Source of the DNA: a virus | Lineage: Duplodnaviria; Heunggongvirae; Uroviricota; Caudoviricetes | Virus record (IMG/VR): IMGVR_UViG_3300009784_000001 | Coordinates: 278,418-342,417 of that record | Length of the DNA stretch: 64,000 nt | Strand: one strand, 5' to 3' | In this document: in pieces, positions 1 to 64,000 of the stretch | How positions within the stretch are numbered: the stretch's first letter is position 1 | Layout: the number at the start of each line of letters is the position of its first letter | The notes under the pieces: generated by a model | Seen by the model: the letters and a program-made list of their open reading frames with translations, nothing else | Told to the model about the DNA's origin: nothing | Databases searched by the model: none | Made by a program: the position numbers and the translations under genes

Positions 1-419
1 ACTGAAACAAGTTCAGGAAAAGCATAATATCTACTATCATAACTACTGATATATTCTGGTACTATATTAAGTTCATCATAAATAATACTTGATATAATAC
101 CATTAAATTTCAATAAAGTAGCACAGGTATACATATTATTGCTACTAATTAATGGTTCTTCAATTATACATATATCAATATTTTTATTGTAGGTTGTTTT
201 AACCAGTAATTTTAATTCTTTTAATTTTTCCTCAAACTGTTTTTTCTTTATAAATAAAGTTTCGGTTCCTTTCATCTTTGTTGGTGCTTTTAATACTAAT
301 CCTGTGATTAGAATAACTTCACCTTTGTTTGATGGCGTTCCAACTTCATGTTTATATAAAGTGATGCCTAAAGTAGCTGTTGATATATCAAGACCAAGAA
401 TTATTTTTTGCTCATTCAT
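1..419 (-). CDS. RuvC-like Holliday junction resolvase (runs off window start)
   Basis: Manual translation MNEQKIILGLDISTATLGITL...IDICIIEEP; ILGLD/IIEE RNase H-fold motifs. Confidence 0.7.
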   Translation of the reverse strand, partial: MNEQKIILGLDISTATLGITLYKHEVGTPSNKGEVILITGLVLKAPTKMKGTETLFIKKKQFEEKLKELKLLVKTTYNKNIDICIIEEPLISSNNMYTCATLLKFNGIISSIIYDELNIVPEYISSYDSRYYAFPELVS

Positions 420-506
420 AATACTATTTTTTGTATACAAAATAAATGTATTATTTGTATATTTCAAGATTTAGCTATATATTTGTGATATAATATATTT
501 TTAAAT

Positions 507-626
507 ATGATAGAGGCATTAATTGGTATAGGTGGAGTGATTGTAATAGCACTTATTTCTTTGGGAATAACTCTTTGGATAAGAAAAAAAGAAAATGAAT
601 ATAGAAATAAAAGAAAAATTATATAA
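507..626 (+). CDS. small membrane peptide (39 aa)
   Basis: MIEALIGIGGVIVIALISLGITLWIRKKE..., one TM helix; below ORF-track cutoff. Confidence 0.5.
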   Translation: MIEALIGIGGVIVIALISLGITLWIRKKENEYRNKRKII

Positions 627-939
627 AAAAATTGAAGAATATTGCAAATTAAATTTAATTGAAGATATTCCTCAATTTATAAATAAGTTATTGGAGAAAG
701 AATATACTATTGAAGTATATGGAGATAAGCCTGGTGGTTTAAAAAGTGATGTAATTGAGAAGTCAAAAGAAATAAAAAAAGAGGAAAAAGTTGAAATTGA
801 AAAAGAAGAAGAAATTATAACATCTGATATTTCAAACATAGAAATAGATAATGTCCAAAAAATTGAACATTATGATAATGGGATAGAAATGGTAATTATG
901 GAAAATATGCAAAAAAGAAAGAGAAGAATTTTGAAATAA
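595..939 (+). CDS. hypothetical protein
   Basis: ORF track. Confidence 0.6.
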   Translation: MNIEIKEKLYKKIEEYCKLNLIEDIPQFINKLLEKEYTIEVYGDKPGGLKSDVIEKSKEIKKEEKVEIEKEEEIITSDISNIEIDNVQKIEHYDNGIEMVIMENMQKRKRRILK

Positions 940-959
940 TTTTATAAAATAAAAAAAAA

Positions 960-1235
960 ATGATAGAAAAAATTGAAAAAAAAGATGATAAATTATATGT
1001 TTATCATAAAGATTTATCAGGATACTTTTATGTATTCAATATTAATGAATTTAATGGGGTAAGTAGTGATCGTGATAATAATGATGTATTAGATGAAAAT
1101 TTAATCCTTAAAAGAATAGGAGAAATTGATGTTTATAATCAGGAACTTTTTAATAAACAATTAATAGGTAATTCTTTGAAAAATTTTTATTTTGAAAGAT
1201 TAAATGAGTGTTTAAATCAATCAAATGAAGAATAA
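960..1235 (+). CDS. hypothetical protein
   Basis: ORF track. Confidence 0.6.
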   Translation: MIEKIEKKDDKLYVYHKDLSGYFYVFNINEFNGVSSDRDNNDVLDENLILKRIGEIDVYNQELFNKQLIGNSLKNFYFERLNECLNQSNEE

Positions 1236-1292
1236 TGGAATATAGAATAGTTTGGAAATAACAATATAATATTTTTTTTACTTTAAAGGATT

Positions 1293-1327
1293 AAAATCCT
1301 GATACTAATAGATATCAGGATTTTTTT
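1293..1327. terminator. bidirectional intrinsic terminator
   Basis: aaaatcctgata-N-tatcaggatttt hairpin between convergent genes. Confidence 0.7.
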
Positions 1328-2249
1328 ATTTTAGAATTATATTATTCAACAACTTATTTTTATCAAAAAATATATTTTCAATTTTTATTGATTTAGAATA
1401 ATATAAAATTTTAATATTATGTTCTTTACATAATTTATATTTTATTTTATCTCTATTTTTAATTTGAAGTAAAGTCTCCTTCCCTTTAAAATGTTTAACT
1501 TCTTCAAAATGTTGTATTCCTTGACATTCAATAGCAATATTATAATCTGGAAGGTAGAAATCTAATTCTAATGGTTTTTTATATTTTAACCATTCAAATT
1601 TTTGTTCATAAATATAGTTTATATTATTAGAAATTAACATTTCTTCTATTTCCCTTTCTAATTTTGATATGTCGCAAAAAGAACATCCACATCCACTTAA
1701 ATGAGTATTTGGTGTTTGCCAAAATTCACCATGTTCTGGACAGATTATACATACTTTTATATTACTTTTAATATATTTTACTTTATTATACTTATACTTA
1801 TTTTTATGAATTTTTATAGCTTTTCCTATAAATTCTTCTGTATTTGACCGTTGAGTTTCACCCATATTTAGTTTTCCACATTTATAACATATTGCTTTAT
1901 TTAGATGATTATTTGGAATTTGCCAAAACTCACCATGTTCTGGGCAAATAATACATACTTTTGTATGCGCATCAATATAATTTACTTTGGAATAATCATA
2001 TTTATCTCCATGTGTCTCTTTTGCTTTTTCAATAAATTCTTCTGTTGTTAATTTTTTTGTTCCTCCACATTTTTGACATCCTCCCCCTCTCAAAATTACT
2101 TTTGGTGTTATATAAAACCCTCCATGTTCTGGGCATATAATACATACTTTTTCATTAGTTCCATTATATTCCGCTTTTGAATAATCATACTTATCTCCAT
2201 GAATTTTTTTTGCTTTTTCAATAAATTCTTCTGTTGTTAATTTCTTCAT
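1326..2249 (-). CDS. zinc-ribbon repeat (DUF723-like) + Vsr/PD-(D/E)XK putative homing endonuclease
   Basis: Three KYDYSKV..KVCIICPEHGEF..CxxC repeats; C-terminal LELDFYLPDYNIAIECQG. Confidence 0.75.
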   Translation of the reverse strand: MKKLTTEEFIEKAKKIHGDKYDYSKAEYNGTNEKVCIICPEHGGFYITPKVILRGGGCQKCGGTKKLTTEEFIEKAKETHGDKYDYSKVNYIDAHTKVCIICPEHGEFWQIPNNHLNKAICYKCGKLNMGETQRSNTEEFIGKAIKIHKNKYKYNKVKYIKSNIKVCIICPEHGEFWQTPNTHLSGCGCSFCDISKLEREIEEMLISNNINYIYEQKFEWLKYKKPLELDFYLPDYNIAIECQGIQHFEEVKHFKGKETLLQIKNRDKIKYKLCKEHNIKILYYSKSIKIENIFFDKNKLLNNIILK

Positions 2250-2275
2250 AGGTATATTATATTTAATTATAAATA

Positions 2276-2307
2276 TTTGTTTTAATGAATATTTATATGT
2301 ACTTTTG
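2276..2307 (+). promoter_or_regulatory. Bacteroidota sigma-A type promoter
   Basis: TTTG...TACTTTTG. Confidence 0.6.
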
Positions 2308-2331
2308 TAAAAAGTATAAAATTTTTTTTCT

Positions 2332-4746
2332 ATGTTAGAAATACCAAGAAGTGCGAAAATTAATATAAGTTGGGAAGCGCATAATTTTAATTGGAGCCGT
2401 GATAATGAATTGACAATAAAAAATCAATTTAGTAAAAAATATAATATTCCTAAAAATCACATTAAAGTAACACCACATTTTATTAATGTGGATGAAAATG
2501 GAAAAAGTGTTTCTGTTAAATCTGAAGTTATAGATAATATTCAATCGCCTGCTTTTCAACAACATTTATTTGAAGAATATATTAAAATGAATGGAATAGA
2601 GAATATTGATTTTAATAAGATTGTAGAAATAGATAATGAAATTAATACTAATATTGATTATGATGTTTATGATAAGTTTGGAAAAATTGTTATTAAAAAG
2701 ATAGAATTTGACAATTTTTTATCTTATGGGAAGGGAAATGTAATTGATTTTACTAAATTAAATGGCTTAATATTAGTAAAAGGAGAACCAGTAAATAAAA
2801 CAGGAAAAACAACTGCAATGATTGAAGTTGTTAAATTTGCTTTATATGGCTCTTATACAAAAGCCAAAACATTAGATGATTTATTTAATTTATATTTACC
2901 AAATGAAACTGAAATACTTGTTAGATGTTATTTATCAATAGATGGTGAAGATTTTGTTATTGAAAGAAGAGTAACACGTCCTAAAAAGAGAACAGAAAAA
3001 TCAAAAGCATCTTCATCAGTTAAATATTATAGGATTATTGATGGTATATGGGATATAAATGAGCCATTGGAAGAATATGATGAGAATATTGTTAAAAATG
3101 AAAGTGATAATGTAATAAACACAAATAAAAAAATAAAGGAGTGTTTACCAAAAGAAACTGATTTTGATCTAGTTATTTTTGCAAATAGTGAAAATTTATC
3201 TTCTTTGATTAATGTTGGCTCAACAGAAAAAGGTCGTCTTTTTAGTAGATGGACAGGACTTTTACCTTTAGAAAATAAGGAGAATTTAGCAAAAGATAAA
3301 TGGTTAAAAGAAATTAATCCAAAACTATTATCTAATCAATATAATACTGAACAATTACAACAAGATAATATTGATTTGAAAGTTAATATTGAAACTTCTA
3401 CTGAATCTATTGAAAATTATAATAATAATCTTGAAGCAAGTAAAAAAGTAATTGATGAATATGAAATAGAAAAATCTAATATTTTAACAACAAAAAACAA
3501 AATTGATGATAATTTATTGAAGTTGGATATTCAAACAGTTGAAACTAAAAAAAATAATTTAATAACAGAAGGGAAAAATTTAAGAGGAAAAGAAGAAATA
3601 TATCTAAAAGATATAGATTTATTAAAAAATTATTTAAATAATGATAAAGATAAAACTCTTCTTTCTTCTAATAGGATAAAAATTAATACTTTGACTGGCG
3701 AAATTGCTACTATTAAAGCCAATATAAATAATCTAAAAGGTCAAAATCAAAGTTTAGAAGGCAGTAAAAAATGTCCTACTTGTGGAAGAGAATATGATAA
3801 AGAAACTATATCTAAAATAGAAGAAAATATTAATATAAATAAAGAGAAAACAAATTCTTTAATAAAAGAAGGTACGATTAAAAATGAACTTAAAATAAAA
3901 TTAGAAGAAGAAAATGTTGAAATAGAAGAAAAGATAAAAAAAGCAGATGAAAAAACAAAATTAGAACTTAAATTAGCACAAGTAAGAGTTGATATTGCTA
4001 ATACAACAAGTCAATATAAAGAAACTATTCAATTGATTAAGGATTATGAAAAGAATAAAGAAGATATTGATAAAAATAATAAAATAGATATTAATATCAA
4101 TAATTTAAATGCTAAAATAAAGATTGAACAGAATGTAAGAGATAGTATCATTAAATCAATTTCACAGGAAGAAAAGAATATTGAAACTTGGAAAAAAGAT
4201 ATTCAAAATAAAGAAGATATAATTAAGAAATTATTTATTGAAGTAAATTATGTAAGGCATTATAAATTATATCTTGAATTGGTGGGTAAAAATGGTATTA
4301 AAAAGATAATATTAAGAAAAGTATTACCAATTATTAATGCTGAAATAAATAATTTAATATCTGACCTTGATGATTTTAATATTGAGATTATAATGAATGA
4401 TAAAAATGATATAATTTTTAATATTATCAAATATGATGAAGAAGGAAATTCAGTTAAAACTAATCTTGTGGCTTCTTCTGGATATGAATCAACTTTGTCA
4501 GGAATAGCATTGCGTTCAGTGTTATCTAAATTTTCAACTATATCAGTTCCCAATTATTGTCTTTTTGATGAGGTGGTTGCAAGAACAGGAGAAACAAATT
4601 ATGAAATATTATATAAGTTGTTGGAGAGAGTAAGTCAAAGTTATCAATTTATATTTGTTATATCTCATAGTGAGGTATTTAATCAATTATTTGATAAGAA
4701 AATAACGATTATTAAGGAAAATAATATTAGTAAAATTAAATTATAA
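2332..4746 (+). CDS. SbcC/Rad50-like (gp46-like) SMC ATPase
   Basis: FDNFLSYG, Walker A KTGKTT, coiled coil, CPTC hook, SSGYE signature, LFDE Walker B, ISH. Confidence 0.9.
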   Translation: MLEIPRSAKINISWEAHNFNWSRDNELTIKNQFSKKYNIPKNHIKVTPHFINVDENGKSVSVKSEVIDNIQSPAFQQHLFEEYIKMNGIENIDFNKIVEIDNEINTNIDYDVYDKFGKIVIKKIEFDNFLSYGKGNVIDFTKLNGLILVKGEPVNKTGKTTAMIEVVKFALYGSYTKAKTLDDLFNLYLPNETEILVRCYLSIDGEDFVIERRVTRPKKRTEKSKASSSVKYYRIIDGIWDINEPLEEYDENIVKNESDNVINTNKKIKECLPKETDFDLVIFANSENLSSLINVGSTEKGRLFSRWTGLLPLENKENLAKDKWLKEINPKLLSNQYNTEQLQQDNIDLKVNIETSTESIENYNNNLEASKKVIDEYEIEKSNILTTKNKIDDNLLKLDIQTVETKKNNLITEGKNLRGKEEIYLKDIDLLKNYLNNDKDKTLLSSNRIKINTLTGEIATIKANINNLKGQNQSLEGSKKCPTCGREYDKETISKIEENININKEKTNSLIKEGTIKNELKIKLEEENVEIEEKIKKADEKTKLELKLAQVRVDIANTTSQYKETIQLIKDYEKNKEDIDKNNKIDININNLNAKIKIEQNVRDSIIKSISQEEKNIETWKKDIQNKEDIIKKLFIEVNYVRHYKLYLELVGKNGIKKIILRKVLPIINAEINNLISDLDDFNIEIIMNDKNDIIFNIIKYDEEGNSVKTNLVASSGYESTLSGIALRSVLSKFSTISVPNYCLFDEVVARTGETNYEILYKLLERVSQSYQFIFVISHSEVFNQLFDKKITIIKENNISKIKL

Positions 4747-5006
4747 TGAAATACTTAGTAGGTTTGTTGGTTGGTGGTTTAATGGAAGACCCACAGTTAT
4801 GTTTTAATCCCCCTTATGATATAATTGAAGGGGATAATAGAGAAGAATGTTTGAGTATATATAATAAAAAACATAACTGTTTTTATTTCTATGGTAGTAT
4901 TATGTGCAGTTTACATGAAGATGGGATAATAGGAATGATTTCTAAATATTGTAGTGAAGATGAAATAGATAAAATTTTGTTAAATAATATTGCAATTGAT
5001 ATATAA
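4746..5006 (+). CDS. hypothetical protein
   Basis: ORF coupled to sbcC. Confidence 0.6.
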   Translation: MKYLVGLLVGGLMEDPQLCFNPPYDIIEGDNREECLSIYNKKHNCFYFYGSIMCSLHEDGIIGMISKYCSEDEIDKILLNNIAIDI

Positions 5007-5008
5007 AA

Positions 5009-5833
5009 ATGGTTAAATATTTAATACATTGTGCTGACATTCATGTTAAGAGTTTACAAAAACATCAAGAATACAAAGAGGTTTTAACTAATTTTATTAA
5101 TCAAATAAAACCATTTCTTGAGAAACATAGAGAAGAAACAAGAATAATTTTAGCAGGAGATATTTTTGATAATTTTCTCACTATAACAAATGAAATGGAA
5201 ATATTTGGTGCATGGTTTTTGAAAGAATTGGATAATCTTGGCACAACTATTGTAATAGCTGGAAATCATGATTTAGTAAGAAACAATATGGAAAGAGTAG
5301 ATAGTATAACTCCTTTCTTTCATCTAGTTGATTTCAAAAATACATCATATATGGATATGATAACAGGTTATAAATCTGGTTGTATTGAAGATGAAGGTGT
5401 TATTTGGTGTTTATATTCTATTTTTGATAATTATTCAAGACCTGATATAGAAAAAATTAAAGAAGAAAATCCTGACAAGATATTTATAGGTTTATTTCAT
5501 GGTCCAATTATTGGAAGTAAAAATGAAATAGGATTTACAATGTCAAAAGGGATAAATTCTGATATTTTCAAAAATTTGCATTTCGTATGTATGGGGGATA
5601 TTCATCAAAAACAATTATTAACAAGTAAGGATGGAGTTAAAATGTATTATCCTGGATCTTTAATCCAGAAGACATTTGGGGAGTCTATTAACAATCATGG
5701 CTATTCAATTATAACATTATCTGATTTTAAAATTGAACATAAGGAGGTGATTAATCCTTACAATTTCTATAATTTCAGAATTGAAAATGTAGATGATATT
5801 ATGAATGATAAAGAAATTTTAATTAATAAATAA
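5009..5833 (+). CDS. SbcD/Mre11-like (gp47-like) nuclease
   Basis: ADIH, GDIFD, GNHD, GDIH, YPGS motifs. Confidence 0.9.
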   Translation: MVKYLIHCADIHVKSLQKHQEYKEVLTNFINQIKPFLEKHREETRIILAGDIFDNFLTITNEMEIFGAWFLKELDNLGTTIVIAGNHDLVRNNMERVDSITPFFHLVDFKNTSYMDMITGYKSGCIEDEGVIWCLYSIFDNYSRPDIEKIKEENPDKIFIGLFHGPIIGSKNEIGFTMSKGINSDIFKNLHFVCMGDIHQKQLLTSKDGVKMYYPGSLIQKTFGESINNHGYSIITLSDFKIEHKEVINPYNFYNFRIENVDDIMNDKEILINK

Positions 5834-5834
5834 G

Positions 5835-6821
5835 ATGGAGATAAGAACACAAATTTTATTAAAAGAAGAATATGAATATCTAATAAATGAGGAATTATCG
5901 GTATCAGAACATGTTATTAGTGTAACCCAAGAAATAGAAAAACATTTAAAAAATCATTGGTATTTAGATTTTCATTTAAATAATTTTGATTTTGTGGGTA
6001 AGCTAGAAATAGAAATAAATAGAGTTAAAAGTGATGGTGGCGGTTCTTCCTCTATATTGGATTCAACAAATGTCTCATTAGATAATAATGGTTTAATAAT
6101 TGGTTGTAAGTTAAATATAAATGTTTCTATTAGTGAAAATAATGAAAGTGATATAGATTATTTATATGCTTCAATATTTCATGAAATAGAACATTTATTT
6201 CAAATATATCAAAAATTAAAAAATGATAAATATACCCAGCCGAAATCTTCTTTTTCTTCAAAAGAATATAAAAACAAATATTCTTTATATGATTTAGCCC
6301 AATTAACATTACAGAATGGCGATATAGAAAATATTTATATATCCTTATTATCTTGGTTATTTTATTTAAATGAATATGAACAGGATGCTACTGCTTCAGA
6401 ATTATATAATATAATGTTAAAAAAAGATTATCGTTCTGATTTTGAATTTGATATGTTTTATAAACAGTCACAAACTTATAAAAAATTGTTAAAATTAAAA
6501 GATGCTTATAAATTATTTAATAATATTAATCAAAATGATTTGGGGTACAAAGAAATGATACAATGGTTATATCAAAATAATGTAACTTTTAATTTACAAA
6601 GAACACAACAATTAATTGATTATAATATTAAAAGATTTGAAAGTAAAATTGGTAAAGTTTTGACAAAAATTAAATTAGATAAAGGAATGATGGGCGAATC
6701 TGATAGAGGTAAAATGATAGAAACTAATATTAGGATTTATTCAGATAAAGAAATAGAACAGCAAAAAAGAAGTCATGATTTAATGAAAAAGTTAATAAGA
6801 GAAGAATATAACACTTACTAA
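5835..6821 (+). CDS. hypothetical protein with HExxH motif, possible virion-internal protein
   Basis: FHEIEH; N-terminal LLKE/LINEE. Confidence 0.5.
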   Translation: MEIRTQILLKEEYEYLINEELSVSEHVISVTQEIEKHLKNHWYLDFHLNNFDFVGKLEIEINRVKSDGGGSSSILDSTNVSLDNNGLIIGCKLNINVSISENNESDIDYLYASIFHEIEHLFQIYQKLKNDKYTQPKSSFSSKEYKNKYSLYDLAQLTLQNGDIENIYISLLSWLFYLNEYEQDATASELYNIMLKKDYRSDFEFDMFYKQSQTYKKLLKLKDAYKLFNNINQNDLGYKEMIQWLYQNNVTFNLQRTQQLIDYNIKRFESKIGKVLTKIKLDKGMMGESDRGKMIETNIRIYSDKEIEQQKRSHDLMKKLIREEYNTY

Positions 6822-6847
6822 AAGAATAAAGTATTAATTTTTAACAA

Positions 6848-7537
6848 ATGATTATAAATGAATATGATGAAAGTACAAAAACATATTTTAACAAAATTAA
6901 AGAGTTTAAACCCCTAACTTTGAAAGAAGAAAAAAAACTTTTTAAATCTTATAAAAAGGGGAATTTAAAAAGTAGAGAAACATTGATAAATAGCAATTTA
7001 AAATTTGTTGTACATGTAGCAAAAAATTATAGAGATAGAGGCGTACCATTTTCGGATTTAATTTCAGAAGGAAATTATGGATTATTAAAATCTTTTGAGA
7101 AATTTGATTCTAAAAGAGATAATAAGCTGTCATCTTATGCTGTTCATTGGATTAGATTTTTTATTGAAGATAAAATAAGGCGAGATAATAATTTAAATCA
7201 ATATCCAATAGAAACTTCAATATTAAATTCATTTGAAAATGACGAAGAGATAAATTTAGAAAAAAAAGATTTTGATATAATTGATGAACAAATTGATTAT
7301 GAAAAACAAAATTATTATAAAACTATTATTGATAATTTATTAATAAAAATATTGAATGATAGGGAAAGTGAAATATTAAAGTATTCTTTTGGATTAGATG
7401 ATTTCCCAATATTAAATTTGAAAGAAATATCAGTTAAATTAAATATTTCACAGGAAAGAGTTAGACAGATAAAAGATAAAGCATTAATGAAATTAAGAGC
7501 TAAATGTTTGGAAAATAATATTGAATTAAATTTATGA
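6848..7537 (+). CDS. phage sigma-70 family factor
   Basis: NLKFVVHVAKNY, DLISEGNYGL, SYAVHWIR, ISQERVRQI (regions 2 and 4). Confidence 0.9.
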   Translation: MIINEYDESTKTYFNKIKEFKPLTLKEEKKLFKSYKKGNLKSRETLINSNLKFVVHVAKNYRDRGVPFSDLISEGNYGLLKSFEKFDSKRDNKLSSYAVHWIRFFIEDKIRRDNNLNQYPIETSILNSFENDEEINLEKKDFDIIDEQIDYEKQNYYKTIIDNLLIKILNDRESEILKYSFGLDDFPILNLKEISVKLNISQERVRQIKDKALMKLRAKCLENNIELNL

Positions 7538-7543
7538 AAAAAA

Positions 7544-7852
7544 ATGAATAAAGTTAAAGAATTTTTAGAAAATTATATGATACACATACTTTGTGTCTTG
7601 TTTTTGTTGATTGTGTGGAACAATTGTTCTCAAAGTAAAACTAATGGTAAATTAGTTAAGCAAAATAATGAATTAATATTACAATTAGATAGTATTAGAA
7701 ATACACTTGTAACAAAAGATCATTTATCTAAACAATTACAAATTGAGGGTTTAAGAACAGAAAAACGTATGATACAATCTACTGATAGAAAAATGATGGA
7801 TTTAAATAGACAAACGGAAATAGATAGTGAACTTAAAAAATTAGGGAATTAA
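7544..7852 (+). CDS. membrane-anchored coiled-coil protein
   Basis: N-terminal TM. Confidence 0.6.
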   Translation: MNKVKEFLENYMIHILCVLFLLIVWNNCSQSKTNGKLVKQNNELILQLDSIRNTLVTKDHLSKQLQIEGLRTEKRMIQSTDRKMMDLNRQTEIDSELKKLGN

Positions 7853-7881
7853 AAAAGAGAGAATAATAATATTTATGTTTT

Positions 7882-8730
7882 ATGAGAAAGATATTAAACT
7901 GGATAAATAAAAATAGAGAAACATTATTAAAATCTTGTTATTCACTACCTATATTATTCGCTATTTTTATTTCTATTAATCACTGTATAAGATGGTTTGA
8001 GATTGCTAATCCTAATAGTTTTGCTATATTATTAAGTGTAGGAGTTGAAGTAGCAGCTTTTTCAACATTATTAGCATTAATATTTTCTAAGGGTAAATCT
8101 TTTAATATATGGCTTACATTTTTTATTGTAACTTTTGTTCAGATATTAGGGAATGTTTTTTATTCTTTCAATTTTATAGATGAAACTGGGCAATTATTTC
8201 AAACTTGGCAAAAATTTGTAAAAATAATATTTGATGAAGCATGGGACATTGATAAATCAAAATTTTGGTTATCTGTATTAGAAGGAAGTATTGTACCTTT
8301 GTTATCATTACTGTCATTAGATTTAATTGCTAATTTTGAAATGAAAGATAAAAAAAAAGATGATAGCAAGATGAAAGTATTAACTACTACTGAAGAAATT
8401 AAACCAACAGTAGAAGAAATATATCATAGACCTGGAACAGCAGTTCTTGATAAAGTAGAAGAAATATTAAAAAATGAAGAACCAATAATTGAAGAAAATA
8501 GTGATGAAGAAGAAATGGAAGAAGAAAAAGTAAATGAAATAGAAAAAAAAGAAGAAGTTATAACTCCTGAAATTGTTAAAGTTGTTCCAGAAGAAGATGT
8601 TAAACAAATAAAAAAGGAAGAATTAACCAAAAAAAATGTAAATAAAGCTGGACCTTTAGCTGAAGGTATTCCACCAAAACAACAAAGTGGCATAATTCCA
8701 AAAATAAAAATTACAAATAAAAAAAGCTAA
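7882..8730 (+). CDS. multi-pass membrane protein with acidic tail
   Basis: About 4 TM helices. Confidence 0.65.
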   Translation: MRKILNWINKNRETLLKSCYSLPILFAIFISINHCIRWFEIANPNSFAILLSVGVEVAAFSTLLALIFSKGKSFNIWLTFFIVTFVQILGNVFYSFNFIDETGQLFQTWQKFVKIIFDEAWDIDKSKFWLSVLEGSIVPLLSLLSLDLIANFEMKDKKKDDSKMKVLTTTEEIKPTVEEIYHRPGTAVLDKVEEILKNEEPIIEENSDEEEMEEEKVNEIEKKEEVITPEIVKVVPEEDVKQIKKEELTKKNVNKAGPLAEGIPPKQQSGIIPKIKITNKKS

Positions 8731-8741
8731 AATGTAATGAT

Positions 8742-9194
8742 ATGATAAAGATATTAACAGAAGATTTGGCAACTAGGAAAATGTTGGACAAAATTTTTAA
8801 ATTAAATGAAGAAGATTTATCAATGGATAGTAATACTACACAGAGTGATGAAGTTCCTATTAATGATAGTACTTTCCCAAATATACTATCAAATATAAAA
8901 GAAACTTTAAGTCAAAAATTACCTAATGTAACTTTTGATGAAAATCCATTTGTTCTTAATAAAAAAAATAATACTGTTACATTGAAAGGAAAAATACAAA
9001 ATTTAAATTTAAATTTTATTATGACAACTGATACTTCCAATGGTGGAGATGGACTTTATATATCAACACAATCATTGAATTTGAATGATAAAACACTTCA
9101 AACATTGAATGTATTATATGGTCATTCACAAATATTCCAATCTGAATGGACAATAAACGAAGTAGAAAAGAAATTAAATCCCAAGAATCTTTAA
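8742..9194 (+). CDS. hypothetical protein
   Basis: ORF track. Confidence 0.6.
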   Translation: MIKILTEDLATRKMLDKIFKLNEEDLSMDSNTTQSDEVPINDSTFPNILSNIKETLSQKLPNVTFDENPFVLNKKNNTVTLKGKIQNLNLNFIMTTDTSNGGDGLYISTQSLNLNDKTLQTLNVLYGHSQIFQSEWTINEVEKKLNPKNL

Positions 9195-9907
9195 TAGTGA
9201 GAAAATTAACAAAGGAAGAATTTATAGAAAAAGCTAAATTAGTACATGGCAATAAATATGATTATAGTAAAGTAAATTATATAAATAATTCAACAAAAGT
9301 CTGTATAATATGTCCAGAACATGGAGAATTTTGGCAATTACCAAACAGTCATCTTCTCAGTTTTGGATGTTCTAAATGTACTAATAATTATAATTATACA
9401 ACAGAAGAATGGATAGAGAAAGCAAAAAAGGTTCATAGAAATAAGTATGATTATTCCAAAGTTAATTATCTAAACAATTATACAAAAGTGTGTATAATAT
9501 GTTCTCTCCATAGCGAATTTTGGCAAACTCCTGATAATCATTTAGGAGGAAATAATTGCCCTAAATGTATGAATAAAAGTAACCTAGAGGTAAAAGTATC
9601 CACATTTTTGGATGATAAAGTAAAGGTTTTAAAAAATTATAGAGGATTTAAATGGTTAAGATATAAAAAGCCATTAGAATTAGATTTCTACCTTCCAGAT
9701 TATAATATTGCTATTGAATGTCAAGGAAGACAGCATTTCTATTCAAAAGGTACATTTTTTGAAAACAATAATCAAGAATATAAAAATGTAAAAGAAAGAG
9801 ATAGAATTAAGAAGGAATTATGTGAAAAGAATAATCTTCCCTTATATTATATAAATTATAATGATGATGTGGAGGAAAAATTAAATGAGATATTGAAATT
9901 GAGTTGA
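9146..9907 (+). CDS. zinc-ribbon repeat + Vsr-like putative homing endonuclease (start may be GTG near 9197)
   Basis: Paralog of 1326-2249. Confidence 0.75.
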   Translation: MDNKRSRKEIKSQESLIVRKLTKEEFIEKAKLVHGNKYDYSKVNYINNSTKVCIICPEHGEFWQLPNSHLLSFGCSKCTNNYNYTTEEWIEKAKKVHRNKYDYSKVNYLNNYTKVCIICSLHSEFWQTPDNHLGGNNCPKCMNKSNLEVKVSTFLDDKVKVLKNYRGFKWLRYKKPLELDFYLPDYNIAIECQGRQHFYSKGTFFENNNQEYKNVKERDRIKKELCEKNNLPLYYINYNDDVEEKLNEILKLS

Positions 9908-9998
9908 TCTCTCATTTGAGAGAAACAAATCAAAGAACGCAAGCTATAGATGCTATGCGTTTTTTGTTTTAAAGATATTTATAACAAAGTATTTAATA

Positions 9999-10160
9999 AT
10001 GACTAACAAAGAAAAGAAAGAAACTGAAGAATGGTTAGATAAACAGTTGAAGTCAAAAGAATTTGAAAAAATTGTTAAAAGAATAATAGGAGATGCTTTT
10101 ATAGAATATTCTAAATTACAATATGACAATCGTTATTTTATAAAAAATAGATTTAAATGA
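9999..10160 (+). CDS. small hypothetical protein (53 aa)
   Basis: MTNKEKKETEEWLDKQ..., coupled to next gene. Confidence 0.55.
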   Translation: MTNKEKKETEEWLDKQLKSKEFEKIVKRIIGDAFIEYSKLQYDNRYFIKNRFK

Positions 10161-12631
10161 AATTAATGCAAGATAATATATATGAAACAATATATTCAAT
10201 AGTTTCAGATAAACTTTTATTGGAAGCTACTGCACAAGAAATACATCAAAAAGATGAAGTTTTTGGTAAGTCAATGTTTGAAAACAAAATTAATAATAAA
10301 AAGTTATTAAATGAGAAATTGGGTGTTTCTTCTGAAGTACAAAATACAGCAAAAAAAGTTGCTGATGAAATATGGAAAAAAAGAAATGAATCTCATTCAG
10401 CATTTATGCTGCAAGATATTGATTTTATAGGTAAATTATGGGTTAATTCATATTTAACAAAAGATAAAAATGAAGTTAATGCTGACATTAATCATATTCG
10501 TTTTCCTGGTGTTTATAATGATAGATTATATGATTTTACATATAAAGAAGATACTTCAATAGAAGATTATATTAATAGAGGAATGTCTGCAATATCTTTA
10601 AATGTTTATTTTTTCTCAAATGATTATAATAGTTTGTTAGATATAATAACCCATGAAGTTAATCATATTTATGATTTTTATATAAAAGGTAAGAATAATA
10701 AAGAAGTCCCATTTACAAGGTTAGATGTAAATGCAAGAAATGCAGAAGATTCAGGCAATCCAGAGGCAAGAAAGGTGGGAGCGTTAATATATTATGGTAG
10801 AGATAGTGAAATACAATCATATACACAACAATCATTTAGTGAAATGAAAAATGGCACCCCATATGATAAAACTGTTTTATATAACATATACAATGATTTG
10901 ATTTATATGCAAAGTAAAATTAATGCTTATGATGATGATGATTGGGAGCAAGTTATGTATTATGTTTTTCCCAATACAAAAATAAAAGGTCATGCTGATT
11001 TAGATTATTTATATAATAATGATTTTTCAGAAAAAGATACTCCTTCTATAGAATATATCAAAAAATATGTTAATAATTTATTAGATAAAACATTGAAAAA
11101 ATATATTAAAAACATAGGTAGATTAAGAGCAAATTTTAATACTAATGAAGAAATAAAAGGTAAAAAAGTAATTATAAAAGAAGAACAAGTTAAATTATTG
11201 AGACAGATTATTAATGAAGATAATAGAGAAGTTACTTATTATGAATTTTTATCACAATTAAAAGCATTTTTGAGAGATCTATTATCTAATCCTGTTACTT
11301 CTCAATTAGATGATTTTTGGAAATTAAGAGGTTTTTCAAAATCAAAACTTATTTTATATTTAATAAAGAAAGGTATTATAGAAAAAGATGAAAAGTTAAA
11401 TGAGGATAATCCAGAAGAAGTTAAAATGGATATATCTTATAAAATACCAAAAAAAAATTTTCAGCGTTCAGTAAAAAGAATGTACCAACGTTTTTTTGAA
11501 AAGAATGATATAGAACAATTGGAAGAAGATGGGGCTACTGGCGCAGGTGCAACTTCTGTTGGGGGAGCGGGGTTAGATGGGTCAAATACACTTTTAACTC
11601 CTGTTTTTCCTGTTCAAAGTCGCCCTATATATAAACCAAAATTACAAGAAGGTTTAAGTTCTATTTTGTATCATTTTACATCGCCAGATAGATTAGTTGA
11701 AATATTACAAAGTAATGAAATGGTAAGTCATCATCATGCAGAAAAACCTTATGATAATTTTTATCGTTTCTCTTTTACAAGAACAAAAAAAGGAGATACT
11801 GGTTATCAAATGAATAATTATGGTGCAAGAATAACATTTGATGGAAATTTGTTATCTACTAAATATAAAGGCGTTCCATATGATTATTACAGTAGTACTG
11901 GAAATGAAGGTTGGGGAAGTAAAGAAAATAGAAGAAAAGAAGATTTAAAATCAATACCATCTGATCTTGTTAATAGAGGAGAAAGTGTACTAGCGAGATA
12001 TACTGAAATGGAAGATATGTTATTATCACCAAAAGATACTATTGATAATATTAGTAAATATATAATAAGGATAGATGTTTTACTTGAAAATGAGAATAAT
12101 TTCAAGAAGTATATAAAGGATTATAAACCAAGATACAAAACAGCAATAAAAGAATTAACAAACACTAATTTTTATAAATCTGGTAAAATGTACTTTTATG
12201 ATAATATGAAGGATTTTAATTTTCAAACTAATAATATTGTTATTAATAGTCAATTAATTTTATATCTTAATGAGGCTTTATCTCCAATAGCTGGTTTACC
12301 AGGAATTAGTATAGATGATGTTAAACTAATTCAAAATAGCCCATTAACAATGGGAATTATTGGAAATACAAAAAGTGAAAAGAGAGATAATTTAATAAAT
12401 AAAATAAATGATAATATTATGAATAATAAAGGATTAAAATTTGCCACCTCAAGTTCACAACCAAAATGTAATCTTGCAAGATTCCCCCAACTTTGGGATG
12501 AATATAAAAGCAATTTAAATTTTTATAATTCAAAAGAAGAGGCTATTAATAATAGAAAGAATAATGATTATGTGTTATATATTGCAAATTCTGATGACTC
12601 TTATAATAATATAGAACATTTTTCAATTTAA
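10157..12631 (+). CDS. large multidomain probable virion-internal protein (HExxH and possible ADP-ribosyltransferase-like domains)
   Basis: THEVNH; LYHFTS..FSFTR..EMED; many L/I-x-E linkers. Confidence 0.5.
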   Translation: MKLMQDNIYETIYSIVSDKLLLEATAQEIHQKDEVFGKSMFENKINNKKLLNEKLGVSSEVQNTAKKVADEIWKKRNESHSAFMLQDIDFIGKLWVNSYLTKDKNEVNADINHIRFPGVYNDRLYDFTYKEDTSIEDYINRGMSAISLNVYFFSNDYNSLLDIITHEVNHIYDFYIKGKNNKEVPFTRLDVNARNAEDSGNPEARKVGALIYYGRDSEIQSYTQQSFSEMKNGTPYDKTVLYNIYNDLIYMQSKINAYDDDDWEQVMYYVFPNTKIKGHADLDYLYNNDFSEKDTPSIEYIKKYVNNLLDKTLKKYIKNIGRLRANFNTNEEIKGKKVIIKEEQVKLLRQIINEDNREVTYYEFLSQLKAFLRDLLSNPVTSQLDDFWKLRGFSKSKLILYLIKKGIIEKDEKLNEDNPEEVKMDISYKIPKKNFQRSVKRMYQRFFEKNDIEQLEEDGATGAGATSVGGAGLDGSNTLLTPVFPVQSRPIYKPKLQEGLSSILYHFTSPDRLVEILQSNEMVSHHHAEKPYDNFYRFSFTRTKKGDTGYQMNNYGARITFDGNLLSTKYKGVPYDYYSSTGNEGWGSKENRRKEDLKSIPSDLVNRGESVLARYTEMEDMLLSPKDTIDNISKYIIRIDVLLENENNFKKYIKDYKPRYKTAIKELTNTNFYKSGKMYFYDNMKDFNFQTNNIVINSQLILYLNEALSPIAGLPGISIDDVKLIQNSPLTMGIIGNTKSEKRDNLINKINDNIMNNKGLKFATSSSQPKCNLARFPQLWDEYKSNLNFYNSKEEAINNRKNNDYVLYIANSDDSYNNIEHFSI

Positions 12632-12661
12632 TACCAAACAATAAACTATTTATAATAAAAA

Positions 12662-12847
12662 ATGGTAAGTAATTTTTATGATATACAGGGTTCTTCTTTA
12701 GATAAACTTTGTAAAGTTAAAGAAGAAATTGATGAGGAATATGAAAAAGAGGAAATTGATAAGAATAAAATAAATAAATTAATGTATCAACAACTTATGG
12801 TAAGTTTACCTTTAACTGTACAAAATAGATATTTAAGACCATATTAA
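12662..12847 (+). CDS. hypothetical protein
   Basis: ORF track. Confidence 0.55.
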   Translation: MVSNFYDIQGSSLDKLCKVKEEIDEEYEKEEIDKNKINKLMYQQLMVSLPLTVQNRYLRPY

Positions 12848-12872
12848 ATAAAAAAATGACAATAATATTCAT

Positions 12873-14690
12873 ATGAATAAATTATATAATGTAGAACAAT
12901 TGAGAAAAATCATTGCAGAATCAATTGAAGAATTTGAACCTGTAATTGGTAAAGATGTTGAGAAAGATAATAAAAAAAATAATACAGAATCTTATAAAGA
13001 TGCTCAAAAAAGAGCAAAAGATTTTGATGGTGGATTAACAGAAGATACTGGAAATCCTTCTGTTGAAGATAGTATTTTTCAAACAGCCGCTGATAGAGAT
13101 AATATGGGTATGGAAAGATTAAAATATACTAATCCTGTTGGAGAACCTTTTAAAAAAAGAGTTCAAGCTCAAATAATGGGTAAAAATTCTGATTTGGAAG
13201 AAGATATTGATGATAAAAGTGGGGTATCTACAGAAGGTAATAAAAAATTTTTAAAAAAAGCAGAAGAAATGAATAAGTTTGATAATGATAACCTTGGAAT
13301 TGGTGGTAAGAATCAATCACTTGTCCAATTTGGTGATAAAATAGCCACTGGTACAGGGACACCAAAAAATAAAGAAAGTGCTTTTGAATCAGTTAATGAA
13401 GGTAAATGCAATGGTAGTTGTGTGAGAAAAGTTGGAAATGATTGGAGAGTAGTATCTAATAAAACTGGTAAACTCTGGCCACAAACTTATGATTCAAAAG
13501 AAAGTGCAGAAGATGCATTAAAAGCATATCATGTTCATGAAAATAAAGTTAAGATTGGTCAAATATTTACTGAAACAAAACATAATTTAAAACTGAAATT
13601 AACAGGATTAAATGAGGATAAAACAAAACTTAATTTTATTGATGAATCTTCAAATAAAAAATATTCTTTATTAAAGGAAAATTTCAAAAAAGCCTTACAA
13701 GAAAAAAAGATATTAAGAGAATTAGATGTAGCTACTAACTTTTCACAAGGAACACCAAATGTACAACCTGCTGGTTATAGTGTAGGTGATATATTGGAAA
13801 CCCCTGAATATGGTGGTAAATATTTAATAACAAAAATAGAAAATGGTCAAGTTATTTATAAAGATTTGAAATATGATGAAATGTCAGGTGATTCAACAAG
13901 AGAAGTTAATGATAGAATAAATTCAGGCTATTATCGAGTTATACAAAATAATAATAATAATATGCAAACAGAAAATAAAAAATTGAAAGAAGGTAGAATT
14001 TTAAATGAGTGGGGTTTTGGAAATAATGAAATGCAAACTAATAATCAATCAATGGTGCAAAAGTATCAAGAGATACTTAATATATTAAAGGGTTCAAATA
14101 TTCCTTTTAATTTAAATAATGTAACACCTCCTGATTTCGCATCAGGTAAAAGAAGATTTGATGTAAGTGCTAATGTAAGATTTGATGAAAGAAATAGACT
14201 TTTTGAATATGCTGAATGGTTGAAAAAGAATTATCCAAATTTAATACAAAATGCAGGTTCTGGTTCTAATAATACTAATGGAGAAAATCTTCAAATTATA
14301 TATATAGATGTTAAAGATGACAGTTCTCAACAATTTGAATCTAAATTAAAAAGATTAAATTTTAAAAAAGATAATTTTGTATGTGAAAGTCATATGTTTT
14401 CATTAATACCAGAAGAATATAAAGTTAATGGCAATAAGTTTTATATGAAAGATGCTTCTGAAAATGAATATTTGATTGAATGGAACAATAATTTGAAACA
14501 AAAAGCTGTTATTCTTGAATATAAAAATGAAAAGAAATTAAATGAAAACATGTCAAGAATGAAAGATTTATGGAATTATAATTCTTCAGATACAACAAAA
14601 TCTTTGAATGAACAAGAAAGAATTAGTGAGAAACAAAATATAGGAAATTTCATTCAAAAAGTTAAAGAAATTTCCAAAAAAAATGATTGA
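12873..14690 (+). CDS. hypothetical, probable head-associated protein
   Basis: Repeated IAE/VNE/LNE/LKE motifs. Confidence 0.5.
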   Translation: MNKLYNVEQLRKIIAESIEEFEPVIGKDVEKDNKKNNTESYKDAQKRAKDFDGGLTEDTGNPSVEDSIFQTAADRDNMGMERLKYTNPVGEPFKKRVQAQIMGKNSDLEEDIDDKSGVSTEGNKKFLKKAEEMNKFDNDNLGIGGKNQSLVQFGDKIATGTGTPKNKESAFESVNEGKCNGSCVRKVGNDWRVVSNKTGKLWPQTYDSKESAEDALKAYHVHENKVKIGQIFTETKHNLKLKLTGLNEDKTKLNFIDESSNKKYSLLKENFKKALQEKKILRELDVATNFSQGTPNVQPAGYSVGDILETPEYGGKYLITKIENGQVIYKDLKYDEMSGDSTREVNDRINSGYYRVIQNNNNNMQTENKKLKEGRILNEWGFGNNEMQTNNQSMVQKYQEILNILKGSNIPFNLNNVTPPDFASGKRRFDVSANVRFDERNRLFEYAEWLKKNYPNLIQNAGSGSNNTNGENLQIIYIDVKDDSSQQFESKLKRLNFKKDNFVCESHMFSLIPEEYKVNGNKFYMKDASENEYLIEWNNNLKQKAVILEYKNEKKLNENMSRMKDLWNYNSSDTTKSLNEQERISEKQNIGNFIQKVKEISKKND

Positions 14691-14720
14691 TATAAATTTA
14701 AAAAACCAAAATTAATTAGT

Positions 14721-15437
14721 ATGGAAAATGTTGGAGAAGTTATTGGGAAAAACAAAAATATAATTACCTCTTTAATGGAAGCGATAGGAAAATATGGTAA
14801 AAATACTTTGCTTTTTGCTACTATGGCTTTTCTTGTATATGTATTTGCAATTAGAGAAATAATTAATCCACCATCAAAAATGGTTAAAGAAGAATTTACT
14901 AGAATTGATGAAGCTAATAAAAAAGAAGAAATAGATGGAATTGAAAAAAGAAAAAAAGCTGATGTTTTAATACCATCCTTATTAAGTCAATTAAGAATTG
15001 ATGTTAATGCTTCTAGAGTTTTAATATTAGAATTTCATAATAGTACTAAAAATGTTAATAAATTACCTTTTTATTATTTTAGTTCAACTTATGAAGAAAT
15101 TAATAATAGTGATTTATCTATAGGGTATATAAGTGATGATTTTTATTATCAAAGAACAGGAGATTATGGTGATTTTTTAGCTAAATTAAGACAAAATCGT
15201 TCTATTTTCATTCCTGATTTATCAACAAATAATAATTCTAGAATGACAGATAAATTGATAAGAGCTGGTGCAAAATCTGTTTATTTTTATGAAATAGAAG
15301 GTATAAGTTTACCTACTGGTATATTATTAATAGAATCTGATAAAGAAACATTAGATGAAAACTTAATTAATAAAAATATTACGAAAGTTATTTCATATGT
15401 TACTTCATTATTGGAAGGAATTCCAATACCTAAATAA
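14721..15437 (+). CDS. putative holin (single TM + GAF-like domain, T4 T-like architecture)
   Basis: N-terminal TM, ASRVLILEFHN. Confidence 0.45.
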   Translation: MENVGEVIGKNKNIITSLMEAIGKYGKNTLLFATMAFLVYVFAIREIINPPSKMVKEEFTRIDEANKKEEIDGIEKRKKADVLIPSLLSQLRIDVNASRVLILEFHNSTKNVNKLPFYYFSSTYEEINNSDLSIGYISDDFYYQRTGDYGDFLAKLRQNRSIFIPDLSTNNNSRMTDKLIRAGAKSVYFYEIEGISLPTGILLIESDKETLDENLINKNITKVISYVTSLLEGIPIPK

Positions 15438-15456
15438 AATATTATAATAAATAAAA

Positions 15457-16113
15457 ATGAGTGATACTACATCAACTACTTCAAATAATACTCATAAGAT
15501 AACTGACATTTTACAATGGGTACTAATTGTTGGGTTAATTGCATTATTATTTTATTATTGGAATAATGTTCATACATTAAAAGATAATATATATAAAATA
15601 GATCAAGAAAATGGAGCTACAATTACTTATCAGGCTTCTCAAATATCTGATTTAAAACAAATAAATGATTCTTTATATCAAAAATATAAAGATGATAAAA
15701 ATGTTGAATCCATTATTCAATATAAATATATAGTAAAAAGAGATACTGTATTAAAAGAGCCTACTCAAAAAATAGAAAATGACAGTATTGTTAAATTTTT
15801 ATATTCCAATCAAAATCAATATTTTAATTATGATATAGGCGTATATACGAAAGAGAAACCTGATAGCATTGGTTTTAATTTTCAATTAAGTGATACATTC
15901 ACTATTGTTAATAAAAAACTTTATGATGATGTTTATCAAACATATATAAGCTCAAAATCTCAATCTCCTATAGAACCTCTTGTTGTTTTTAAAAAGAAAA
16001 ATAGTTTTTGGAGCAATTTTCATTTTGGACCACAAGTAGGTGTTGGATATGGTTTTATTAATAAAAAACCAGATATTTATCTTGGTATTGGAGCTCAATA
16101 TAATATTAAATAA
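15457..16113 (+). CDS. membrane-anchored protein, possible spanin-like
   Basis: TM, coiled coil, C-terminal GPQVGVGYG..GIGAQYNI beta strands. Confidence 0.4.
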   Translation: MSDTTSTTSNNTHKITDILQWVLIVGLIALLFYYWNNVHTLKDNIYKIDQENGATITYQASQISDLKQINDSLYQKYKDDKNVESIIQYKYIVKRDTVLKEPTQKIENDSIVKFLYSNQNQYFNYDIGVYTKEKPDSIGFNFQLSDTFTIVNKKLYDDVYQTYISSKSQSPIEPLVVFKKKNSFWSNFHFGPQVGVGYGFINKKPDIYLGIGAQYNIK

Positions 16114-16141
16114 AATATTTAAAAGTTTATATTAATAAGAC

Positions 16142-16411
16142 TTGATTAATTCAAGTCTTTTTTTATTTTTAAAAGTAAAAGATAATTTTATGGTAGAAAA
16201 AATAAACATATTTGTATTCATATTTTCAATTCTTTTTTTATTAAAAGAAGGATATTTATTTGTACAACAAATATTAAAGAACAGAGAAATAATGGATGGA
16301 AAAGTATATAATGAAAATGGAGTAATCCCCTATCAAATACCATTTCTAAGACTTTTATTTGTTGGTTTAGCAATTTCATATTTTATAACTTGTTTAATAA
16401 AAGGATTTTAA
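16142..16411 (+). CDS. small membrane protein
   Basis: Two TM helices. Confidence 0.55.
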   Translation: MINSSLFLFLKVKDNFMVEKINIFVFIFSILFLLKEGYLFVQQILKNREIMDGKVYNENGVIPYQIPFLRLLFVGLAISYFITCLIKGF

Positions 16412-16578
16412 TTTTAATAGTGAATGAAAAAAAAGATAGTAATGGTTTAAATAAAAGAATAGAAAGAGATAAAATTAAAAGAGAATTATGCAAAAAAAAT
16501 AATCTTCCTTTATATTATATAAACTATAATGATAATATAAAAGAAAAGTTAAATGAAATACTAAAGAATTATGGATAG
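16390..16578 (+). pseudogene. C-terminal remnant of the zinc-ribbon/Vsr endonuclease family
   Basis: ERDKIKRELCKKNNLPLYYINYNDNIKEKLNEIL nearly matches the end of 9146-9907. Confidence 0.75.
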
Positions 16579-17062
16579 TTTAGAAAAACATATTGAGGAA
16601 ATTGGGAATCGTTTTCTTGGAATGAAAAAAGAAAATACTAATATTAATGGGGTAAATGAAATACTTACAAGAATTGAAATTGATTTTAAATCAGATTCTC
16701 CAAATTTTATTTATACTACATTTGGGTTTCCTAATAATGTTCCTGTAAATGAACAAATAATTAAATGTGTTAAACAAAAAGGAGATAATGAAATTTACTA
16801 TTTATTCAGTACATCAAAAGATATTGGTTTTATAGACTTAATAAAACATGCTGAAAAAATAATTGATATTAATTCTTCTATTGAAAAAAAAAGGAATTTA
16901 TTAACTTTAAAAATAGAGGAATTAACAAAATTATTTGGTAAGTTAGAATATAATGAATTGAAAACATTAACATTTAAGTATAAAGAAAAAAGAAAAAAGA
17001 ATGTTGAAACTGAAAAAGAAGAAATTATTAATACAGATAATAGTTCTGTTAAAACAGATTAA
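16571..17062 (+). CDS. hypothetical protein
   Basis: ORF track. Confidence 0.6.
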   Translation: MDSLEKHIEEIGNRFLGMKKENTNINGVNEILTRIEIDFKSDSPNFIYTTFGFPNNVPVNEQIIKCVKQKGDNEIYYLFSTSKDIGFIDLIKHAEKIIDINSSIEKKRNLLTLKIEELTKLFGKLEYNELKTLTFKYKEKRKKNVETEKEEIINTDNSSVKTD

Positions 17063-17064
17063 AT

Positions 17065-17217
17065 ATGGGTTGTAATTGTAAGAAGAATGTTAATATTAAA
17101 ACTGATGTTAAAAAGAAATTAATTGATAATATTCAAAATAAACAATTTTCTGTAAAATCAAATTTATCTAAACAAAAGAAACTATCTGTATTAGTAGGAA
17201 CAAAAATAATTTATTAA
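17065..17217 (+). CDS. small basic protein MGCNCKK (50 aa)
   Basis: Manual translation; fills gap between genes. Confidence 0.6.
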   Translation: MGCNCKKNVNIKTDVKKKLIDNIQNKQFSVKSNLSKQKKLSVLVGTKIIY

Positions 17218-17227
17218 AGTAAAAAAA

Positions 17228-17665
17228 ATGATTGATTTAATTATTCTCATAATATTTGGGTTGTTAGCATATTCACTTGCTTTTATGTTGGTATTTAAAC
17301 AACCACCAATATTAAAACCTTTATATTGGTTATTTAAATTTGTTGGATTAAAGGATGCTTTGTCTTGCATTTTTTGTATGGGATTTTGGAGTAGTGCATT
17401 TTTGTCAGCATTGAATATTTTTGTATTATCCAATATTAAATTTACAATGTTATTAACTATTAATGGTTTTCCAGAAACATGGTTATATAAATTAATTTAT
17501 ATAGTATTAGATGGTTTTATTGGTGCAGGATTAGTTTATTTAATTCATTCATTTCAAGAATCATTAGAAGTAAAATCTGAACAAGTTAATTATGAATATG
17601 TAGATAGTTCTGATATTGCTGAAAAGATAAATTTATCTTCTTCTAAACAAATATTACATGATTAA
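17228..17665 (+). CDS. DUF1360-like membrane protein
   Basis: LSCIFCMGFW, TM helices. Confidence 0.55.
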   Translation: MIDLIILIIFGLLAYSLAFMLVFKQPPILKPLYWLFKFVGLKDALSCIFCMGFWSSAFLSALNIFVLSNIKFTMLLTINGFPETWLYKLIYIVLDGFIGAGLVYLIHSFQESLEVKSEQVNYEYVDSSDIAEKINLSSSKQILHD

Positions 17666-17667
17666 AA

Positions 17668-17886
17668 ATGGTTGATTATTTGGAAGAATTAAAAGGGTTG
17701 GATAGAGATAAACTTTTATCTGAAAATCAATTGAAAAGTGAAATGAATGGTTTTATTTATCAGTTAAGAAATACTGATTTAGGAAAACAAATAAAAAGTG
17801 AAATTCTAATTCCAAAAAAAGTAAAAGTAGATAAGTTATATAAATGGAAACAAAGAGTTAATAAATTTTTTAATTTATTCGGATAA
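17668..17886 (+). CDS. hypothetical protein
   Basis: ORF track. Confidence 0.6.
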   Translation: MVDYLEELKGLDRDKLLSENQLKSEMNGFIYQLRNTDLGKQIKSEILIPKKVKVDKLYKWKQRVNKFFNLFG

Positions 17887-18185
17887 TGAAAAAGTATTTT
17901 GCCACTGAAAAAGATATATTTGAAATTGCAACAGTATTGAATGAAAAATTTGATGAATATGATTTATCAAATATGGAAATTAGAATTGGTTTACCATCTT
18001 ATAAATTGAAAAAATTGGATGAATTTTTATTCAAAAAATTTAACCCTAATATTCCTTTATCTAAATTTATTTCGCAGGAAGAAGTAAATATGCATCTTGC
18101 TGGAATTAAATTTATGCTTTATAAGAGTGATGATAAAGGATTAGAAATTAAGGTAGATGAAAATGGTAATGAATATATTGATTAA
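17886..18185 (+). CDS. hypothetical protein
   Basis: ORF track. Confidence 0.6.
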   Translation: MKKYFATEKDIFEIATVLNEKFDEYDLSNMEIRIGLPSYKLKKLDEFLFKKFNPNIPLSKFISQEEVNMHLAGIKFMLYKSDDKGLEIKVDENGNEYID

Positions 18186-18188
18186 TTT

Positions 18189-18437
18189 ATGACAATAAAA
18201 GAAAGAGAAAAATTTAATAGATATTTGGTAGATAGATATGATCAATGCTATCCAAGAGTGAAAAGAAGTGAAAGTAGAAATATTCCTATAGGAAAAGAAA
18301 TATCTTATAAATACACTTGTTATCCATTATATTTTGATTCAGATAATTATGCAAGATTTCTTGTTAATGAAAATAATTTCGATTTTATTAATTACATGAC
18401 AGATGATGAATGGGAATATCATAATTTTGAAATATGA
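18189..18437 (+). CDS. hypothetical protein
   Basis: ORF track. Confidence 0.55.
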   Translation: MTIKEREKFNRYLVDRYDQCYPRVKRSESRNIPIGKEISYKYTCYPLYFDSDNYARFLVNENNFDFINYMTDDEWEYHNFEI

Positions 18438-19342
18438 GTAAAAATTTAACACAAGAGCAAATAATTGAACAATTTAGAAAAATACATGGGAATAAGTATG
18501 ATTATTCTAAAGTAAACTATATAAAAAAGCATTCTGAAGTTTGTATAATTTGCCCAATTCATGGAGAATTTTGGATGCAACCAAATAATCATATTGTTGG
18601 AAAAAATAATTGTCCTAAATGTTCAAAAAAGTATAAATGGACGACAGAAGAATGGATAGAAGAAGCAAAGAGAATACATGGAAATAAGTATGATTATAGT
18701 AAAGTTAAATATATTGATGCTCATACTAAAGTATGTATTATTTGTCCTGAGCATGGTGAGTTTTGGCAATCTCCTACTAATCACACACATTTAACACAAC
18801 ATAGAGGGTGCCCTAAATGTAATAAGGGTATAAAATATACACAAGATGAATGGATTGAGCTAGCTAATAAAAGACATGTTGGAATTTATGATTATTCTAA
18901 AGTAAACTATAAAGATTCAAATGCAAAAGTATGTATTTTTTGTAAAAAGTGTAATAATGAATTTTGGCAGCTTCCAAATGCACATATGGCAGGGCAAGGA
19001 TGTCCTCATTGTAAAAAATCTAAAATAGAAATAATTGTTGAAAAGATTCTAAATAGTAAAAATATATTATATTTTTATGAATATAGAAAATTTAAATGGT
19101 TAAAAAATAAAAAGTTATTAGAATTAGATTTCTATCTTCCAGATTATAATATTGCTATTGAATGTCAAGGAAGACAACATTTTGAAGAAAGAAAATGGTT
19201 TGGAGGTATAAAGCAACTTAATATTCTTCAAAATAATGACAGAATTAAGAAAGAATTATGTGAAAAGAACAACCTTTCCTTATATTATATAAATTATAAT
19301 GATAATGTAGAAGAAAAAATGAAAGAAATACTTAGTCTTTAG
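18434..19342 (+). CDS. zinc-ribbon repeat + Vsr-like putative homing endonuclease
   Basis: Third paralog, three repeats, ELDFYLPDYNIAIECQG. Confidence 0.75.
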   Translation: MSKNLTQEQIIEQFRKIHGNKYDYSKVNYIKKHSEVCIICPIHGEFWMQPNNHIVGKNNCPKCSKKYKWTTEEWIEEAKRIHGNKYDYSKVKYIDAHTKVCIICPEHGEFWQSPTNHTHLTQHRGCPKCNKGIKYTQDEWIELANKRHVGIYDYSKVNYKDSNAKVCIFCKKCNNEFWQLPNAHMAGQGCPHCKKSKIEIIVEKILNSKNILYFYEYRKFKWLKNKKLLELDFYLPDYNIAIECQGRQHFEERKWFGGIKQLNILQNNDRIKKELCEKNNLSLYYINYNDNVEEKMKEILSL

Positions 19343-19628
19343 CTGATGGAATTTTATTATATTTTTTCATAATATTTTCAAGCATTTTTTTATGATTTTC
19401 TTCATCACTAATTAATTCTTGTATAATATTAATATCTTCTTCATCATTTGTATATTGTAGTAAATTCAAATAAATTCTTATTGCATCTGCCTCTGATTTT
19501 ATTGCATTGGAAATCAATTCAGCTAATTTTAAATTAGGAGTTGAATATATTTTATTATCATTATAAAATTCTTCTTCATTTAATTTTCTTAAAACTGAAT
19601 TTGTTATTTCATTAATTATATTCTTCAT
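19332..19628 (-). CDS. ferritin/rubrerythrin-like protein
   Basis: AIKSEADAIRIY...DEENHKKML diiron pattern; likely start MKNIINE. Confidence 0.65.
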   Translation of the reverse strand: MKNIINEITNSVLRKLNEEEFYNDNKIYSTPNLKLAELISNAIKSEADAIRIYLNLLQYTNDEEDINIIQELISDEENHKKMLENIMKKYNKIPSAKD

Positions 19629-19651
19629 GTGCTTATTTTTATTATAAATAT

Positions 19652-20773
19652 TTAATTGGATGACATACATTTTTTTATTTTTGATATATCCCATCCTGTT
19701 TTTTCTTGAATTAATTTTTCTGTAAAATCGCTACTTAATGGCCCATCACTAAATCCCAAAAAGGTTATGTAATTTATTTTTTTCTTTGTACATATTTCTT
19801 CAATTCTATTGTATAAATCAATTATAACATTTTTATTTGTTCCAATGATCATATCAAAAATATGATCATCATCTTTTATAAGTAGTTTATTTTTATAGAT
19901 AGATATTTGTTTTGATTCATTATTATTTAGTATAAGGTTATCTAAAATGAAAGTTATATTTTTCCTATTTCCATCTCTCTTAAATGAATTATAACCATAT
20001 ACATGATAATCTTCTTCATAATTATATATTTGCTTATTTAGTATAATCCACTTTTTTATTTCTCTTTTTTTATTACCCCATTCAGTTTTATCTAAATCGT
20101 GAGTAGCTTCAACTATATTTTCAATTAATTTTCCATATTCATTTGGAAATTTTGAGTGTTCTAAATCCTCTTCATTCAATTTTAATAATAATATTTCATA
20201 TTTTCGTTCCCAATCATTCCTTTGAGAATATTTTTTAGATACAATGATATTTTTATTATCCTCTATAAATTTATCATAATCATTAATAGCACTTTTTTTA
20301 TCAAAATATCTACCAAGTTTTTTCCTTTCTTTACCATTTAATGTAACTATTATTCTATATTTACATTCTGATTTTTTCTTTTTCTCAATATGAAAGCCAT
20401 TTCTTCTTGCCTCATTCATTAGCTTTACAAGGTATTTACGTTTACATTCATTTGAACAAAATTTCACTTCATTTCCTTTTTTTAAGTATTTCAACTTAAA
20501 TTCTTTCCCACATTCATCACAAACATAAGTTTTTAGATATTTTCCTCTTTTTCTTTTTATAACACCTTCTTTTATAAGTTTTTCTTTATTTTTATAATAT
20601 CTTGCCAATCCTTGCCTTCTTTCAATTATTTTTTCATATTTCTCTTTATCTTCTTCATTTAATATTGTTAATTCTCTTTTTGATATCACTTCTTCTCCTT
20701 TTTCTATTCTTCCAATTAACTCTTTTTTTCTTTTTTCCATTACAATTTCAAAATTTCCTTTTTTTACTGCCAT
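19652..20773 (-). CDS. basic hypothetical protein with Zn-finger
   Basis: CDECGK..FCSNEC. Confidence 0.6.
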   Translation of the reverse strand: MAVKKGNFEIVMEKRKKELIGRIEKGEEVISKRELTILNEEDKEKYEKIIERRQGLARYYKNKEKLIKEGVIKRKRGKYLKTYVCDECGKEFKLKYLKKGNEVKFCSNECKRKYLVKLMNEARRNGFHIEKKKKSECKYRIIVTLNGKERKKLGRYFDKKSAINDYDKFIEDNKNIIVSKKYSQRNDWERKYEILLLKLNEEDLEHSKFPNEYGKLIENIVEATHDLDKTEWGNKKREIKKWIILNKQIYNYEEDYHVYGYNSFKRDGNRKNITFILDNLILNNNESKQISIYKNKLLIKDDDHIFDMIIGTNKNVIIDLYNRIEEICTKKKINYITFLGFSDGPLSSDFTEKLIQEKTGWDISKIKKCMSSN

Positions 20774-20866
20774 AACTTTTTAATTTGAAATATTATTATT
20801 TTAATATAAATATGTGTATATTTGGAAAGTGATTTATTTAATAAAGAAATATTTTTTTCTATAAAT

Positions 20867-20897
20867 TTTGAAATAAGAAAAAAAGGAATTATCTTTG
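20867..20897 (+). promoter_or_regulatory. Bacteroidota-type promoter
   Basis: TTTG...TATCTTTG. Confidence 0.7.
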
Positions 20898-20924
20898 TAC
20901 TATAAATTTTAAATATTATAAAAA

Positions 20925-21419
20925 ATGAAACTATTTCCAATGTCAGAAGACATACAAGAATTATGTGAACAAGTTATGAAAGATGAAGTTCCAGGTCTTG
21001 CTTCTATGGGTTTAAATTTTAAATATGCTGGTAGTCCAAAATCTCCATCAATAGTAAAAATCTCAAAAGGCAATCCTGTTACTGATTTTTTAACACAGGA
21101 AGAAGGTACAATACTTGTTACTGTTTATGAATTAGCTTTTGAAAGATTAACAGATGAATATAAAAAATTGATTTTAGCATCTGCTTTCGCTTCTATTGAA
21201 TATGATTCAGAAAAAGATAAAATTACTATTGGTGGTAATAATGGTACTTCTTTAAATGAAACAATTTATTTGAAGTATAGAGAACCAGCAGTTTTATCTA
21301 TATTTAATGGATATGCTGTTATCAGACAGATACAGGAAGAAGAAAAAGAAGCAAAAGCTCTTGCTGCTGCTGAAAGAGCAGAAAAAAGAAAATTAAAAAG
21401 TTCTTATGCAGGACAATAA
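20925..21419 (+). CDS. phage metallopeptidase-like fold protein (HExxH absent)
   Basis: TVYELAFERL..K.LI pattern. Confidence 0.4.
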   Translation: MKLFPMSEDIQELCEQVMKDEVPGLASMGLNFKYAGSPKSPSIVKISKGNPVTDFLTQEEGTILVTVYELAFERLTDEYKKLILASAFASIEYDSEKDKITIGGNNGTSLNETIYLKYREPAVLSIFNGYAVIRQIQEEEKEAKALAAAERAEKRKLKSSYAGQ

Positions 21420-21420
21420 A

Positions 21421-21543
21421 TTATTTTTGTCTAATAATTACACGTCTGTTTCCACTTCTATTTACAAAAGGTCTTTGAATTGGTTTTTGTATTTGTGAAG
21501 TAGTTCTTTGTTGAACTTGTGGTTTGGATTTACAATTACACAT
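21421..21543 (-). CDS. small basic protein MCNCKSK (40 aa)
   Basis: Manual translation MCNCKSKPQVQQRTTSQIQKPIQRPFVNRSGNRRVIIRQK. Confidence 0.55.
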   Translation of the reverse strand: MCNCKSKPQVQQRTTSQIQKPIQRPFVNRSGNRRVIIRQK

Positions 21544-21602
21544 ACTTTCTACTATTTATTGAAATAAATATTGATTAATTATATTTTTTTAACATTTTAT
21601 AC

Positions 21603-21633
21603 TTTGAAATTAAAAAATAAATTTATATCTTTG
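21603..21633 (+). promoter_or_regulatory. Bacteroidota-type promoter of first tRNA cluster
   Basis: TTTG...TATCTTTG. Confidence 0.75.
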
Positions 21634-21742
21634 CAGTGTAATTCAAATGAATTAGTGTTGAAGTGATAACTGAGTAAGAACATGATACTTCAAATAAATG
21701 TAGTGAGAGATGTACAGCTTTATTCATTTTTTTAGATAAGGT

Positions 21743-21864
21743 TCCCCTGTAGCTCAGTTGGTTAGAGTACTTAAAATGAAGTTTTCTGGGTAGGAAATGT
21801 TCAGCAATATCAATCAAAATCGCTGTTAACGAAGGGGTCGGCAGTTCGAGTCTGTCCAGGGGTT
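21743..21864 (+). tRNA. tRNA-Asn(GTT)-like with 48-nt insertion in anticodon stem
   Basis: Normal D and T arms; removing 21773-21820 gives CTTCG-CTGTTAA-CGAAG. Confidence 0.75.
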
Positions 21865-21911
21865 CAAAGATTTCTTATTTAGATTAAAATAAGTGGCAGA
21901 GAAGAGGATTA

Positions 21912-21968
21912 AGAAAACATACAGCATTTTTTATCAATTCAACCATAGGAAAGAAAAAGTGTTTTCTG
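21912..21968 (+). ncRNA. CAGCA-stem RNA, copy C
   Basis: AGAAAACA-TACAGCA...TGTTTTCT-G. Confidence 0.6.
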
Positions 21969-22194
21969 AAATAAAAAGATAGGGTTCACTGAGTTAAAGT
22001 GAATAGTTCAATACCAAGGTGAGGGAAGTGTTGAATGATAATATAAGTCCTTACATGTAATATAACTACATATCTAACATGTTTTATATATAGTCATGAA
22101 TGTTATAAAACCTCTGGAACATTTTTTTTTATTAGGGTAGTTTTCATTGGATTAGACCCTGACTTTATGGTAAGTTATATTTACCTTAATTTAT

Positions 22195-22270
22195 TGGAAC
22201 TTAGCTCAGCTTGATTTAGAGCATCTGTTTTACAAGCAGAGGGCCGTGGGTTTAAATCCCCCAGTTCCAA
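22195..22270 (+). tRNA. tRNA-Val(TAC)
   Basis: Cloverleaf, TCTGT-TTTACAA-GCAGA. Confidence 0.9.
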
Positions 22271-22279
22271 CAATTAAAT

Positions 22280-22351
22280 CGGGGGATAGAGCAGTGGTAG
22301 CTCACCAGGCTCATAACCTGGAGGTCGAAGGTTCGATCCCTTCTCCCCCAA
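22280..22351 (+). tRNA. tRNA-Met(CAT), initiator-like C1:A72
   Basis: CCAGG-CTCATAA-CCTGG. Confidence 0.9.
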
Positions 22352-22355
22352 CAAT

Positions 22356-22484
22356 AGGAAAGGTACAGCAAATTGAATTAAAATTCTATTTACAATTTTA
22401 CTATGAGGAAGAGAGCTTTCATCTAAAATAGGTGGAAAACAACTCTCAAAGAAATGAGTACTTCTCTAAAAACTCTCTTTCCTG
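22356..22484 (+). ncRNA. CAGCA-stem RNA, copy D (long interior)
   Basis: AGGAAAG-GTACAGCAA...CTTTCCT-G. Confidence 0.55.
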
Positions 22485-22492
22485 ATATCATA

Positions 22493-22620
22493 AAATAAAT
22501 CTTTACATCAAGGTGTACATAAATCTGTATAGTGGTACAAATGAGGGGCAAAGGAGAAGAATTTGCGTAGTCCGCTTGGAGTATCGGGTAGCTATGGTTG
22601 GGAAAGGTAAAGATTTATTT
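22493..22620 (+). ncRNA. candidate structured RNA closed by a 14-bp stem
   Basis: AAATAAATCTTTAC/GTAAAGATTTATTT enclosing GC-richer core. Confidence 0.4.
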
Positions 22621-22636
22621 TTAATTTTTATATAAT

Positions 22637-23071
22637 ATGTTATATTCAATATTATTAACATTAGGATTATTAATTTTAGCTCATTTTATTGGAGATTGGA
22701 GTAAATTTGTTCCATTTCATCAAAAAGTAGTTAATGCAAAAGTTAATAAAACCAATACATCTGGAAATTGGATATTTTTACATTCAAGTATTGTATCTCT
22801 GTATAAAATATTTGCAATTTTAATTTCATCTTGGATTATTCCAATAGGAAATATGCCAGGTTTTTTGAATACAATATGGTTTTATATTATTCTTGTAGTA
22901 ATATTTTTTGGAGAACTAATAACACATTTTGTATTTGATATTTCTAAATGGTTTCTAAATAATAAATATAATCTGAATCCATCAAAAGATATTTATTGGA
23001 CTGTTGTTGGTATTGACCAAATGCTACATTATTTAGTAATGTTAGGAATGTTATATTTATTATATTGTTAA
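22637..23071 (+). CDS. DUF3307-like membrane protein
   Basis: LAHFIGD..H..THFVFD..GIDQMLH. Confidence 0.75.
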   Translation: MLYSILLTLGLLILAHFIGDWSKFVPFHQKVVNAKVNKTNTSGNWIFLHSSIVSLYKIFAILISSWIIPIGNMPGFLNTIWFYIILVVIFFGELITHFVFDISKWFLNNKYNLNPSKDIYWTVVGIDQMLHYLVMLGMLYLLYC

Positions 23072-23079
23072 TTTTATAT

Positions 23080-23165
23080 GGCTATGTGGCGTAATTGGGA
23101 GCCGCAGGGGACTTAAAATCCCCTCTCCTGTAAAGGAGGTACAGGTTCAAGTCCTGTCATAGCTA
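23080..23165 (+). tRNA. tRNA-Leu(TAA)
   Basis: GGGGA-CTTAAAA-TCCCC, long variable arm. Confidence 0.92.
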
Positions 23166-23168
23166 CGA

Positions 23169-23289
23169 TGAGAATTAGCTCAGTTGGTAGAGCAAAGGTA
23201 TTATAAAAAGTTTCTTGAATAAGAAATGTTCAGCAATATTTAAAAATGGGAACTTTATGTCAGCAGTTCGAGCCTGCTATTCTCATCCA
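23169..23289 (+). tRNA. tRNA-like gene (TGG loop) with about 45-nt insertion in anticodon loop
   Basis: TGAGAAT/ATTCTCA-T-CCA, normal D/T arms, AAGGT/ACTTT stem. Confidence 0.7.
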
Positions 23290-23292
23290 CAT

Positions 23293-23366
23293 TTTCTGGT
23301 AGTTCAATTGAATAGAACCTTCGGCTTCTACCCGAAAAGTTGGGAGTTTGAATCTCCCCCAGAAAG
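23293..23366 (+). tRNA. tRNA-Arg(TCT)
   Basis: TTCGG-CTTCTAC-CCGAA. Confidence 0.88.
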
Positions 23367-23383
23367 CAAAATAAATAGAAAAA

Positions 23384-23614
23384 ATGAGTAGTTGTATTAA
23401 TAGATTAGATGATGAATTAGATGACCAGCAATGGAAAGAAATGGTATTAAAATGGAATGGTTTCAAATTTAAAGTAATTGATGAATTAAATGAAGTTAAA
23501 ATTAAGAATAAATATGATACCAAAGAAGTTGAAGAATGGAAATTTTTATTTAATAATAAATCCAAAATATTAGCGAATAGAGAATTGATTAACTTATTAA
23601 AAAATTGGGAATGA
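23384..23614 (+). CDS. hypothetical protein
   Basis: ORF track. Confidence 0.55.
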   Translation: MSSCINRLDDELDDQQWKEMVLKWNGFKFKVIDELNEVKIKNKYDTKEVEEWKFLFNNKSKILANRELINLLKNWE

Positions 23615-23823
23615 ATATAAAGGTAAAAGAATTAATAAGTAAATTACAATTATTTAATCCAGAAGCCGAAGTTGATATTCTATTTAATAATCAACCTTAT
23701 CCTTTGGAAATATATGGTTGGAATTGTGGTGGAGATAATAATTATTCTTCAACTGAATCTAAACAAAAAGCTATTTCAGTATCATTAGGTGGGATTGGGT
23801 TAAATGATAGTGAAAGAATGTAA
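23605..23823 (+). CDS. hypothetical protein
   Basis: ORF track. Confidence 0.55.
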   Translation: MGMNIKVKELISKLQLFNPEAEVDILFNNQPYPLEIYGWNCGGDNNYSSTESKQKAISVSLGGIGLNDSERM

Positions 23824-24159
23824 ATGAAAAGTAAATTTGAATGTAGAGATAAAGTATCATATAATACATTTGAAGAAGCAAATAAAGTATTATCAGTATG
23901 GGATAAAAAGAAAAATAATAGTGAACAATATGCTTATTCTTGTAAAGAATGTGGAAAGATACATATTACCAGTAGAAAGAAACATCTAAATAAAGTAAAA
24001 CCAATTAAATATAAGGAAATTGGATTTACAAATGAGGATAGAAAAAAATGGGGTGGTAGTCGTTCAGTTAAAGAGCAAAAAGAACTTGTAGAAGTATTGT
24101 ATAAAGGAAGAGAAAATAAAAGAGTTACTTTTGGAGATTTATTAAAAAAAGAATATTAA
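23824..24159 (+). CDS. hypothetical Zn-finger protein
   Basis: AYSCKECGKIHIT. Confidence 0.6.
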   Translation: MKSKFECRDKVSYNTFEEANKVLSVWDKKKNNSEQYAYSCKECGKIHITSRKKHLNKVKPIKYKEIGFTNEDRKKWGGSRSVKEQKELVEVLYKGRENKRVTFGDLLKKEY

Positions 24160-24179
24160 GTTTTTTTAATACAAAATAT

Positions 24180-24210
24180 TTTGGTAACTCAAAAATAATT
24201 CTTATCTTTG
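24180..24210 (+). promoter_or_regulatory. Bacteroidota-type promoter
   Basis: TTTG...TATCTTTG. Confidence 0.75.
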
Positions 24211-24231
24211 TAGTGTTATTTGAAATTATAA

Positions 24232-24419
24232 CGAGAGGTAGCTTAATGGCAGAGCGCAGTCGGAATGTAAAATTGCAATTTAATGTTCTTAAACAAGACT
24301 GAATGGTGTGCTGTGAAAGTTTGAAAAAAGTGAATACAAACTGAATGGGGTTGCAAACCTTGCAAGTTATGATGCTTGAAGTAGAATGAGTAATTGAGGT
24401 TCAATTCCCACCCTCTTGA
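24232..24419 (+). ncRNA. enlarged tRNA-like RNA (about 188 nt)
   Basis: CGAGAGG/CCTCTTG acceptor, D arm, CAGTC/GACTG stem, GGTTCAATTCC T loop. Confidence 0.65.
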
Positions 24420-24438
24420 CAAAAAAAATTAAATTGAT

Positions 24439-24705
24439 ATGAAAACATTAAGAGAAAGACAAATTGGTGAAAGATTTAAATATAGAAAAAATATAGTTGA
24501 AGTCAAATCTGTTATTTATAACAAATGTTTTTATTGTCAATTTAGAAATCAATCTAAATGGATTGTAATTCTAAATGGTTGTTATCAAGAAAAAAATATG
24601 TTTGATTCTTGTTCAAAGAAACATAATTGTTCAAGATATACCAGAAAGGATAAAAAAGATGTTTATTTCAAACTAGTCAAAAGACTTTATTTAGAAAGAA
24701 AATGA
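24439..24705 (+). CDS. hypothetical Cys-rich protein
   Basis: ORF track. Confidence 0.6.
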   Translation: MKTLRERQIGERFKYRKNIVEVKSVIYNKCFYCQFRNQSKWIVILNGCYQEKNMFDSCSKKHNCSRYTRKDKKDVYFKLVKRLYLERK

Positions 24706-25265
24706 TAGGTTCAAATAACACTGATAAGTTTAAGATATTCCAAATAAGATGGGCTGAAAAGTTGGGTTATAACGATAATCCATATTTAATAAGGTGGACA
24801 TTTATATTTTTTGGATATTCAATGAGAATACATCATTGGATTAAATCAGATGATAATAGATATTTTCATGATCATTCAAGTGATTTGTTAAGCATTGTAT
24901 TAAAAGGAAAATATACAAATGTTAAACCTCTTATGTGGAAGAAAAATTTACCTCCAACTCATTTATTTGAAGTTGAATTACCACCAGAATCTTCAATAAA
25001 GAGAAAGTTTATTTCAAATACTGTAGAGTATCCAGTTGAAGGTATTTTTAATTCTTGGAAAAATTTCTTCAATATGAAGAAATCAATATGGTTTTCAAAA
25101 GCAACTGAACAACATTACTTGAGTATTCCAAAAAAAGGTGCATGGACATTGTTATTTGAAGGAAAAGCATATCATAAGTGGGGATTTTATGTAAATCAAC
25201 ATAAATGGAGACCATTAAGATATTTCTCAAAGTTTGGTATAATACAAACAGAAAATTATCAATAA
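24702..25265 (+). CDS. cupin-like phage protein
   Basis: RIHHWIKSDD..FHDH..SIVLKGKY. Confidence 0.55.
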   Translation: MIGSNNTDKFKIFQIRWAEKLGYNDNPYLIRWTFIFFGYSMRIHHWIKSDDNRYFHDHSSDLLSIVLKGKYTNVKPLMWKKNLPPTHLFEVELPPESSIKRKFISNTVEYPVEGIFNSWKNFFNMKKSIWFSKATEQHYLSIPKKGAWTLLFEGKAYHKWGFYVNQHKWRPLRYFSKFGIIQTENYQ

Positions 25266-25281
25266 TTTTTAACATAAAAAA

Positions 25282-25313
25282 TTTGGTCATTAAAAATAAA
25301 ATTTGTATCTTTG
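25282..25313 (+). promoter_or_regulatory. Bacteroidota-type promoter
   Basis: TTTG...TATCTTTG. Confidence 0.75.
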
Positions 25314-25607
25314 CATTATAAATTATGTTTTATTGATAGATTCAGGTACTGAATATTGGCACTGTAAAATATAGTTTAGAGTAATAGGCAGTAAGTCATA
25401 TATCTATGAGTAGAGGGTAACGTTTGAAATTAGTATATACTCCTTTGAAAAAGTGCAATGACCTATTATTTTTTATTAAATATTGATAATTTTTTAAATA
25501 ATAGTATATTTATATTAAAAAACTTATAAATGGGTATTGAACCATAAATAAAAAGTAAAAACAAAAAAAGCAATGGGAACAGATGCTTAAAAAAAGAAAA
25601 AAAAGAA

Positions 25608-25739
25608 ATGAGAGAATTTAGTAAACATATTAATAATTTTGTTGAGGTTAGTTATAAACCCAATAGTAATTGTAATTCAAATGAAAAACCATTTGAAGAT
25701 GATAATAATTTGCTAAAAGGATTTTGTGTATATATGTAA
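25608..25739 (+). CDS. putative attenuator leader peptide 1 (Asn/Glu/Lys/Asp/Pro-rich, 43 aa)
   Basis: MREFSKHINNFVEVSYKPNSNCNSNEKPFEDDNNLLKGFCVYM. Confidence 0.7.
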   Translation: MREFSKHINNFVEVSYKPNSNCNSNEKPFEDDNNLLKGFCVYM

Positions 25740-25760
25740 CATTTACTCAAATATACGTTC

Positions 25761-25810
25761 CACAAACCCTGATAGCAAAATTAAAAAAGTTATCAGGGTT
25801 TTGTGTTTTT
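25761..25810 (+). terminator. attenuator terminator before tRNA operon 1
   Basis: CACAAACCCTGATAGC/GTTATCAGGGTTTTGTG + T run. Confidence 0.8.
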
Positions 25811-25817
25811 AATATAT

Positions 25818-25888
25818 GGCGCATTAGTTTAGTGGTAGAACAGGCGGTTTTCAGCCGAAGGAGAGGGTTTCGATTACCCTATGCGCTA
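25818..25888 (+). tRNA. tRNA-Glu(TTC), weak anticodon stem
   Basis: CGG-TTTTCAG-CCG. Confidence 0.75.
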
Positions 25889-25895
25889 CAAATAT

Positions 25896-25968
25896 GTACC
25901 TGTGGCAGAGTGGTTTATGCACTTGACTGTTAATCAAGACTACGAAGGTTCGATCCCTTCTGGGTACG
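25896..25968 (+). tRNA. tRNA-Asn(GTT)
   Basis: CTTGA-CTGTTAA-TCAAG. Confidence 0.9.
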
Positions 25969-25975
25969 CAAAAAT

Positions 25976-26049
25976 AGAGAGTATAGCATAATCTGGTAAG
26001 TGTGCCTTCCAAGTGGGAAGGAGATGTGGTTCAAATCCAATACTTTCTG
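25976..26049 (+). tRNA. atypical tRNA-like gene (loop CAAGTGG, nominal AGT)
   Basis: 8-bp acceptor, CCTTC/GAAGG stem, GGTTCAAATCC; lacks U33. Confidence 0.55.
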
Positions 26050-26056
26050 CAAAAAT

Positions 26057-26128
26057 AGTCTATTGGTCCAGCGGTTAGGATGCCAGATTGTCAATCTGGT
26101 GGCGAGGGTTCAACTCCCTTATAGACTG
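26057..26128 (+). tRNA. tRNA-Asp(GTC)
   Basis: CCAGA-TTGTCAA-TCTGG. Confidence 0.9.
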
Positions 26129-26134
26129 CTATTT

Positions 26135-26207
26135 CTGGGTGTAATTCAGTAGGAAGAATGCTTGGTTTGGGACCAAGATGTCGGGAGTTCGAGCCTCTCT
26201 ACTCAGA
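26135..26207 (+). tRNA. tRNA-Pro(TGG)
   Basis: CTTGG-TTTGGGA-CCAAG. Confidence 0.9.
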
Positions 26208-26214
26208 CAAAATT

Positions 26215-26290
26215 CGGATAGTAGGGAAGCTCGGTCGTTCCCGCCTGCCCTGGACGCAGGAGATCATAGGTTCAAATCCTGTTTATCCGA
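26215..26290 (+). tRNA. tRNA-Pro(TGG), C33 variant
   Basis: CCTGC-CCTGGAC-GCAGG; C1-G72, A73. Confidence 0.8.
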
Positions 26291-26427
26291 CTATAATTAA
26301 AAAAGTTAAAGGGACTTTGAAAAGAATTATAAGTGAAAATAATATGAGTAATAAATTAAAAATAAAACGAAAATGTAGCTGACCTCACAGTTAATATGGG
26401 CTGTGAGGTTGGGAATAAGGATATTAC

Positions 26428-26500
26428 TCCCTCATAGCTCAATGGTTTAGAGCTTCTGTCTTTTAAACAGAAGAACCAGGTCCGATTCCTGGTGGGGGAA
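26428..26500 (+). tRNA. tRNA-Lys(TTT)
   Basis: TCTGT-CTTTTAA-ACAGA. Confidence 0.9.
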
Positions 26501-26518
26501 CTATAAAAATAAAAAAAA

Positions 26519-26740
26519 ATGTTTTGGGATAACAAAAATAAATGTAAGAAGTATTGTATAGGTTGTAAATTTGCAAGTGAATTTAATAATAATTTTTATT
26601 GTGTTAATGAACTTGGTGAATATATTGTTGCAACAAAAAATCAAGTTTTAGTATCATTGGGATATACAGCTTTACATATATGTAGAGGTTTATTAATAAA
26701 GAAAAATTGCCCATTTTTTGAAAAAGATAGAAAATTATGA
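26519..26740 (+). CDS. hypothetical Cys-rich protein
   Basis: ORF track. Confidence 0.55.
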   Translation: MFWDNKNKCKKYCIGCKFASEFNNNFYCVNELGEYIVATKNQVLVSLGYTALHICRGLLIKKNCPFFEKDRKL

Positions 26741-26985
26741 AAGAAATTAGTATTAAAGATGTAATTGATAATAGTAAAAGAGCTAAATTAACTCATGCTA
26801 TTGCAGGGAGATTGTATTATAGGGTAGATGATATAGAAAGAAATACTACATATCAATTTTGTGTAGATATGAATGATAAAGAAGATGTTGGTTCAACTAC
26901 ATTTATTGTAGATGAAAAAGCTATTCTTTTAATGAGATATATTAGAAAATCAAAAGATTCTGGTGATTTAATTCAAATTAAATAG
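26737..26985 (+). CDS. hypothetical phage protein
   Basis: ORF track. Confidence 0.6.
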   Translation: MKEISIKDVIDNSKRAKLTHAIAGRLYYRVDDIERNTTYQFCVDMNDKEDVGSTTFIVDEKAILLMRYIRKSKDSGDLIQIK

Positions 26986-26989
26986 CATA

Positions 26990-27181
26990 ATGAGTTTTAT
27001 TTATGAAATAAAAAATTTAGAGAAAATAAAAGAAGAAGGTAGTATTTACATTCAATGCCCATGTTGCCAAGAAAGTTTTGATTATTATCTAGATAAATAT
27101 GAATTAGATATTTTGAATAAAGAAGAGGACATTTATTGTAAGTGTATAGAATGTGGTAATTCTTTCTATCTTTCTTTGTAG
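26990..27181 (+). CDS. small Zn-ribbon protein
   Basis: CPCC..CIECG. Confidence 0.6.
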   Translation: MSFIYEIKNLEKIKEEGSIYIQCPCCQESFDYYLDKYELDILNKEEDIYCKCIECGNSFYLSL

Positions 27182-27312
27182 ATTATCAAAAAGTGATAAA
27201 AATCATTTTATGTATTGTAAAAGATGAAAAGAATAAATTTGGTATATTCAATAATAATTTGTACTTTTGCGATATAATTATCTATTTATAGATACAACAA
27301 AAAAGTATAAAA

Positions 27313-27648
27313 ATGAAAAAAAGAATTATTATTTTATTATCATTATTTTTCATAATGAACATAAGTCAAGCAGCTATTTATAAAACAAAAAGTGAAAGTG
27401 ATGTAATTGAGAATAGTACAGGTTTATTTGGAGAAAAAAAAGTAGAGAAAATTGAAAATACAGAAGATAATTATGGTGGATTATTCAGAGCATCAGATCC
27501 AGGTGGAAGACCAGGGAATGGTGATGGAATTGGTCAGCAAGCACCATTAGGTGATGGATTAAAAATATTACTTATACTTTGTTTTTTCTTTCTTCTTTAT
27601 GAATTTTCTACAAACAAAAAAATTAACATAAAAAATTTGGATAATTAA
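27313..27648 (+). CDS. secreted protein with C-terminal sorting-like motif
   Basis: Signal peptide; QAPLGDGLKILL + TM + basic tail. Confidence 0.6.
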   Translation: MKKRIIILLSLFFIMNISQAAIYKTKSESDVIENSTGLFGEKKVEKIENTEDNYGGLFRASDPGGRPGNGDGIGQQAPLGDGLKILLILCFFFLLYEFSTNKKINIKNLDN

Positions 27649-27667
27649 AAAATAAATTGTAATTTTG
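27636..27667 (+). promoter_or_regulatory. Bacteroidota-type promoter
   Basis: TTTG...TAATTTTG. Confidence 0.65.
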
Positions 27668-27704
27668 TAGAGTAATAAGATATTTATAAGATATAAAAAT
27701 AGAT

Positions 27705-27782
27705 CGTGGTGTGGAGGAGTCTGGCTTTCCTCATCTGGCTCATAACCAGAATGTCACATGGGTTCAAATCCCATCACCGCAA
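27705..27782 (+). tRNA. tRNA-Met(CAT), initiator-like C1:A72
   Basis: TCTGG-CTCATAA-CCAGA. Confidence 0.88.
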
Positions 27783-27787
27783 CAAAT

Positions 27788-27841
27788 AGAAAACATACAG
27801 CATTTTTTCAATTTTCAATGGGAGAAAAAAAGTGTTTTCTG
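27788..27841 (+). ncRNA. CAGCA-stem RNA, copy E
   Basis: AGAAAACA-TACAGCA..TTTTC-AATGGGA-GAAAA..TGTTTTCT-G. Confidence 0.65.
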
Positions 27842-27850
27842 AAAAAAATA

Positions 27851-27932
27851 AGGAAAGATACAGCAATGTTAAATGGTTAAAAGAAAATTCTGTAAAAATT
27901 TTTTGAAAAGGTTCAAATCCTATTCTTTCCTG
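27851..27932 (+). ncRNA. CAGCA-stem RNA, copy F, tRNA-Tyr(GTA)-like
   Basis: AGGAAAG-ATACAGCAA, AAAATT-CTGTAAA-AATTTT, AGG-TTCAAAT-CCT, CTTTCCT-G. Confidence 0.7.
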
Positions 27933-27968
27933 TAAATTTGAAAAGTTAAATTAAAAAAAATAGAAAAA

Positions 27969-28079
27969 ATGAAACAAATTAGTAGTACATATTGTCTTGG
28001 AAGTTCATCAGCGATTAGTTTTGCTGGTACAACATCCTTTTGTACTTATCATTTTTATGATAATTTTGTTTCAAGTTAA
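27969..28079 (+). CDS. putative attenuator leader peptide 2 (Ser/Thr/Phe/Tyr/Cys/Ala-rich, 36 aa)
   Basis: MKQISSTYCLGSSSAISFAGTTSFCTYHFYDNFVSS. Confidence 0.8.
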   Translation: MKQISSTYCLGSSSAISFAGTTSFCTYHFYDNFVSS

Positions 28080-28108
28080 AAAAAGAATTACCTTAACCTG
28101 GCAAGGAT

Positions 28109-28153
28109 AAACCTGAAACAAATCTATAAAAAAGAAAAGTTTCAGGTTTTTTT
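28109..28153 (+). terminator. attenuator terminator before tRNA operon 2
   Basis: AAACCTGAAAC/GTTTCAGGTTT + T run. Confidence 0.8.
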
Positions 28154-28162
28154 AATTTATAT

Positions 28163-28247
28163 GGAAAGTAAACCTATAAGGTGTAGGAACCGCCTGCTAA
28201 GCGAGTTGTACAATTAAATGTATGTGAATCGTGTTCACTGCTCTCCG
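28163..28247 (+). tRNA. tRNA-Ser(GCT), non-canonical T arm
   Basis: CGC-CTGCTAA-GCG, long variable arm, G73. Confidence 0.75.
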
Positions 28248-28288
28248 CAAAAGTTCTTTGAAATTGTTGGTTAATTATAAATTATTAT

Positions 28289-28371
28289 GGATTAGTTGGG
28301 TAGTGGCAATCCCAAGACACTGTAACTGTCTCGCCTTCGGGCTTTCGCTGGTTCGAGTCCAGCCTAATCCA
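28289..28371 (+). tRNA. tRNA-Tyr(GTA)
   Basis: AGACA-CTGTAAC-TGTCT. Confidence 0.92.
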
Positions 28372-28412
28372 CATAAAAATATTTTTCTTAATAACTATAC
28401 TTTTTTAGTTCG

Positions 28413-29384
28413 ATGCGATATTTATATATAAATGTAAATATTATGATAAAGGAACGAGAAGAATTAATTATTAAAATAATAAAAGAGAGTAATAGTATTT
28501 CAGAGGTTTGTAAAAAGTTAAATATATCTGTTACTAATGGTAATTATATAACAATAAAAAAAATAATAAAAAACAATAATTTAGATATATCTCATTTTAA
28601 AAGAGTTTCACAAAATTCTAATAAAAAGCGATATACGTTACAAGAAATTATGGTTGAAAATTCATCATACACCAATGTAAATAAATTAAAGAAAAGATTA
28701 ATTAAAGAAGGGATTAAGGAAAATAAATGTGAAATATGTGGAATAAGTAAATGGAATGGAGAACAAATTTCTTTACAATTGCATCATAAAAATGGTATCA
28801 CAAGTGATAATAGAATAGAAAATTTACAAGTACTTTGTCCCAATTGTCATTCTCAAACACATAACTATGGTGGGAAAAATATAGATAATAAAATAAGAGA
28901 AGATAGATTTTGCAGAATATGTGAGAAAAAGTTAAACGATACACAAAAAAAGTATTGTTCAATCAATTGCTATAATAAAAGTATTGATGATAATATTCCA
29001 ACTAAAAACAAAATCTTATCTTATATAAAAAATTATACAACACTTGTAGAATTATGTAAAAAAGAAAAAATTGATAGAGGGACATTTAGAAATTGGTGTA
29101 ATAAAAGACAATGTATAGATGATGTAAATTTTTTGTTGAAAAAAAATTTTGAAATAAAAATTTTAAATATTGAAGTTAAGAATGATTTATATGAAAAAAG
29201 ATGTGAATTAATAAATAAATTTAAAAAATTTGGGTCATTCTTACAAGTAGGTAAATATTATGGAGTATCCGATAATATGATAAGAAAAAGATGTAAAAAA
29301 ATTGGTTTACCTGTTCATACAAAAGAAATGATAAAATTAATAAATTCGGAAGAATGTCAGAGTGCTTTATTGTACAACTCTTGA
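28413..29384 (+). CDS. HNH homing endonuclease with HTH repeats
   Basis: CEICG..LQLHHKNG..DNRIENLQVLCPNCH. Confidence 0.85.
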   Translation: MRYLYINVNIMIKEREELIIKIIKESNSISEVCKKLNISVTNGNYITIKKIIKNNNLDISHFKRVSQNSNKKRYTLQEIMVENSSYTNVNKLKKRLIKEGIKENKCEICGISKWNGEQISLQLHHKNGITSDNRIENLQVLCPNCHSQTHNYGGKNIDNKIREDRFCRICEKKLNDTQKKYCSINCYNKSIDDNIPTKNKILSYIKNYTTLVELCKKEKIDRGTFRNWCNKRQCIDDVNFLLKKNFEIKILNIEVKNDLYEKRCELINKFKKFGSFLQVGKYYGVSDNMIRKRCKKIGLPVHTKEMIKLINSEECQSALLYNS

Positions 29385-29432
29385 AAAGTTGTGAACTTTC
29401 GAGTTCCGTAGGTTGGAATCCTACTTCTTCCG
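29348..29432 (+). tRNA. tRNA-Ser(TGA)
   Basis: CAACT-CTTGAAA-AGTTG. Confidence 0.9.
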
Positions 29433-29443
29433 CAAGATAATAA

Positions 29444-29516
29444 GGGATAGTAACATAGAAGTTTATGTGCTGGTCTGAAAAACCAGAAATGCTTGAGGCG
29501 GTATCAGCCTATCCCA
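29444..29516 (+). tRNA. tRNA-Phe(GAA), non-canonical T loop
   Basis: CTGGT-CTGAAAA-ACCAG. Confidence 0.8.
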
Positions 29517-29526
29517 CAAATTAAAT

Positions 29527-29612
29527 GCTTCAATGGGGGAATTGCTAGACCCGCTTGATTTAGGCTCAAGTTTCTGGGAACAGAAGTGTAGGTTGGATTC
29601 CTACTTGAAGTA
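29527..29612 (+). tRNA. tRNA-Leu(TAG)
   Basis: CTTGA-TTTAGGC-TCAAG. Confidence 0.9.
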
Positions 29613-29618
29613 CAATAT

Positions 29619-29690
29619 GTTCAGTTGCCAGAGTGATAATGGGGTAGACTGCAAATCTATTTTTCGTTGGTTTGAATCCAACACTGAATT
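29619..29690 (+). tRNA. tRNA-Cys(GCA)
   Basis: GTAGA-CTGCAAA-TCTAT, U73. Confidence 0.9.
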
Positions 29691-29702
29691 CAAAAAATAA
29701 AT

Positions 29703-29773
29703 GCTGTGTTAGTATAAGAGTATTACATTGGCTTTGTAACCCAAAAATGGGGATGCGATTTCCTCACACAGCT
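29703..29773 (+). tRNA. tRNA-Thr(TGT)
   Basis: TTGGC-TTTGTAA-CCCAA. Confidence 0.82.
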
Positions 29774-29782
29774 CTAAATTAA

Positions 29783-29854
29783 GGGCTTATCATATAATAG
29801 CTATTATGCCACCCCTGCAAGGTGGTTATTGGAGTGCAATTCTCCATAGGTCCA
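29783..29854 (+). tRNA. tRNA-Ala(TGC)
   Basis: G3.U70; CCACC-CCTGCAA-GGTGG. Confidence 0.85.
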
Positions 29855-29883
29855 CTTATTTAGCATTTATTAACTTGAATAAT

Positions 29884-29914
29884 TTTGATATTAGATAATA
29901 TTTTCTTATCTTTG
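29884..29914 (+). promoter_or_regulatory. Bacteroidota-type promoter
   Basis: TTTG...TATCTTTG. Confidence 0.7.
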
Positions 29915-29933
29915 TATCATTAAAATAAATGGT

Positions 29934-30548
29934 ATGAAAAAGATAGAATTAGTTTATAATAATTTAGATATTAATAATTTACCAGGTGAAATATGGGTAG
30001 ATGCTTATGATTTTGATGGTTATTATGAAGTATCCAATATGGGGAGGATAAAAACTTGTGAAAGAGAAGTCAGTAATGGAGTTGGGACAAGAATAGTAAT
30101 TAGTAAAATTAGGAAACAGGTTTTAGGTAAAGATGATAGATTAACTTGTCCCTTTACTATAAATAATGAAAGTATATCTATAAATGTTTCAAGGTTAATC
30201 TTTCAATCTTTTAACCCCACTAAGATTTTAGATAATTTAGTGGTTTCACATAGAAATAGATGTAAATGTGATAATAGATTGAATAATTTAAAAGTGGAAA
30301 CATTACAAAACAATCATTTTGATAATGTTCATAAGTATAATTATGGCTTAAAAGAACATTTGTTAAAACTGAATAAAATTAAACATGAAAAATTTGTCAA
30401 TACAATAAAAAGCAAAGTTTGTAATAAATGTGGAATAGAAAAAGATATAATAGAATTTGTATATAAAAGAGAAGGAAAAAGAGATGAAAATAGAAATATA
30501 TGTAAAATGTGTAGAAATAAACGTGAAAGAAATAGAATTAAAAAATGA
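29934..30548 (+). CDS. NUMOD4-HNH endonuclease
   Basis: EIWVD..YEVSNMGRIK; VSHRNRCKCDNRLNNL. Confidence 0.8.
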   Translation: MKKIELVYNNLDINNLPGEIWVDAYDFDGYYEVSNMGRIKTCEREVSNGVGTRIVISKIRKQVLGKDDRLTCPFTINNESISINVSRLIFQSFNPTKILDNLVVSHRNRCKCDNRLNNLKVETLQNNHFDNVHKYNYGLKEHLLKLNKIKHEKFVNTIKSKVCNKCGIEKDIIEFVYKREGKRDENRNICKMCRNKRERNRIKK

Positions 30549-30967
30549 GTTATAAAGATTTTTTTCAAAAACCAGAGTTTGATTTGGATGAAGTAGAAGA
30601 AAAAAGAGTAAATGCTTTGAAACCAGATGAAAATGGTGATTTAATGGAAAATGGTGATTATATTTTTCAGGATAGAGCAATTCATAATCAACAAGGTAAT
30701 ACAATTCAGCGTTCTTTTACAACTGTAAAGGGAGTTAGAGTAATGGAAGATACTTACATACCCTGGTCATGCTTTCAACCAATGAGGATGACTTTTGTGG
30801 TAGATTTGACATTGCCTGATGATACATTACCAACAACTGAAACAAGTTGGATGCAAAATTGGTATGAGCCTGAAGGATTTGCTCATCCTGCATTTGTAAA
30901 TTTTGAAGATGTTGTTGAATTTATAATTAAATGGAGAAAAAGTAACCCTAAAGTGGTTAATAATTAA
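30545..30967 (+). CDS. hypothetical protein
   Basis: ORF track. Confidence 0.6.
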   Translation: MSYKDFFQKPEFDLDEVEEKRVNALKPDENGDLMENGDYIFQDRAIHNQQGNTIQRSFTTVKGVRVMEDTYIPWSCFQPMRMTFVVDLTLPDDTLPTTETSWMQNWYEPEGFAHPAFVNFEDVVEFIIKWRKSNPKVVNN

Positions 30968-30975
30968 ATAAAAAT

Positions 30976-31048
30976 GTTCAGTTCTTCTAATGGTTTAGGA
31001 AGCAAGACTGATATTCTTGTAATATAAGTTCGATTCTTATACTGAACA
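30976..31048 (+). tRNA. tRNA-Ile(GAT)
   Basis: CAAGA-CTGATAT-TCTTG. Confidence 0.88.
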
Positions 31049-31050
31049 CT

Positions 31051-31128
31051 GTGTGGGTAGCTAATATTGGTTAAGGCACTAGATTGTGGCTCTAGGTTTT
31101 TATGGGGGTTCGATTCCCCTCTCACACC
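31051..31128 (+). tRNA. tRNA-His(GTG)
   Basis: CTAGA-TTGTGGC-TCTAG, C73. Confidence 0.9.
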
Positions 31129-31142
31129 AAAAATAAGAAAGT

Positions 31143-31173
31143 TTTGTTATTTAAAAAATTATTCATATCTTTG
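31143..31173 (+). promoter_or_regulatory. Bacteroidota-type promoter
   Basis: TTTG...TATCTTTG. Confidence 0.7.
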
Positions 31174-31193
31174 TATTGTAAATTAAATAAGAT

Positions 31194-31700
31194 ATGAAAA
31201 AAATCAGAAAATTTGTATTTGAAACAAACAGTTCAAGTTCTCATTCTATTACATTAGGTGATTTAGATTCATTTAGAAAAGATAGATATGGATTAAAATC
31301 TTGTATAGATGAAAATAACAATCTTGTATTAAAAGGTGGTGAATTTGGTTGGTATTTAGAAGATGATGAGGGTGCTGAAACAAAAGTAAATTATGTTGCA
31401 GTAGCTTTAACTTATTATTATGAAGCTGCGAAAGACAATGAAGAAAATTATTATGGTTTTACATTAGATGAAATCAATAATATTATTGAATTATTTAAAG
31501 AAGTTTTGAGAGAAGAAACAGATGCAGAAGTTGTTTTCAATTTTAAAGTAGGTTGGGAAGATTCTTACATTGATCATCAATCTATTGATATGATTGCAGA
31601 TGAAATTAAAGGTAAAAATGATTCAGAATTGAAAGAATTTTTCTATAATTTCATTTTTAATGAAAATTCAATATTAATAATTGATAATGATAATCATTAA
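31194..31700 (+). CDS. acidic phage protein with FETNSSS motif
   Basis: MKKIRKFVFETNSSSSHS. Confidence 0.7.
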   Translation: MKKIRKFVFETNSSSSHSITLGDLDSFRKDRYGLKSCIDENNNLVLKGGEFGWYLEDDEGAETKVNYVAVALTYYYEAAKDNEENYYGFTLDEINNIIELFKEVLREETDAEVVFNFKVGWEDSYIDHQSIDMIADEIKGKNDSELKEFFYNFIFNENSILIIDNDNH

Positions 31701-31899
31701 TTATGAATGAAGATAGTGGAGTTAGTTGTGGATGTGGTTGTTTTTCTTTTAGTATAGGTTGGGGGACTATTATTGCTGTAATATTAAGTTGAATGAAATG
31801 GCATTCAATTGGATGGGTAATTATTCATGGGTTATTAGGATGGTTATATGTAATATATTATATTGCAAAATATGTGTTATTAAATTAAAAATATATAAT

Positions 31900-32340
31900 A
31901 TGAAAAAAATTAGAATTAGTGTTTTTGAAACGAATAGTTCCAGCACTCATAGTCTTACAATTGTATCAAAAGAAGATTTTGAGAAGTGGAAAAAAGGTGA
32001 ATTTATTTTTGACAGAAGTAATGATGAATTAGTTCCTGTTAAAGAGAAGCAATATACAGAAGAAGATTATTTAAATTATCTTAAAGATAAAGCCAAAAAA
32101 GTTGCAAATGGATATATTTTTAGAGATGTTTATTATAAAAATCTAGATGAAATATTATCATTAAATCTTATTTCTAATGATGAAATGAATGAATATTTAG
32201 AAGATGAAGGATATGATTATGATTTTCAAACTTATAAAGATTGGGAAAATGATGAATATCTTGAAACATTTCAATATTCACATACTACTCCAAGTGGAGA
32301 TGAAATTGTGGTTTTTGGTAGATATGGTTATGATGGATAA
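31900..32340 (+). CDS. second FETNSSS-motif protein
   Basis: MKKIRISVFETNSSSTHS; ATG 31900 chosen by homology to the paralog. Confidence 0.7.
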   Translation: MKKIRISVFETNSSSTHSLTIVSKEDFEKWKKGEFIFDRSNDELVPVKEKQYTEEDYLNYLKDKAKKVANGYIFRDVYYKNLDEILSLNLISNDEMNEYLEDEGYDYDFQTYKDWENDEYLETFQYSHTTPSGDEIVVFGRYGYDG

Positions 32341-32488
32341 TATATGATTTCGATAATACAACAAAAAAATATAATAAAAGAATTTATTGATTATCTACCT
32401 TTTTCTGTTCTAACAAATGAACATTCTAGGTATAAAAAGGAAATAAGTTTATATGATTATCTTGAAGAATATATTAAAAAATTAAGAG

Positions 32489-33430
32489 ATGGAGATATTG
32501 AAATCATACAAAAATGGTAATGTTGAAATTACATTATATGATAATGGAACGAGGGTAATGGAATATGATGAAACTAAACCATTATTATTTGATTATCCTA
32601 CATCTATGGATATTAAAATTACTAATTATTGTGAAGGCGGAAAGATAACCAAGAATGGTGATTTTAAATTGTGCCAATTTTGTCATGAGGAATCAAATAA
32701 AGATGGAAAACATGCTAATTTAATTGAATTAAGTAATATTTTATTTGATATTCCAGAAGGAGTTGAAATTGCACTAGGTGGAGGTAATCCATTATCACAT
32801 CCAAATTTAGTTGCTTTTTTATTAAGATGTAAAAAACAAGGTTTAATTCCTAATTTAACAGTTAATAAAAATCATCTTGTTTTTTATTATGATTTATTAA
32901 AAAATTTAATAGATAATAAATTAATTTATGGATTAGGCATATCAATTCCTACTTCTGTATGTGAATGGAATGAAAAAGAGTTATTTTTTGTAAATTATAA
33001 ACATTCAGTTGCTCATTTAATTATAGGATTGCATTCTACTAAAATAATAAATATTTTAAGAAAGATTGGTTTCAAAAAATTTTTATTATTGGGCTATAAA
33101 GAATTTGGAAGAGGTATAAAATATTATAATAGTCATTCTAATAAAATAAATGAAAATATTAAAGAATGGGAAAACAATATATTAAATATTCTAACTACTG
33201 CTAATGTAATTTCTTTTGATAATTTATCTATTAGTCAACTTAATTTACAATCTAAATTGCCTAAGAAATTGTGGGATAAATTTTATCAAGGAGATGATTT
33301 TAGTTCAACTTTGTATTTGGATGCTGTAACTAAACAGTTTGCTCCTACTTCAAGAAGCAATAAAAATGAAAGGGTAAATTGGAAAGATATAAGTTTATTA
33401 GATTATTTCAGAGATAATAGAAGAAAGTAA
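32489..33430 (+). CDS. radical SAM protein
   Basis: DIKITNYC-x13-CQFCHE, EIALGGGNP. Confidence 0.85.
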   Translation: MEILKSYKNGNVEITLYDNGTRVMEYDETKPLLFDYPTSMDIKITNYCEGGKITKNGDFKLCQFCHEESNKDGKHANLIELSNILFDIPEGVEIALGGGNPLSHPNLVAFLLRCKKQGLIPNLTVNKNHLVFYYDLLKNLIDNKLIYGLGISIPTSVCEWNEKELFFVNYKHSVAHLIIGLHSTKIINILRKIGFKKFLLLGYKEFGRGIKYYNSHSNKINENIKEWENNILNILTTANVISFDNLSISQLNLQSKLPKKLWDKFYQGDDFSSTLYLDAVTKQFAPTSRSNKNERVNWKDISLLDYFRDNRRK

Positions 33431-33457
33431 AAGTTAGATATTTATTATAAAAAAGTA

Positions 33458-34312
33458 ATGAAGAATTTAGATGAAATAAAGTTTTTATTTGAAAGAAAAG
33501 AAGAAGAGACTTTTCAAGAATATAGTGATAGAAAGGAAAAAGAACGAAGTGTATCAAGTAGTTGTAATCATAAGGGGGGGGGGATTCTTAATGAATCTGT
33601 TTCAAAAAAAAGTACTTCTGAAAGACCAAATTTTATTTCTGAAATAAAAGGTTCAACAACTAATACATGGTCTTTACATAGACTTGATGAGATGACTGTA
33701 CAAAGATTATTAGGAAAACATTCTAATAATGGTTATATAATTATATCAGCAAGTAGAGGAGTGGAAAATGAATGGAATGAACAACAGAAACAAGAACAAA
33801 GAAGATTGAATAATGAAAATTATCAAAAATTATTAGCTTCAATAAAAAATAGTGGCTTTTCTTTTATTCCTGTATATGGTGGATTTGTTGAAAATTTAGG
33901 AGAAGAAGATGAAAGACAGGTTTATGAAAAATCATTTATTGTTTTGAATTTTAATAGAAAAGGAAATGAAATGGATTTTAATGAACTTTATCAAAAAGGT
34001 TTAGAATGGACTGAAGAATTTGATCAAGATTCATTTTTATCAAAGGCTCCTGATTCAACACCAGAATATGTTGATAAAGGAGGAAATGTAACAATGAAGT
34101 TTGGTGGGGATATAAAAGTAAATGATTTAACTCAACAATATTTCACAGATTTCGTTAAGTCAAAACAATTAGGTCAAGAAACAAATACAAAGGGTGATTC
34201 AATGAGTAGAGAACACAGGATTACTTTTGAAGGAGTATTTATAAATCCTGAACCTGCTACTTTGAGTGAAAGAGTTGTAAGGGATTATTTAAATGAATTA
34301 TTTTTGAAATAA
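33458..34312 (+). CDS. putative SAM lyase (T3 SAMase-like)
   Basis: YIIISASR..GGFVE..EKSFIV..EFDQDSFL. Confidence 0.65.
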   Translation: MKNLDEIKFLFERKEEETFQEYSDRKEKERSVSSSCNHKGGGILNESVSKKSTSERPNFISEIKGSTTNTWSLHRLDEMTVQRLLGKHSNNGYIIISASRGVENEWNEQQKQEQRRLNNENYQKLLASIKNSGFSFIPVYGGFVENLGEEDERQVYEKSFIVLNFNRKGNEMDFNELYQKGLEWTEEFDQDSFLSKAPDSTPEYVDKGGNVTMKFGGDIKVNDLTQQYFTDFVKSKQLGQETNTKGDSMSREHRITFEGVFINPEPATLSERVVRDYLNELFLK

Positions 34313-34333
34313 TGTGATATTTATATAAATAAA

Positions 34334-34426
34334 ATGAAAAAAAATACAAACATATTATTAGTTGGGCAACAAGGTTGGCAACAATTTGGACAAGGCTGTG
34401 GCAATGTTCCTGATAATGGTATGTAA
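34334..34426 (+). CDS. putative attenuator leader peptide 3 (Gly/Gln/Trp-rich, 30 aa)
   Basis: MKKNTNILLVGQQGWQQFGQGCGNVPDNGM. Confidence 0.85.
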   Translation: MKKNTNILLVGQQGWQQFGQGCGNVPDNGM

Positions 34427-34460
34427 GTATATAAGGATAACCTTCGCAAATGGTGGCTCT

Positions 34461-34497
34461 GGCTTACATTACTATTAAAAGTATGTAAGCCTTTTTT
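34461..34497 (+). terminator. attenuator terminator before tRNA operon 3
   Basis: GGCTTACAT/ATGTAAGCC + TTTTTT. Confidence 0.85.
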
Positions 34498-34504
34498 AAT
34501 TTAT

Positions 34505-34576
34505 AGATTAGTGGTATAATGGTTATTACACATCGCTTTGAACGATGGAATTCCTGTTCAATTCAGGACTAATCTA
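34505..34576 (+). tRNA. tRNA-Gln(TTG)
   Basis: CATCG-CTTTGAA-CGATG. Confidence 0.88.
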
Positions 34577-34690
34577 CATCATATCAATGGCAATAGATAT
34601 GATAATAGAATAGAAAATTTACAAATACTTTGTCCTAATTGTCATTCTCAAACTGATAGTTATGCAGGAAAAAGTAGTAGAAAAAAATAA
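34574..34690 (+). pseudogene. HNH endonuclease remnant abutting tRNA-Gln
   Basis: LHHINGNRYDNRIENLQILCPNCHSQTDSYAGKSSRKK*. Confidence 0.8.
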
Positions 34691-34693
34691 AAT

Positions 34694-34765
34694 GCGTCAT
34701 TCGTATAGTGCTTATTATGCGACTCTTCCAAAGTCAGGACATCGGTTGGATTCCGATATGGCGCA
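34694..34765 (+). tRNA. tRNA-Gly(TCC)
   Basis: GACT-CTTCCAA-AGTC. Confidence 0.88.
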
Positions 34766-34775
34766 CAAAATATAT

Positions 34776-34846
34776 ACGTGTTTGGTGTAATGGTAGCATA
34801 ACTCCCTCCAAATGAGTTGGTTAGGGTTCGAGTCCTTAAATACGTG
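34776..34846 (+). tRNA. tRNA-Trp(CCA)
   Basis: ACTCC-CTCCAAA-TGAGT, G73. Confidence 0.88.
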
Positions 34847-34908
34847 CTTACTTTGAAATGTTAAATAATCTAAAATTTTTATATTATCTAATTTATTAAC
34901 ATTTTCTA

Positions 34909-34940
34909 TTTGTATAATAGAAAAAATTATCTTATCTTTG
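34909..34940 (+). promoter_or_regulatory. Bacteroidota-type promoter
   Basis: TTTG...TATCTTTG. Confidence 0.75.
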
Positions 34941-34975
34941 TTCCATAATTAATAACAATTTAAATTTTTAATAAT

Positions 34976-36070
34976 ATGGCACATAATTTAGAGAACAGAG
35001 AGGGAGAATACAGTTTTGTAAGTGCAGCTTCACAACCTGCTTGGCATAATCTTGGTAAAGTTTTTAATAAACCTAATTTGACAATTGAGGAAGCTATTAA
35101 TGAAGTAAGAGCTAATTATAATGTAAGAAAAGATTATCTGTTACGAATTACTAATGAAGATATTGAAAGAATTAAGAATGGTTTACCATTGAATGAAGTT
35201 TTTGATATGAAAGATATTATCAAAACTCACCAATGTACTGTTCGTGAAGATTTGAATAATGTTTTAGGAGTTGTTGGAAGTGGTTATGAAGTAGTTCAAA
35301 ATCTTCAAGGATTTGAATTTGTTCAGGATATTTTGAATGGAATTGAAGGAAATGTTGGGAATAATAAGCCTTATATTCAAACTGCTGGTGTATTAGGAAA
35401 TGGTGAAAGAATTTTTGTTAGTGCAAAATTTCAAAATCCTGTTAAAATTAAAGGAAGTGATGATATAATTGAAGATTACATTTTGTTTACCAATGCACAT
35501 GATGGCTCAGGTGCTGTAATTGCTACTTTTACTCCAACAAGAGTTGTTTGTAATAATACTTTGAATATGGCATTGTCAGGAGCTAAAAATAAAATTTATT
35601 TTAAGCATACAAAGAATGTTCATGGTAAATTGGATTTGAAAAATACAGATAATTTGAATATGGCTTTGAGTGTATTAAGAGGACATCAAGTATATATTGA
35701 AACTTTAACTTCACAGTTAGCAAAATTGGAAGATATTAAATTGAATGAAAATGATGTTAAAAGAATTGTTGCTGGTACATTTTTAGAGCCTGCTCAAGTA
35801 AAAGAATTTGTTCAAAATCAGTATAATCTTGATAAATTGGATATTTCTACAAAAAGTAAAAATAATATTGAAAATATGTTACATACAATAGATTGTGGTG
35901 TTGGGCAAACCATGTGGAGAGGGACTGGATTATGGGTTATTAATGGTTTCACTACTTATTATCAAAATAATAAAAGTTATAAGACTGAAGAAAAGAAATT
36001 TGATAGTATTATGGACGGTGATGCTTTCAAGAAAGTTCAAAGAGCATATGATTTAGTAAATGCTTATTGA
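34976..36070 (+). CDS. DUF932/DUF945-family phage protein
   Basis: MAHNL..PAWHNLG..YEVVQN..NAHDGSG..TPTRVVCNNTL. Confidence 0.85.
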   Translation: MAHNLENREGEYSFVSAASQPAWHNLGKVFNKPNLTIEEAINEVRANYNVRKDYLLRITNEDIERIKNGLPLNEVFDMKDIIKTHQCTVREDLNNVLGVVGSGYEVVQNLQGFEFVQDILNGIEGNVGNNKPYIQTAGVLGNGERIFVSAKFQNPVKIKGSDDIIEDYILFTNAHDGSGAVIATFTPTRVVCNNTLNMALSGAKNKIYFKHTKNVHGKLDLKNTDNLNMALSVLRGHQVYIETLTSQLAKLEDIKLNENDVKRIVAGTFLEPAQVKEFVQNQYNLDKLDISTKSKNNIENMLHTIDCGVGQTMWRGTGLWVINGFTTYYQNNKSYKTEEKKFDSIMDGDAFKKVQRAYDLVNAY

Positions 36071-36554
36071 TATGTTGGAAGAAGGATTAATCAGTTATGA
36101 AGTAGCCCAGTTAGCAAAACAACTGGGCTATACTAATGGTAGCAGTACAAACTATATTTCATATGGTGAGGACTATGTTTATGATAATGATCCGAATCAT
36201 CCAGAAAGTTTTAGAAAAGGAGAGATAAGATTTAATGCAAGAACTTTCTGGAGAAATAAATCACAAGATGATGATTGTACTTTTCACTTATTTGAATCTC
36301 CTACTCAATCATTATTATATAAATGGTTAAGAGAAAAATATAATGTGGATATAAAAATTGAAAATATTTCAGTTGATGAAAAAGAAAAAATATATTATGG
36401 AACTATAAATATTGGAGAGTTTTCTGATTATGTATATAAGAAAACAACTGATATATTAATCACTTATATTTTAGATTATGATGAATATGAATTTTGTTTT
36501 GAGAGATGTCTTTTCAAAGTATTAAATTATTTAAATGAAAAACAAATTAAATGA
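36060..36554 (+). CDS. hypothetical phage protein
   Basis: SPTQSLLYKWLREKY. Confidence 0.6.
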   Translation: MLIDMLEEGLISYEVAQLAKQLGYTNGSSTNYISYGEDYVYDNDPNHPESFRKGEIRFNARTFWRNKSQDDDCTFHLFESPTQSLLYKWLREKYNVDIKIENISVDEKEKIYYGTINIGEFSDYVYKKTTDILITYILDYDEYEFCFERCLFKVLNYLNEKQIK

Positions 36555-36789
36555 AATAGAAAAGGTTTTTCTTTGGAGAAAAGAAAAAGAAAAATGCTCT
36601 TCTAAAATAATATGGCTTGTAGTTTATGAAGATAGTCATATTGCCACTTATGATGAAGATGCTGAATATATTGGTAAGGAATGGGATATTATTCCTTTTA
36701 AAAATAGAATAGTAATGCCTATTGATTTTGTAGAAGATTTAAAAATAGATCCTGTATTTAAAAATAAAGTAAAATTTATTCATGTTTGA
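36535..36789 (+). CDS. hypothetical protein
   Basis: ORF track. Confidence 0.55.
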   Translation: MKNKLNEIEKVFLWRKEKEKCSSKIIWLVVYEDSHIATYDEDAEYIGKEWDIIPFKNRIVMPIDFVEDLKIDPVFKNKVKFIHV

Positions 36790-37537
36790 AAATCAAATAA
36801 TTAATGGGAATTGTTTGGGAATTATGAAAGAAATAAATGATGAAACTATACATCTTTGTTTCACTTCACCTCCTTACTATAATACCAAAAGTTATTCCCG
36901 ATATGCGACTTATGATTTATATCTTGAATTTTTAAGAGATGTTTTCAAAGAAGTTCATAGGATTACAAAAGAGGGAAGATTTTTTGTATTGAATATTTCT
37001 CCTGTTATAACTCCGAGATTATCTCGTTCTCATCAATCAACAAGACATCCAATTCCATTTGATTTACATCCATTATTACAAGATATTGGATGGGAATTTA
37101 TTGATGATATAATCTGGGTTAAGCCAGAAGCGAGTGTAAAAAATAGAAATGGGATATTTTCTCAATGTAGAAAACCATTAACTTATAAGCCAAATATAAT
37201 AACTGAATATTTATTAGTTTATAGAAAAAAGACTGATAAATTAATTGATTGGAATCTGAAACAATATGATAAATCTATTATTGAACAAAGTAAAATATTG
37301 GATGATTATGAAACTAATAATATTTGGTATATTCATCCAAAAGCTAACAAGCTACATCCTGCTGTATTTCCAGATGAATTAGCTGAAAAAGTTATTAAAT
37401 ATTACTCATTTATGGGAGATTTAGTATTTGATCCATTTTTAGGATCTGGAACCACTTGTAAAGTTGCTAAAAAGCTAAATAGGAATTATTTTGGTATTGA
37501 ATTAAATAAAGAATATTTTGAAACTATTAAAATATGA
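36782..37537 (+). CDS. DNA methyltransferase (N4/N6 family, TSPPY)
   Basis: TSPPY, HPAVFP, DPFLGSGTT. Confidence 0.9.
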   Translation: MFENQIINGNCLGIMKEINDETIHLCFTSPPYYNTKSYSRYATYDLYLEFLRDVFKEVHRITKEGRFFVLNISPVITPRLSRSHQSTRHPIPFDLHPLLQDIGWEFIDDIIWVKPEASVKNRNGIFSQCRKPLTYKPNIITEYLLVYRKKTDKLIDWNLKQYDKSIIEQSKILDDYETNNIWYIHPKANKLHPAVFPDELAEKVIKYYSFMGDLVFDPFLGSGTTCKVAKKLNRNYFGIELNKEYFETIKI

Positions 37538-37612
37538 AAATTTCAAATAAATCAAAGAAGTTAATATATGAAGTAATTAGTTTGGAGTAGCTCCATCAAT
37601 TTAATATAATAC

Positions 37613-37646
37613 AAAAAAAAGACTGAATTTTTTCAGTCTTTTTTTT
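37613..37646. terminator. bidirectional terminator
   Basis: aaaagactgaa/ttcagtctttt. Confidence 0.7.
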
Positions 37647-37664
37647 ATTATATTTTTATTTCTT

Positions 37665-38591
37665 TTAGAAACTTCCCCACATTAATTCTGCTGATAATCC
37701 ATTAGCTCCTACTGATAAAAGAACACCTGAATCATTAGCTGCCACTGCATTTGCAGTAGATGGATCAATTAATATTGCAACTCCATTTCCTCCTGCTGCT
37801 GTTAAAGCACCATTAGCATCAAGAGTTACATCTCCATATAATCCATTAGCCCCTTGATTTAAAGCGACTGTGTTAGTTGTACTAGTAGTTATATTTAATG
37901 CTGCTTTTAAACCTGTTGCTGAAGATAAAGCAACTGTATTTCCTTGTGCTGAATCTAATATTACATTAGCTGTCAAACCTGTTGTATCTTGTGCTAAGGC
38001 AACTGTACTTGTATTAGCTCCAAGTGTTAATCCTACTGTTAAACCACTTGCATTTGCAGATAAAGCAACTGCATTGTTTGGGGTAGCACTTGTAATTACT
38101 TCTGCTGTTAAATTATCAGTAGTGCTATTAAAACTTAAAGCAACAGTTTCTCCATTTTCAACATTAAGTGAAGGTAAAACAAATAATCCTCCATCAGTTC
38201 CAAACTTAAGGGCATTTCCAGTATCTGTGGATAAAGCAACTGCTAAACCATTGCTTCCACTATCTACTTTTAATCCCATATCTGGAGCTAAAACTACATC
38301 AACTTGTATATCTCCATTACCTGCAATTGTAGTAGTAGTTGCACTTCCATCTATTCCAGTTATAACAGGAACATCAACTGTGCTGCCATCTGCTTTTGTG
38401 AATGTTAATGATAATGTGTTACTTGTTACTGTAATTTCTGCATCTACAAATCCTTCTCCACCTGTATACCAATCTTGATTTTCTAATGATAAAATACCAT
38501 CTGTTAAGTTTACATAAAATGTTCCTGCATCACGAGAGCCTACTGCTGGAGCCATAGTAGTTCCTTTTTTAAATTTTACTAAATCTGCCAT
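37665..38591 (-). CDS. Ala/Gly/Thr-rich repeat structural (fibre-like) protein
   Basis: TVALS..GLTA.V repeats. Confidence 0.6.
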   Translation of the reverse strand: MADLVKFKKGTTMAPAVGSRDAGTFYVNLTDGILSLENQDWYTGGEGFVDAEITVTSNTLSLTFTKADGSTVDVPVITGIDGSATTTTIAGNGDIQVDVVLAPDMGLKVDSGSNGLAVALSTDTGNALKFGTDGGLFVLPSLNVENGETVALSFNSTTDNLTAEVITSATPNNAVALSANASGLTVGLTLGANTSTVALAQDTTGLTANVILDSAQGNTVALSSATGLKAALNITTSTTNTVALNQGANGLYGDVTLDANGALTAAGGNGVAILIDPSTANAVAANDSGVLLSVGANGLSAELMWGSF

Positions 38592-38684
38592 TTTTTTCTA
38601 TTTTTTTAATTTATTTATTTCTATTATATAAATAGTATTATTAATTAAAATATTTATATAAAGAAAAAAAAGTTTCTCATAAAT

Positions 38685-39770
38685 ATGGACATTTCTACTA
38701 TACAATTAAACAAATGGATGAGTTATTTGGATAACAACAAATCATTAACTGAATTATCTATTCCAGGTACTCATGATAGTTCTACATATAATACAACTAA
38801 TTCTTTATCAAAATGTCAAACTTATTCCATAGTAGATCAATTAAGTGTAGGAGTTAGATTTCTTGATTTAAGGGTTAGATATAGTAGTGGTAGTTTTGGA
38901 ATGTATCATGGAGTTGATAATTTAGGTGGTCTTACTTTTCAAAGTGTAATGACAGATGTAAAAACATTTTTGCAAAATAATCCAAGTGAAGTAGTTTTAT
39001 ATAGATTTATGAGGGAAGATAGTCAACAATTACTTCCTGATAATACAAATAATGATGATTTCTTTATTGCTCAATTACAAACTGAATTATCAAATGTTGG
39101 ATTAACATGGCATGATACTTCTACTGTGGCTGATTTAAAACTTGGAACTAATAGAGGAAGGGCTATAATTATTGAATATAATTCAAAAAATACAAATGCA
39201 GGTTTTAATATGGCTGCTTATGCTGTTAGAACAAGCCCATATAATTCTGGCTTTAGTAACTCTAGTTTTTTAACATCACAAATATCAGACAAATATCAAG
39301 ATTTAATAACGAATGCTATTCCTGCATTTGCAAAAAATAAATTTAGTAGGCTTGAATTAAATGCAGATGGTGGAACTCTTGTTTTAGGAGTACAAGTTCC
39401 TAATCCGCAACAATTTGTTCAAGCATTTGCTCCAGTATATTATCAAAATTTAAGACAATATTGCAGAAAAGGTCCAAATTATTTATGGTTTATAGATTTT
39501 GAAGAAATATTTGCAGGAACAGGAATTTTTTATCAAGAAATAATATTTAAAAACTTTGCTATGACAATCCCAACAAATTTAAAATTAATACTATCAGGGA
39601 ATATACCAACAACCACTGAACTTGAATTAGGACAAATGGCTATTGGTAAAATTGGTGGAAATCAGTATCTTTTCATGAATGATGATAATACTGTAACCTC
39701 AATTAATATAAATTCTCTTGCTACAACTGCTCAATTAAGCAGTTTACAAGGAGTTGCTCCATTAATATAA
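38685..39770 (+). CDS. PI-specific phospholipase C (PI-PLC X domain) protein
   Basis: WMS..LSIPGTHDS..CQ..QLSVGVRFLDLRV..MYHG. Confidence 0.85.
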   Translation: MDISTIQLNKWMSYLDNNKSLTELSIPGTHDSSTYNTTNSLSKCQTYSIVDQLSVGVRFLDLRVRYSSGSFGMYHGVDNLGGLTFQSVMTDVKTFLQNNPSEVVLYRFMREDSQQLLPDNTNNDDFFIAQLQTELSNVGLTWHDTSTVADLKLGTNRGRAIIIEYNSKNTNAGFNMAAYAVRTSPYNSGFSNSSFLTSQISDKYQDLITNAIPAFAKNKFSRLELNADGGTLVLGVQVPNPQQFVQAFAPVYYQNLRQYCRKGPNYLWFIDFEEIFAGTGIFYQEIIFKNFAMTIPTNLKLILSGNIPTTTELELGQMAIGKIGGNQYLFMNDDNTVTSININSLATTAQLSSLQGVAPLI

Positions 39771-39789
39771 GATATAAAAAAATAATAAA

Positions 39790-40593
39790 ATGCAAAAGAG
39801 AAAATTGAAAGTAGTTCTTGATCCAGCGCATGGTAATGATGTTGTAGGAAAATGTTCTCCTGATAAATCACATTATGAATGGATGTGGTCCAGAGAAAGG
39901 TGTAAAAATATAAAAGTACTTTTAGAAGAACAAGGTTTTGAAGTTTATTATAGTAATGATACTGATAAAGAAATAGGTTTATCTAAAAGAGTTTCAATCA
40001 CTAATGCTTTATGCAAAGGAAAGGAAAATGAGTTTATATTAATTTCTCTACATAATAATGCTGCTGGAATGGGAGATCAATGGATGACAGCAACTGGTTT
40101 TGAAAATTATATAACAGATAGAAATAATAAATCTAAAGATATAGCAAATACAATGTTATCTGAATTAGTAAAAGATTTTCCAACTATAAAAAATAGAGGA
40201 TTAAAAACAGCTAATTTCACTGTTATAACTGTTAATTGTTATTCTTTTTTACTTGAATTTTTATTTCAAGATAACAAGAATGATGTTGAATTACTAAAAG
40301 ATCCTAAAATTAATAAAATATTTGAAGAATGTATTAGAGATACATTTATAAAAATTGATGAGCAATTATTTGGTACATATTTGGAAATTAAAGAAGAACC
40401 ATCAGTAGAAATACCAGATAATTCTAGTAGTAATGAAATAAATAATATAAATGATGAAACAGTTGTAAAACCTTTAACACCACCATCTTTACCTGATAAT
40501 ACAATTAATACTAATTCACCGCAATCTAATAACATAATAACTATAATTCTTAATTTTTTGTCAAAACTTTTAAAAGGAATATTAGGGAAATAA
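39790..40593 (+). CDS. N-acetylmuramoyl-L-alanine amidase (Amidase_3) endolysin
   Basis: LDPAHG..E..LSKRV..ISLHNNA..LLEF. Confidence 0.85.
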   Translation: MQKRKLKVVLDPAHGNDVVGKCSPDKSHYEWMWSRERCKNIKVLLEEQGFEVYYSNDTDKEIGLSKRVSITNALCKGKENEFILISLHNNAAGMGDQWMTATGFENYITDRNNKSKDIANTMLSELVKDFPTIKNRGLKTANFTVITVNCYSFLLEFLFQDNKNDVELLKDPKINKIFEECIRDTFIKIDEQLFGTYLEIKEEPSVEIPDNSSSNEINNINDETVVKPLTPPSLPDNTINTNSPQSNNIITIILNFLSKLLKGILGK

Positions 40594-40610
40594 AATTTTT
40601 TTTAGTATTT

Positions 40611-40844
40611 TTGTTGATGAAAATATTAAATAATATGAAAACTTATTTTGATGTTGATGAGATAGCTTCTCTGAAATTAGAGGATGGATTTCTTTTTGTT
40701 AAGTTAATTATAAATTATAAAAATGGAAAAAAAGAAGTAATTAGAAGGTATAATGACATTTATAATACAGCTTATTATGAACTTGAAAATTTATATGATA
40801 ATTTATTAAAGAAAATTAATAAAAGAAAATGTCAGGGCAAATAA
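40611..40844 (+). CDS. hypothetical protein
   Basis: ORF track. Confidence 0.5.
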   Translation: MLMKILNNMKTYFDVDEIASLKLEDGFLFVKLIINYKNGKKEVIRRYNDIYNTAYYELENLYDNLLKKINKRKCQGK

Positions 40845-41227
40845 TAGTATATAATAAAAAAACTGAATCTCATCAATCTGATAAAAATAATTTTTATATT
40901 GGAAGAGGTAAAAATAGTATTTTAGGTAATCCTTTTACTCATATAAAAGATAAACAAACGTTAGCCCATTTTGTTGTTGATAGTAGGGACAAAGCTATTG
41001 AAAGATATGAACAATTATTACCTCAATGGTATAGAACAAAAAAAGATGTCTTTAATTTGATTAATAATTTGCATGAATTATATAAAAATGGAGAAACAAT
41101 TTATCTTGAATGTTATTGTCATCCATTAAAATGTCATGGTGATATAATAAAGGAATTTATTTTGAAAATGGATTTTAAAGAAAAATTTGTTAAAAGAATG
41201 GATTCTCTGCTTCAAGAAGAAAAATAA
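40829..41227 (+). CDS. DUF4326 protein
   Basis: YIGRG..LGNPF..LECYCHPLKCHGD. Confidence 0.85.
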   Translation: MSGQIIVYNKKTESHQSDKNNFYIGRGKNSILGNPFTHIKDKQTLAHFVVDSRDKAIERYEQLLPQWYRTKKDVFNLINNLHELYKNGETIYLECYCHPLKCHGDIIKEFILKMDFKEKFVKRMDSLLQEEK

Positions 41228-41531
41228 TGGTATTATTATGTTTTTTGCATATTTCAATAAAATTTAATACTTCTTCATTGGTTAATTCAAACCATTCATT
41301 TAATAAATGATTATTTTTGTAATGATTATGCAGCATTTTTTCTAATTTAAATGGATGTTCAGTTTTAAATACATGTGTAATTTCTAATTCATTAGGGTTT
41401 CCTGTTTGTAAAGTATCTTTTCGTTTAGTTGCATTAGTTTTACTACATCCAATTTTATAATTAGCTCTTATTATATTATTTTCATCTTTATTTTCTGTTC
41501 CAATTGAATGAATTAAATAAACAACTCCCAT
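41190..41531 (-). CDS. GIY-YIG (T5orf172/MUG113-like) protein
   Basis: VYLI..YKIG..LQTGNP..EKMLH..EWF. Confidence 0.85.
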   Translation of the reverse strand: MGVVYLIHSIGTENKDENNIIRANYKIGCSKTNATKRKDTLQTGNPNELEITHVFKTEHPFKLEKMLHNHYKNNHLLNEWFELTNEEVLNFIEICKKHNNTIIFLLEAENPFF

Positions 41532-41605
41532 CTCTTAAATTTATATAAATAATAACTTATTTTCTAAAAAAATAAATATTTATACTATATAAATATAAAA
41601 CAAAT

Positions 41606-41857
41606 ATGGCAACTTTAGTGAACAATTTTCCTTATCCTGATGGGATAGATTTAACCAAAGATCAACTTAATGGTGCAGGAGAACATCTACATAATTTATA
41701 TTCTTCCAGAGGTGATATGTATCAAAATTTATGGCAATCTCGTGATGATTTTCAATTATCCAATTTTTATGATTTTGGGCATTTTCAAGATTTGAATAAT
41801 TTTGATATTTTAAAATGGGGAAGGGGTGTAACTCCTAATTTTGCTAGTTATTTATAA
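41606..41857 (+). CDS. hypothetical protein
   Basis: ORF track. Confidence 0.55.
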   Translation: MATLVNNFPYPDGIDLTKDQLNGAGEHLHNLYSSRGDMYQNLWQSRDDFQLSNFYDFGHFQDLNNFDILKWGRGVTPNFASYL

Positions 41858-41970
41858 ATAAAGTATTATCATATATTTTGTCCTATTATCATTTTCTTCG
41901 ATAATAGTACTAAATGGGAAAGATGAATAGAGCATTTGTTTTTCTCATTTTTTTTATATAGTTTTGTATT

Positions 41971-42798
41971 ATGGAAGTTTTAAATAAAGACAAGTGGTTA
42001 TCTATTAATCAAAGAGAAGATGTTGAGGCATTAAGAAATTATATATTAAATAATTTCAAAGATTTATCTTTTAAAGAAAATACACACCAGTATTTTTTGA
42101 ATGGAAAAGAATTACAGAGTGTGACAAAATTAATTCATCGTTTTCAAATACCTTTTAATCAAAAAGAAAAGGCGCAAGAAACATTTGAAAGAAATTTTGA
42201 TAATCCTGAAAGTAAATATTATCAAAAGACTGTTAAAGAAATATTAACAGAATGGAAAAAAATAAATAAAGAATCTACTGATAAGGGACATAAAAATCAC
42301 AATATGGGTGAGAATTGTTTTTATTTATTAACAGAACAATATGACAAAATAGATAGAGAATTAGTAGATGGTAATTTAATTCCTTTAGATCAAGAAGAAG
42401 AAAATGTGATTAGATTTTTTAACGATTTACCACTTAATTATATTCCATTATTAGCAGAAGCAAGAGTTTATGAAGAAGAAAAAGAATATTCAGGTACATT
42501 TGATTTATTAATGGTTTATGATAATGGTAAAAAATTAAGCCAAAACTTGATCTTAGGAGATTTTAAAACCAATAAGGATTTATTCAAAAATTTTCAAGAA
42601 CAAAAATTATTATATCCATTTGAAAATTTATTAGATTCACCTTATTCAACATATATTATTCAATTATCAGCTTATCAAATTCCATTGAGTAATATTGGTT
42701 TAAAAGTCATAGATAGAAGATTAATATATTTAAGAGGAGAAAATTATAGTATGTACAGATTACCTGATGTTACACAAAAATTAATAAATGTTTTATGA
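41971..42798 (+). CDS. PD-(D/E)XK exonuclease
   Basis: HQY..SVT..G..H..E..SGTFDL..GDFKTN..YIIQLSAY. Confidence 0.8.
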   Translation: MEVLNKDKWLSINQREDVEALRNYILNNFKDLSFKENTHQYFLNGKELQSVTKLIHRFQIPFNQKEKAQETFERNFDNPESKYYQKTVKEILTEWKKINKESTDKGHKNHNMGENCFYLLTEQYDKIDRELVDGNLIPLDQEEENVIRFFNDLPLNYIPLLAEARVYEEEKEYSGTFDLLMVYDNGKKLSQNLILGDFKTNKDLFKNFQEQKLLYPFENLLDSPYSTYIIQLSAYQIPLSNIGLKVIDRRLIYLRGENYSMYRLPDVTQKLINVL

Positions 42799-43006
42799 TT
42801 ACATTTTTTTTTCTTTTTTTACTTATATCTTTAATATTGATTTTTTATGTAATGAAATTGTGTATAAAAGATTTTATCAAATTTTTTAAAGAAAATATTC
42901 ATTCTGGATTTTTATATATTCTGATATTGATATATTTGCTTATTGCTTTTATATACACAACAGCTACTTTTTCTTTTTTATATATAATGTATTTAATATT
43001 AAATAA

Positions 43007-43756
43007 ATGGTTATGTGTGAATTAAAAAATTGTGATATGTTTAGTGAAAAAGGTTTTTCTTCATTAAAAGATAAAAGTATTGATGCAGTTATAACAGATT
43101 TTCCTTATGGAACATTAAATAAGAGAAATGAATGGGATAAAGTAATTGATTTCAATGAATTTTGGAAAGAATTTAGAAGAATAAGAAAAGATACTACTCC
43201 TTTGATAACAACAGCTTGTATGCCATTTACAGCTTATTTAATATCTACTAATTACAAAGATTTCAAATATACTTTGGTTTGGGAAAAGAGCAAAGCAAGT
43301 GGATATCTTAATGCTAAAAAACAACCAATGAAAGCACATGAAGATATTGTTGTATTTTATAATAAACAATGCACTTATAATCCTCAAATGGTAGAAGGAG
43401 AACCTTATAATAAGGGGTTTGCTTTAAGAGATACAATGGCATACGGAAATCAAAAAGCTACTCTTGTTAAAAATGATACAGGATTAAGATATCCAAGAAG
43501 TATTCAATATTTTGTAACTGCTGAAAGAGAGGGAAAATTACATCCAACACAAAAACCGTTAGCTTTATATGATTGGTTAATTAAAACATATACTAATGAA
43601 GGAGATACAATATTAGATCCATGTATGGGTTCAGGTACAACAGCAATTGCTTGTATTATGAATAACAGGAATTTTATTGGATTTGAAAAAGAAAAAGAGT
43701 ATTTTTGTATTGCAGAGAAAAGAATAAATGACTATGAAAAGACAAGAATTAATTAA
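43007..43756 (+). CDS. DNA methyltransferase (N4/N6 family)
   Basis: TDFPYG, HPTQKP, DPCMGSGTT. Confidence 0.9.
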   Translation: MVMCELKNCDMFSEKGFSSLKDKSIDAVITDFPYGTLNKRNEWDKVIDFNEFWKEFRRIRKDTTPLITTACMPFTAYLISTNYKDFKYTLVWEKSKASGYLNAKKQPMKAHEDIVVFYNKQCTYNPQMVEGEPYNKGFALRDTMAYGNQKATLVKNDTGLRYPRSIQYFVTAEREGKLHPTQKPLALYDWLIKTYTNEGDTILDPCMGSGTTAIACIMNNRNFIGFEKEKEYFCIAEKRINDYEKTRIN

Positions 43757-43916
43757 AAAGGTAATTGATAAATTAAATGATCCTTCAACAAAGATTGATT
43801 GGAGCTCATTTGATAAAAGAATGTTTACTGATAATATGCTAAGATTATTCTGTAAACATCTTAATATAGAATTTAAGTATGAAACTCAAAATGGAACTGT
43901 TCAATGGTGATTATGT

Positions 43917-44906
43917 ATGAAATATCTGGGGTCTAAAAGGAAACTTGTAAAAGATATTCTTCCTATTATATTAGAAAATAAGGAAAAATATGATTATTAT
44001 ATAGAACCATTTTGTGGTTCTTTAGCTGTTATTCAAGAAGTAGAAGGAATTAAAAAAATTGCTTCTGATATAAATCCATTTTTAATTGCCATGTGGGAAT
44101 GTTTAAAACATTTTGAATATGAAGATAAAGAACTTCCTAAAATTGATAATTTTCTAGATTATCTTATATTAGTAAAAGGTGTTCTTAGCTTTACAAATAT
44201 GAAAATGAAAAGTAAAGATGAATGGGAATATTTTATAAATAAAGATGTGTATGATTATTATCGGAAAGAATATTATGAGTATAAAAATGAAAAATATAAT
44301 AATAATTTTTTAACTCATTATGCTATTATAGGCTTTGTAGGTTTTATGGCTTCTTTTAATGGGAGATTTTATTCAGGTGGTTATTCTGGAAAAACAGATA
44401 AAAGGAATTATATTGATGAACAAATAAGAAACACATTATCTCAAGTTTCTAAATTACATGATATAACTTTTATATGTAATAACTACATTGATTTATTTAA
44501 TAGATTATGCTTGAAAGATGGTATAAAATGTATAATTTACTGTGATCCGCCATATTTTAATACAAAGCAATATGAGTATTCAACAAAATTCAATTATAAT
44601 AAATTCTATGCTTTTTGTACTTATATGGCACAGAGAGGGCATAAAGTAATAATATCTGAATATAATTTACCCTCTTCACAGTTTGATATAATTTTTGAAA
44701 AAGAAGTTACAAATTCAATGAATACTACAATAACAAAAAAACCAATTGAAAAATTGTTTATTCCAAATAAAGATTATAAATTTGAAAATAAACTATTATT
44801 AAATACAATAAAAGTTGATGAACCTTATGCTAATGGAAGAATATATCCAAAAGAAGTATGGGAAAAAGCAGTTAATGAATATATAAAGAAAACTAGTAAT
44901 ATATAA
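43917..44906 (+). CDS. Dam-like (D12 class) adenine methyltransferase
   Basis: MKYLGSK, EPFCGS, YCDPPY. Confidence 0.9.
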   Translation: MKYLGSKRKLVKDILPIILENKEKYDYYIEPFCGSLAVIQEVEGIKKIASDINPFLIAMWECLKHFEYEDKELPKIDNFLDYLILVKGVLSFTNMKMKSKDEWEYFINKDVYDYYRKEYYEYKNEKYNNNFLTHYAIIGFVGFMASFNGRFYSGGYSGKTDKRNYIDEQIRNTLSQVSKLHDITFICNNYIDLFNRLCLKDGIKCIIYCDPPYFNTKQYEYSTKFNYNKFYAFCTYMAQRGHKVIISEYNLPSSQFDIIFEKEVTNSMNTTITKKPIEKLFIPNKDYKFENKLLLNTIKVDEPYANGRIYPKEVWEKAVNEYIKKTSNI

Positions 44907-45433
44907 TTTTATGGAAAAGAGAGAAATTACAGGTTGTTATTTTAGAGTAAAAAGAGATGAAAAATGGGTTAATATTTGTATTGAAGAATTAACAGAAGAT
45001 GAAAGAACTGAAATTCTTAAAGATAAAACAAATGAGTTTTTAATCAATACAATTCATTTATTATGTAATACTATCAATGATATTGCAGAACAATGTGATT
45101 TGACTACTGAATGGACAGTGGGTTATGTGTAAAAATAAAAAAAAAATATGCTTAGAAAATTAAGATATGATATTATTCATAGATTGGAAGATCCAAACTT
45201 TGAATTAAATAGTGAAGTAGAACAACATAAAATAATGGTTAATTTATTGGAAGATGGTATAAAAGAATTAAAAAAGTGTTGTCCTCATTCTCCTTATAAA
45301 ACGCATAAAGTTTCTGTTATTGAAAAAGAATATGATGAAGATAGATGGTATGTTGGAGAAATTATAATTGAAAAAGATCAATGTAACTTTTGTGGAAAAA
45401 TTGTGTGGATATGAAAATAATAAAATTTAATGA

Positions 45434-46198
45434 ATGAATAACAATTTTTTTGGTACAACTGAAACAGGAGAAATATCTTTTAATCTTGATTCATTTGATA
45501 ATTTATATGTAGGGAATCTAATTATTACAAAAAGATTATCAAATGGTCTTATTGATAGATTAATTGAAAATAAAGATAAATGTATTCTTCATTTAACAGT
45601 AACAGGTTTAGGAGAAAAATTAGAACCACTTGTACCTGATAAAGTAAAGAATTTTGATAAATTGGCTTTATTATTATCTAAAGGATTTCCATTGAAACAA
45701 GTAGTATTGCGTGTTGATCCAATTATAGTTACAAAAAAAGGAGTTGAAACTGCTATATCAGTAATTGATTATTTTTGTGGTGGAATTAAAATACCAAGAG
45801 TTAGAATATCCTTTCTAGATATGTATAAGCATGTAAAAGAAAGATTTAATGAAAATAATATTCCAATTCCTTATAATAGTTTTAACCCTCCTCAAAATAT
45901 GATTGATGATGCAATGTTACAATTGGTACATAAAAAGGTATTATATGGTTTTGAGTTAGAAAGTTGTGCAGAAAATATAAATGATAGATGGAAAGGATAT
46001 ATTGATACTTGTGGATGTGTTTCTCAAAAAGATGTTAATATATTAGGTATTCAAGATAAAATTCAATTGATAGGTATTGGTGATGGTAAACAAAGAAAAC
46101 AATGTCAATGTCCAAACAATAAAAAACAGATAATTAAGTGTAAACCAAATAGATGTGAACATCAATGTTTATATTGTTATTGGAAAGATGAAGAATAA
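45434..46198 (+). CDS. DUF1848-like Fe-S protein
   Basis: VLRVDPII, RKQCQC, CEHQCLYCYW. Confidence 0.7.
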   Translation: MNNNFFGTTETGEISFNLDSFDNLYVGNLIITKRLSNGLIDRLIENKDKCILHLTVTGLGEKLEPLVPDKVKNFDKLALLLSKGFPLKQVVLRVDPIIVTKKGVETAISVIDYFCGGIKIPRVRISFLDMYKHVKERFNENNIPIPYNSFNPPQNMIDDAMLQLVHKKVLYGFELESCAENINDRWKGYIDTCGCVSQKDVNILGIQDKIQLIGIGDGKQRKQCQCPNNKKQIIKCKPNRCEHQCLYCYWKDEE

Positions 46199-46199
46199 T

Positions 46200-46231
46200 T
46201 TTGTTTAATTGAAAAATTATTGTTATCTTTG
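46200..46231 (+). promoter_or_regulatory. Bacteroidota-type promoter
   Basis: TTTG...TATCTTTG. Confidence 0.7.
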
Positions 46232-46542
46232 TTTTCTGAATTATGTATAAAAATAAAATATGGGAACAAAAGAATTGAAAAAATTGTTTAATTCTGAAAC
46301 AGAATTTCTTGAATATAAAGGATTAATTTTTTCTATTAAAGATAATAATGAAGAAATAAAAAGATTAGAAAAAGAATTAAATTATCATTTAATATCTAGA
46401 TATAATAGAAAAATGCAATTACAAGAAATTTGTCCTCATATTGATACAAAAGTTACTAAAGATTATGAAGAAGGGGGTTATTTAGAAACTGGAAAATATG
46501 TTACCACAATTACTTGTAAAATATGTGATAAAGTATTAGATA

Positions 46543-47118
46543 TTGATATTAAAAGTACAGGTAGTTATGCTTGAAAAATTAAATAGAGTACATGTTTTAT
46601 GTCAATCAGATTTTGATCTTTTAATGAAAAATCATAATTTTACAGATGATAATATAGAAGAACAAAGGAATACTGCTTTTATTAGTATTATTGCTACTAA
46701 AAGCTGTAATGAAGAATATATAATAAAAAAACATGGAGTTGATACAAAACATTGGTTTAAAGAAAAACATTCTAATGTATTAAATTTAGAATTTGATGAT
46801 ATTGAAGAAGATTTAATATTTTCTAATGGGGTTGTATACAAAACAATTACAACAGAACAAGCTGATAAAATTATTGGTTTTATTGATAAAAATAATAATA
46901 AAGATTTTTTGATTCATTGTTATGCAGGAATAAGTCGTTCAGGGGCAGTTGCTTTATTTTTAAATGATTTTTATGATTGGATAGATAAAGAAACATTTCA
47001 ATTAGATTATGAAAATAGAATACATCCCAATCAAAAAGTTTATCATGAATTGAAAATGGCATTAGATAGATTTAATGGTATTGAAAATTATAAAGATATA
47101 TGGAATATAAACAATTAA
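46543..47118 (+). CDS. dual-specificity/tyrosine phosphatase
   Basis: IHCYAGISRS. Confidence 0.85.
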   Translation: MILKVQVVMLEKLNRVHVLCQSDFDLLMKNHNFTDDNIEEQRNTAFISIIATKSCNEEYIIKKHGVDTKHWFKEKHSNVLNLEFDDIEEDLIFSNGVVYKTITTEQADKIIGFIDKNNNKDFLIHCYAGISRSGAVALFLNDFYDWIDKETFQLDYENRIHPNQKVYHELKMALDRFNGIENYKDIWNINN

Positions 47119-47131
47119 AAATTAATAATAT

Positions 47132-47572
47132 ATGACTATTGCTATAGATTTTGATGGCACTGTTGTTACTCATGATTATCCAGAGGTTGGTAAAGATATA
47201 GGTGCGGTTTCTGTATTAAAAAAATTAGTTGAAAAAGGTCATCAATTAATTTTATATACTATGCGTTCTCATAAAGAAGAAGAGGTAAGATATACTTTTG
47301 TAGATGGAAATAATAAAATTAGAGAAATAAATAAGACAATAGATACACTTCAAGATGCTATTGATTGGTTTAAAAAGAATGAAATTCCTTTATATGGGAT
47401 AAATGAAAATCCTACGCAAAAAGAATGGACAGATTCTTCCAAAGTTTATGCAAATCTTTATATTGATGATTCAGCACTTGGATGCCCTTTAATTTATGAA
47501 GAAATGGAATTAAGACCTTATGTGGATTGGGAAAAAGTTGAATATGAACTTAAAAAAATAAATATATTATGA
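47132..47572 (+). CDS. HAD-family phosphatase
   Basis: IAIDFDGT..YIDD. Confidence 0.85.
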   Translation: MTIAIDFDGTVVTHDYPEVGKDIGAVSVLKKLVEKGHQLILYTMRSHKEEEVRYTFVDGNNKIREINKTIDTLQDAIDWFKKNEIPLYGINENPTQKEWTDSSKVYANLYIDDSALGCPLIYEEMELRPYVDWEKVEYELKKINIL

Positions 47573-47812
47573 AAAAAGCAGAAATAAAAGATTTGGCAGG
47601 AAAACGATATGAATTTATTAAAGAATATAATAAAATTCCTGTTGGTTCTATATTGGGAGTTAATCCAATTGGAGAGATGATAACGTTCAATGGTGGATTG
47701 TGTGATAGTGCTTCTCAAACAGCATTTACTTCTTTAGTATTAAATGAAGTAAATAATAAATTCAATTATTTAAGAGAAGTAAATCAAATTCATAATCAAA
47801 TTTGAAAAAGAA

Positions 47813-48406
47813 ATGAAGAAAAAAACTCTTCTTTTAGATATAGATGAAGTAATAAATGATCTTAAAGAAATTTGGATTGATTTATATAATAAGAAATATA
47901 ATGATAATCTTAATTATATGAATATTACTGAGTGGGAAGTTGATAAATTTGTTAAACCAGAAGCAAAAGAAGATATATATGAGTTATTAAAAACTCCTGG
48001 TTTATTTAGTAAAATGTTAACACCACCTGAAGATTCTATTAAAGTTACTGAATTATTAGTTCAATATTATGAAATATATCCTTTAAGTTATTGTGCATAT
48101 CCTCAAAATATCTATGAAAAAATAGAATATTTGGAAAAATATTTTCCCCACATTGATATTAGAAATTTCATAAGTTGTAAAAATAAATCTTTGATTAAAG
48201 GTGATTATATGATAGATGATTATGTTGAAAATCTTAGATATTTCGATGGACAAAGAATATTGTTTAATAGGGAACATAACTTATTTGTAAATAATTTACC
48301 TGATAGAATATATAGAGTTAATAATTGGGAAGATATTTTAATGTATTTTGGAACACAAAATAGTGATGTTTTAAATTATATAGGAAATGAATATAGCAGA
48401 AGATAA
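47813..48406 (+). CDS. 5'(3')-deoxyribonucleotidase (NT5C-like)
   Basis: LDIDEV..K..GDYMIDD..RVNNW. Confidence 0.85.
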   Translation: MKKKTLLLDIDEVINDLKEIWIDLYNKKYNDNLNYMNITEWEVDKFVKPEAKEDIYELLKTPGLFSKMLTPPEDSIKVTELLVQYYEIYPLSYCAYPQNIYEKIEYLEKYFPHIDIRNFISCKNKSLIKGDYMIDDYVENLRYFDGQRILFNREHNLFVNNLPDRIYRVNNWEDILMYFGTQNSDVLNYIGNEYSRR

Positions 48407-48553
48407 TAAAAAGGAAATCTTTTTTGATTATACAATAAATAATGAAATTATCATTGAAAAATATGATAAGAGTGAAGAAATAGAAAAAAAAGAAGATAAA
48501 GAATTAGTTTTAATTCCAGTCTTAAATAGTTGTTGTTATTTTAGTTAAATTTT

Positions 48554-49381
48554 ATGTTTATACCTGATATATTAGAGAAAGGATTTCAAATTTATCCTTA
48601 TAAAAATAAGTATCGAGTTTATACTTCTGATACTTATTGGTTTATTATCAATAATCCTATTGAATTAACAGAAAATAGATTTCTGATGCAGAAAGAAATA
48701 TATGAAAATAAGTTAAAACAGTGTGAAGATTGGTCTAAACAATATTGGGATAAAATAGAAAAATTAAGAAATGATAATGTTCTTTCAAAAGAAAAAATTT
48801 GGTTCACTGCGGATTCACATTTTTCTCATCCAGGTATTTTAACGCATACTGATAGGGGATTTACTGATATACATGAGCATGATGATTCTTGGAGAGATAA
48901 ATGGAATGACACTATTGGTAAAAAAGATAGAATTTATATATTAGGTGATTTTTATTGGAAAAATAGAGTAGGAGCGGTTGCTTTATTACATAAATTAAAT
49001 GGCAATAAATTTTTTATCATTGGAAATCATGATAAAGCAGTTGAAGGATTGGACAATATGTTTGAAAGTATAGATGATTTGAAAACTGTTAGATTCAAAA
49101 AAGAACAATATCCTTATTTTGAAGAATATGAATTTATTGTTTTTATGGAACATTATCCTTGTACTTCCTGGTATCAAAAGCACAGAAATTCTTTGATGTG
49201 CCATGGACATGTACATGGTAATCTTGACAATTTTAATGATATATCAACTGATTTACGTGTAGATGTTGGCATTGATGCGAAATTAGCTAAATCTTGTGAC
49301 GGTTTTATTGATTTAGAACATTTATATGAATTTTATTGGAGAAAAAGAATATTAACAGAAGGTTTAATTGAAAATATATGA
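48554..49381 (+). CDS. calcineurin-like metallophosphoesterase
   Basis: ADSHFSH, LGDF, GNHD, HGHVH. Confidence 0.85.
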   Translation: MFIPDILEKGFQIYPYKNKYRVYTSDTYWFIINNPIELTENRFLMQKEIYENKLKQCEDWSKQYWDKIEKLRNDNVLSKEKIWFTADSHFSHPGILTHTDRGFTDIHEHDDSWRDKWNDTIGKKDRIYILGDFYWKNRVGAVALLHKLNGNKFFIIGNHDKAVEGLDNMFESIDDLKTVRFKKEQYPYFEEYEFIVFMEHYPCTSWYQKHRNSLMCHGHVHGNLDNFNDISTDLRVDVGIDAKLAKSCDGFIDLEHLYEFYWRKRILTEGLIENI

Positions 49382-49625
49382 AAAAATATATTGTAACATA
49401 TTATAATCCTCATGGGCAATGTCAAAATATAATATATCTTAAAGCTAAAAGTTATGGAAATGCTGCTGCTATTTTATTTAGATATTTAAATAAATGCTTT
49501 CATCATAACTATAAAGATATGACAGATAATGAAGCAAAAGAATATGTTGGTGAATGTGATAGTGATATTTGTATCAGTGAGTTTAGAGAGCCTAAATTTG
49601 AAACAGAAGAAGAATTGTTAAGTTA

Positions 49626-50366
49626 ATGTTAAAAGGAGATGAAATTTATCTTGGTGATTGTTTTGATTTATTGTCACAAATTGATGATAAATCTGTTGAT
49701 TTAATTCTTATAGATCCACCTTACAATTTACATAATATTGAATGGGACAAAAATTTACCATTTGATAAATTGTGGAAAGAATATGAAAGAATAATTAAAT
49801 CAAAAGGTAATATATTAATATTTGCTTCTGGTATATTTGCTCATAGATTAGCTTTATCTAATGAAAAGTTATACCGATATGATTTAATTTGGAAAAAATC
49901 AAAAAATGGTTCACCATTGACATGTAAATATATGCCAGCTAAAAAGCATGAATATATATTGGTATTTGGTAAAAGTGCTGCTAAATATAATCCTCAAATG
50001 GAAGAAGGAGAACCTTATAAAAGAAAATGGACACCAAATAAAGTGAATAATATGAAATATGGTATAGAAGGAGTTATAACTGATAATAAAGGTACAAGAC
50101 ATCCCTCTACTATTTTAGATTTTCCTCAAAAATGGTCAAGGCAACAACAAGGTAAATTACACCCTACATTGAAGCCAGTAGCATTATGTGAATGGTTAAT
50201 TAAATCTTATTCAGATGAAAATGATATTGTATTAGATAATTTTATGGGTTCTGGAACAACATGTTTGGCAGCTAAATTAACAAATAGAAAATATATTGGT
50301 ATAGAGAAAGAAGAAAAATACTTTGAAATAGCTAAAAAAAGAATTGAAGAAAATATTGTTTTGTAA
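49626..50366 (+). CDS. DNA methyltransferase (N4/N6 family), paralog of 43007
   Basis: IDPPY, HPTLKP, DNFMGSGTT. Confidence 0.9.
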   Translation: MLKGDEIYLGDCFDLLSQIDDKSVDLILIDPPYNLHNIEWDKNLPFDKLWKEYERIIKSKGNILIFASGIFAHRLALSNEKLYRYDLIWKKSKNGSPLTCKYMPAKKHEYILVFGKSAAKYNPQMEEGEPYKRKWTPNKVNNMKYGIEGVITDNKGTRHPSTILDFPQKWSRQQQGKLHPTLKPVALCEWLIKSYSDENDIVLDNFMGSGTTCLAAKLTNRKYIGIEKEEKYFEIAKKRIEENIVL

Positions 50367-50483
50367 TTAATAATATTGTTTGTATATTTGTATTGAATAA
50401 AAATGAATAGAACAGAAATAAATTTATTTTTCATTTGATGGTTCGTTTTTTAATTATTATACTATTTATATTAAAAGTTTAAT

Positions 50484-51098
50484 ATGAGTAGATATATTAA
50501 GGAAGAATTGGAGAATTTAATTTTAATAGAAAAAAAAAGTTATGAAGAAATTGGTAGATTATATGGAGTTAGTGGGGTAGCAATAAAAAAAGCTGCATAT
50601 AGAAGAGGAATAGATCTACCTATAAGGAATAGGCGAACAAAAAATGCTAATGAACATTTTGATAGAGATGTATCATTAAAAAATTATGGAAATTGTAAAA
50701 ATTGCGGAAAACAATTTATTAAATATAAACAAAAGAGAAACGTTTATTGTAGTATTAAATGCCAAAACGAATATATAGGCAAAGAATATATTAAACAATG
50801 GAAAAATGGAAATATCAGTGGAAGAGTTGGTGTTGGCGTGTCTGGGCATATAAAAACTTATTTATTTAAAAAAAATAATAATAAATGTGAAAAATGTGGT
50901 TGGGATAAAATTCATCCATTAACTAATAAAGTACCATTACAAGTTCATCATATAGATGGTGATTGTACAAATTGTAAAGAAGATAATTTAGAATTGTTAT
51001 GCCCCAATTGTCATTGTTTAACAGATAATTATGGAAATTTGAATAAAAATTCAACAAGGGGTTGTTCCCCAAGATATTTAAAGAAAAATAAAGAATGA
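50484..51098 (+). CDS. HNH endonuclease
   Basis: LQVHHIDGD..NLELLCPNCH. Confidence 0.85.
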   Translation: MSRYIKEELENLILIEKKSYEEIGRLYGVSGVAIKKAAYRRGIDLPIRNRRTKNANEHFDRDVSLKNYGNCKNCGKQFIKYKQKRNVYCSIKCQNEYIGKEYIKQWKNGNISGRVGVGVSGHIKTYLFKKNNNKCEKCGWDKIHPLTNKVPLQVHHIDGDCTNCKEDNLELLCPNCHCLTDNYGNLNKNSTRGCSPRYLKKNKE

Positions 51099-51169
51099 CT
51101 CTGTAGTTCAATGGATTAGAATTTCAAAGTACGAATTTGAGGATGCGGATTCGATTTTCGCCAGAGTTA
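51097..51169 (+). tRNA. tRNA-Arg(ACG)
   Basis: TCAAA-GTACGAA-TTTGA. Confidence 0.85.
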
Positions 51170-51197
51170 CAATTAGAAACATAAAAAAATAAAAATT

Positions 51198-51665
51198 ATG
51201 AGCAGGAAAGTAAAGTATGTTGTAGAAGACAACAAATTGTATCAACTTAAAAAAGATGGTACAAAAACAGAATTGAAAGGTGAGAAGTTATTTTATGCTG
51301 TAGGGAATGCAGTTACTGATAATGGATATGGTAGGGAAATTGTTATAGTTGGAATAAGAAGTACTAGAAAGGTTGAAAAAACTTTTGTTTCTGCTTTTCA
51401 AATAAGTGGTCAAGAAGTAAATATAAGTACTAATGCAATTTCAAAAGAAACAGTTTTTAAATTAGGGCATGCTATCTGTCATCCTGATGATGATTTTGAT
51501 GTGGATAGGGGTTTAGAATTAGCAATTAGACATGCAAAAAGTTCTAAAAGAGAATTAGTGGCTAATTCTTATTCATTGTTAGGAAATGATAGATGTGAAA
51601 ATATTGTTAAAGATGAATTCAGTTATATTTCTAATAATTTAAAAGATTATATTAATGGAAAATAA
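51198..51665 (+). CDS. conserved hypothetical phage protein
   Basis: GHAICHPDDDFD..GLELA. Confidence 0.6.
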   Translation: MSRKVKYVVEDNKLYQLKKDGTKTELKGEKLFYAVGNAVTDNGYGREIVIVGIRSTRKVEKTFVSAFQISGQEVNISTNAISKETVFKLGHAICHPDDDFDVDRGLELAIRHAKSSKRELVANSYSLLGNDRCENIVKDEFSYISNNLKDYINGK

Positions 51666-51837
51666 AGATAATGAAGAAAAACCATTTTCTACTGATGCTT
51701 TGGATGGTTATCCAACAGTAAAAAGCTGGGAAGAAAATAGTGGCAGAGGATTTTGGGGAAATGAAACAACAGGTTATCATTATGATAATGATGATGAAGA
51801 TATGTCTACTTGGAGAAGTTTTAATGAATAATTTTTA

Positions 51838-51877
51838 TGACAAATTGGCATATTTTATATAATGGCATATAAATTGA
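51838..51877 (+). promoter_or_regulatory. TGACA-N3-TGGCA box + sigma-54-like promoter
   Basis: TGGCATA-N4-TTGA. Confidence 0.6.
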
Positions 51878-51913
51878 TATTTAGTAAATAATAATAATTA
51901 AAAAATAAAAATT

Positions 51914-52327
51914 ATGAATTTAGAAAAAAAAGAAATTTTAAGTAATTTAAGTGAGGTTTTTGAAGAAATTTTTCCTAGTGTTTTTGGCAGCCCAGTTATT
52001 TGGAACAAAAGTAACTTTTTATCTAATTTAGCTAACGAAAAGGTTATTGAAGATGAAAATGAATGGAAAATAGAAATTGTTGCGCCAAAAGCAGATAAAG
52101 CAAATTTCAAAGTTGAGGTTGTGAAAGATGAATTAACTGTTTCTTATGAAAAGAAAGAAGAAGTTGAAAAAGGATTTTCTTTAGAGTCTTTTGAAGAAAT
52201 TTTCACTATTCCTGAAAATGTAGATATTGATAATTTTAAGAGTGAATATAAAGACGGAATTCTCTATATTTATGCTCCTAAAAAGGAGATAACAACAGTA
52301 AATACTCGTATTATTGAAATTCAATAA
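51914..52327 (+). CDS. Hsp20 small heat-shock protein
   Basis: Alpha-crystallin domain, SEYKDGILYIYAPK. Confidence 0.9.
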   Translation: MNLEKKEILSNLSEVFEEIFPSVFGSPVIWNKSNFLSNLANEKVIEDENEWKIEIVAPKADKANFKVEVVKDELTVSYEKKEEVEKGFSLESFEEIFTIPENVDIDNFKSEYKDGILYIYAPKKEITTVNTRIIEIQ

Positions 52328-52344
52328 TTTTATTTATTTCATTT

Positions 52345-52381
52345 AAAAAATCCTGATATAAGAAATGTCAGGATTTTTTTT
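52345..52381 (+). terminator. intrinsic terminator
   Basis: aaaaaatcctgat/gtcaggatttttt. Confidence 0.75.
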
Positions 52382-52410
52382 GGTAGATAAAGATAATTTT
52401 TGTATCTTTG
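52379..52410 (+). promoter_or_regulatory. Bacteroidota-type promoter
   Basis: TTTG...TATCTTTG. Confidence 0.75.
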
Positions 52411-52607
52411 CAATGTTTTATAATTAGCATATATGGAAGATAAAATTAAAAAATTAATTGAAATATTAAAGAAAGCAAAAACAGAATTTGAACTTTATAT
52501 ACAAAGATGTCAAGAAGAACTTAAACCAGATTATAATATGGGTTTAATACAAGGACGTATAGAAAGTTATGATATAATAATTAATGAATTAAATAAAATA
52601 TTAAAAA

Positions 52608-53834
52608 ATGATAATTAAAAGTTTATTGGACAATGATCTATATTTTTATAATATGCTCCAGTTCATTGTTGATCAGAAATTTGACAAGTTGATTGTTGGT
52701 AAAGAATTATTTTTAAGAGGGGAATACAAATTTCCATTGGGTTTTGGAAAGGCATTAAAGGAAGAAATTGATTCCTGGAAAGATTTAAGATTTTCAGATG
52801 AAGAATTAGATTTTCTTTATTCAAGAACAAAAAATTGGATAAATTTTGATTTTATTTATGGATATTTAAAATCATATAAATTATCCCCTGATTTAATCAA
52901 ATTACATATTAATAGATGCTCAGATTCAACAAAAGAAGATTATGAATCTATATCTTTGAGTTATGAAGGTGAATGGGCTAAGATAATTATGTTTGAATGT
53001 TTTTTATTAGCTGTAATGAATGAAATCTATGGAAAATTGACATTTGATGTTAAACATGTGCTTAATTTTAGTGAAATATCAGCAAGAAATTCAAATAAAT
53101 TTCAAGAAATGAAAGACAAGAAAATTCAAGTTTTTGAGTTTGGGACAAGACGTAGATATTCTTTTGAAAATCAAAATTTAGCTATAATGCAAATGATTGA
53201 TTATGGTGTGATAAAAGGCACATCAAATCTTTATTTTGCTAAAAAATATGATTTGCCTGTGTTTGGTACAATGGCACATGAATTATTTTCTGTATTTGCT
53301 GCTGTATATGGTGTAGAGAGTGCTAATTATCAAGTTATATCTAAATGGGCTGAAACATTTAATGGTTCTCTTGGGGTAGCTTTGACAGATACCTTTACTA
53401 CACAATCATTTCTTCAACATTCTTTTACAAGATTTTATGCAAAATTATATGATGGAATGAGAGAAGATTCTGCTCCAAATACAGATATTTATGTTGATAA
53501 TGCTATTATTAAATATAGTGAATTAGGAATTAATCCAGTAAGTAAAAAGGTAGTTCATTCTAATGGAATTGATTCTGTTAATTTGATGTATCATTTATTA
53601 AATTACAGAAAAGATGAAATCGGAAGGGATTTAGGAGTAGGAACATTTTTAACTAATGATGTATCAAGAGAAGGTTCTGGTAAACATTTAAATAGTTGGG
53701 TTATTAAAACTGTTTTTGCTATTGTAAATGGTCAAAAGAGATATACAGCAAAATTAGGAGATAATCCAGCAAAAGCAACTTCTATTTCGGATAAATTAAT
53801 TGAATGTTATAAATTTTTATTAGATATAAAATGA
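52608..53834 (+). CDS. pncB: nicotinate phosphoribosyltransferase
   Basis: SLLDNDLY, EFGTRRR, GTSN, GTMAHE, ALTDT, GVGTFLTND. Confidence 0.88.
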   Translation: MIIKSLLDNDLYFYNMLQFIVDQKFDKLIVGKELFLRGEYKFPLGFGKALKEEIDSWKDLRFSDEELDFLYSRTKNWINFDFIYGYLKSYKLSPDLIKLHINRCSDSTKEDYESISLSYEGEWAKIIMFECFLLAVMNEIYGKLTFDVKHVLNFSEISARNSNKFQEMKDKKIQVFEFGTRRRYSFENQNLAIMQMIDYGVIKGTSNLYFAKKYDLPVFGTMAHELFSVFAAVYGVESANYQVISKWAETFNGSLGVALTDTFTTQSFLQHSFTRFYAKLYDGMREDSAPNTDIYVDNAIIKYSELGINPVSKKVVHSNGIDSVNLMYHLLNYRKDEIGRDLGVGTFLTNDVSREGSGKHLNSWVIKTVFAIVNGQKRYTAKLGDNPAKATSISDKLIECYKFLLDIK

Positions 53835-54124
53835 AAAAAGTATTATTATTTTTAAGTTTATTTATTTTTATTTCATGTGGTGATTGTGGATGTGGAGAGC
53901 CAGATTCATATGGAACATATGAATTAACATATAGCATAGTTTATTCTGATATGGTTTCAACAAAAACAATTACTATTTCAGATACTTGTTATTTAACCTC
54001 TTATAGAGGAAGTAATAAATTAAGTGTTAGAGATAAAAAGGCTAGTTATGGAGAAACAGTAATTATAGAAACAACTGCTCCTATTAGAATTGAAAAATTA
54101 ATTAAAATAGCAGAAAATGAATAA
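53831..54124 (+). CDS. lipoprotein
   Basis: Lipobox FISC; paralog of 59576. Confidence 0.7.
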   Translation: MKKVLLFLSLFIFISCGDCGCGEPDSYGTYELTYSIVYSDMVSTKTITISDTCYLTSYRGSNKLSVRDKKASYGETVIIETTAPIRIEKLIKIAENE

Positions 54125-54367
54125 AAGTGCATTATTAAAAATAGTAATTTTATTATTAGAAGATTATAAAGAAGAATTGGCTAATAATGGTTGTAATGAT
54201 ACACCAGATGAAATTAAAAATATCATTATTGAAGAAATTGGATTAAATGAATTTCAAAAATGGGCCGAAGAATGGAATAATGGAGAATGTGAAGATGCTA
54301 TAGATTATGATTGGATTGTAACAGGAGTTATTGCAAACCAGTTAAAAAAATTAAAATAGAAAATAAA

Positions 54368-54414
54368 AAGGGGGATTTATTACTATTGCAACCTCTTAAA
54401 AAATGCTAAAATGT
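54368..54414 (+). promoter_or_regulatory. SAM-II/SAM-V-like riboswitch upstream of metK
   Basis: AAGGGG-GATTT-ATTAC-TATTGC-AA-CCTCTT-A6T-GCTAAAA. Confidence 0.75.
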
Positions 54415-54458
54415 TGCAAAAATAAATCTCATTTAATAATAATTAAAAAAATAAAAAA

Positions 54459-55628
54459 ATGAGTAAAAAAGTTATTACAAGTGAGTTTGTTTCATGGGGA
54501 CATCCTGACAAAATTGCTGATCAAATCAGCGATGCAATTTTAGAAGAATTATTGTATGAAGATTCTAAAACCAGAGCAGGAATTGAAGTATTAGTAAAAG
54601 ATAATATTGTTGTTCTTGGTGGAGAAATCAATTCAAAAGGAAAAGTGGACTATGATATTGTTGTTAGAAGTGTATTTGAAAAATTACCATTTCCTGAAAA
54701 TCATAATCTTCAACCAGAGAATATTAAAATTATAAATTTAATTGGAAAACAATCCTTTGAAATTCATCAAGGAGTTGATAAATCTAATGATATTATAGGA
54801 GCAGGAGATCAAGGATTTATGGTTGGTTTTGCTTCAGATGAAACAGAGGAATATTTACCTTTAGGTGTTTATCTTGCTAAACATATTTGTCAATATATTA
54901 GTAAACAAACTCATCTCGGTTTTGGTCCTGATACTAAAACACAAGTTATTGTTGATTATTTTAATAATGAAATGCTATTATTTAATGATATACGCCCACA
55001 TATTATTGTTGAATCGATATTAGTATCAACAATGCAACAAGGAGATTTAACATATGATAGAGAATTGATAAAAAATATTATTTTGAATAATGATATGAAG
55101 ATTGATTCAGAAATTTATAAAAAATATATTAAAAATAATGAAACACTTGTAATAACTGTTAATCCTTGTGGTGAATGGAGAATTGGCGGTCCAATATCTG
55201 ATTGTGGAGTAACAGGAAGAAAAATTGTAGTAGATCAATTTGGAGGTTATTCTAATGTAGGTGGAGGGGGGTTAAGTGGAAAGGACCTTTCAAAAGTAGA
55301 TAGATCTGCTGCTTATATGGCAAGATATTTAGCTAAAAATATTGTTGCAAGTGGTATAGCAAACACTTGTAAGGTAGAATTATCTTATATGATTGGAATA
55401 CCTAATCCATCTTCAATTAATATAGAATTGAATAAAAATCAACATTTAGTACCAGAAATTAAGGCTTTTATTGAAGAAAATGTTAATCTGACTCCAAAAG
55501 CAATTATTGATAAGTTTAGTGATTGCTTTGAACCATACAGAATGGCTGTGGAAGGGCATTATGGAAATATGATGGATTGTTGGGAAGAAATTGATTTTGC
55601 AAAAGATTTGAAAGAATATTTATATTAA
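54459..55628 (+). CDS. metK: S-adenosylmethionine synthetase
   Basis: GHPDKIADQISD, GAGDQG, TGRKI, GGGLSGKD.SKVDRS. Confidence 0.95.
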   Translation: MSKKVITSEFVSWGHPDKIADQISDAILEELLYEDSKTRAGIEVLVKDNIVVLGGEINSKGKVDYDIVVRSVFEKLPFPENHNLQPENIKIINLIGKQSFEIHQGVDKSNDIIGAGDQGFMVGFASDETEEYLPLGVYLAKHICQYISKQTHLGFGPDTKTQVIVDYFNNEMLLFNDIRPHIIVESILVSTMQQGDLTYDRELIKNIILNNDMKIDSEIYKKYIKNNETLVITVNPCGEWRIGGPISDCGVTGRKIVVDQFGGYSNVGGGGLSGKDLSKVDRSAAYMARYLAKNIVASGIANTCKVELSYMIGIPNPSSINIELNKNQHLVPEIKAFIEENVNLTPKAIIDKFSDCFEPYRMAVEGHYGNMMDCWEEIDFAKDLKEYLY

Positions 55629-55641
55629 TACAAATTATTTT

Positions 55642-56442
55642 ATGGAAAATTATAGAAATAAATTTAAATTTTTATGTGAATATGATGTTTCTAAAGGTGG
55701 TCTTCTTATGGAATCAGAAGGTAGGTATAAATTAATTGGATATATAAAAGATTCTGATGTAAAATTTGCACTTGGTGATTATTATGTTTTAATTGATACA
55801 ACTGTGCCTGAATCAGATAATATAAATCAATATGCTGAAAGAGCAATTATGTATAATTCAGAAGAAGATGGATCAGGAATTACTCTTCCTCATTATAGAG
55901 AATTAAAAAATTTTATTACACTTTTACCAGAATACAAAAATTCATATTATGAACATGCTATTTTTGGAGAACCAGAAGATATAAAGAAACAAAAATCTGA
56001 AGAACTTTTTGCAACTATTCAACAAGAAAATGGAAATGCTATATTAACACATAATTCTTCTAAAAAAATTACTGATGGATATGTGAGAATAGGAATGACT
56101 TCTAATGATTACTCTGCTTCTGATTTTAGAGGAGATAATACTCCAAGAGCTTATTTCTGGGGAAGTAGTGGTGGTATGGATGTATCAAATGCTCATGCAA
56201 CTTATATTTACACTTGTGAAGTTCCAATAGATAAAATTTATGATATTCAAAATAATATAAACCACTGGGATTCAAAAGAAGCTATAGCGAATGGTTATAT
56301 TGCTACAGCATATTATATGAGTGGAGAAAAGCAAAGAGGAACAGTAGTTGCTTCTTATGTGTCTTTACCAATAAAAACCATAAAAATTAGTATGGATAGT
56401 AGTAAAATTTATAATGCCAATTGGCAGTTGATTAATCAATAA
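55642..56442 (+). CDS. hypothetical, possible ADP-ribosyltransferase-like virion protein
   Basis: LTHNSS..AYFW..YIYTCEV. Confidence 0.35.
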   Translation: MENYRNKFKFLCEYDVSKGGLLMESEGRYKLIGYIKDSDVKFALGDYYVLIDTTVPESDNINQYAERAIMYNSEEDGSGITLPHYRELKNFITLLPEYKNSYYEHAIFGEPEDIKKQKSEELFATIQQENGNAILTHNSSKKITDGYVRIGMTSNDYSASDFRGDNTPRAYFWGSSGGMDVSNAHATYIYTCEVPIDKIYDIQNNINHWDSKEAIANGYIATAYYMSGEKQRGTVVASYVSLPIKTIKISMDSSKIYNANWQLINQ

Positions 56443-56458
56443 TAAAAGGATAAATGTT

Positions 56459-56932
56459 ATGTTAACTTTTTTTGAAGAAAAATACAAAGAATATAAAGGT
56501 TGCTGTAATTGGATTCTATTTTCTTTTTGTGGAAAACATGAATATGAATATGAAGAAGATTTATGGGTTGCTGGTGATATTGGAACTATTGCATTGATAG
56601 GCGATTTATATGTAGATTTACAAGATATGATTACTGATTTAAATAATAATGCTCCAAAAGAAGAATTTCTAAAATGGTATGATTATTCTCTTGAAGTATA
56701 TCAATTAGGATTAAATAATGTAAATTATAAAAGTTGGTTAAATGGTTGCCCAAGATATACAGATGAAGAACTCAAAATGATAAGAGAAAAGAAAGAAGAA
56801 GCTATGATAAGGGAATTGGAATGGATTACAGATATTCATACTAAAAAAGATAATATCATATCAGGAATTTTTGATTCTGAAGGTATTACTTTAACTAAAA
56901 AAGATGGAACTAATGTAAGAATAAATTATTAA
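56459..56932 (+). CDS. hypothetical phage protein
   Basis: ORF track. Confidence 0.6.
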   Translation: MLTFFEEKYKEYKGCCNWILFSFCGKHEYEYEEDLWVAGDIGTIALIGDLYVDLQDMITDLNNNAPKEEFLKWYDYSLEVYQLGLNNVNYKSWLNGCPRYTDEELKMIREKKEEAMIRELEWITDIHTKKDNIISGIFDSEGITLTKKDGTNVRINY

Positions 56933-56935
56933 ATT

Positions 56936-57325
56936 ATGGATTTGTCAAATATATTAAGGGAGGAAGAAATTAGAAATAATTCTTCTTCTTTTATAAGAGA
57001 ATTAATTGATATCAATAGAGCAAGTACTATTGTTGATGCCATGTTAGATACTCCTAATAGAAAAATGGAATATTCTGATATAATTTTTGAATTTCAAAAA
57101 GATAAAGCAGATTTTTTTAGAATTAAAAAAAGTAGATTTTGTGAAATAGGATTGTATGTAAGTCAAAAATATTATCTTAATAAATTAGAAGAATGGCATA
57201 AAAAGGAAAATGATTATAAAGAATTGCTTATTGAAAAAAATGAACAAATTGATAGACTTCTTATTCAAATAAAAACATATGAAAAAGAAGGAATGAAAAA
57301 GAAAAAATGGCAGTTTTGGAGATGA
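56936..57325 (+). CDS. hypothetical protein
   Basis: KKKWQFW C-terminus. Confidence 0.6.
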   Translation: MDLSNILREEEIRNNSSSFIRELIDINRASTIVDAMLDTPNRKMEYSDIIFEFQKDKADFFRIKKSRFCEIGLYVSQKYYLNKLEEWHKKENDYKELLIEKNEQIDRLLIQIKTYEKEGMKKKKWQFWR

Positions 57326-57361
57326 CAATTTGTCATATAATTGTTTTGGTATGAAATTTGT
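57323..57361 (+). promoter_or_regulatory. TGACA-N3-TGTCA box + sigma-54-like promoter
   Basis: TGGTATG-N4-TTGT. Confidence 0.6.
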
Positions 57362-57388
57362 AAAATGTTATGTAAAATTTAAATAAAT

Positions 57389-59335
57389 ATGAATAAAGTA
57401 ATTGGAATAGACCTTGGAACGACTAATTCGTGCGTTTCAGTTATGGAAGGGAATAATACAGTTGTTATTCCAAATAATGAAGGAAGAAATACAACTCCTT
57501 CAATTGTTGCGTTTATAAATGATAGTGAAAGAAAAGTTGGAGAACCTGCGAAACGTCAAGCAGTAACTAATCCTACAAAAACTATTTCATCCATTAAGCG
57601 TTTTATGGGTGAAAAATATAGTAATCTTGGAAAGGAAATTGAAAGAGTTTCTTATAAAGTTGATAAAGGTACAAATGATCTACCTAAAGTAGATATTGAT
57701 GGAAAACTTTATTCTCCTCAAGAAATTTCAGCAATAATTCTTCAAAAAATGAAAAAGACTGCTGAAGATTATCTTGGTCAAGATGTAAAAGAAGCTGTTA
57801 TTACAGTTCCTGCTTATTTTTCAGATGCTTCAAGACAAGCAACAAAAGAAGCTGGTGAGATAGCTGGTTTAAAAGTTTTAAGAATTATAAATGAGCCAAC
57901 AGCAGCAGCATTAGCTTATGGTTTAGATAAATCAGATAAAGACAAGAGAATTGCTGTATTTGATTTAGGTGGAGGTACATTTGACATTTCTATTCTTGAA
58001 TTAGGTGGTGGTGTATTTGAAGTAAAATCAACAAATGGTGATACACATTTAGGTGGTGATGATTTTGATCATGTTCTTGTTGATTGGTTAGCAGATGAAT
58101 TTAAAAAAGATGAAGGAATTGATATAAGAAAAGATCCAATGGCAGCACAACGATTGAAAGAGGCTGCTGAGAAAGCTAAAATTGAATTATCAAGTTCTTC
58201 TTCAACAGAAATTAATTTACCATATATTATTCCTGTAGATGGAATACCTAAACATTTAGTAAAAACATTAACTCGTGCTAAATTTGAACAATTATGCGAT
58301 AATCTAATTAAAGCAACTATTAAACCATGCGAAAAAGCATTAGAAGATGCTGGATTGAAGCCATCTGATATTGATGAAGTTATTTTGGTTGGAGGTTCTA
58401 CTCGTATTCCTACTGTTCAAGATACAGTTGAAAAGATATTTGGAAAAGTTCCTTCTAAAAATGTAAATCCTGATGAAGTTGTTGCAGTTGGGGCAGCTAT
58501 TCAAGGTGCAGTTCTTACAGGGGAAGTAAAAGATGTTTTATTACTAGATGTAACACCTCTTTCCCTTTCTATTGAAACAATGGGAGGAATAGCGACTAAA
58601 TTAGTTGAGTCCAATACAACTATTCCTTGTAAAAAATCAGAAATATTTACTACAGCAGTTGATAATCAACCAGCGGTTACAGTTAGAATTTGTCAAGGAG
58701 AACGTTCATTGTTTAATGATAATAAACAAATTGGAGTATTTAATTTGGATGGAATTTTACCTGCAAGACGTGGTACACCACAAATTGAGGTTGTATTTGA
58801 TATCGATTCAAATGGTATATTGAATGTTTCTGCAACAGATAAAGGAACAGGAAAAGAACAACATATTACTATTGAAGCATCAAGTGGTTTATCTCAAGAT
58901 GAAATTGATAGAATGAAAAAAGAGGCTGAACAGTTTAAGAAACAAGATGAAGAAGAAAAAGTTAAAATTGAAAAGTTAAATAAAGCCGATTCTTTAATAT
59001 TTCAAACTGAAAAACAATTTGAAGAATTTGGAAATAAATTAACAGAAGATGATAAAAAAGAATTTCAACCAATATTGGATGAATTGAAAGAAGCTGTTAA
59101 AAATAAAAATGTTGATAAAGTTGATTCTCTTGAAAAACAATTGAATGATATATGGGTAAAGTTATCTGCTAAATTATATTCACAAAGTAATGGTAATCAA
59201 GGAAATAGTAGTAATCCATTTGGAGAAGGATTTAATTTTGATGATTTGATGAAGAATTCACAAGCTGGAGCAGCTTCCAACAATAATTCACAATCATCTG
59301 ATGTACAAGATGTTCCTTTCGAGGAAGTAAAATGA
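57389..59335 (+). CDS. dnaK: chaperone DnaK
   Basis: [18 protein letters not shown], full length. Confidence 0.97.
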
Positions 59336-59575
59336 TAATTTTAAGCTAAAAAATTTGGTAATGTAGAGATAAATTTATATTTTTGCATTACCATTTTTAA
59401 TAATTTTAGTTATGAATAATTTTGAAAAAATTATATTAGTTTGTTTTCTTATTGAACTCATTACTTATGGGATAGCTGGCTACATAGCTGGTTGGGTAAG
59501 AAATGTATGGTTTTCATTTAAATTATACATACCATTTTATAATATTTATTATACTTTAACATCAAAAGATACAAT

Positions 59576-59845
59576 ATGAAAAAGTTAATTTTTATTTTTA
59601 TATTACTTTTAATTATAATTTCCTGTTCTGAAGAAAAAGGAACATATATAATGATTTATAAAGTTTATTATTCTGCTGAACATGTAGTAACTGATACATT
59701 AAAAAGTAATTCTGCATTTATTTATGATTCTGATAAAGGAACAAATTATATATTTGAAGATAATCATTTTTTGTTAAAAACAACAGCACCAATAGAAATT
59801 ATAGAGAATACTTTCATACCAGATAATTCATCTGAAAATAAATAA
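59576..59845 (+). CDS. lipoprotein
   Basis: IISC lipobox, KGTN..TTAPIEI shared with 53831. Confidence 0.7.
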   Translation: MKKLIFIFILLLIIISCSEEKGTYIMIYKVYYSAEHVVTDTLKSNSAFIYDSDKGTNYIFEDNHFLLKTTAPIEIIENTFIPDNSSENK

Positions 59846-59849
59846 AGTT

Positions 59850-60272
59850 ATGAAAACGCTTTCTGTGAAACAACCCTGGAGTACTTTATTATTTTATGGG
59901 AAGGATATTGAAAATAGAAGTTGGAGAACGAATTATAGAGGAGAATTACTAATACATGTTTCTTCTAAACCTTTAATAACTTTAACAGATGCATGGAATA
60001 ATGGCTATTTAACAAGAAAAATAGTTGAATTTATTAAAAATAATAATATTGAGGAGTTTATACTAAATAAATATGGCTTTGAACAATATTGTAAAGGTTT
60101 ACCTACTTCTTGTATATTAGGAAAAGTTACATTAATAGATTGTGTTAGAGATAGCAGATCTATTTGGGCAGAAGAAGATTGTTGGCATTGGATAATAGAA
60201 AATCCTATATTGTTTGATAAGCCAATTGAAAATATAAAAGGAAAATTAAATTTATGGGAATATTATGGCTAA
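59850..60272 (+). CDS. ASCH domain protein
   Basis: LSVKQPW..GKDIENRSW..YRG. Confidence 0.9.
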   Translation: MKTLSVKQPWSTLLFYGKDIENRSWRTNYRGELLIHVSSKPLITLTDAWNNGYLTRKIVEFIKNNNIEEFILNKYGFEQYCKGLPTSCILGKVTLIDCVRDSRSIWAEEDCWHWIIENPILFDKPIENIKGKLNLWEYYG

Positions 60273-61371
60273 AAAAAGTTTATATCAAGTTTTAAATGTT
60301 ACAGAAGAAGAAAAGAAATTACCTCAAGAACAGTTTAATGAAATAATTAAAAAAAGATACAGAGAAAACGCATTGGAAAATCATCCTGATAGGCAACAAG
60401 GGAAATCTGAGGCAGAAAAGAAAATATGTGAAGAAAAATTTAAAGAAGCAGCAGAGGCTTATGAAGTCTTATCAGATGAAAATAAGAGAAGAAATTATGA
60501 TATGACTGGAAGCAATTCTGGTTTTAATTTTTCTCAATTTCATGATGATGATTTAGCAACATTTTTGCATAATTTTATGGGCGGTAATCATTTTGGGTTT
60601 GGTGGTAATTTTGATATGAATACTTCAAGATCACCAAGAATGTATAAAGGAAAAGATGTTACATTTAAGGTTCAATTAAGTATTGATGATGTAATAAATG
60701 GTTGTGAAAAGAAATACAAATATAAAGTAAATAGACCTTGTTCTTATTGTAATGGTGGAGAAAAAACAACTTGCCCTCATTGTAATGGTGCTGGTATAAT
60801 AATCAATACAAGTCAAAGAGGTGGTTTTATAATGCAGCAATCTTCTCCTTGTCCTTATTGTCAAGGAACAGGATTTGTGATTAGTAATAGTTGTTCTTAT
60901 TGCCAAGGAACAGGTTTAAAGGAAACAGAAGAATCTATAACTGTTAAATTCCCAAAAGGAGTAACAATAGGAGATTCATTAATAATTGCAAGTGGAGGTC
61001 ATCATTTACCCCGAAGTATGAATAGTGTTCCTGGTGATTTAAATGTTGTAGTTGGAAATATTGACAGTGGAGAATGGCAAATACAACAATATGATTGTCT
61101 TTTGATGAAAGAAATATCCATTGTTGATATAATTTTAGGTTCAGATATTGAAATCACTGGTATAAGAAAAGAGAAATTAAAAGTTTTTATTCCACGAAAT
61201 ACTAGTAATGAAGCGCATTTTAGGTTAGTTGGAAAAGGATTACCAATGAGAAATTCAAATAGAAATGGAGATGCTTATTTAATTGTTAAATATAAGTTTC
61301 CATCCCAAGAAATTGATAAAGATGATAGGAAAACTCTTGAAAAATTAAAGAAAAGTCCTAATTTTAAATAA
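60265..61371 (+). CDS. dnaJ: chaperone DnaJ
   Basis: HPD, four CxxCxGxG-like repeats. Confidence 0.93.
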   Translation: MAKKSLYQVLNVTEEEKKLPQEQFNEIIKKRYRENALENHPDRQQGKSEAEKKICEEKFKEAAEAYEVLSDENKRRNYDMTGSNSGFNFSQFHDDDLATFLHNFMGGNHFGFGGNFDMNTSRSPRMYKGKDVTFKVQLSIDDVINGCEKKYKYKVNRPCSYCNGGEKTTCPHCNGAGIIINTSQRGGFIMQQSSPCPYCQGTGFVISNSCSYCQGTGLKETEESITVKFPKGVTIGDSLIIASGGHHLPRSMNSVPGDLNVVVGNIDSGEWQIQQYDCLLMKEISIVDIILGSDIEITGIRKEKLKVFIPRNTSNEAHFRLVGKGLPMRNSNRNGDAYLIVKYKFPSQEIDKDDRKTLEKLKKSPNFK

Positions 61372-61393
61372 AATAATAAATTAATAAAAAAAA

Positions 61394-61561
61394 ATGAAAA
61401 AAATTCTTATTTTAGCAGTAGTATTTACTGCAATGTTAGCAAGTTGTTCACCTTCTACAAAAGGAGTTAAAGGAACTGGTGAAAATACTGATTCAACAAT
61501 TGTAGTTGTTGATAGTACTGTAAATGTATCAGATTCTACTTCAACAGTAGTTAATCAATAA
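61394..61561 (+). CDS. small lipoprotein (55 aa) with DST repeats
   Basis: MKKILILAVVFTAMLASC..DSTIVVVDSTVNVSDST. Confidence 0.75.
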   Translation: MKKILILAVVFTAMLASCSPSTKGVKGTGENTDSTIVVVDSTVNVSDSTSTVVNQ

Positions 61562-61676
61562 AATTAAAAATGAAAAGTCAGGAGTAAAATCCTGATTTTT
61601 TGTTTAATTTTTAAATTAAAAATCTTTTGCCACATAAAAAATATTAATACATATATTTATGTATAAAATATAAGAG

Positions 61677-62654
61677 ATGACAAAAAGATTACTAAAAGAA
61701 GATTTTGTAAATAAATCATTATTAAAACAAAAAAAGAAAAAAGATTATTCAAAAGTTGAATATGTAAATAATCATATGCCAGTTTGTATAATTTGCCATG
61801 AATTAGATGAAAATGGAGAAGAGCATGGGGAATTTTGGCAATCCCCAATGAAGCATCAAAATGGTCAAGAAGGGTGTAAAAAATGTCAAGATAAAATTTC
61901 TTGGACATTTGAAATGTGTTTAAGTGAAGCATTAAAGTATAAGAAACGTATAGATTTTTATAAAAATTCTTCAAAAGCATATGATGCAGCTAAATCACAT
62001 AAATGGTTGGATAAAGTTTGTGAACATATGAAAATATGGGGAAATAAATATAAAAGATGTATATATGTTTATGAATTTAAAGAGTTAAATAGTGCTTATA
62101 TTGGTTTAACTTATAATATTAATAATAGAAACAAAGGTCATCACACAAATGGAAGAGTATATAATTTTTCACTAAAAAATAATATTGAAATCCCTAATCC
62201 AATTCAGTTAACTGATTATATTGATGTTGAAGAAGCTGCAAAATTAGAAGGTGAGTTTTTAGATAAATATAAAAAAGAAGAATGGAATATTATTAATAAA
62301 GTAAAAACTGGACAAATAGGCGGTTATTCAAAATATGGCGATTATAATAAAGAAATGTTTATAAATAAAGTAAAAAATTTTAAAAGCATTTATGAAATTG
62401 AAAGAAAAGATGTAAGTATATATAATACTGTTATGAAGATGAAATGGGAAGATGAAGTTTTTAAATGTTTTTATGATAAAAGAAAAGTAGTTTTAATTAA
62501 TATTGAAGATAATACTCATATGATATATAAAACAATTAATGACTTAGCAAGAGAAAACAGAATAAATGCAACAATTGTACAAAAATATATAAAAGAAGAA
62601 AAAATATATAAAAATAGATTTAAATTTATAAAATTTTTAAAATGGGAAAATTAA
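61677..62654 (+). CDS. zinc-ribbon + GIY-YIG putative homing endonuclease
   Basis: PVCIICHE..HGEFWQ; CIYVY..AYIGLT. Confidence 0.75.
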   Translation: MTKRLLKEDFVNKSLLKQKKKKDYSKVEYVNNHMPVCIICHELDENGEEHGEFWQSPMKHQNGQEGCKKCQDKISWTFEMCLSEALKYKKRIDFYKNSSKAYDAAKSHKWLDKVCEHMKIWGNKYKRCIYVYEFKELNSAYIGLTYNINNRNKGHHTNGRVYNFSLKNNIEIPNPIQLTDYIDVEEAAKLEGEFLDKYKKEEWNIINKVKTGQIGGYSKYGDYNKEMFINKVKNFKSIYEIERKDVSIYNTVMKMKWEDEVFKCFYDKRKVVLINIEDNTHMIYKTINDLARENRINATIVQKYIKEEKIYKNRFKFIKFLKWEN

Positions 62655-63265
62655 TTTATAAAGTAGGGGACGCAACCAATCCTTGTGTTGAAAGTGGTAC
62701 AAGAATTATTATTCATATTTGTAATTCAATAGGTTCTTGGGGTAGTGGGTTTGTAGTAGCATTAAGTAAAAAATGGAAACAACCTGAAATGTTATATAAA
62801 CAATGGTTTAGTCAAAGAGCATTTCTTAAAGGAAATGATGCTTTTCAATTAGGTAATATTCAAAAAGTTGCATTAGATGTTGATAAGTATTATGCTAAAA
62901 CTTATGTAATAAATATGATTGCACAAGATGGTATTATGTCTAATATAAGAAATGATATTCCATTAAGATATGATGCTTTAGAAAAATGTTTGCAGAAAGT
63001 TTATGATTTTTGTAGTGAAGAAAGAAAAAAAGGTATTCCAATTTCTGTACACTGTCCTCGTCTTGGAGCAGGGCTTGCAGGAGGTGATTGGAATAAAATT
63101 GAAAAACTAATTGAAAAATGGTTAGTACATGGTAAAGATGGTTTTGATACTTATGTTTATGATTTATCGAATGAGGTTGGTAAATGGAAAGGGACTGTTT
63201 ATGATGGTCAAGAACAGCTAGAAGTAGTTGATAATGAAATTAAGACTGAATTTTTCCCTACTTAA
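62642..63265 (+). CDS. macro domain protein
   Basis: GDAT..HICNSIGSWGSGF..PRLGAGLAGGDW. Confidence 0.88.
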   Translation: MGKLIYKVGDATNPCVESGTRIIIHICNSIGSWGSGFVVALSKKWKQPEMLYKQWFSQRAFLKGNDAFQLGNIQKVALDVDKYYAKTYVINMIAQDGIMSNIRNDIPLRYDALEKCLQKVYDFCSEERKKGIPISVHCPRLGAGLAGGDWNKIEKLIEKWLVHGKDGFDTYVYDLSNEVGKWKGTVYDGQEQLEVVDNEIKTEFFPT

Positions 63266-63783
63266 TGGAAACTTCATCTGGAATAATATTGTTTAGAGAA
63301 AGAAGTAATACAAAAGAACTTGAATTTTTTGTAGCTCATCCTGGTGGTCCATTTCATAAAAATAATGATATATGGTATTTTCCTAAAGGCGGTATAGAAG
63401 AAAAAGATTATCATATGTTACCAAGTGGTTATAAATGTTCAGAACTTCAAGCAGCATGGACAGCTTCTTATAGAGAATTTTATGAAGAAACTGGTGATAT
63501 GACATTACAACTTCTTTCTTCTTTACCCATATATTTGGGAAAAATTAAACAATCTACAAAAAAGAATGTTATAGCATTTGCAAAAGAATGTTATTGGAAT
63601 TTAGATCCTGATAAATGTTATTCAAATGAAATAGAAATTGAATATCCTTCTAAATCAGGAAAGTTTATTACAATACCTGAAAATGATAAATTTGCTTGGA
63701 TGACTTATGAAAATTTAAAAGATAAAACTCACCCAAAACATTTAGTTTTTTATGAACAAATAATTGAAAAATATAAAAAATGA
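63265..63783 (+). CDS. NUDIX hydrolase
   Basis: HPGGPF..FPKG..REFYEETG. Confidence 0.85.
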   Translation: METSSGIILFRERSNTKELEFFVAHPGGPFHKNNDIWYFPKGGIEEKDYHMLPSGYKCSELQAAWTASYREFYEETGDMTLQLLSSLPIYLGKIKQSTKKNVIAFAKECYWNLDPDKCYSNEIEIEYPSKSGKFITIPENDKFAWMTYENLKDKTHPKHLVFYEQIIEKYKK

Positions 63784-64000
63784 CAAAAAAGGAATTAATT
63801 GAATTATTATCTAATTATGAAGATGATACATTGATATTAGTAGATGGCTATGAAAATGGTTATGATGATATTGAAAATATAACAATTGGTGGAGTTTATC
63901 CTCGTTTAGCTCATGAATGGTGGGAAGGTAAGTATTCTAATGCTGATGAAGATTGGCAAAATTATCCTGAATTAAGAGAAGAAATAGATAAAATGCAAGA

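What the first reader, a model, noticed from the sequence alone, without database searches (positions are those of the whole stretch)
21743..21864. tRNA-Asn with a 48-nt insert in the anticodon stem
Excising 21773-21820 restores a perfect CTTCG-CTGTTAA-CGAAG arm. The insert is too small for a group I/II intron and shows no obvious bulge-helix-bulge. An intact tRNA-Asn exists at 25896, so this may be a chimeric RNA rather than a spliced tRNA.
Basis: seen in the sequence. Interest (0 to 1): 0.7.

Follow-up and report, generated by a model that had tools for sequence, protein, structure and literature searches.

The report
tRNA-shaped partner RNA of phage Ro60
This jumbo-phage gene is an old asparagine tRNA gene that carries a 48-base docking module, found in many phages together with a Ro60-like ring protein, so it is most likely a tRNA-shaped partner RNA for that protein (an undescribed cousin of bacterial Y RNAs) and not a tRNA with an intron.

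Summary
Observation confirmed. Removing 48 nt gives a clean tRNA-Asn(GTT) cloverleaf, and that exact anticodon arm occurs uninterrupted in other phages' tRNA-Asn. The insert is a module: a 7-bp covarying stalk followed by RYWCAGCAA. It recurs in a second tRNA-shaped gene (23169) and four free-standing hairpins in this window, in 43 distinct tRNA-ordered RNAs elsewhere, and in 12 circularly permuted (YrlA-order) RNAs. Phage records with the module carry a DUF2828/DUF7788 gene in 33 of 50 cases, against 2 of 43 control tRNA-bearing records. This genome has one too, 57 kb away, and its model has the Ro60 fold (Z 24). Three syntenic orthologs keep the module but switch the anticodon GTT/TGT without matching acceptor identity, and intact Asn and Thr tRNAs lie nearby. 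Best reading: an unspliced, tRNA-ended, Y-RNA-like partner of the phage's Ro60-like protein (0.7). Binding, expression and function are not shown; no RNA reads were available, so splicing is not excluded (0.12). It lacks the YrlA motif, and I found it in neither Rfam nor the searchable papers. This scan has reported the same family before on other phage DNA.

The parts
21604..21633 (+). Bacteroidota-type promoter (TTTG ... TATCTTTG), the likely start of the transcript
   Evidence: Sequence. The same motif precedes the other tRNA blocks at 24203, 25306, 29907 and 31166. The consensus is from my own knowledge; function is inferred.
21743..21864 (+). Whole tRNA-ordered RNA gene (122 nt), derived from tRNA-Asn
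   Evidence: conserved in syntenic orthologs L205, L206, L208
21743..21772 (+). 5' acceptor strand, D arm, A26 and upper anticodon strand (2-3 bp, pairing with 21832-21834)
21773..21820 (+). 48-nt inserted module (boundary ambiguous by one base: site 28/29 or 29/30)
21781..21798 (+). 7-bp stalk (strand B, 4-nt loop, strand A)
   Evidence: RNAalifold finds it unprompted on 40 relatives, with 5-19 double-sided changes at each of the 7 pairs. Own-versus-cross pairing 84% vs 7.7%.
21799..21807 (+). Conserved unpaired motif RYWCAGCAA, the putative protein-binding site
   Evidence: The motif was part of my search patterns, so its invariance is partly by selection.
21821..21831 (+). Mini anticodon hairpin (2-3 bp, loop CTGTTAA; TGT anticodon in two orthologs)
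21835..21864 (+). Variable region, T arm, 3' acceptor strand and U73 (followed by CAA, no CCA)
21912..21968 (+). Free-standing family member (strand A, motif, cargo, strand B)
   Evidence: Best but non-significant RF01414 hit in the genome.
22356..22484 (+). Free-standing family member with long cargo
23169..23285 (+). Second tRNA-ordered member; non-canonical loop AATGGGA, U73, CCA
   Evidence: orthologs in L093 and L208
27788..27841 (+). Free-standing family member
27851..27932 (+). Free-standing member whose cargo is an anticodon-like hairpin (GTA) plus a T loop, with no D arm or acceptor
   Evidence: ortholog in L208

Best explanation
The gene encodes an unspliced RNA of about 122 nt that is a tRNA-shaped partner of the phage's Ro60-like (DUF2828/DUF7788) protein. 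Shown: a tRNA body with intact elbow nucleotides; a covarying stalk plus motif inserted in the 5' strand of the anticodon stem; the same module in three topologies; co-occurrence with a protein whose model has the Ro60 fold. Inferred: it is transcribed with the tRNA array and trimmed at its tRNA ends by host RNase P and 3' nucleases. The split anticodon stem forms around the looped-out module, the stalk and motif dock on the Ro60-like ring, and the tRNA body is displayed. As with Y RNAs, the RNA would act as a tether or gate that brings the ring to tRNA-recognising proteins (nucleases, ligases, PNPase). In this phage the most likely job is tRNA protection or repair during infection. It would not decode.
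For: Same module in free-standing RNAs with no tRNA to splice, four in this window. Same parts in permuted YrlA order in 12 distinct RNAs, some with the acceptor closed by a 2-7-nt loop, and in cultured Enterococcus phage EFDG1 directly upstream of DUF2828. DUF2828 in 33/50 records (12/15 near-complete) against 2/43 (2/23) controls, Fisher p=3e-10, not corrected for relatedness; the RNAs often lie within 1 kb of the gene. This genome's 533-aa protein: pLDDT 91.7; the top 13 Foldseek hits are 12 chains titled Ro/Ro60/Rsr plus 9kop, the phiLo Ro60 crystal structure; Z 24.2, rmsd 4.0 over 423 residues to 1yvp. Orthologs switch GTT/TGT on acceptors with U73 or A73 and no G1-C72/C2-G71. Family-wide only 20/43 loops are canonical, and acceptor identity mostly disagrees with the anticodon: G73 in 2/5 Asn, Thr pairs in 1/7, A20 in 0/3 Arg. 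Intact Asn-GTT and Thr-TGT tRNAs are present. Precedent: PMC4201824 and PMC12135203.
Against: The motif is not the YrlA GNCGAAN0-1G motif. The Ro60-like gene is 57 kb away here, not adjacent as in most relatives. Three near-complete records with the module had no PF11443 hit. A perfect 5-bp stem with canonical spacing is restorable in 79% of members, and U33/R37/A38 are kept in 29, 42 and 39 of 43, which a spliced tRNA would also show. The genome has an RNA ligase.
Confidence: 0.7

Rival explanations
1. The module is a new kind of protein-spliced mini-intron. An unknown nuclease, possibly helped by the Ro60-like protein, cuts it out at 28/29 or 29/30 and the phage RNA ligase joins the halves to give a tRNA. 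Permuted members would mature like permuted tRNA genes.
For: Excision restores a natural phage tRNA-Asn arm. 79% of members are restorable to 5/5 with canonical spacing. An Rnl2-type ligase is encoded, and RtcB or RNA ligase genes lie near DUF2828 in some cultured phages. Unexplained tRNA introns are known from Lak phages (bioRxiv 10.1101/356790).
Against: The product would have U1.U72 and U73, and one ortholog has a C28.A42 mismatch. 23/43 loops are non-canonical. There is no single insertion site, the linkers vary (8-23 nt and about 1-16 nt), and there is no junction consensus beyond a weak TA. Most module-bearing RNAs have no tRNA body. No EndA or RtcB in the genome. Intact isoacceptors are already present.
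Confidence: 0.12
2. The RNA is mainly a bait for host anticodon nucleases. It shows an anticodon loop on a broken stem that binds or diverts the nuclease, and the Ro60-like protein only stabilises it. This is a specific version of the best explanation.
For: Anticodon-loop features are conserved. U36 occurs in 23/43 members, and the commonest canonical anticodons are GTT, TGT and TTT. These are the three reported PARIS AriB targets (PMC12409363), and TGT is the P2-OLD target (PMC12445682). Orthologs switch between GTT and TGT.
Against: AriB is reported to read U36-A-A-U39, and this RNA has C39. Many members have degenerate loops or none. The counts are not phylogenetically independent, and the host's defence systems are unknown.
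Confidence: 0.12
3. A decaying tRNA pseudogene into which a repeat was inserted, with no function.
For: U1.U72 mismatch, no CCA, and redundancy with an intact tRNA-Asn. The minimum-energy fold of the single sequence is no better than shuffles (z -1.2).
Against: The design is conserved in syntenic orthologs, with compensatory acceptor changes and an insert better conserved than the acceptor. There are 43 distinct members with covarying stalks.
Confidence: 0.04

Closest known systems
YrlA-type bacterial and phage Y RNAs bound by Ro60/Rsr (Chen et al. 2014, PMC4201824; Rfam RF02553; phage phiLo Ro60-Yrl complexes, PMC12135203)
   Same: A tRNA-like D/T/acceptor domain joined to a stem plus conserved motif that sits where the anticodon arm is; several RNAs per genome; accompanies a Ro60-fold protein. 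Permuted family members have YrlA order.
   Different: The motif is RYWCAGCAA, not GNCGAAN0-1G. The protein is DUF2828/DUF7788, not PF05731 TROVE (0/50 records). This member is in normal tRNA order with true tRNA ends and keeps an anticodon hairpin. No RF02553 match on the element. The protein gene is 57 kb away.
Dictyostelid Class I RNAs (Kjellin et al. 2021, PMC7919456; Rfam RF01414)
   Same: Short stem with variable sequence, an unpaired conserved motif beside the 5' strand (C6, C9, A10, A11 shared), variable cargo, and a UGU after the 3' strand. The free-standing copy at 21913-21968 is the best RF01414 hit in 360 kb.
   Different: That hit scores 15.1 bits (E 1.15) against a cut-off of 41.5. 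Motif position 3 is a purine, not T. Class I RNAs have no tRNA body, and their reported partner is the RRM protein Rnp1A. Homology is not shown.
'Enigmatic' tRNA introns of Lak megaphages (Devoto et al., bioRxiv 10.1101/356790)
   Same: Short inserts in jumbo-phage tRNA genes whose removal restores a cloverleaf.
   Different: Some Lak introns are themselves tRNA-like and are identical across cohorts. Here the insert is a stalk and motif that also exists free-standing, and acceptor identity does not follow the anticodon. I did not compare the Lak intron sequences directly.
Archaeal non-canonical BHB introns and permuted tRNA genes (own knowledge)
   Same: Inserts in the anticodon stem and permuted gene orders exist.
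   Different: No BHB at the junctions and no EndA gene.

Membership tests
YrlA-type Y RNA (RF02553) | GNCGAAN0-1G Rsr-binding motif near the 5' stem | tested here: not met
   The conserved motif is RYWCAGCAA; YrlA motif from PMC4201824
YrlA-type Y RNA (RF02553) | Match to the Rfam model | tested here: not met
   No RF02553 hit on 21743-21864 at E<=10; only a partial 20.7-bit hit across tRNA-Leu and the second member
YrlA-type Y RNA (RF02553) | tRNA-like D and T arms with elbow nucleotides | tested here: met
   U8, A14, G15/C48, G18-G19, T loop present
YrlA-type Y RNA (RF02553) | Permuted order (T arm, closed acceptor, D arm; ends in the Ro-binding stem) | tested here: not met
   This gene is in normal tRNA order; 12 relatives are in YrlA order
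Y RNA (functional class) | Ro60-fold protein encoded in the same genome | tested here: met
   DUF2828/DUF7788 gene at genome 357212-358813; model matches Ro60, Z 24.2. PF05731 itself is absent.
Y RNA (functional class) | Encoded within about 4 kb of the Ro60 gene | tested here: not met
   57 kb away in this genome; adjacent in many relatives
Y RNA (functional class) | Physically bound by the Ro60 protein | not testable with these tools
   Needs EMSA or RIP; the complex tool does not take RNA partners
Group I / group II tRNA intron | Ribozyme core, size above about 200 nt, junction consensus | tested here: not met
   48 nt; no Rfam intron hit; junction bases vary
BHB (EndA-spliced) intron | Bulge-helix-bulge at the junctions and a splicing endonuclease | tested here: not met
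   Consensus fold shows a closed stalk and unpaired linkers; PF01974 absent
Spliced tRNA-Asn | Excision restores a canonical cloverleaf | tested here: met
Spliced tRNA-Asn | AsnRS identity (G73 with GUU) | tested here: not met
   U73 and U1.U72; the intact tRNA-Asn at 25896 and the uninterrupted relatives mostly have G73. Identity rules from my own knowledge.
Spliced tRNA-Asn | Spliced RNA detected | not tested
Dictyostelid Class I RNA (RF01414) | Score above the family cut-off; T3, C6, C9, A10, A11 motif | tested here: not met
   Best 15.1 bits against 41.5; 4 of 5 motif positions shared

The most novel reading that the evidence does not exclude
The stalk-plus-motif module is the signal of an undescribed phage tRNA-splicing route. 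It is cut out of the anticodon stem, perhaps conditionally and with the Ro60-like protein as scaffold, and the phage RNA ligase seals the halves, so that tRNA-ordered and permuted genes yield working tRNAs.
Probability: 0.1. Interest if true: 0.85.

Novelty: new variant of a known kind. Interest (0 to 1): 0.55.

Why it matters
DUF2828 Ro60-like genes occur in 703 cultured phage records (FelixO1-like, Listeria, Staphylococcus, Enterococcus, Campylobacter and cluster L mycobacteriophages). I found no described RNA partner for them. If the module is their binding site, it defines a second Ro60-RNA system with its own motif and three RNA topologies, including full tRNA-ended molecules that annotators call pseudo-tRNAs or intron-containing tRNAs. 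That would explain one class of 'enigmatic' phage tRNA inserts. It can be tested directly in laboratory phages (EFDG1, FelixO1, Synechococcus phage B3). It also offers a testable lead on the orphan dictyostelid Class I RNAs.

Tried and rejected
Canonical TROVE (PF05731): absent from this genome and 0/50 relatives; the link appeared only with DUF2828. RtcB and EndA: absent. Sequence search of the 533-aa protein against PDB gave nothing significant; only fold comparison found Ro60. Two strict DNA patterns found no IMG/VR match, blastn of the element against cultured phages hit only the D arm, and the neighbouring ORF found no IMG/VR relatives; orthologs came from protein-to-contig look-ups. ARAGORN's intron mode calls the gene tRNA-Phe with a 42-nt intron; rejected, because orthologs and uninterrupted alleles support the other register and an intact tRNA-Phe lies at about 29443. 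Single-sequence folding is not significant. The sigma-70 promoter scan was at chance level. The RF01414 match is not significant. Literature searches for DUF2828 and for Ro-like phage RNAs returned no description of the family; most subscription papers are not searchable.

Full report
Setting. The window is part of a complete 359,943-bp phage genome with an array of more than 25 tRNAs. Promoter-like sites of the Bacteroidota type (TTTG ... TATCTTTG; consensus from my own knowledge) precede the tRNA blocks, one of them at 21604-21633, which suggests a Bacteroidota host.

Observation. The sequence is as reported. Removing 21773-21820, or equivalently 21772-21819, gives a 74-nt cloverleaf that ARAGORN calls tRNA-Asn(gtt). 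The joined anticodon arm occurs uninterrupted in six other phage tRNA-Asn genes, five of them with G73 and CCA. The gene therefore descends from a real phage tRNA-Asn. Its own acceptor has a U1.U72 mismatch, U73 and no CCA, while the intact tRNA-Asn at 25896 has G73.

The insert is a module. It reads: A-rich linker, strand B (21781-21787), 4-nt loop, strand A (21792-21798), the motif GTTCAGCAA (21799-21807), and an AU-rich linker. The same module sits in a second tRNA-shaped gene at 23169-23285. Four free-standing elements nearby (21912, 22356, 27788, 27851) carry it in the other order: strand A, motif, cargo, strand B. The one at 27851 has an anticodon-like hairpin and a T loop but no D arm or acceptor, so nothing could be spliced into a tRNA there.

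The family. Pattern scans of IMG/VR, metagenomes and GTDB contigs gave 43 distinct tRNA-ordered members at under 85% identity. A stalk pairs in 84% of candidates with their own strand, against 7.7% with another member's. RNAalifold predicts acceptor, D arm, a 7-bp stalk and T arm, with double-sided changes at all seven stalk pairs. The motif was in my patterns, so its invariance is partly selected. A 5/5 anticodon stem is restorable in 79% of members (16% for swapped halves), at site 28/29 in some and 29/30 in others. Twelve distinct RNAs have the same parts in YrlA order, with the acceptor closed by a loop as short as 2-4 nt. A permuted copy lies upstream of DUF2828 in cultured Enterococcus phage EFDG1. 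A tRNA-ordered copy with a degenerate motif, annotated as a pseudo-tRNA, lies downstream of DUF2828 in Synechococcus phage B3.

Orthologs of this gene. Three syntenic copies (L205, L206, L208) keep the module almost unchanged while the acceptor varies with compensation. Two have anticodon GTT and two TGT. None has G73, and none has the G1-C72/C2-G71 pairs of tRNA-Thr. One has a mismatch in the restorable stem, and one has an extra hairpin in the T-arm region. Across the family only 20 of 43 loops are canonical, and identity mostly disagrees with the anticodon (identity rules from my own knowledge). U33, R37 and A38 are nonetheless largely kept, so the loop appears to be under selection to look like an anticodon loop.

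The partner protein. TROVE (PF05731) is absent here and in 50 relatives. DUF2828 is present in 33 of those 50 records (12 of 15 near-complete), against 2 of 43 control records chosen for an ordinary tRNA (2 of 23). Fisher p is 3e-10, without correction for relatedness. One of the two control positives has a free-standing element beside the gene. This genome encodes a 533-aa DUF2828/DUF7788 protein at 357212-358813. Its AlphaFold model (pLDDT 91.7) matches Ro60 structures over the whole length: the top 13 Foldseek hits, and Z 24.2, rmsd 4.0, 423 residues to 1yvp. Homologues occur in 703 cultured phage records, some already annotated 'Ro-like RNA binding protein', often beside tRNA arrays and sometimes near RtcB or RNA ligase.

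How it most likely works. Shown: anatomy, conservation, three topologies, co-occurrence, and the protein fold (predicted). Inferred: the RNA is cut from the array transcript at its tRNA ends and stays unspliced. The split anticodon stem forms around the looped-out module, the stalk and motif bind the Ro60-like ring, and the tRNA body engages tRNA-recognising proteins, as Y RNAs tether Rsr to PNPase (PMC4201824) and as phage phiLo Ro60 with its Yrl RNAs engages host PNPase (PMC12135203). I put this at 0.7. The decoy version (0.12) rests on the enrichment of GTT, TGT and TTT anticodons, which are reported AriB and OLD targets, but C39 does not fit AriB's U36-A-A-U39. Splicing (0.12) stays open because the stem is restorable, an RNA ligase is encoded and I had no reads. 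Against it are the mismatched identities, the variable site and linkers, the free-standing forms, and the absence of EndA and RtcB.

Comparison with what is known. It works like a Y RNA by inference, but it is not a YrlA: the motif, protein family and order differ, and there is no Rfam match. It resembles dictyostelid Class I RNAs in layout and in four of five key motif positions. The free-standing neighbour is the best RF01414 hit in the genome but far below the cut-off. It is not a group I, group II or BHB intron. I found no paper describing the family.

Earlier scan notes. I suspected a Y-RNA-like chimera before looking them up. The notes show that the scan has reached the same reading on other phages, and they supplied the Class I lead and the hint that the protein is Ro60-like rather than canonical. 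I tested these claims myself. New here are the orthologs with a switched anticodon, the uninterrupted ancestral arm, the control for co-occurrence, and a case where the RNAs and the protein gene are far apart.

Verdict. A real, conserved non-coding RNA; a new variant of the Ro60/Y-RNA kind; interest 0.55.

Noticed in passing
window 24232-24419: An RNA of about 188 nt with tRNA acceptor, D and T arms and roughly 110 extra nt in the middle; Rfam tRNA 21 bits; no CAGCA motif, so a different kind of oversized tRNA-like gene.
   Followed up: no
genome C1 52286-52411, minus strand (L083): tRNA-like gene that ARAGORN reads as tRNA-Thr(TGT) with a 48-nt intron. The insert is unrelated to this module, there is no Rfam hit, and it may also read as a short anticodon-like arm plus a long variable region.
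   Followed up: partly
window about 29443-29513 and 28163-28248: A tRNA-Phe(GAA)-like gene and a tRNA-Ser(GCT)-like gene missed by default ARAGORN and Rfam, so the array appears to cover all 20 amino acids.
   Followed up: partly
window 21700-21720: A motif-like remnant just upstream of the finding. Orthologs L205, L206 and L208 have a complete free-standing element between this point and the tRNA-shaped gene, which this genome lacks.
   Followed up: partly
L074, L080 near DUF2828: Free-standing elements whose cargo includes an initiator-tRNA-like anticodon hairpin (loop CTCATAA); a recurring AATGG word follows the motif in several members.
   Followed up: no
window 57389-61371: Phage-encoded DnaK-like and DnaJ-like genes, recognised from their N-terminal sequence only.
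   Followed up: no
genome C1 355845-356546 (L071:89-790): A stand-alone vWA-domain gene two ORFs upstream of the Ro60-like gene.
   Followed up: partly
L433, L440 (GTDB contigs): Family members occur on contigs binned into archaeal MAGs (Pacearchaeota, Methanobrevibacter). The first has the same length (425,361) as an IMG/VR phage record, so these are probably mis-binned phage contigs.
   Followed up: no
L079/L338 (control record G079): A DUF2828 gene with in-frame TGA, suggesting a recoded phage; a free-standing element lies downstream.
   Followed up: no

Follow-up and report, generated by a model that had tools for sequence, protein, structure and literature searches.

Candidate leader-peptide attenuators ahead of three tRNA gene blocks in a termite-gut jumbo phage

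Why should a phage place its tRNA genes behind transcription terminators? The question arises in a window of 64,000 nucleotides (the whole stretch of DNA analysed here) from a complete 360-kb jumbo phage of Bacteroidota type from termite gut. No close cultured relative was found, the capsid having its best match at 43%. Two views of phage tRNAs compete, codon compensation and the replacement of tRNAs that host defence depletes, and one paper describes the wider question, why phages carry tRNA genes, as more than 50 years old (PMC10264068).

Layout of the three units

In all three units an intrinsic terminator lies between a short ORF, the predicted leader, and a tRNA block, with a gap of 13–14 nt between terminator and tRNAs. 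This is the layout claimed in the original prediction, and a blind pipeline (tRNA, upstream hairpin with U tract, short ORF) recovered exactly these three units from positions 21001–36000. The features are as follows.

25506–25514 (+), RTATTTATW ahead of leader 1, a putative phage-type promoter motif, kept in ortholog L018
25530–25547 (+), mini-ORF MGIEP-stop in the 5' UTR of unit 1, identical in L018
25573–25590 (+), mini-ORF MGTDA-stop in the 5' UTR of unit 1, identical in L018
25608–25739 (+), leader ORF 1, 43 aa, K/P/N/E/D-rich sensing stretch at about codons 17–31
25709–25737 (+), predicted antiterminator strand 1, pairing partner 25755–25779
25761–25810 (+), intrinsic terminator 1 and U tract, hairpin 25761–25805, −20.1 kcal/mol
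25818–26501 (+), tRNA block A (first tRNA at 25818): Glu-UUC, Asn-GUU, an odd tRNA (25976), Asp-GUC, two Pro-UGG, Lys-UUU
27969–28079 (+), leader ORF 2, 36 aa, S/T/F/Y/C/A/L plus I/H
28065–28077 (+), predicted antiterminator strand 2, pairing partner 28110–28122
28109–28153 (+), intrinsic terminator 2 and U tract, hairpin 28109–28149, −13.7 kcal/mol
28163–29854 (+), tRNA block B: Ser-GCU (first, at 28163), Tyr-GUA, the HNH gene, Ser-UGA, Phe-GAA, Leu-UAG, Cys-GCA, Thr-UGU, Ala-UGC
28413–29384 (+), HNH endonuclease gene (Pfam HNH matches) interrupting block B; a phage-type promoter motif of its own lies at 28418
30976–31128 (+), tRNA-Ile-GAU and tRNA-His-GUG, probable distal part of block B
34317–34325 (+), putative phage-type promoter motif ahead of leader 3, identical in L013
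34334–34426 (+), leader ORF 3, 30 aa, core GQQGWQQFGQG, the same in ortholog L013
34410–34428 (+), predicted antiterminator strand 3, 17 pairs with 34462–34481
34461–34497 (+), intrinsic terminator 3 and U tract, hairpin 34461–34491, −13.3 kcal/mol
34505–34847 (+), tRNA block C (first tRNA at 34505): Gln-UUG, HNH remnant (34578–34690), Gly-UCC, Trp-CCA

Further tRNA genes stand without a leader.

22195–23367, tRNAs Val, Met, Leu-UAA and Arg-UCU
27705, tRNA-Met
51097, tRNA-Arg-ACG

A fourth leader, for the Val, Met, Leu and Arg tRNAs, was looked for and not found. The RTATTTATW motif occurs upstream of 35 of 241 long ORFs, against 16 of 3775 internal windows, while a sigma-70 promoter scan performed at chance level and missed all three terminators. 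Two proteins with sigma-70 region 2 are encoded in the phage genome, which lacks an RNA polymerase beta subunit. The start context of the leaders is A-rich, consistent with translation, and for nine of ten ordinary terminators, a small sample, the distance to the stop codon exceeds 12 nt, as coupling predicts.

Codon match between leaders and tRNA genes

The leader ORFs are enriched in codons of the tRNAs downstream. The original prediction equated the residues of each leader with those of the tRNAs behind it, and this holds at P about 1e-5 for leaders 2 and 3, in which 25 of 35 residues (12.4 expected, P=1.5e-5) and 12 of 29 (3.0 expected, P=1.3e-5) are cognate, measured against the phage proteome. 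Leader 1 is weak overall (20 of 42, 14.4 expected, P=0.05); its strong match is confined to codons 17–31, where 11 of 15 are cognate (P=0.002, in a window chosen after the geometry was known). When the 20 amino acids were partitioned at random 100,000 times, no partition equalled the joint score of the real one.

The residue lists were amended at three points. Block A contains an odd tRNA-like gene (25976) with the loop CAAGTGG and no U33, which is called Thr, and a Thr codon is absent from leader 1 despite it. Leader 1 also has two Asp codons, with Asp31 alone in the switching zone. Block B probably extends to the Ile and His tRNAs at 30976–31128, because leader 2 has two Ile and one His; no strong terminator was seen between 28149 and 31128, and with these residues counted in, 25 of 29 in the core of leader 2 are cognate. 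Leu is represented in leader 2 by one codon. Ro60/TROVE, a candidate partner of tRNA-like RNAs, is absent from the phage genome.

A blind search found nine further units in six of eight related jumbo phages. Covariation of leaders and tRNA content in relatives, chosen in advance as a test that could refute the prediction, is present: when leaders were assigned to blocks in 40,320 ways, the real pairing alone took the top score, with the tRNA sets of the relatives resting partly on anticodon calls made in this analysis. A check of the relatives for alternative genetic codes showed that none was required. Cognate residues make up 22 of 26 in G004a, 30 of 30 in the core of G004b (P=6e-7), 28 of 30 in G007a and, for E/R/Q/C, 14 of 21 in G007b (P=3e-7). 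The amino acids are partitioned among leaders differently from phage to phage, and in the sister phages G004 and G005, Cys occurs in both leader and block of one and in neither of the other. Composition tells nothing for G002 and G008, whose leaders are pan-amino-acid (P=0.5 and 0.17). No unit was seen in G001, in G006 or, within G007, at the block for K/L/I/T/N/M. Scans of viral contigs by neighbouring genes yielded either nothing of use or an unrelated phage, L001, which on inspection has tRNAs and no such unit.

Alternative pairing and ribosome position

The 3' end of each leader, as originally predicted, is complementary to the 5' arm of its terminator, and the pairing takes in both arm and loop at −13 to −16 kcal/mol (predicted duplexes of −15.9, −13.3 and −16.2 kcal/mol for units 1, 2 and 3). 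Among 4000 random genomic 34-mers, 25, 16 and 2, respectively, pair as well. The antiterminators thereby reach into terminator loops, parts not needed by the terminator itself.

For position-resolved folding, the RNA was cut before the terminator 3' arm and a ribosome was placed along the leader. The 5' arm is then predicted to be sequestered (0.73–0.85) until the A site stands at codon 32 of leader 1, 30–31 of leader 2 and 26–27 of leader 3, and simulated antiterminator pairing is lost only once the ribosome passes the cognate-codon stretch. The release codons fall just past that stretch. The switch lies at codon 31 of 43, 30 of 36 and 26 of 30, with a like position in the relatives, and a ribosome at the stop codon brings sequestration, measured against the leader alone, to 0.00. 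When the full-length RNA is folded to equilibrium, terminators 1 and 2 prevail wherever the ribosome stands, so that the switch in these units must be kinetic. A protector or pause helix (1:2) is clear in unit 3, where the 5' protector duplex is matched by 8 of 1000 random pieces; it is at chance level in units 1 and 2 (312 and 136 of 1000) and mixed in relatives.

The terminator of L013, the ortholog of unit 3, carries two double-sided compensatory changes. The L013 antiterminator persists with a single double-sided change, which falls in the loop (pair 34415:34476, A-U to G-C), while the spacer has diverged; the tRNAs (Gln-UUG, Gly-GCC, Trp-CCA) are unlike block C in sequence but still serve Gln, Gly and Trp. 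A third variant of unit 3, one low-depth contig present in two runs, has 13 listed substitutions, 12 of them in the spacer and not one in the leader; the change T34473C converts an antiterminator G-U to G-C. The ortholog of leader 1, P0018, is 73% identical, codons 16–39 being the same except for Ser20 to Asn. In L018 the ORF of leader 1 is retained together with its start context, while the upstream gene differs; the L018 sequence ends at the leader stop codon. Metagenome scans for leaders 1 and 2 found no ortholog, and a back-translated leader-3 pattern matched 11 contigs, in none of which a tRNA block followed. The geometry of ribosome-mediated attenuation, as first proposed, is borne out by the position-resolved folding, and both helices are kept by compensatory changes in the ortholog. 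Prediction and conservation together indicate that the antiterminator would exclude the terminator and could form first.

Proposed mechanism, alternatives and known systems

Each unit is very probably a multivalent ribosome-mediated transcription attenuator of the trp/ilv type with tRNA genes as its output. The leader would be transcribed by the host RNA polymerase, most probably directed to RTATTTATW by a phage sigma factor, and a ribosome would trail the polymerase. With all cognate codons read fast, the ribosome would cover the leader 3' end, the terminator would form, and transcription would end about 14 nt ahead of the first tRNA. Should any single cognate tRNA run short, whether through cleavage, lack of charging or competition from late phage translation, the ribosome would pause in the sensing stretch, the free leader 3' end would pair with the terminator 5' arm and loop, and the tRNA block would be transcribed. 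The new tRNAs would speed leader reading again, giving negative feedback per amino-acid group. We infer leader translation, its coupling to transcription, the identity of the promoters, the trigger and switching in vivo. Since the leaders are written in the amino acids of their own tRNAs, the phage probably makes more of a set only when its codons are read slowly.

The original prediction is supported as to attenuator control, but its statement that the tRNAs otherwise stay off goes too far. Block B contains promoter motifs at 28418 and at about 29884–29914; the first, in the HNH gene, is a possible bypass of gate 2, and a host-type motif at 29907 is predicted to be able to drive the Ile and His tRNAs also. 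Host-type motifs stand between terminator and tRNAs in six of the nine related units, while none was seen inside block A. These internal motifs imply that the switch gates one transcript, not all tRNA synthesis, and ungated synthesis from other promoters probably occurs too.

An unlikely reading makes the same switch chiefly a general measure of how fast translation runs or how far infection has advanced, in which late slowing opens all gates and the codons merely tune them. It would suit the single broad leader that serves almost the whole array in G002, G003 and G008, but would make needless the disjoint leaders matched block by block in the phage under study, G004, G005 and G007. At equilibrium without a ribosome the antiterminator forms in leaders 1 and 2 (0.77 and 0.76), so that loss of translation could open gates 1 and 2; the untranslated leader of unit 3, however, hides its own antiterminator (0.09 free of ribosome), whose strand can pair instead with 34344–34370, so that gate 3 needs a stalled, not an absent, ribosome. 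It is less probable again that termination is constitutive, or that an antitermination protein of the phage overrides it, with the short ORFs encoding small proteins or acting as leaders for tRNA processing and their composition incidental. Antiterminator proteins are common in phages, and internal promoters can supply tRNAs without a switch, but such a reading leaves unexplained the joint codon match, the covariation across phages and the compensatory conservation of the leader:terminator-loop helix. The peptides have no NCBIfam match, and those of different phages are not related to one another. Chance, given a 26% GC genome with 881 short ORFs and a marginal leader 1, is the least credible source of short ORFs and hairpins ahead of tRNA clusters, being contradicted by recurrence in six related phages, the folding statistics, the partition and assignment tests, the compensatory changes and the retention of the leader 1 ORF in L018.

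What the attenuators report is a more tentative matter. The panel may be a multiplexed sensor of the tRNA pool, reporting which tRNA group host tRNA-cleaving defences have destroyed and switching on replacements, a proposal that is possible but somewhat less likely than not. An anticodon-nuclease trigger is plausible, and an attenuator of this kind cannot tell tRNA cleavage from starvation or high demand. If the proposal is true, counter-defence would be inducible, and leader sequences would predict the tRNAs at risk per host. Gates that open only on slow reading of specific codons would treat tRNA shortage as a conditional, measured event, which favours the replacement view. They also offer compact genetic sensors of tRNase activity and a readout of which tRNAs limit, when, and against which defence.

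Three papers treat phage tRNAs as a counter to host immunity that cleaves tRNA (PMC11555353; PMC10264068; PMC12409363). Such tRNAs can replace host tRNAs lost in infection, a likely reason for the arrays here. Rescue was ascribed to a strong phage tRNA promoter in PMC11555353, where "attenuat" is absent from the text, and the available portions of PMC10264068 and PMC12409363 do not describe sensing of tRNA loss. As the original prediction supposed, no earlier description of attenuation driving phage tRNA genes was found in a literature search that covered few subscription papers. The T-box riboswitches of Gram-positive bacteria (PMC4695836) let the status of a specific tRNA set the choice between terminator and antiterminator, but bind uncharged tRNA directly without a ribosome, which the phage units would use. 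No T-box Rfam match was obtained; RF00005 alone matched in the window.

The pheM-pheST attenuator of E. coli controls phenylalanyl-tRNA synthetase, and is alike in being leader-peptide attenuation of translation machinery with feedback on charged tRNA; it differs in being chromosomal and in controlling the charging enzyme of one amino acid, not tRNA genes. Closest in form are the enterobacterial leader-peptide attenuators thrL (Thr/Ile), ilvL (Ile/Leu/Val), trpL, hisL, leuL and pheL. They share the short leader ORF with control codons, the overlapping antiterminator and intrinsic terminator, the decision by ribosome position, and the sensing of several amino acids by one leader. Their control codons are tandem, whereas those of the phage leaders are scattered and cover 3 to 14 or more amino acids, and the pause helix is clear here only in unit 3. 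Enterobacterial attenuators regulate biosynthetic enzymes or synthetases; the phage-encoded units, with several gates dividing the tRNA set, would give ribosome-mediated attenuation a new output, the tRNA genes themselves, in a closed feedback loop.

Architecture and genomic setting of the units

Three blocks of tRNA genes in this DNA each lie behind a short leader ORF and an intrinsic terminator, as the original prediction described, and a blind pipeline run over 15 kb recovered these three units alone. The leader ORFs are at 25608–25739 (unit 1, 43 aa), 27969–28079 (unit 2, 36 aa) and 34334–34426 (unit 3, 30 aa). The hairpin, which has a U tract, begins 21–34 nt after the stop of the short ORF in all three units and lies 13–14 nt before the tRNA block. 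This three-unit arrangement is a real feature.

tRNA blocks of the three units (ARAGORN, Rfam and our anticodon calls)
Block A (unit 1), 25818–26501: Glu, Asn, odd tRNA, Asp, Pro, Pro, Lys
Block B (unit 2), 28163–29854: Ser-GCU, Tyr, Ser-UGA, Phe, Leu-UAG, Cys, Thr, Ala
Block C (unit 3), 34505–34847: Gln, Gly, Trp

The Ile and His tRNAs at 30976–31128 are probably a continuation of block B. The odd gene of block A (25976–26050, called Thr-AGU) has a perfect anticodon stem and the loop CAAGTGG, without U33; in a shifted reading it shows a Gly-UCC-type loop on a poor stem. There is no Thr codon in leader 1, and the gene is possibly a decoy or a degenerate tRNA. Unusual anticodon loops occur in the second Pro (CCUGGAC, 26135–26291), Tyr (CUGUAAC, 28289–28372), Ala (CCUGCAA, 29783–29854) and Glu (UUUUCAG, 25818–25889) tRNAs, as would be expected if there were selection against anticodon nucleases.

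The virus record is complete (359,943 bp, 26% GC, direct terminal repeats) and contains a T4-like major capsid gene; the best phage matches of neighbouring proteins are in crAss-like and Lak phages. The sequence is found in termite-gut metagenomes, which are its possible source. TAnnTTTG motifs are commoner upstream of genes (42/241) than in internal windows (181/3775), and this enrichment, together with the known promoter consensus, points to a Bacteroidota host. A second motif, RTATTTATW, precedes 35 of 241 long ORFs as against 16 of 3775 internal windows. Because it also precedes a gene with no ORF behind it, the tRNA-Met of position 27705, it is read as a putative phage-sigma promoter. The genome encodes two sigma-70 region-2 proteins, one of which (6848–7537) is a candidate reader of this motif, and one CCA-adding-type enzyme, while an RNA polymerase beta subunit is absent from the genome.

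Other features surround the units. The 5' UTR of unit 1 contains two mini-ORFs of 5 codons (25530–25547, 25573–25590), both starting in an A-rich context. They encode E, P and D, which are cognate residues, and are identical in L018, a contig with a unit 1 ortholog, whereas the start of leader 1 varies, and they could serve ribosome loading or additional sensing. Six structured RNAs carry a [A/T]CAGCA motif (21745–21868, 21914–21970, 22355–22425, 23169–23288, 27790–27845, 27850–27935); two are shaped like tRNAs whose anticodon arm has a long insert, and two immediately precede leader 2. They resemble Y-RNA-like elements, but no TROVE/Ro60 gene is present in the genome. A further tRNA-shaped RNA of ~190 nt with a long insert (24232–24422) has no Rfam match at the gathering score. 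A 111-aa ORF (27313–27648), with no NCBIfam match above cut-off, starts like a signal peptide and has, near its C-terminus, a PLGDG motif followed up by a hydrophobic stretch, the two being like a Bacteroidota sorting signal. Upstream of leader 3 are two related ORFs opening with an ETNSSS motif (31194–31700; 31900–32340, with relatives in Lak phages), a radical-SAM gene (32489–33430) and, adjoining the leader, a gene (33458–34312) whose relatives match the Pfam S-AdoMet lyase family PF23780, and whose product may be an anti-restriction or anti-defence enzyme. The unit 3 ortholog contig, L013, has four similar-sized ORFs and a radical-SAM gene before its unit; it lacks the HNH endonuclease gene remnant found here between tRNA-Gln and tRNA-Gly (34578–34690).

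Leader composition and tRNA content

Each leader had been proposed to be enriched in cognate residues, the amino acids of the tRNAs behind it. Relative to expectations from phage proteome composition, this is strongly borne out for leader 2 (25 of 35 residues, 12.4 expected, P=1.5e-5) and leader 3 (12 of 29, 3.0 expected, P=1.3e-5). Leader 1 is the weak case (20 of 42, 14.4 expected, P=0.05), its match being restricted to codons 17–31 (11/15, P=0.002), which are nearly invariant in P0018, an ortholog of leader 1, while codons 7–15 are variable. Among 881 short ORFs in the genome, leaders included, the cognate fractions of leaders 1, 2 and 3 are reached by 7, 14 and 2. For leader 3, Q/G/W ranks first among all 1140 three-residue sets, and the joint score of the three leaders was reached by none of 100,000 random partitions. 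Once Ile and His are added to block B, leader 2 has 25 cognate residues among the 29 of its core. Its sole Leu codon is CTT, which the block B tRNA Leu-UAG decodes, although the main Leu codon in the phage is TTA (4545/7059); one codon is weak evidence.

Covariation in relatives, posed as a test of the proposal, was found. Among 13 large records with capsid proteins 80–93% identical to that of this phage, 8 carry tRNA arrays, and 6 of these 8 have the leader-terminator-tRNA layout, in nine occurrences. Amino acids are partitioned differently between relatives: two phages (G004, G005) have one unit for E/R/Q/Y/P/L/H/G and another for F/D/T/V/N/A/S/K/W/I. In a third (G007), one leader covers F/G/M/A/Y/D/P/R/S/H/V/I/L/W, and another has an E/R/Q/C core before Glu, Glu, Arg, Arg, Gln, Gln and Cys tRNAs; G002, G003 and G008 have a single broad leader each. 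Cognate scores of the leader cores (a and b being separate units of one phage) are 30/30 in G004b (P=6e-7), 14/21 in G007b (3e-7), 22/26 in G004a (6e-5), 17/20 in G005a, 30/34 in G005b, 28/30 in G007a and 31/34 in G003, while the composition of the G002 and G008 leaders is uninformative. With one member per sister pair used, the true leader-to-block assignment is the unique best of 40,320. Unit G004b carries Cys both as a codon and as a tRNA, and its sister G005b lacks both. RTATTTATW lies 30–75 nt upstream of most of the relatives' leaders.

The relatives' arrays (contigs L103, L105, L108, L114) also contain tmRNA genes and suppressor-type tRNAs, the latter with anticodon UCA in G003 and CUA in G004, G005 and G007. 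The UCA tRNA (L103, 5566–5638) heads the G003 block, and the G003 leader has a Trp codon.

Pairing and folding of the leader RNA

The predicted complementarity between the 3' end of each leader and the 5' arm of its terminator is present: pairing with arm and loop amounts to -15.9, -13.3 and -16.2 kcal/mol in units 1, 2 and 3, equalled by 25, 16 and 2 of 4000 random genomic pieces. Folding was done on RNA before the terminator 3' arm exists, with the ribosome covering the RNA as far as 10 nt beyond the A-site codon. With the A site within the cognate stretch, the 5' arm is sequestered at 0.73–0.85; its pairing with the leader drops from codon 32 (leader 1), 30–31 (leader 2) or 26–27 (leader 3) and is 0.00 at the stop, so that the arm is freed only after the ribosome passes the cognate stretch. 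When full-length RNA is folded to equilibrium, terminators 1 and 2 prevail wherever the ribosome stands, and thermodynamic switching occurs in unit 3 only; the switch must therefore depend on the order of folding, which is common among attenuators. Unit 3 is also the only one with a significant protector helix, in which the 5' part of the leader pairs with the antiterminator strand.

L013, from a different termite-gut assembly, has unit 3 in identical gene order. Two double-sided compensatory changes set its terminator apart, and its antiterminator keeps the pairs with a shifted bulge; the pair 34415:34476, in the terminator loop and relevant to the antiterminator alone, changes from A-U to G-C. 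The spacer has diverged, and the tRNA genes have other sequences, yet are again Gln, Gly and Trp, with Gly-GCC next to a remnant of Gly-UCC. In a variant from runs X3/X4 (one contig, depth 3), the differences listed give the spacer 12 substitutions as well as 3 indels and the leader none; its T34473C turns an antiterminator G-U into G-C. In L018 the promoter motif is retained, as are the 5' UTR and leader 1, at whose stop the contig ends.

Proposed regulation and comparison with known systems

Judged from sequence, ribosome-mediated attenuation of the tRNA blocks is very probable. When all cognate codons are read fast, the ribosome would cover the antiterminator strand and let the terminator form; a pause at any one of them would leave that strand free and the tRNA block would be transcribed, the newly made tRNAs in turn relieving the pause. 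The claim that the tRNAs otherwise stay off fares less well, since promoter motifs suggest an ungated supply. Within block B a phage-type motif at 28418 was brought by an HNH gene, and there is a host-type one near 29907, so distal block B is possibly made without its gate (the switchable terminator before it). Internal promoter motifs are absent from blocks A and C; of the 9 related units, 6 have a host-type motif between terminator and first tRNA. Given these motifs, the gate most likely controls an extra supply from the phage-sigma transcript, above an ungated one. No leader was found here for the Val, Met, Leu-UAA, Arg-UCU, Met (27705) and Arg-ACG tRNAs.

Because extra tRNA cannot cure amino-acid starvation, the condition that the output could repair would be tRNA loss or shortage, through host-defence cleavage or heavy late demand. 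It is known that infection can be rescued from tRNA-cleaving systems by phage tRNAs (PMC11555353, PMC12409363, PMC10264068). That nuclease defence is the main purpose of the gates is a tentative reading, which we hold to be somewhat doubtful.

No account of attenuation of tRNA genes, in phage or host, was found in the literature searched, the coverage of which is incomplete. By Rfam comparison the units are not of the T-box type. They show the sequence-testable features of leader-peptide attenuators, the protector helix in unit 3 only, and differ from those of biosynthetic operons in their output; the proposed mechanism is thus a known one, leader-peptide attenuation, with a new output, tRNA genes.

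Follow-up and report, generated by a model that had tools for sequence, protein, structure and literature searches.

A putative translation-coupled transcription attenuator upstream of a phage tRNA array

Results

Genomic context of the tRNA region

We analyzed a 64,000-nt stretch of viral DNA (hereafter the window, whose numbering is used unless another locus is named), which corresponds to bases 278418-342417 of a single virus record of 359,943 bp and 26% G+C. Approximately 27 tRNA genes are found at 21.7-35 kb of the window, among small ORFs and HNH endonuclease genes. One HNH endonuclease gene (28413-29384) is located inside a tRNA array, and an HNH remnant (34538-34690) lies between tRNA-Gln and tRNA-Gly. 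The region also contains two tRNA-like genes (21743-21865 and 23169-23289) with inserts of about 40 nt, scored at 36 and 35 bits by Rfam and detected by ARAGORN in intron mode only, as well as two copies (21918-21985 and 27795-27860) of an element of about 60 nt (CATACAGCATTTTTT ... GTGTTTTCTGAAA), each found after tRNA genes.

The unit described here lies on the plus strand and consists of a promoter motif, a small ORF, a terminator-like hairpin and a group of tRNA genes. Upstream of it, the window encodes a 187-aa protein (24702-25265) that matches phrog_4786 ('cysteine dioxygenase', E=7e-22). Among phage contigs of 380-400 kb from gut and rumen, this protein is widespread beside tRNA regions.

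A Bacteroidota-type promoter (TTTG, 20 nt, then TATCTTTG) is present at 25282-25313, 295 nt upstream of the small ORF, with a predicted start near 25318. The sigma-A promoter motif of Bacteroidota and its position at -12 to -5 have been described previously (PMC7366714, PMC9723704). In the window, TTTG-N16-23-TANNTTTG (TAnnTTTG) is found 26 times versus 8.9 expected, mostly before genes. Since this motif is of the Bacteroidota sigma-A type, the phage host is presumably a member of this phylum, and the host polymerase would transcribe the tRNA region. A scan for host-type promoters found no TTTG..TAnnTTTG motif between the hairpin (25761-25810) and the tRNAs, nor in the 136-nt gap ahead of tRNA-Lys. 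With a promoter upstream of the leader and none past the hairpin, the tRNAs would, on this evidence, be made by readthrough only.

The predicted transcript would begin with an untranslated stretch of about 290 nt (25318-25607), the fold of which is unremarkable (z=-1.5). It contains two mini-ORFs of five codons each (25530-25547 and 25573-25590), both located just ahead of the leader and after an A-run, and both reading M-G-x-acidic-small followed by TAA. Rfam searches of 25300-26520 (E up to 10) and of 20000-36000 (E up to 1) returned tRNAs only, with no riboswitch and no T-box, and we therefore rejected the identification of the unit as a T-box riboswitch. A search of GenBank phage DNA with 25200-26600 as query gave matches at the tRNA level only.

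A small ORF with a core rich in Lys, Pro, Asn, Glu and Asp

The leader ORF (25608-25739; protein P0001) comprises 43 codons from ATG to TAA and ends 21 nt before the hairpin. It has an A-rich start context, and the A-rich sequence upstream of the ATG resembles that of other genes of the genome. The P0001 peptide has no Pfam or PHROG family match. We found both the ORF and the composition reported in a first-pass annotation of this DNA, according to which 14 of the 18 residues at positions 17-34 are K, P, N, E or D. This segment (25656-25709), which we regard as the candidate regulatory core, contains each of the five amino acids at least twice; there is no Thr codon anywhere in the leader. Two of the core codons encode Pro, which accounts for 3% of the proteome. 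The first of them (25659-25661) is CCC, a codon that makes up 0.13% of the codons in the phage's long ORFs.

The first-pass annotation had proposed comparing this composition with that of the genome, while warning that it would be weaker evidence here than in the other two leaders of the phage. K, N, E, D and P together represent 34.1% of the phage proteome (long ORFs). For the whole leader (20/42), the enrichment is borderline when compared with the proteome (binomial p=0.048 against the phage's own proteome; P=0.07 against random proteome windows of the same length), and P=0.008 when compared with the spurious small ORFs of the genome, which average 22% K/P/N/E/D versus 48% in the leader. 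The core is significantly enriched (P about 0.002-0.005): its 14/18 as best 18-residue window gave P=0.0016 against proteome windows and 0.005 against small ORFs, the window being picked post hoc, and requiring an 18-residue window to contain each of the five amino acids twice or more gave P=0.0033, this statistic being likewise picked post hoc. Adding Thr to the set, i.e. counting an odd tRNA of the array as Thr, brings the whole-leader p to 0.19. The enrichment is thus real but modest and indeed weaker than in the sister leaders (p about 1e-5 each), and leader composition taken alone is suggestive and no more.

Protein searches identified three metagenomic homologues of the leader: P0002 (44 aa), P0005 (40 aa) and P0004 (43 aa), which are encoded on contigs of 526 bp (NCBI), 927 bp (ENA) and 12,221 bp (JGI/Logan), respectively. 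The leader frame is retained in these diverged sequences, with one in-frame codon indel. Their cores contain 15, 16 and 15 K/P/N/E/D residues among 18, respectively, next to the 14 of P0001, and pairwise identity between the four sequences averages 0.77 in the core versus 0.37 in the N-terminal part. At variable columns, the core has 13 residues within the amino-acid set and 3 outside it; the corresponding numbers for the N-terminal part are 12 and 21 (Fisher p=0.005). Such toggling within the set is partly expected from mutation alone, since the codons for K, N, E and D are single-base neighbours in A-rich DNA. The homologues were compared as proteins and are visible only where a gene caller made an ORF, which represents an ascertainment bias. 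Degenerate DNA patterns for the conserved core had no match in viral and genome contig collections.

The block NSNEKPF is invariant in all four homologues. In the phage, the most conserved leader block (codons 24-30) also encodes a perfect 8-bp hairpin (25676-25697), and its conservation may therefore be at the RNA level rather than at the codon level. We speculate that this hairpin may act as a polymerase pause hairpin.

The ORF 3' end can pair with the arm of a terminator

The leader is followed by a putative intrinsic terminator in which a 5' arm (25761-25775), a large A-rich loop (25776-25789) and a 3' arm (25790-25805) are followed by a T-run (25806-25810). Its stem consists of 15 pairs with a single bulge (-18.2 kcal/mol); 7 nt separate the TTTTT from tRNA-Glu. 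Imperfect pairing between a leader segment and the terminator arm had also been noted by the first-pass annotation. We found both segments: the candidate antiterminator 5' strand corresponds to codons 34-41 (25707-25728), contains a near-copy (10/11) of the end of the terminator 3' arm, and forms an imperfect duplex with 25761-25782 at -13.9 kcal/mol, versus -6.0 +/- 1.8 when the 106 nt upstream were subjected to 1000 dinucleotide shuffles (P=0.002). The 5' arm is common to both structures, which are mutually exclusive, and the first 7 nt of the unusually large loop (to 25782) lengthen the antiterminator helix. When only the 15-nt stem arm is considered, the pairing loses strength but remains unusual (-9.0 kcal/mol, z=-2.8, P=0.017).

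Whether the antiterminator is competitive in folding had likewise been raised, and the nascent folds speak in its favor. In RNA ending at 25790, i.e. before the 3' arm is made, the antiterminator is part of the minimum-energy fold, irrespective of whether a ribosome is placed at codon 26. When 25722-25752 is masked to mimic a ribosome located on the TAA (25737), given the known size of ribosome footprints, the terminator fold is obtained instead. The two states have energies of -16.1 (antiterminator) versus -26.3 kcal/mol (terminator) and, in the usual picture, the antiterminator would win only through forming first.

We then scored all 45 terminator-like hairpins of the 360-kb genome for upstream pairing by one rule. 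The hairpin at 25761-25810 has the strongest upstream pairing (rank 1 of 45, z=-5.3), and the three hairpins that precede tRNA arrays occupy ranks 1, 2 and 3, for which the chance with three named items is about 7 in 100,000. Loops are mostly 4-7 nt in the ordinary terminators of the genome versus 12-19 nt in these three, where part of the loop joins the antiterminator helix. Four other large-loop hairpins of the genome have an upstream pairing score near zero. The alternative pairing is strong evidence, and the strongest that we have, for an attenuator.

A search of IMG/VR with the exact hairpin pattern returned 13 palindromes, all unrelated. The T-run followed by AATWTAT is enriched (9 versus 1.9 expected). 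We considered a promoter hidden in this sequence and tentatively set it aside, since the motif resembles the tails of ordinary terminators of the genome and lies too close to the tRNA for transcription to start ahead of it.

The downstream tRNA genes

Six abutting tRNA genes occupy 25818-26291 on the plus strand, followed after 136 nt by tRNA-Lys(ttt) at 26428-26501. The six tRNAs listed by the first-pass annotation (Glu-Asn-Asp-Pro-Pro-Lys) were all confirmed by ARAGORN and Rfam: Glu(ttc) starts at 25818, Asn(gtt) at 25896, Asp(gtc) at 26057, Pro(tgg) at 26135 and a second Pro(tgg), with C33, at 26215. That list had left out a seventh, odd tRNA (25976-26050) located between Asn and Asp, which ARAGORN calls Thr(agt) and Rfam scores at 32.9 bits. 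Its position 33 is A instead of U (A33), its anticodon arm could alternatively fold as 6 pairs with a 5-nt loop, and it is possibly not functional in decoding. The 'Thr(agt)' call in a related phage (L006) was considered as a homologue of this gene and rejected, as the two are not homologous. The second tRNA-Pro(tgg) (26215-26291) adjoins the canonical one and combines C33 with an enlarged D arm.

The phage uses four codons more than any others, namely AAT, AAA, GAA and GAT, which represent 28% of all its codons. Since the array serves these codons, the unit would gate the tRNAs that are in highest demand.

Sister units and related phages

Two sister units are found in the same phage (27969-28150 and 34334-34491), and each has its parts in the same order: an ORF whose 3' end provides the antiterminator strand, then a terminator with a large loop and its T-run, and finally the first tRNA. 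The sister leaders are dissimilar in sequence and rich in other residues, which match their own arrays (p about 1e-5 each). For their terminators, the stem-only pairing test is not significant and the signal depends on the loop extension. Of all the units, the one at 25608 has the least pronounced composition signal, and its antiterminator signal is the strongest.

Via the 187-aa protein upstream of the leader we collected relatives at 65 loci (61-71% identity); their tRNA regions are rearranged and contain no leader orthologue. Most relatives with tRNA arrays lack the attenuator design, and four hairpins that precede tRNAs in relatives, without an ORF, have no antiterminator. Only one locus, L001, shares the design, and its version of the 187-aa protein is about 70% identical. 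There, a 36-codon ORF (L001:8614-8724) and a terminator (8758-8799) form a unit (8614-8799) before Ile-Cys-Lys-Phe tRNAs; the ORF is unrelated to the 43-aa leader, and a duplex of -17.2 kcal/mol is predicted between its 3' end and the terminator (P=0.014).

In all four units, the T-run lies 7-11 nt from the first tRNA, and the antiterminator strand is in the last codons or on the stop codon of the ORF (4/4). Moreover, in a 4x4 matrix of leaders versus tRNA arrays, each leader scores best with its own array, and the true assignment ranks 1 of 24.

Discussion

We propose that the unit at 25608 is a transcription attenuator. That it is coupled to translation in one way or another appears likely to us; with somewhat less confidence, we favor a ribosome-mediated (leader-peptide) attenuator that senses specific codons and gates the phage tRNA array. 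An attenuator had been suggested by the first-pass annotation; neither of the two outcomes that it had named as refuting was obtained, and this reading is now supported by the pairing, the promoter layout, the three homologous leaders and the fourth unit in L001. Termination at the hairpin, translation of the leader ORF and codon-specific sensing are what we infer from sequence and folding.

According to this model, the promoter at 25282-25313 would start a transcript carrying the 43-codon ORF, then the terminator and then the tRNAs. A ribosome reading the leader smoothly would reach the TAA at 25737 and cover roughly 25719-25750, including the G-containing half of the antiterminator strand. 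With this strand covered, the terminator would form and transcription would end before the tRNAs. If the ribosome is delayed between positions 17 and about 30 by codons for Lys, Asn, Glu, Asp or Pro, 25707-25728 would instead be free to pair with the 5' arm as the arm emerges. Consequently, no terminator would form, and the Glu, Asn, Asp, Pro and Lys tRNA genes would be transcribed. In this way, the availability of charged tRNAs for AAT, AAA, GAA and GAT would be subject to negative feedback. The placement of the stop codon fits this model, with the TAA at 25737 and the antiterminator strand ending at 25728. Codon-specific sensing is the least secure step. In particular, the last four core codons are so near the antiterminator strand that a ribosome stalled on them would partly cover it.

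The attenuator might be coupled to translation and yet not be codon-specific, sensing the overall translation capacity, with the K/P/N/E/D richness reflecting nothing but an A-rich ORF. This would agree with the whole-leader enrichment of just p about 0.05-0.07, with K, N, E and D codons being the commonest in the genome, and with a geometry of stop codon and antiterminator that suits any slow-down. We nevertheless consider it unlikely: the spurious small ORFs of the genome reach 22% K/P/N/E/D versus 48% in the leader, the core has two Pro codons in spite of the 3% of Pro in the proteome, the core composition is kept in the homologues, and the sister leaders favor quite other amino acids, in each case those that suit the array behind them (p about 1e-5 each). 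Still less probable, in our opinion, is that the ORF is incidental and that the RNA is either a switch worked by some factor other than the ribosome (such as a protein, tRNA or small RNA) or a terminator of fixed leakiness that sets a constant tRNA level. The evidence for terminator and antiterminator needs no translation, it is true, and the conserved block overlaps an RNA hairpin. On the other hand, there is no Rfam match (T-box and riboswitches included, E up to 10), and a 43-codon open frame is uncommon in DNA of 26% GC (about 2% per frame, a base-composition estimate). Moreover, the frame is retained in three diverged homologues, and an antiterminator strand lies at the ORF end or stop codon in 4/4 units.

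The conservation of the peptide in residue order, beyond composition, would rather suit a normal gene for a small protein, ending in a terminator of its own. In that case, the tRNAs would stem from readthrough without regulation or from a phage promoter that has escaped recognition, for which the T-run and AATWTAT common to several terminators leave some scope, and the complementarity would be coincidental. The complementarity is statistically unusual (P=0.002), the hairpins that precede tRNAs hold ranks 1-3 among 45, the tRNA begins only 7 nt after the T-run, and the peptide matches no Pfam or PHROG family, all of which makes this explanation improbable. Finally, the hairpin abuts the 5' end of the first tRNA and might serve to process or stabilise the tRNA precursor rather than to terminate transcription. 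Its hairpin and T-run have the same form as the other terminators of the genome, and the competing upstream pairing would be left unexplained; we give this last explanation very little credence.

By design, the closest known systems to the proposed codon-sensing attenuator are the multivalent leader-peptide attenuators of the enterobacterial amino-acid operons thr, ilvGMEDA and ilvBN, for which trp and his are the single-amino-acid models. Like the thr and ilv attenuators, the phage unit has a short leader ORF with codons for several amino acids and an intrinsic terminator, and the antiterminator 5' strand would be covered by the ribosome at the leader end, with slow decoding leading to readthrough. 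Unlike them, it would regulate tRNA genes instead of biosynthetic enzymes. Furthermore, it belongs to a phage whose promoters suggest a Bacteroidota host, its leader is without similarity to known ones, and a role in it for a counterpart of their 1:2 pause structure is a guess.

By target, the closest parallel is the control of charging enzymes. Leader-peptide control of aminoacyl-tRNA synthetase genes is exerted by the pheST leader of E. coli. In bacilli, a His-rich leader precedes hisS paralogues (PMC2965389). In these cases, as would be true of the phage unit, a gene of the translation apparatus is turned on by the slow reading of cognate leader codons; the pheST and hisS leaders act on a charging enzyme for one amino acid, whereas the phage unit would act on the tRNAs themselves and for five amino acids at once. 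T-box riboswitches also use transcription attenuation to report the state of a specific tRNA and to exert feedback on the translation apparatus. They bind the uncharged tRNA directly via the specifier loop and the T-box sequence, with no ORF, while the phage unit has one.

Phage-encoded tRNAs are usually treated as constitutive supplements for codon-usage mismatch. Our full-text literature searches on these topics yielded no account of leader-peptide attenuation acting on tRNA genes. The classic design is thus known, and tRNA genes as its target are probably new. If our model is correct, the phage would gauge decoding speed directly and adjust its tRNA supply by feedback, and classical attenuation would reach from enzyme genes to non-coding RNA genes. 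The unit would also constitute a compact natural sensor of codon-specific translation speed. Leader-peptide attenuation has been considered likely in a Bacteroidota species (PMC9723704); the phage unit would show attenuation at work in a phage whose motifs point to a host of this group, where it is little studied.

In a broader view, several different multivalent leaders of this giant phage might monitor decoding in the infected cell by codon class, each switching on only the tRNA block for the codons that are slow. We see about as much reason to accept this extension as to doubt it. If true, it would amount to a modular feedback control of tRNA supply via transcription attenuation, in which the 25608 unit governs the tRNAs for the four commonest codons.

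The related phages also offered two further observations. A 393-kb relative encodes a tRNA with anticodon CTA (L006:310-381), of which there is none in the window's own genome; it is possibly an amber suppressor or a sign of TAG recoding. In L001, a Bacteroidota promoter at 9131-9190 has a -7 box that ends 4 nt before tRNA-Ala, so that the transcript would start almost at the mature 5' end of the tRNA.

Follow-up and report, generated by a model that had tools for sequence, protein, structure and literature searches.

A putative ribosome-mediated transcription attenuator with seven or more inputs at the head of a phage tRNA gene cluster

Why phages carry tRNA genes has been an open matter for about 50 years, with codon compensation set against the countering of host tRNA depletion (PMC10264068). 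The stretch of DNA analysed here (the window, 64,000 nt) raises the question of how such genes may be controlled: at 27969-29854, a short open reading frame (ORF) and a terminator-like hairpin stand ahead of eight tRNA genes, an arrangement that the original prediction took for a transcription attenuator. Our analysis upholds that reading, with three refinements. It is quite probable that a ribosome-mediated attenuator gates the cluster according to how fast the amino acids of its tRNAs are decoded; the leader, the alternative helices, the switch geometry and a leader–cluster match in 18 families all fit. The ORF, its composition match, the mutually exclusive helices, the switch position in a folding model, and the recurrence and co-variation in other phage contigs were all computed in this study.

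The window lies within a complete virus record of 359,943 bp with direct terminal repeats, a G+C content of 26% and a Gp23-type major capsid gene. The phage genome has two sigma-factor genes, one of them at 6848-7537 of the window. Genome-wide, the promoter pattern TTG-N18-22-TAnnTTTG was found upstream of 25 out of 323 genes, against 1.6 expected. Such a pattern, together with A-rich translation starts that lack a Shine-Dalgarno sequence, is of the Bacteroidota type, and the presence of both suggests that the host belongs to the Bacteroidota. The tRNA genes of the genome are nearly all located at 22195-34847 of the window. The closest capsid relatives are uncultured contigs (51-70% identity); no close relative was found among GenBank phages, the capsid being at most 41% identical in any named phage, and GenBank DNA matches for the region are limited to HNH and tRNA-Ser patches. 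In one other assembly of the phage, 27601-29900 is identical, that is, without variation.

The leader and the predicted switch comprise the following features:

27951..27968, plus strand: translation start region, A-rich and without a Shine-Dalgarno sequence, Bacteroidota type by established knowledge
27969..28079, plus strand: leader ORF of 36 codons, with sensor codons 4-30 at 27978-28058, from sequence and composition
27970..27978, plus strand: possible region 1, formed by the start codon and codons 2-3; its 9-bp pairing with region 2 (-8.9 kcal/mol) is a tentative protector or pause helix
28065..28077, plus strand: region 2, the antiterminator 5′ strand (codons 33-37), from pairing and folding
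28109..28122, plus strand: region 3, common to antiterminator and terminator, from pairing and folding
28109..28153, plus strand: intrinsic terminator, with an 11-bp stem (28109-28119:28139-28149) and a 7-U run (28147-28153)

The leader, which the public gene call misses, starts with ATG behind the A-rich region and appears to offer a usable translation start upstream of the tRNA genes. On recount its 36 residues hold, exactly as first described, nine Ser (five AGT, three TCA and one TCC), four Thr, four Phe, three Tyr, two Cys, two Ala and one Leu (CTT), along with two Ile (ATT), one His and two Gly. Within residues 4-30, 22 out of 27 belong to the seven amino acids Ser, Thr, Phe, Tyr, Cys, Ala and Leu, the fraction expected from the phage proteome being 0.353 (P 1.1e-6). 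When Ile and His are counted, the match rises to 25 out of 27 (P 3.3e-7), leaving only the two Gly (G11 and G20) unmatched, as had been claimed. The leader has the top score among the 772 ORFs of 30-50 aa in the genome, whose mean is 11.2 out of 27. Its control codons are scattered singly and would give seven to nine inputs.

The original prediction also held that the leader end pairs with a terminator arm at 12 of 13 positions, which was borne out: 28065-28077 pairs with 28110-28122, the single exception being an A-C mismatch at 28074/28113. A complement of that arm at 12 of 13 or better occurs in the 360-kb genome once on the plus strand (here) and twice on the minus strand. The terminator, located between the leader and the tRNA genes, has a folding energy of -13.8 to -15 kcal/mol (z -4.25) and was missed by a strict terminator scan because its loop exceeds 8 nt. 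It is very improbable that the locus is simply a small protein gene followed by an ordinary insulating terminator, its composition and complementarity being due to chance or a by-product of AT-richness. Taken by itself, the energy of the 2:3 duplex stands out only moderately (shuffle P 0.024); at -9.5 kcal/mol in the genome-wide scan it falls within the best 4 of 27 terminator-like hairpins, and two ordinary terminators in the genome score just as well. Moreover, no orthologue of this particular leader was found. The composition, in contrast, is at P 1e-6 and first of 772, which argues against such an insulator.

To model the switch, a ribosome footprint of -12 to +15 nt around the P-site codon was masked at each codon, and the transcript was folded in the state just before the terminator 3′ arm is made. 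In this model, the probability of the 2:3 helix is 0.77-0.95 with the P site at codons 1-28, 0.19 at codon 29 and 0 from codon 30 onwards, so that the predicted switch point (codons 29-30) coincides with the end of the cognate stretch (codon 30). The antiterminator, which excludes the terminator, would thus be freed by a ribosome on the control codons and blocked by one near the stop. The leader stop lies about 30 nt upstream of the terminator and, therefore, a ribosome at the stop leaves region 3 uncovered. At -10 to -12 kcal/mol, the 2:3 helix is less stable than the terminator, and for the full transcript at equilibrium the terminator wins for every ribosome position; on this folding model the choice must be kinetic and made during transcription, as in known attenuators. 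Pairing of the start-codon region with region 2 would, tentatively, give termination when the leader is not translated. This 9-bp 1:2 helix has a P of 0.035 here and of 0.065 and 0.035 in the two sister units described below. As a general element of relatives it was rejected, its frequency in other phages (2 out of 50) being at chance level.

We infer leader translation, coupling, termination, the trigger and the dependence of all eight tRNAs on the switch as follows. Host ribosomes would translate the 36-codon leader behind the RNA polymerase, for which transcription–translation coupling in Bacteroidota provides the background. With plentiful charged tRNAs, the ribosome would reach codons 29-37 and cover region 2, the 3:4 terminator would form and transcription would stop near 28153. 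If Ser, Thr, Phe, Tyr, Cys, Ala or Leu (perhaps also Ile or His) tRNA were scarce, uncharged or destroyed, the ribosome would linger at codon 28 or earlier, region 2 would pair with the emerging region 3, and polymerase would enter the tRNA genes. The logic would be that of a multi-input OR gate with negative feedback. Given that extra tRNA cannot cure a lack of amino acid, the input may be a shortage of functional charged tRNA, tRNA loss included, rather than amino-acid starvation as such; starvation should open the switch too, and extra tRNA would help only where tRNA itself is lacking. The selected trigger is most likely host tRNA depletion in infection, for example by cleavage through host anticodon nucleases (PMC10264068).

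The output of the switch is a cluster in the order Ser(GCT), Tyr, [HNH], Ser(TGA), Phe, Leu, Cys, Thr, Ala:

28163..28247, plus strand: tRNA-Ser(GCT), non-canonical, from homologues, with one acceptor mismatch
28289..28372, plus strand: tRNA-Tyr(GTA), ARAGORN and Rfam
28443..29384, plus strand: HNH homing-endonuclease-like gene of 313 aa that splits the cluster, from weak Pfam HNH_3/HNH matches and DNA matches to annotated HNH genes
29348-29433, plus strand: tRNA-Ser(TGA), ARAGORN
29444-29516, plus strand: tRNA-Phe(GAA), Rfam E-value search
29527-29613, plus strand: tRNA-Leu(TAG), ARAGORN
29619-29691, plus strand: tRNA-Cys(GCA), ARAGORN
29703-29774, plus strand: tRNA-Thr(TGT), ARAGORN at lower threshold and Rfam
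29783-29854, plus strand: tRNA-Ala(TGC), ARAGORN at lower threshold and Rfam

All eight tRNAs named in the original prediction are present, with the HNH gene, which that prediction left out, between Tyr and Ser(TGA). Ser(GCT) was missed by ARAGORN and Rfam and recognized through dozens of metagenome-contig homologues, which share the same odd anticodon arm while their acceptor, D and variable arms co-vary freely. The copy here has an A4-C69 mismatch in the acceptor stem at a position that is paired in the homologues, and for this reason its activity is not certain. The type is a widespread non-canonical phage tRNA with a bulged anticodon stem that ARAGORN usually misses; its 18-nt core gave at least 119 metagenome matches, and its pattern gave 11 matches in prokaryote genomes, none of them in a tRNA array.

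The HNH reading frame ends 37 nt into tRNA-Ser(TGA) (29348-29384). An HNH remnant at 34576-34690, between tRNA-Gln and tRNA-Gly of the A3 cluster (see below), is 81% identical to 28782-28896, and this sequence likeness shows that HNH insertions into these clusters appear to recur. With such recurrent insertion, the leader may reflect an older state in which the cluster had ten tRNAs and no interruption.

Whether the whole cluster depends on the switch turns on the promoters and genes around it:

27636..27667, plus strand: putative Bacteroidota sigma70-type promoter (-33 TTTG, -7 TAnnTTTG), from motif enrichment (25 versus 1.6 expected)
27681..27688, plus strand: TATTTATA motif ahead of tRNA-Met and the leader, a putative phage (late) promoter from its enrichment
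27705..27932, plus strand: tRNA-Met(CAT) along with two small structured RNAs that carry an ACAGCA motif, all ahead of the attenuator
28419..28426, plus strand: TATTTATA motif in the cluster, possible bypass promoter, from enrichment, downstream of the terminator
29885..29914, plus strand: host-type promoter preceding a NUMOD4-HNH gene (29934-30548) and an ORF (30545-30967)
30976..31128, plus strand: tRNA-Ile(GAT) and tRNA-His(GTG) (ARAGORN), possibly the far end of this unit, the leader having Ile twice (ATT) and His once

The promoter at 27636-27667 is the probable upstream source of transcription into the leader. By their position upstream of the attenuator, tRNA-Met(CAT) and the two ACAGCA RNAs escape its gating. 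Promoter-like matches inside the leader (27992 and 28040) and at 27933 were rejected, as they lack the usual 3′ extension or the -33 spacing. No host-type promoter match was found between the terminator and Ser(GCT)/Tyr and, therefore, these two tRNAs need read-through, a further point against a terminator that merely insulates.

It is quite possible, though we incline against it, that the attenuator is real and limited to part of the cluster or of the cycle, an alternative compatible with the attenuator reading that would narrow its scope. Ser(GCT) and Tyr would then be gated, and everything would be gated early in infection; the TATTTATA copy at 28419 would drive HNH and Ser(TGA) to Ala constitutively late, the promoter at 29885 would drive Ile/His, and the leader would still list the ancestral, uninterrupted cluster. 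The motif lies within 60 nt of 49 out of 323 gene starts, that of the major capsid gene among them, against 3 expected; it is probably a phage late promoter and a candidate target of one of the two phage sigma factors. The copy at 28419, 17 nt before the HNH start, could make six of the eight tRNAs, Ser(TGA) to Ala, independently of the switch, and both this copy and the promoter at 29885-29914 could bypass it. The presence of two sigma factors and the repeated HNH insertions are also in keeping with partial control. On the other hand, the promoter activity of TATTTATA is putative and the motif is enriched in antisense too (21 versus 49), and the leader keeps every amino acid of the six distal tRNAs, which suggests continued selection. 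The motif sits 17-55 nt before the 49 genes, has window copies at 25507, 27283, 27681, 28419 and 34318, and is the reverse complement of the T4 late promoter.

As no terminator-like hairpin was found on the plus strand at 28154-34461, read-through to Ile/His is possible; it is not needed, because of the host-type promoter at 29885-29914.

Several other elements surround the unit. The ACAGCA motif occurs beside a short stem in small RNAs at 21743-21864, 23169-23285, about 21910-21970, about 22356-22490, 27786-27845 and 27854-27932; two of these RNAs form part of tRNA-like bodies that contain long inserts (35-36 bits with Rfam tRNA), and the group is reminiscent of Y RNAs. Just upstream of the unit, an ORF of 111 aa (27313-27648) has a predicted signal peptide, a C-terminal hydrophobic stretch and no Pfam match. 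Tail-ward of Ile/His, the paralogous ORFs 31194-31700 and 31900-32340 both start with FETNSSS and are followed by a radical-SAM gene (32489-33430); an IMG/VR search with ORF 31194 gave zero matches, and among the contigs reached with radical-SAM homologues, those with DNA were without the tRNA region. tRNA-like ends around a long insert lie at 24236-24420 behind their own host-type promoter (24181-24210), with no call by ARAGORN or Rfam.

The same anatomy is found at two more tRNA clusters of the genome, and each leader best fits its own cluster:

25608..26501, plus strand: sister unit A1, with an N/E/K/D/P-rich leader (25608-25739), a terminator and Glu-Asn-Asp-Pro-Pro-Lys tRNAs
34334..34847, plus strand: sister unit A3, with a Q/G/W-rich leader (34334-34426), a terminator and Gln-Gly-Trp tRNAs

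The genome has 27 terminator-like hairpins. Only four of them are preceded, at a distance of 12-50 nt, by the end of a short ORF that has an A-rich start, and three of these four stand at the heads of the tRNA clusters (A1, the present one and A3). A1 also contains a tRNA-like gene (25976-26050) with an abnormal anticodon loop, called Thr(AGT) by ARAGORN and holding a Gly-like TTCCAAG stretch; a second tRNA-Pro(TGG) (26215-26291) with C for U at anticodon-loop position 33; and a strong hairpin (26386-26411) just before tRNA-Lys, after a spacer that sets this tRNA apart.

Units of this kind were also sought in the tRNA regions of the capsid relatives and in 80 metagenome contigs with the Ser(GCT) pattern, using a composition-blind detector that required a hairpin and U run at most 140 nt from a cluster head and a 15-55-codon ORF ending before the hairpin. 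It yielded 53 units, which with the three of the window make 56 units in 18 families, families being set by leader similarity or tRNA-set overlap without a tree, so that they show matching and do not count independent origins. In hand-picked units, the own cluster of the leader ranked first in 13 out of 13. Across all families, with a fixed sensor window and with poor and probably false candidates kept in the set, the observed score was reached by 0 out of 4000 permutations in any of 50 draws (Z no lower than 8.4, or than 6.7 once the units of the window are left out). The control codons are thus enriched and matched to the downstream genes. The occurrence of one anatomy at three clusters here and 53 elsewhere speaks against an insulating terminator with a chance composition. 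Several relatives have tRNA clusters without a detected leader.

The leaders are diverse. An S/I/H/T leader precedes Ser-His-Thr-Thr-Ile-Ile-Ser (L004); a single contig (L135) has L/Q/R, K/I/V/H and S/Y/P/C/A/W leaders ahead of three matching clusters; further types are Y/E (L151), D/P/Q (L139) and R/S (many). ‘Checklist’ leaders, with about one codon per amino acid, precede near-complete arrays for 15-20 amino acids:

L112:8690-8809: ‘checklist’ leader
L133:4438-4572: ‘checklist’ leader
L149:3340-3486: ‘checklist’ leader
L165:4111-4242: ‘checklist’ leader

In 52 of the 56 units the stop lies 17-38 nt from the terminator, in a search open to distances of up to 85 nt. Regions 2, 3 and 4 vary in concert within families, and a unit's own arm beats the swapped arm of a relative in 9 out of 10 (p 0.014), 7 out of 8 (p 0.20) and 4 out of 5 cases (p 0.13), the first alone being significant; this co-variation comes from other families, the present leader being without an orthologue. 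Indels tested for frame preservation pointed in opposite directions in two families (17 versus 10 and 6 versus 24), and synonymous fractions were 45% and 36% on non-independent pairs. Matching of leaders to tRNAs at the codon level was not convincing: where only Arg(ACG/GCG) is present, leaders have 17 CGN and 3 AGR codons, mostly in one family, and Leu, Ile and Ser gave no clean pattern. tRNAs with CTA or TCA anticodons were seen in related phages (L096:6173, L100:3585, L105:7507, L130:403 and L110:4566), possibly for stop-codon suppression or recoding.

A reading in which the codon match is secondary and any slowing of ribosomes, whether by antibiotics, toxins or shut-off, opens the switch is unlikely. 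In the folding model any pause at codons up to 28 would free region 2, whatever the codon, and general stress on translation induces the cyanobacterial trn operon (PMC8421152, PMC10272220). Such a sensor needs no composition match, yet 18 families match their own clusters with Z above 6.7, and the three units of one genome use different amino-acid sets.

A codon-specific attenuator, the reading that we prefer, may be compared with known systems. A full-text literature search, with most subscription papers outside its reach, turned up no attenuator described for tRNA genes or for phage tRNA regions. Multivalent leader-peptide attenuators of enterobacteria include ilvL of ilvGMEDA (Ile/Leu/Val) and thrL (Thr/Ile), and trpL and hisL belong to the same kind. 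The pheL and trpL attenuators are described in PMC3082878 and PMC6614838, respectively. Like ilvL, thrL, trpL, hisL and pheL, the phage unit has a short, presumably translated leader rich in control codons, a 2:3 antiterminator that excludes a 3:4 terminator with a U run, a choice that would be decided by ribosome position, and possibly a 1:2 helix. Unlike the enterobacterial attenuators, whose output is enzymes, it would put out tRNA genes; its seven to nine inputs are scattered single codons, whereas theirs are one to three in tandem runs; and there is no sequence homology between the leaders (no Rfam leader match). With no Rfam match and tRNAs as the downstream genes, the unit is not a member of the trpL, hisL, thrL, ilvL, pheL or pheM families. 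Judged by its sequence, it appears to have every sequence-testable feature of the ribosome-mediated attenuator class, the 1:2 helix only tentatively, while standing outside the named families.

The pheM attenuator of the E. coli pheST operon controls a synthetase. The phage unit would likewise sense charged tRNA and, through negative feedback, control a component of the translation machinery, but it would act on the tRNAs themselves and with many inputs rather than one. T-box riboswitches (RF00230) bind uncharged tRNA directly, without a ribosome. They share with the phage unit a tRNA-responsive choice between terminator and antiterminator, whereas the phage unit has an ORF for translation; a T-box was rejected, as Rfam gave no match in 21000-35500 at E-values of up to 1. 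The closest functional analogue is the Anabaena trn operon (L-array), a mobile array of tRNA genes that also carries a homing endonuclease, stays silent unless translation is stressed and is repressed by TrcR (PMC8421152, PMC10272220). Unlike the phage unit, it relies on a DNA-binding repressor acting at initiation, without codon specificity, and the terms ‘attenuat’ and ‘leader’ are absent from PMC8421152.

The action of phage tRNAs against tRNA-cleaving defences supplies a likely reason for tRNAs made on demand, and may extend to the present unit. The tRNA-Lys of T5 reportedly acts against the PARIS defence. More generally, phage tRNAs counter host tRNA-cleaving defences, in an account that does not mention attenuation (PMC10264068).

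In practical terms, the analysis flags small ORFs and non-canonical tRNAs that annotation misses, such as the leader and Ser(GCT). Attenuation is known to control biosynthetic and synthetase genes; the proposed switch would add tRNA genes to its targets and bring at least seven inputs together in one leader. A switch that opens only on stalls at cognate codons would favour on-demand replacement as the reason for phage tRNA genes, and can be tested with a 200-nt reporter. Tentatively, as a view almost as probable as its opposite, such units may form a widespread modular surveillance system in large phages of Bacteroidota-type hosts, in which each leader lists the amino acids of its own cluster and is rewritten with it, so that a destroyed set of host tRNAs is detected and only that set is replaced. 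If true, this would be an inducible counter-defence against host shut-off or anticodon nucleases, and the tRNAs under attack in each host could be read from the composition of the leaders.

Follow-up and report, generated by a model that had tools for sequence, protein, structure and literature searches.

Multivalent attenuators are known from enterobacteria, in which the ilvGMEDA leader senses Ile, Leu and Val and the thrL leader senses Thr and Ile. Here we describe a phage locus that shares with these leaders a short open reading frame (ORF), presumed to be translated, that carries codons for several amino acids, together with a U run and with antiterminator and terminator helices that exclude one another. 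As in the enterobacterial leaders, the position of the ribosome would decide which helix forms, which in our case is an inference. The locus differs from ilvGMEDA and thrL in being phage encoded, in having tRNA genes rather than biosynthetic enzymes as its putative output and in showing no sequence similarity to either. It also differs in its signal: because extra tRNA cannot cure amino-acid starvation, what readthrough could usefully correct is a shortage of the tRNAs themselves rather than of amino acids.

The leaders trpL, hisL, pheL and leuL are organized as regions that pair 1:2, 2:3 and 3:4, with control codons just ahead of a stop codon that falls at or within region 2. The phage locus has this same arrangement, whereas its control run covers three amino acids with a single Trp codon, its putative output is tRNA and its ORF has no Shine–Dalgarno sequence. 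T-box riboswitches likewise read tRNA supply through a choice between antiterminator and terminator; unlike the leader described here, they bind uncharged tRNA directly, work without translation and regulate aminoacyl-tRNA synthetase or amino-acid genes. An Rfam search over positions 21500-35000 at E <= 1 returned RF00005 and two tRNA-like cis-regulatory families only; no leader family was found there, and the T-box family (RF00230) had no match in the same range at the same threshold.

Set against the usual definition of an attenuator, the locus has an upstream short ORF, matching control codons, an intrinsic terminator and an exclusive antiterminator, with translation and termination inferred. 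It departs from that definition in what lies downstream, namely three tRNA genes instead of genes for amino-acid biosynthesis, transport or a synthetase. Its novelty would lie in the use of tRNA genes as the output of an attenuator, and no curated leader family matched it. In the open-access literature that we searched, neither phages nor cells are described as controlling tRNA genes by leader-peptide attenuation; most subscription journals were not covered. The E. coli pheV (tRNA-Phe) gene was considered as a leader-attenuator precedent and rejected, as the 105-nt yqgA-pheV interval of MG1655 contains no such ORF or terminator.

The locus lies in a 64,000-nt stretch of DNA (the window; positions 278,418 to 342,417 of virus record IMGVR_UViG_3300009784_000001). 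This record is a single contig of 359,943 bp with 26% GC. This giant phage, whose sequence is present in termite-gut metagenomes, encodes Hsp70, NAPRTase and SAM synthetase and shares similarity in some genes with crAss-like phages. Just 14 of its 241 long ORFs have a Shine–Dalgarno motif, which is absent from the other 227. ARAGORN, Rfam and Pfam together reveal a tRNA island at 21.7-34.9 kb of the window, in which ~27 + strand tRNA genes are mixed with HNH homing-endonuclease genes. The leader ORF is preceded by the gene for a radical-SAM protein (32489-33430, two genes upstream; weak Pfam Radical_SAM match and PHROG 16999 ‘Fe-S oxidoreductase’) and then by that for a SAM-lyase-like protein, and it starts 21 nt past the stop codon of the latter.

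No convincing promoter for the leader ORF was identified in the sequence upstream. Two candidate motifs occur there, TATTTTTG at 34299-34306, which resembles the -7 box of Bacteroidota, and TTGAA...TATTTATA, neither of them significant or consistently placed. All the compared runs that carry the stretch are DNA contigs, and no RNA run was among those found.

The leader ORF (34334-34426, + strand) reads directly from the sequence as an ATG start, 30 codons in all and a TAA stop (34424-34426), and it is also predicted as a 30-aa gene on independent contigs. Its start context is A/T-rich and lacks a Shine–Dalgarno sequence, as is general for the long ORFs of this phage. Codons 11-23 (34364-34402, + strand), the putative sensing codons, translate to five Gly, five Gln and one each of Trp, Phe and Cys. 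F18 and C22 are thus the only exceptions to G/Q/W, which bears out the claim of the original prediction that 11 of the 13 residues at these positions are G, Q or W. Its claim that such a composition is very unlike the phage proteome also held. Among all ATG ORFs of 15-60 codons in the six frames of the whole genome (2393 small ORFs), the leader ranks first for G/Q/W density in a 13-codon window, with a count of 11 against 9 and 7 for the runners-up, the ORF with 9 being a poly-Gln stretch. Over the full leader, G/Q/W account for 12 of 29 residues where the phage proteome (G+Q+W 10.2%) predicts 3.0 (P = 1.4e-5); none of the residue sets belonging to the other tRNA blocks is enriched in it. The ORF and its composition are shown, and its translation is inferred.

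Not all of the codon-level evidence survived. The original prediction had stressed that the five Gln codons are all CAA, which is true in the sequence but failed as evidence: CAA makes up 90% of Gln codons genome-wide, so an all-CAA leader carries no information. The six Gly codons of the ORF are GGG, GGT, GGA, GGC, GGC and GGT, and a TCC anticodon is the standard reader for only two of the six, not for the four GGT and GGC codons. Trp is represented by a single codon in the whole ORF. At the DNA level, a direct repeat of two degenerate 12-nt copies (34360-34383) overlaps the sensing core.

Behind the terminator lie tRNA-Gln (anticodon TTG; 34505-34577; ARAGORN, Rfam 60.7 bits), tRNA-Gly (anticodon TCC, read from the sequence; 34694-34765; Rfam 46.5 bits, missed by ARAGORN) and tRNA-Trp (anticodon CCA; 34776-34847; ARAGORN, Rfam 52.2 bits), all on the + strand. 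This is the only Gln-Gly-Trp tRNA block, and the predicted placement of the leader ahead of these three genes held, with the Gly match only partial at the codon level. Between tRNA-Gln and tRNA-Gly sits a 50-codon ORF (34538-34690, + strand; Pfam HNH_3 and HNH), a homing-endonuclease remnant with 70-87% DNA identity to HNH genes in unrelated phages and missing from the syntenic relative described below. This remnant is an insertion and stands outside the switch.

The RNA between the ORF and the tRNAs can adopt the three helices of a classical attenuator. Region 1 (34344-34366) is the 5′ strand of a leader hairpin that pairs with 34409-34430 in minimum-free-energy folds; this helix, on the side of codons 4-11, holds the antiterminator strand in the full-length fold. 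Region 2, the antiterminator strand (34414-34428), overlaps the last four codons and includes the stop codon. It is followed by a variable spacer (34429-34460; 47% identity to the syntenic relative) and by region 3 (34461-34477), comprising the terminator 5′ arm plus loop bases and common to terminator and antiterminator. Region 4, the terminator 3′ arm (34480-34491), completes a stem of 9 + 3 bp with one bulge, and a T6 run (34492-34497) ends 7 nt short of tRNA-Gln; all these elements are on the + strand. The terminator hairpin as a whole (34461-34491) has 12 bp and a free energy of -14.5 kcal/mol (z -4.2). Because the T run lies only 7 nt from tRNA-Gln and leaves no room for a promoter, transcription of the tRNAs must cross this terminator.

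The competing antiterminator pairs 34414-34428 with 34462-34477 over 15 bp with one bulge. Folded over 34404-34478, small inner helices included, it reaches -15.9 kcal/mol; as a duplex it reaches -15.1 kcal/mol, a value attained by 0.25% of 4000 random 51-nt genome windows (P = 0.0025). Underlying both structures is the 9-mer GTATGTAAG, which spans the TAA stop at 34419-34427 and recurs at 34481-34489 in the terminator 3′ arm, while GGCTTACAT at 34461-34469 forms the terminator 5′ arm. The original prediction had claimed that the leader end duplicates the 3′ arm and can sequester 34461-34469; both parts held, and the pairing proved longer than the 9-mer. The end of the last control codon is 12 nt upstream of the antiterminator strand, so stalling anywhere in codons 11-23 would leave region 2 free. 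Relative to shuffled sequences, the whole region folds with a z of -2.3 in the window and -4.9 in the syntenic relative. The alternative 1:2, 2:3 and 3:4 helices and their geometry are shown as structures that can form; this assessment was made from sequence alone, and termination activity is inferred.

Comparison with a syntenic relative supports both the coding frame and the helices. This 5,977-bp metagenome contig (L002) carries, in order, genes for a radical-SAM protein, a SAM-lyase-like protein (85% identity) and a 30-aa product, then tRNAs and DUF932. Its leader has 30 codons and 90% DNA identity to ours. Core codons 11-21 contain only two differences, both third-position and synonymous, and all five amino-acid changes fall outside this core; past codon 21 the peptide is variable, the C-terminal third changing freely. 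The L002 terminator retains 12 of 12 pairs, two of them by double (compensatory) changes, and the antiterminator retains 14 of 15 in the same register. One double change, A34415-U34476 to G-C, is explained only by the antiterminator, because 34476 sits in the terminator loop. When folded on its own, L002 gives the same three helices (antiterminator P = 0.0013). The outer helix of the leader hairpin (region 1:2) is kept bar one broken pair (34360-34414) and one wobble, and the register of its inner part is not conserved. The L002 T9 run ends 4 nt ahead of tRNA-Gln. Its tRNA genes, only 68%, 55% and 50% identical to those of the window, nonetheless retain the order Gln, Gly, Trp, and its tRNA-Gly has anticodon GCC and lies beside a truncated copy of a TCC gene.

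A second variant comes from a 224-nt contig (X3/X4) found in two more termite-gut runs from other studies and spanning 34330-34505. It has no listed difference over 34330-34433, which includes the leader. Of its 13 listed substitutions, 12 fall in spacer positions 34434-34460, as do the three indels; in the adjoining gene end, 21 of 151 positions differ. The substitution T34473C changes an antiterminator pair from G-U to G-C. Sequencing depth is low for X3/X4, and three differences close to the end of the contig were not itemized. Conservation and compensatory change are thus shown on a narrow base, comprising a single syntenic relative, one short variant contig and few covariation events.

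Wider searches did not enlarge this sample. The exact 30-aa peptide was found in the phage’s own contigs only. A degenerate pattern for the core peptide had no match in the viral contig set and, in a partial scan of metagenome contigs, gave only chance matches in unrelated, GC-richer DNA. Matches in the phage-set searches were limited to the HNH remnant, the tRNAs and the DUF932 gene. Searching with the upstream protein yielded one syntenic relative only, L003 and L004 having no tRNAs beside that gene, and none of the DUF932 homologues with 59-63% identity adjoined tRNAs.

The layout of ORF, terminator and tRNAs occurs three times in this genome, all within the one island, with antiterminator P values of 0.002-0.009. 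One sister ORF (25608-25739) precedes tRNAs for Glu, Asn, Thr, Asp, Pro, Pro and Lys. It shows no significant enrichment in its own set over the proteome (P = 0.19), although it is among the top nine by 13-codon window. The other (27969-28079) precedes tRNAs for Tyr, Ser, Phe, Leu, Cys, Thr and Ala and draws 25 of its 35 residues from its own tRNA set (P = 1.5e-5). The ends of both ORFs are complementary to the 5′ arms of their terminators, with P values of 0.002 and 0.0085 for 25608-25739 and 27969-28079, respectively. In each unit, 7-8 nt separate the end of the T run from the next tRNA or tRNA-like gene.

Both sister leaders have homologues in a related phage (G001; IMGVR_UViG_3300002834_000024; 274,786 bp; 60% DUF932 identity), which lacks the third, G/Q/W unit. 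Like that unit, the sister units and their homologues combine a short ORF, an end complementary to the terminator 5′ arm and downstream tRNAs that the leader composition matches; unlike it, they involve other amino-acid sets. The tRNAs begin a few nt past the terminator in the window units and ~50 nt past it in unit I of G001. A separate G/Q/W unit was seen only in the window lineage and L002, whereas G001 shares out the corresponding tRNAs and codons between the two remaining units. In G001 the Glu/Asn/Thr/Pro/Asp/Lys block also contains tRNA-Gly, -Gln and -Arg, and the leader of that block (L239:2844-2978) has four Gly and four Gln codons versus one and none in the window counterpart. The Ser/Tyr/Phe/Leu/Cys/Ala block of G001 likewise contains tRNA-Trp, -Val, -Ile and -His, and its leader (L239:6465-6575) has a Trp codon that the window counterpart lacks. 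Both G001 leaders pair with their own terminators (P = 0.002 and 0.025). Since these codon and tRNA shifts coincide, codons and tRNA genes move together between units. This co-variation of leader and tRNA content is shown; that it reflects regulation is inferred, and it is predicted by the attenuator model and by none of its rivals.

Not every phage tRNA array is built in this way. In the more distant giant phages G003 and G005, whose DUF932 is 36-38% identical, the same crude scan turned up no matched leader before the tRNAs, and crAss-like phage cr111_1 likewise has none at its tRNA array. The arrangement is thus confined to particular lineages and does not simply come with having a tRNA array.

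We propose that the locus is a ribosome-mediated (leader-peptide) transcription attenuator controlling the phage’s tRNA-Gln, -Gly and -Trp, a reading that we consider likely (probability ~0.7) in the absence of experimental data. The attenuator interpretation of the original prediction is to this extent supported: the sequence-level requirements set out above are met and the comparative data fit, with the mechanism inferred and no data on expression or readthrough. In the proposed cycle, polymerase arriving from upstream would transcribe the 30-codon leader, which a ribosome would translate. Fast decoding of the Gln, Gly and Trp codons would bring the ribosome to the stop codon, where it would mask region 2 (34414-34428); the terminator (34461-34491 plus T6) would then form, and transcription would end 7 nt ahead of tRNA-Gln. 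Scarcity of charged tRNA-Gln, -Gly or -Trp would slow decoding and stall the ribosome in codons 11-23, leaving region 2 free to pair with the terminator 5′ arm and allowing readthrough into the three tRNA genes. In a leader without a ribosome, the hairpin 34344-34366/34409-34430 would hold region 2, making termination the default. Stalling and readthrough are inferred throughout.

The element would in this way act as a demand sensor, supplying the phage tRNA set only when the decoding capacity of the cell falls short. Shortage of these tRNAs might conceivably arise from host shut-off, from tRNA-targeting defences or from codon-usage mismatch, a rationale that is itself inferred.

The rival that survives best, though we judge it unlikely, combines an operon-end terminator with a conserved gene for a small protein. 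The hairpin would end the upstream mRNA (radical-SAM, SAM-lyase-like and small ORF), the 30-aa product would be functional, and the tRNAs would be made by constitutive leaky readthrough and RNase P processing. In its favour, the ORF is conserved and is predicted as a gene on independent contigs, it follows the upstream gene by 21 nt without a clear promoter of its own, and partly read-through terminators are common. Against it, the C-terminal third of the peptide varies freely while the G/Q/W codons are fixed, and the stop codon lies within a 15-bp complement of the terminator arm that shows compensatory change. Nor does it account for the threefold occurrence of the layout in the genome with antiterminator P values of 0.002-0.009, or for a leader composition that follows tRNA content in G001.

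Likewise unlikely in our view is a translation-independent RNA element, either a processing or stability hairpin or a protein- or tRNA-binding, T-box-like switch, in which the ORF would be incidental. The region does fold better than its shuffles (z -2.3 in the window, -4.9 in L002), and an X3/X4 leader without a listed difference would suit this explanation too. However, apart from tRNA-related families, no Rfam T-box, leader or cis-regulatory family matched at E <= 1. Read in this frame, both core substitutions fall at third positions and leave the amino acid unchanged; the inner leader hairpin does not keep its register in L002; and the match between codons and tRNAs, together with its shift in G001, would be left without a reason.

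We regard as very unlikely that the ORF arose by chance in the short degenerate DNA repeat (34360-34383) beside a plain terminator. The core does overlap the direct repeat, and low-complexity DNA may yield odd peptides. Yet this ORF, first of 2393, stands exactly ahead of the sole Gln-Gly-Trp tRNA block, persists in two other variants despite a scrambled spacer next to it, and is accompanied by two sister units. The weakest rival, a precursor peptide of a radical-SAM-modified RiPP, rests on the radical-SAM protein gene two genes upstream and was rejected as very unlikely for want of a maturase signature: that gene has only its generic, weak Radical_SAM and PHROG 16999 matches and none to a SPASM or RiPP-maturase family, a SAM-lyase-like gene separates enzyme from peptide, the putative core past codon 21 is not conserved, and both the terminator pairing and the tRNA match would go unexplained.

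Several points nevertheless count against the attenuator reading itself. The host and the transcribing polymerase are undetermined, so neither transcription-translation coupling nor terminator function can be assumed. The leader has a single Trp codon and only a partial match between its Gly codons and the TCC anticodon, and the first sister leader is not enriched. Covariation events are few, tRNA arrays without leaders exist in G003, G005 and cr111_1, and no convincing promoter was found.

A bolder version of the attenuator model, towards which we remain more sceptical than convinced, holds that the phage divides a large part of the genetic code among three independent translational sensors, for E/N/D/P/K/T, S/Y/F/L/C/T/A and G/Q/W, each switching its own tRNA block. 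A block would be turned on only when the infected cell fails to decode that codon set, whether through host tRNA-cleaving defence nucleases, through host shut-off or because a 26% GC phage is ill matched to its host. Such a system would unite demand-driven tRNA supply with counter-defence, and its sensors would be rewritten when tRNA genes change block.

The role of phage tRNAs is debated, with proposals that they compensate for codon usage, escape tRNA-cleaving defences or replace degraded host tRNAs. If the attenuator reading is true, some phages would gauge decoding capacity per codon set and express tRNAs on demand, and classical attenuation, described for amino-acid operons, would extend to the translation machinery itself. 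The locus would provide a testable cis element of ~165 nt, and a leader composition that equals the downstream tRNA set could serve as a bioinformatic signature for annotating tRNA islands. Such leaders would also act as natural reporters of the host tRNAs that run short during infection.

Upstream of the Gly/Gln/Trp-rich leader, TATTTTTG at window 34299-34306 matches TAnnTTTG, the -7 box of Bacteroidota promoters. It is kept in L002, the syntenic metagenome contig, and stands 28 nt upstream of the leader ATG. The second leader, which precedes the Tyr/Ser/Phe/Leu/Cys/Thr/Ala tRNAs, has a similar box, TAAATTTG, at 27925-27932, 37 nt upstream. Such boxes are common by chance in the AT-rich DNA of this phage.

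The tRNA island also holds homing-endonuclease genes. Full-length HNH and NUMOD4 genes were found at window 28413-29384, overlapping the start of tRNA-Ser(TGA), and at 29934-30548. Between tRNA-Gln and tRNA-Gly lies an HNH remnant of 50 codons (34538-34690) that overlaps the 3' part of tRNA-Gln. At the DNA level, this remnant shares 70-87% identity with HNH genes from unrelated Rhodococcus, Streptomyces, Enterococcus and Erwinia phages, and L002 carries no counterpart of it.

Some tRNA-like sequences of the window were uncalled or low-scoring. Two tRNA-like genes, each with a ~45-nt insert (21743-21864 and 23169-23285), received Rfam tRNA scores of 36 and 35 bits, respectively, and were uncalled by ARAGORN. 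Immediately 3' of the second unit's terminator, we observed a tRNA-Ser(GCT)-like sequence (28162-28250) with acceptor-like ends and the anticodon loop CTGCTAA, for which neither ARAGORN nor Rfam made a call, even at E ≤ 1. The related phage G001 has a homologue at the equivalent place (about 6750-6835 of its stretch L239).

Among the other genes of the window are those for Hsp70 (57389-59335) and NAPRTase (52608-53834). There are also genes for a SAM-lyase-like protein (33458-34312), whose homologues contain PF23780, and for a complete SAM synthetase (54459-55628), so that both are present in one phage.

Two more distant giant phages, G003 (L241) and G005 (L244), each have one reverse-strand tRNA with a CTA anticodon, labelled 'Pyl' by ARAGORN. 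A tRNA of this kind would be an amber suppressor, which suggests TAG recoding in both relatives. The window's phage has no CTA-anticodon tRNA.

Within the Gln-Gly-Trp block, each of the three L002 tRNAs is just 50-68% identical to that of the window. L002 has only a truncated piece of tRNA-Gly(TCC) (L002:3270-3324), followed by an intact tRNA-Gly(GCC) (L002:3325-3397). Taken with the low tRNA identity, this truncated Gly(TCC) gene beside an intact Gly(GCC) gene indicates that the tRNA genes are turning over behind a conserved leader.
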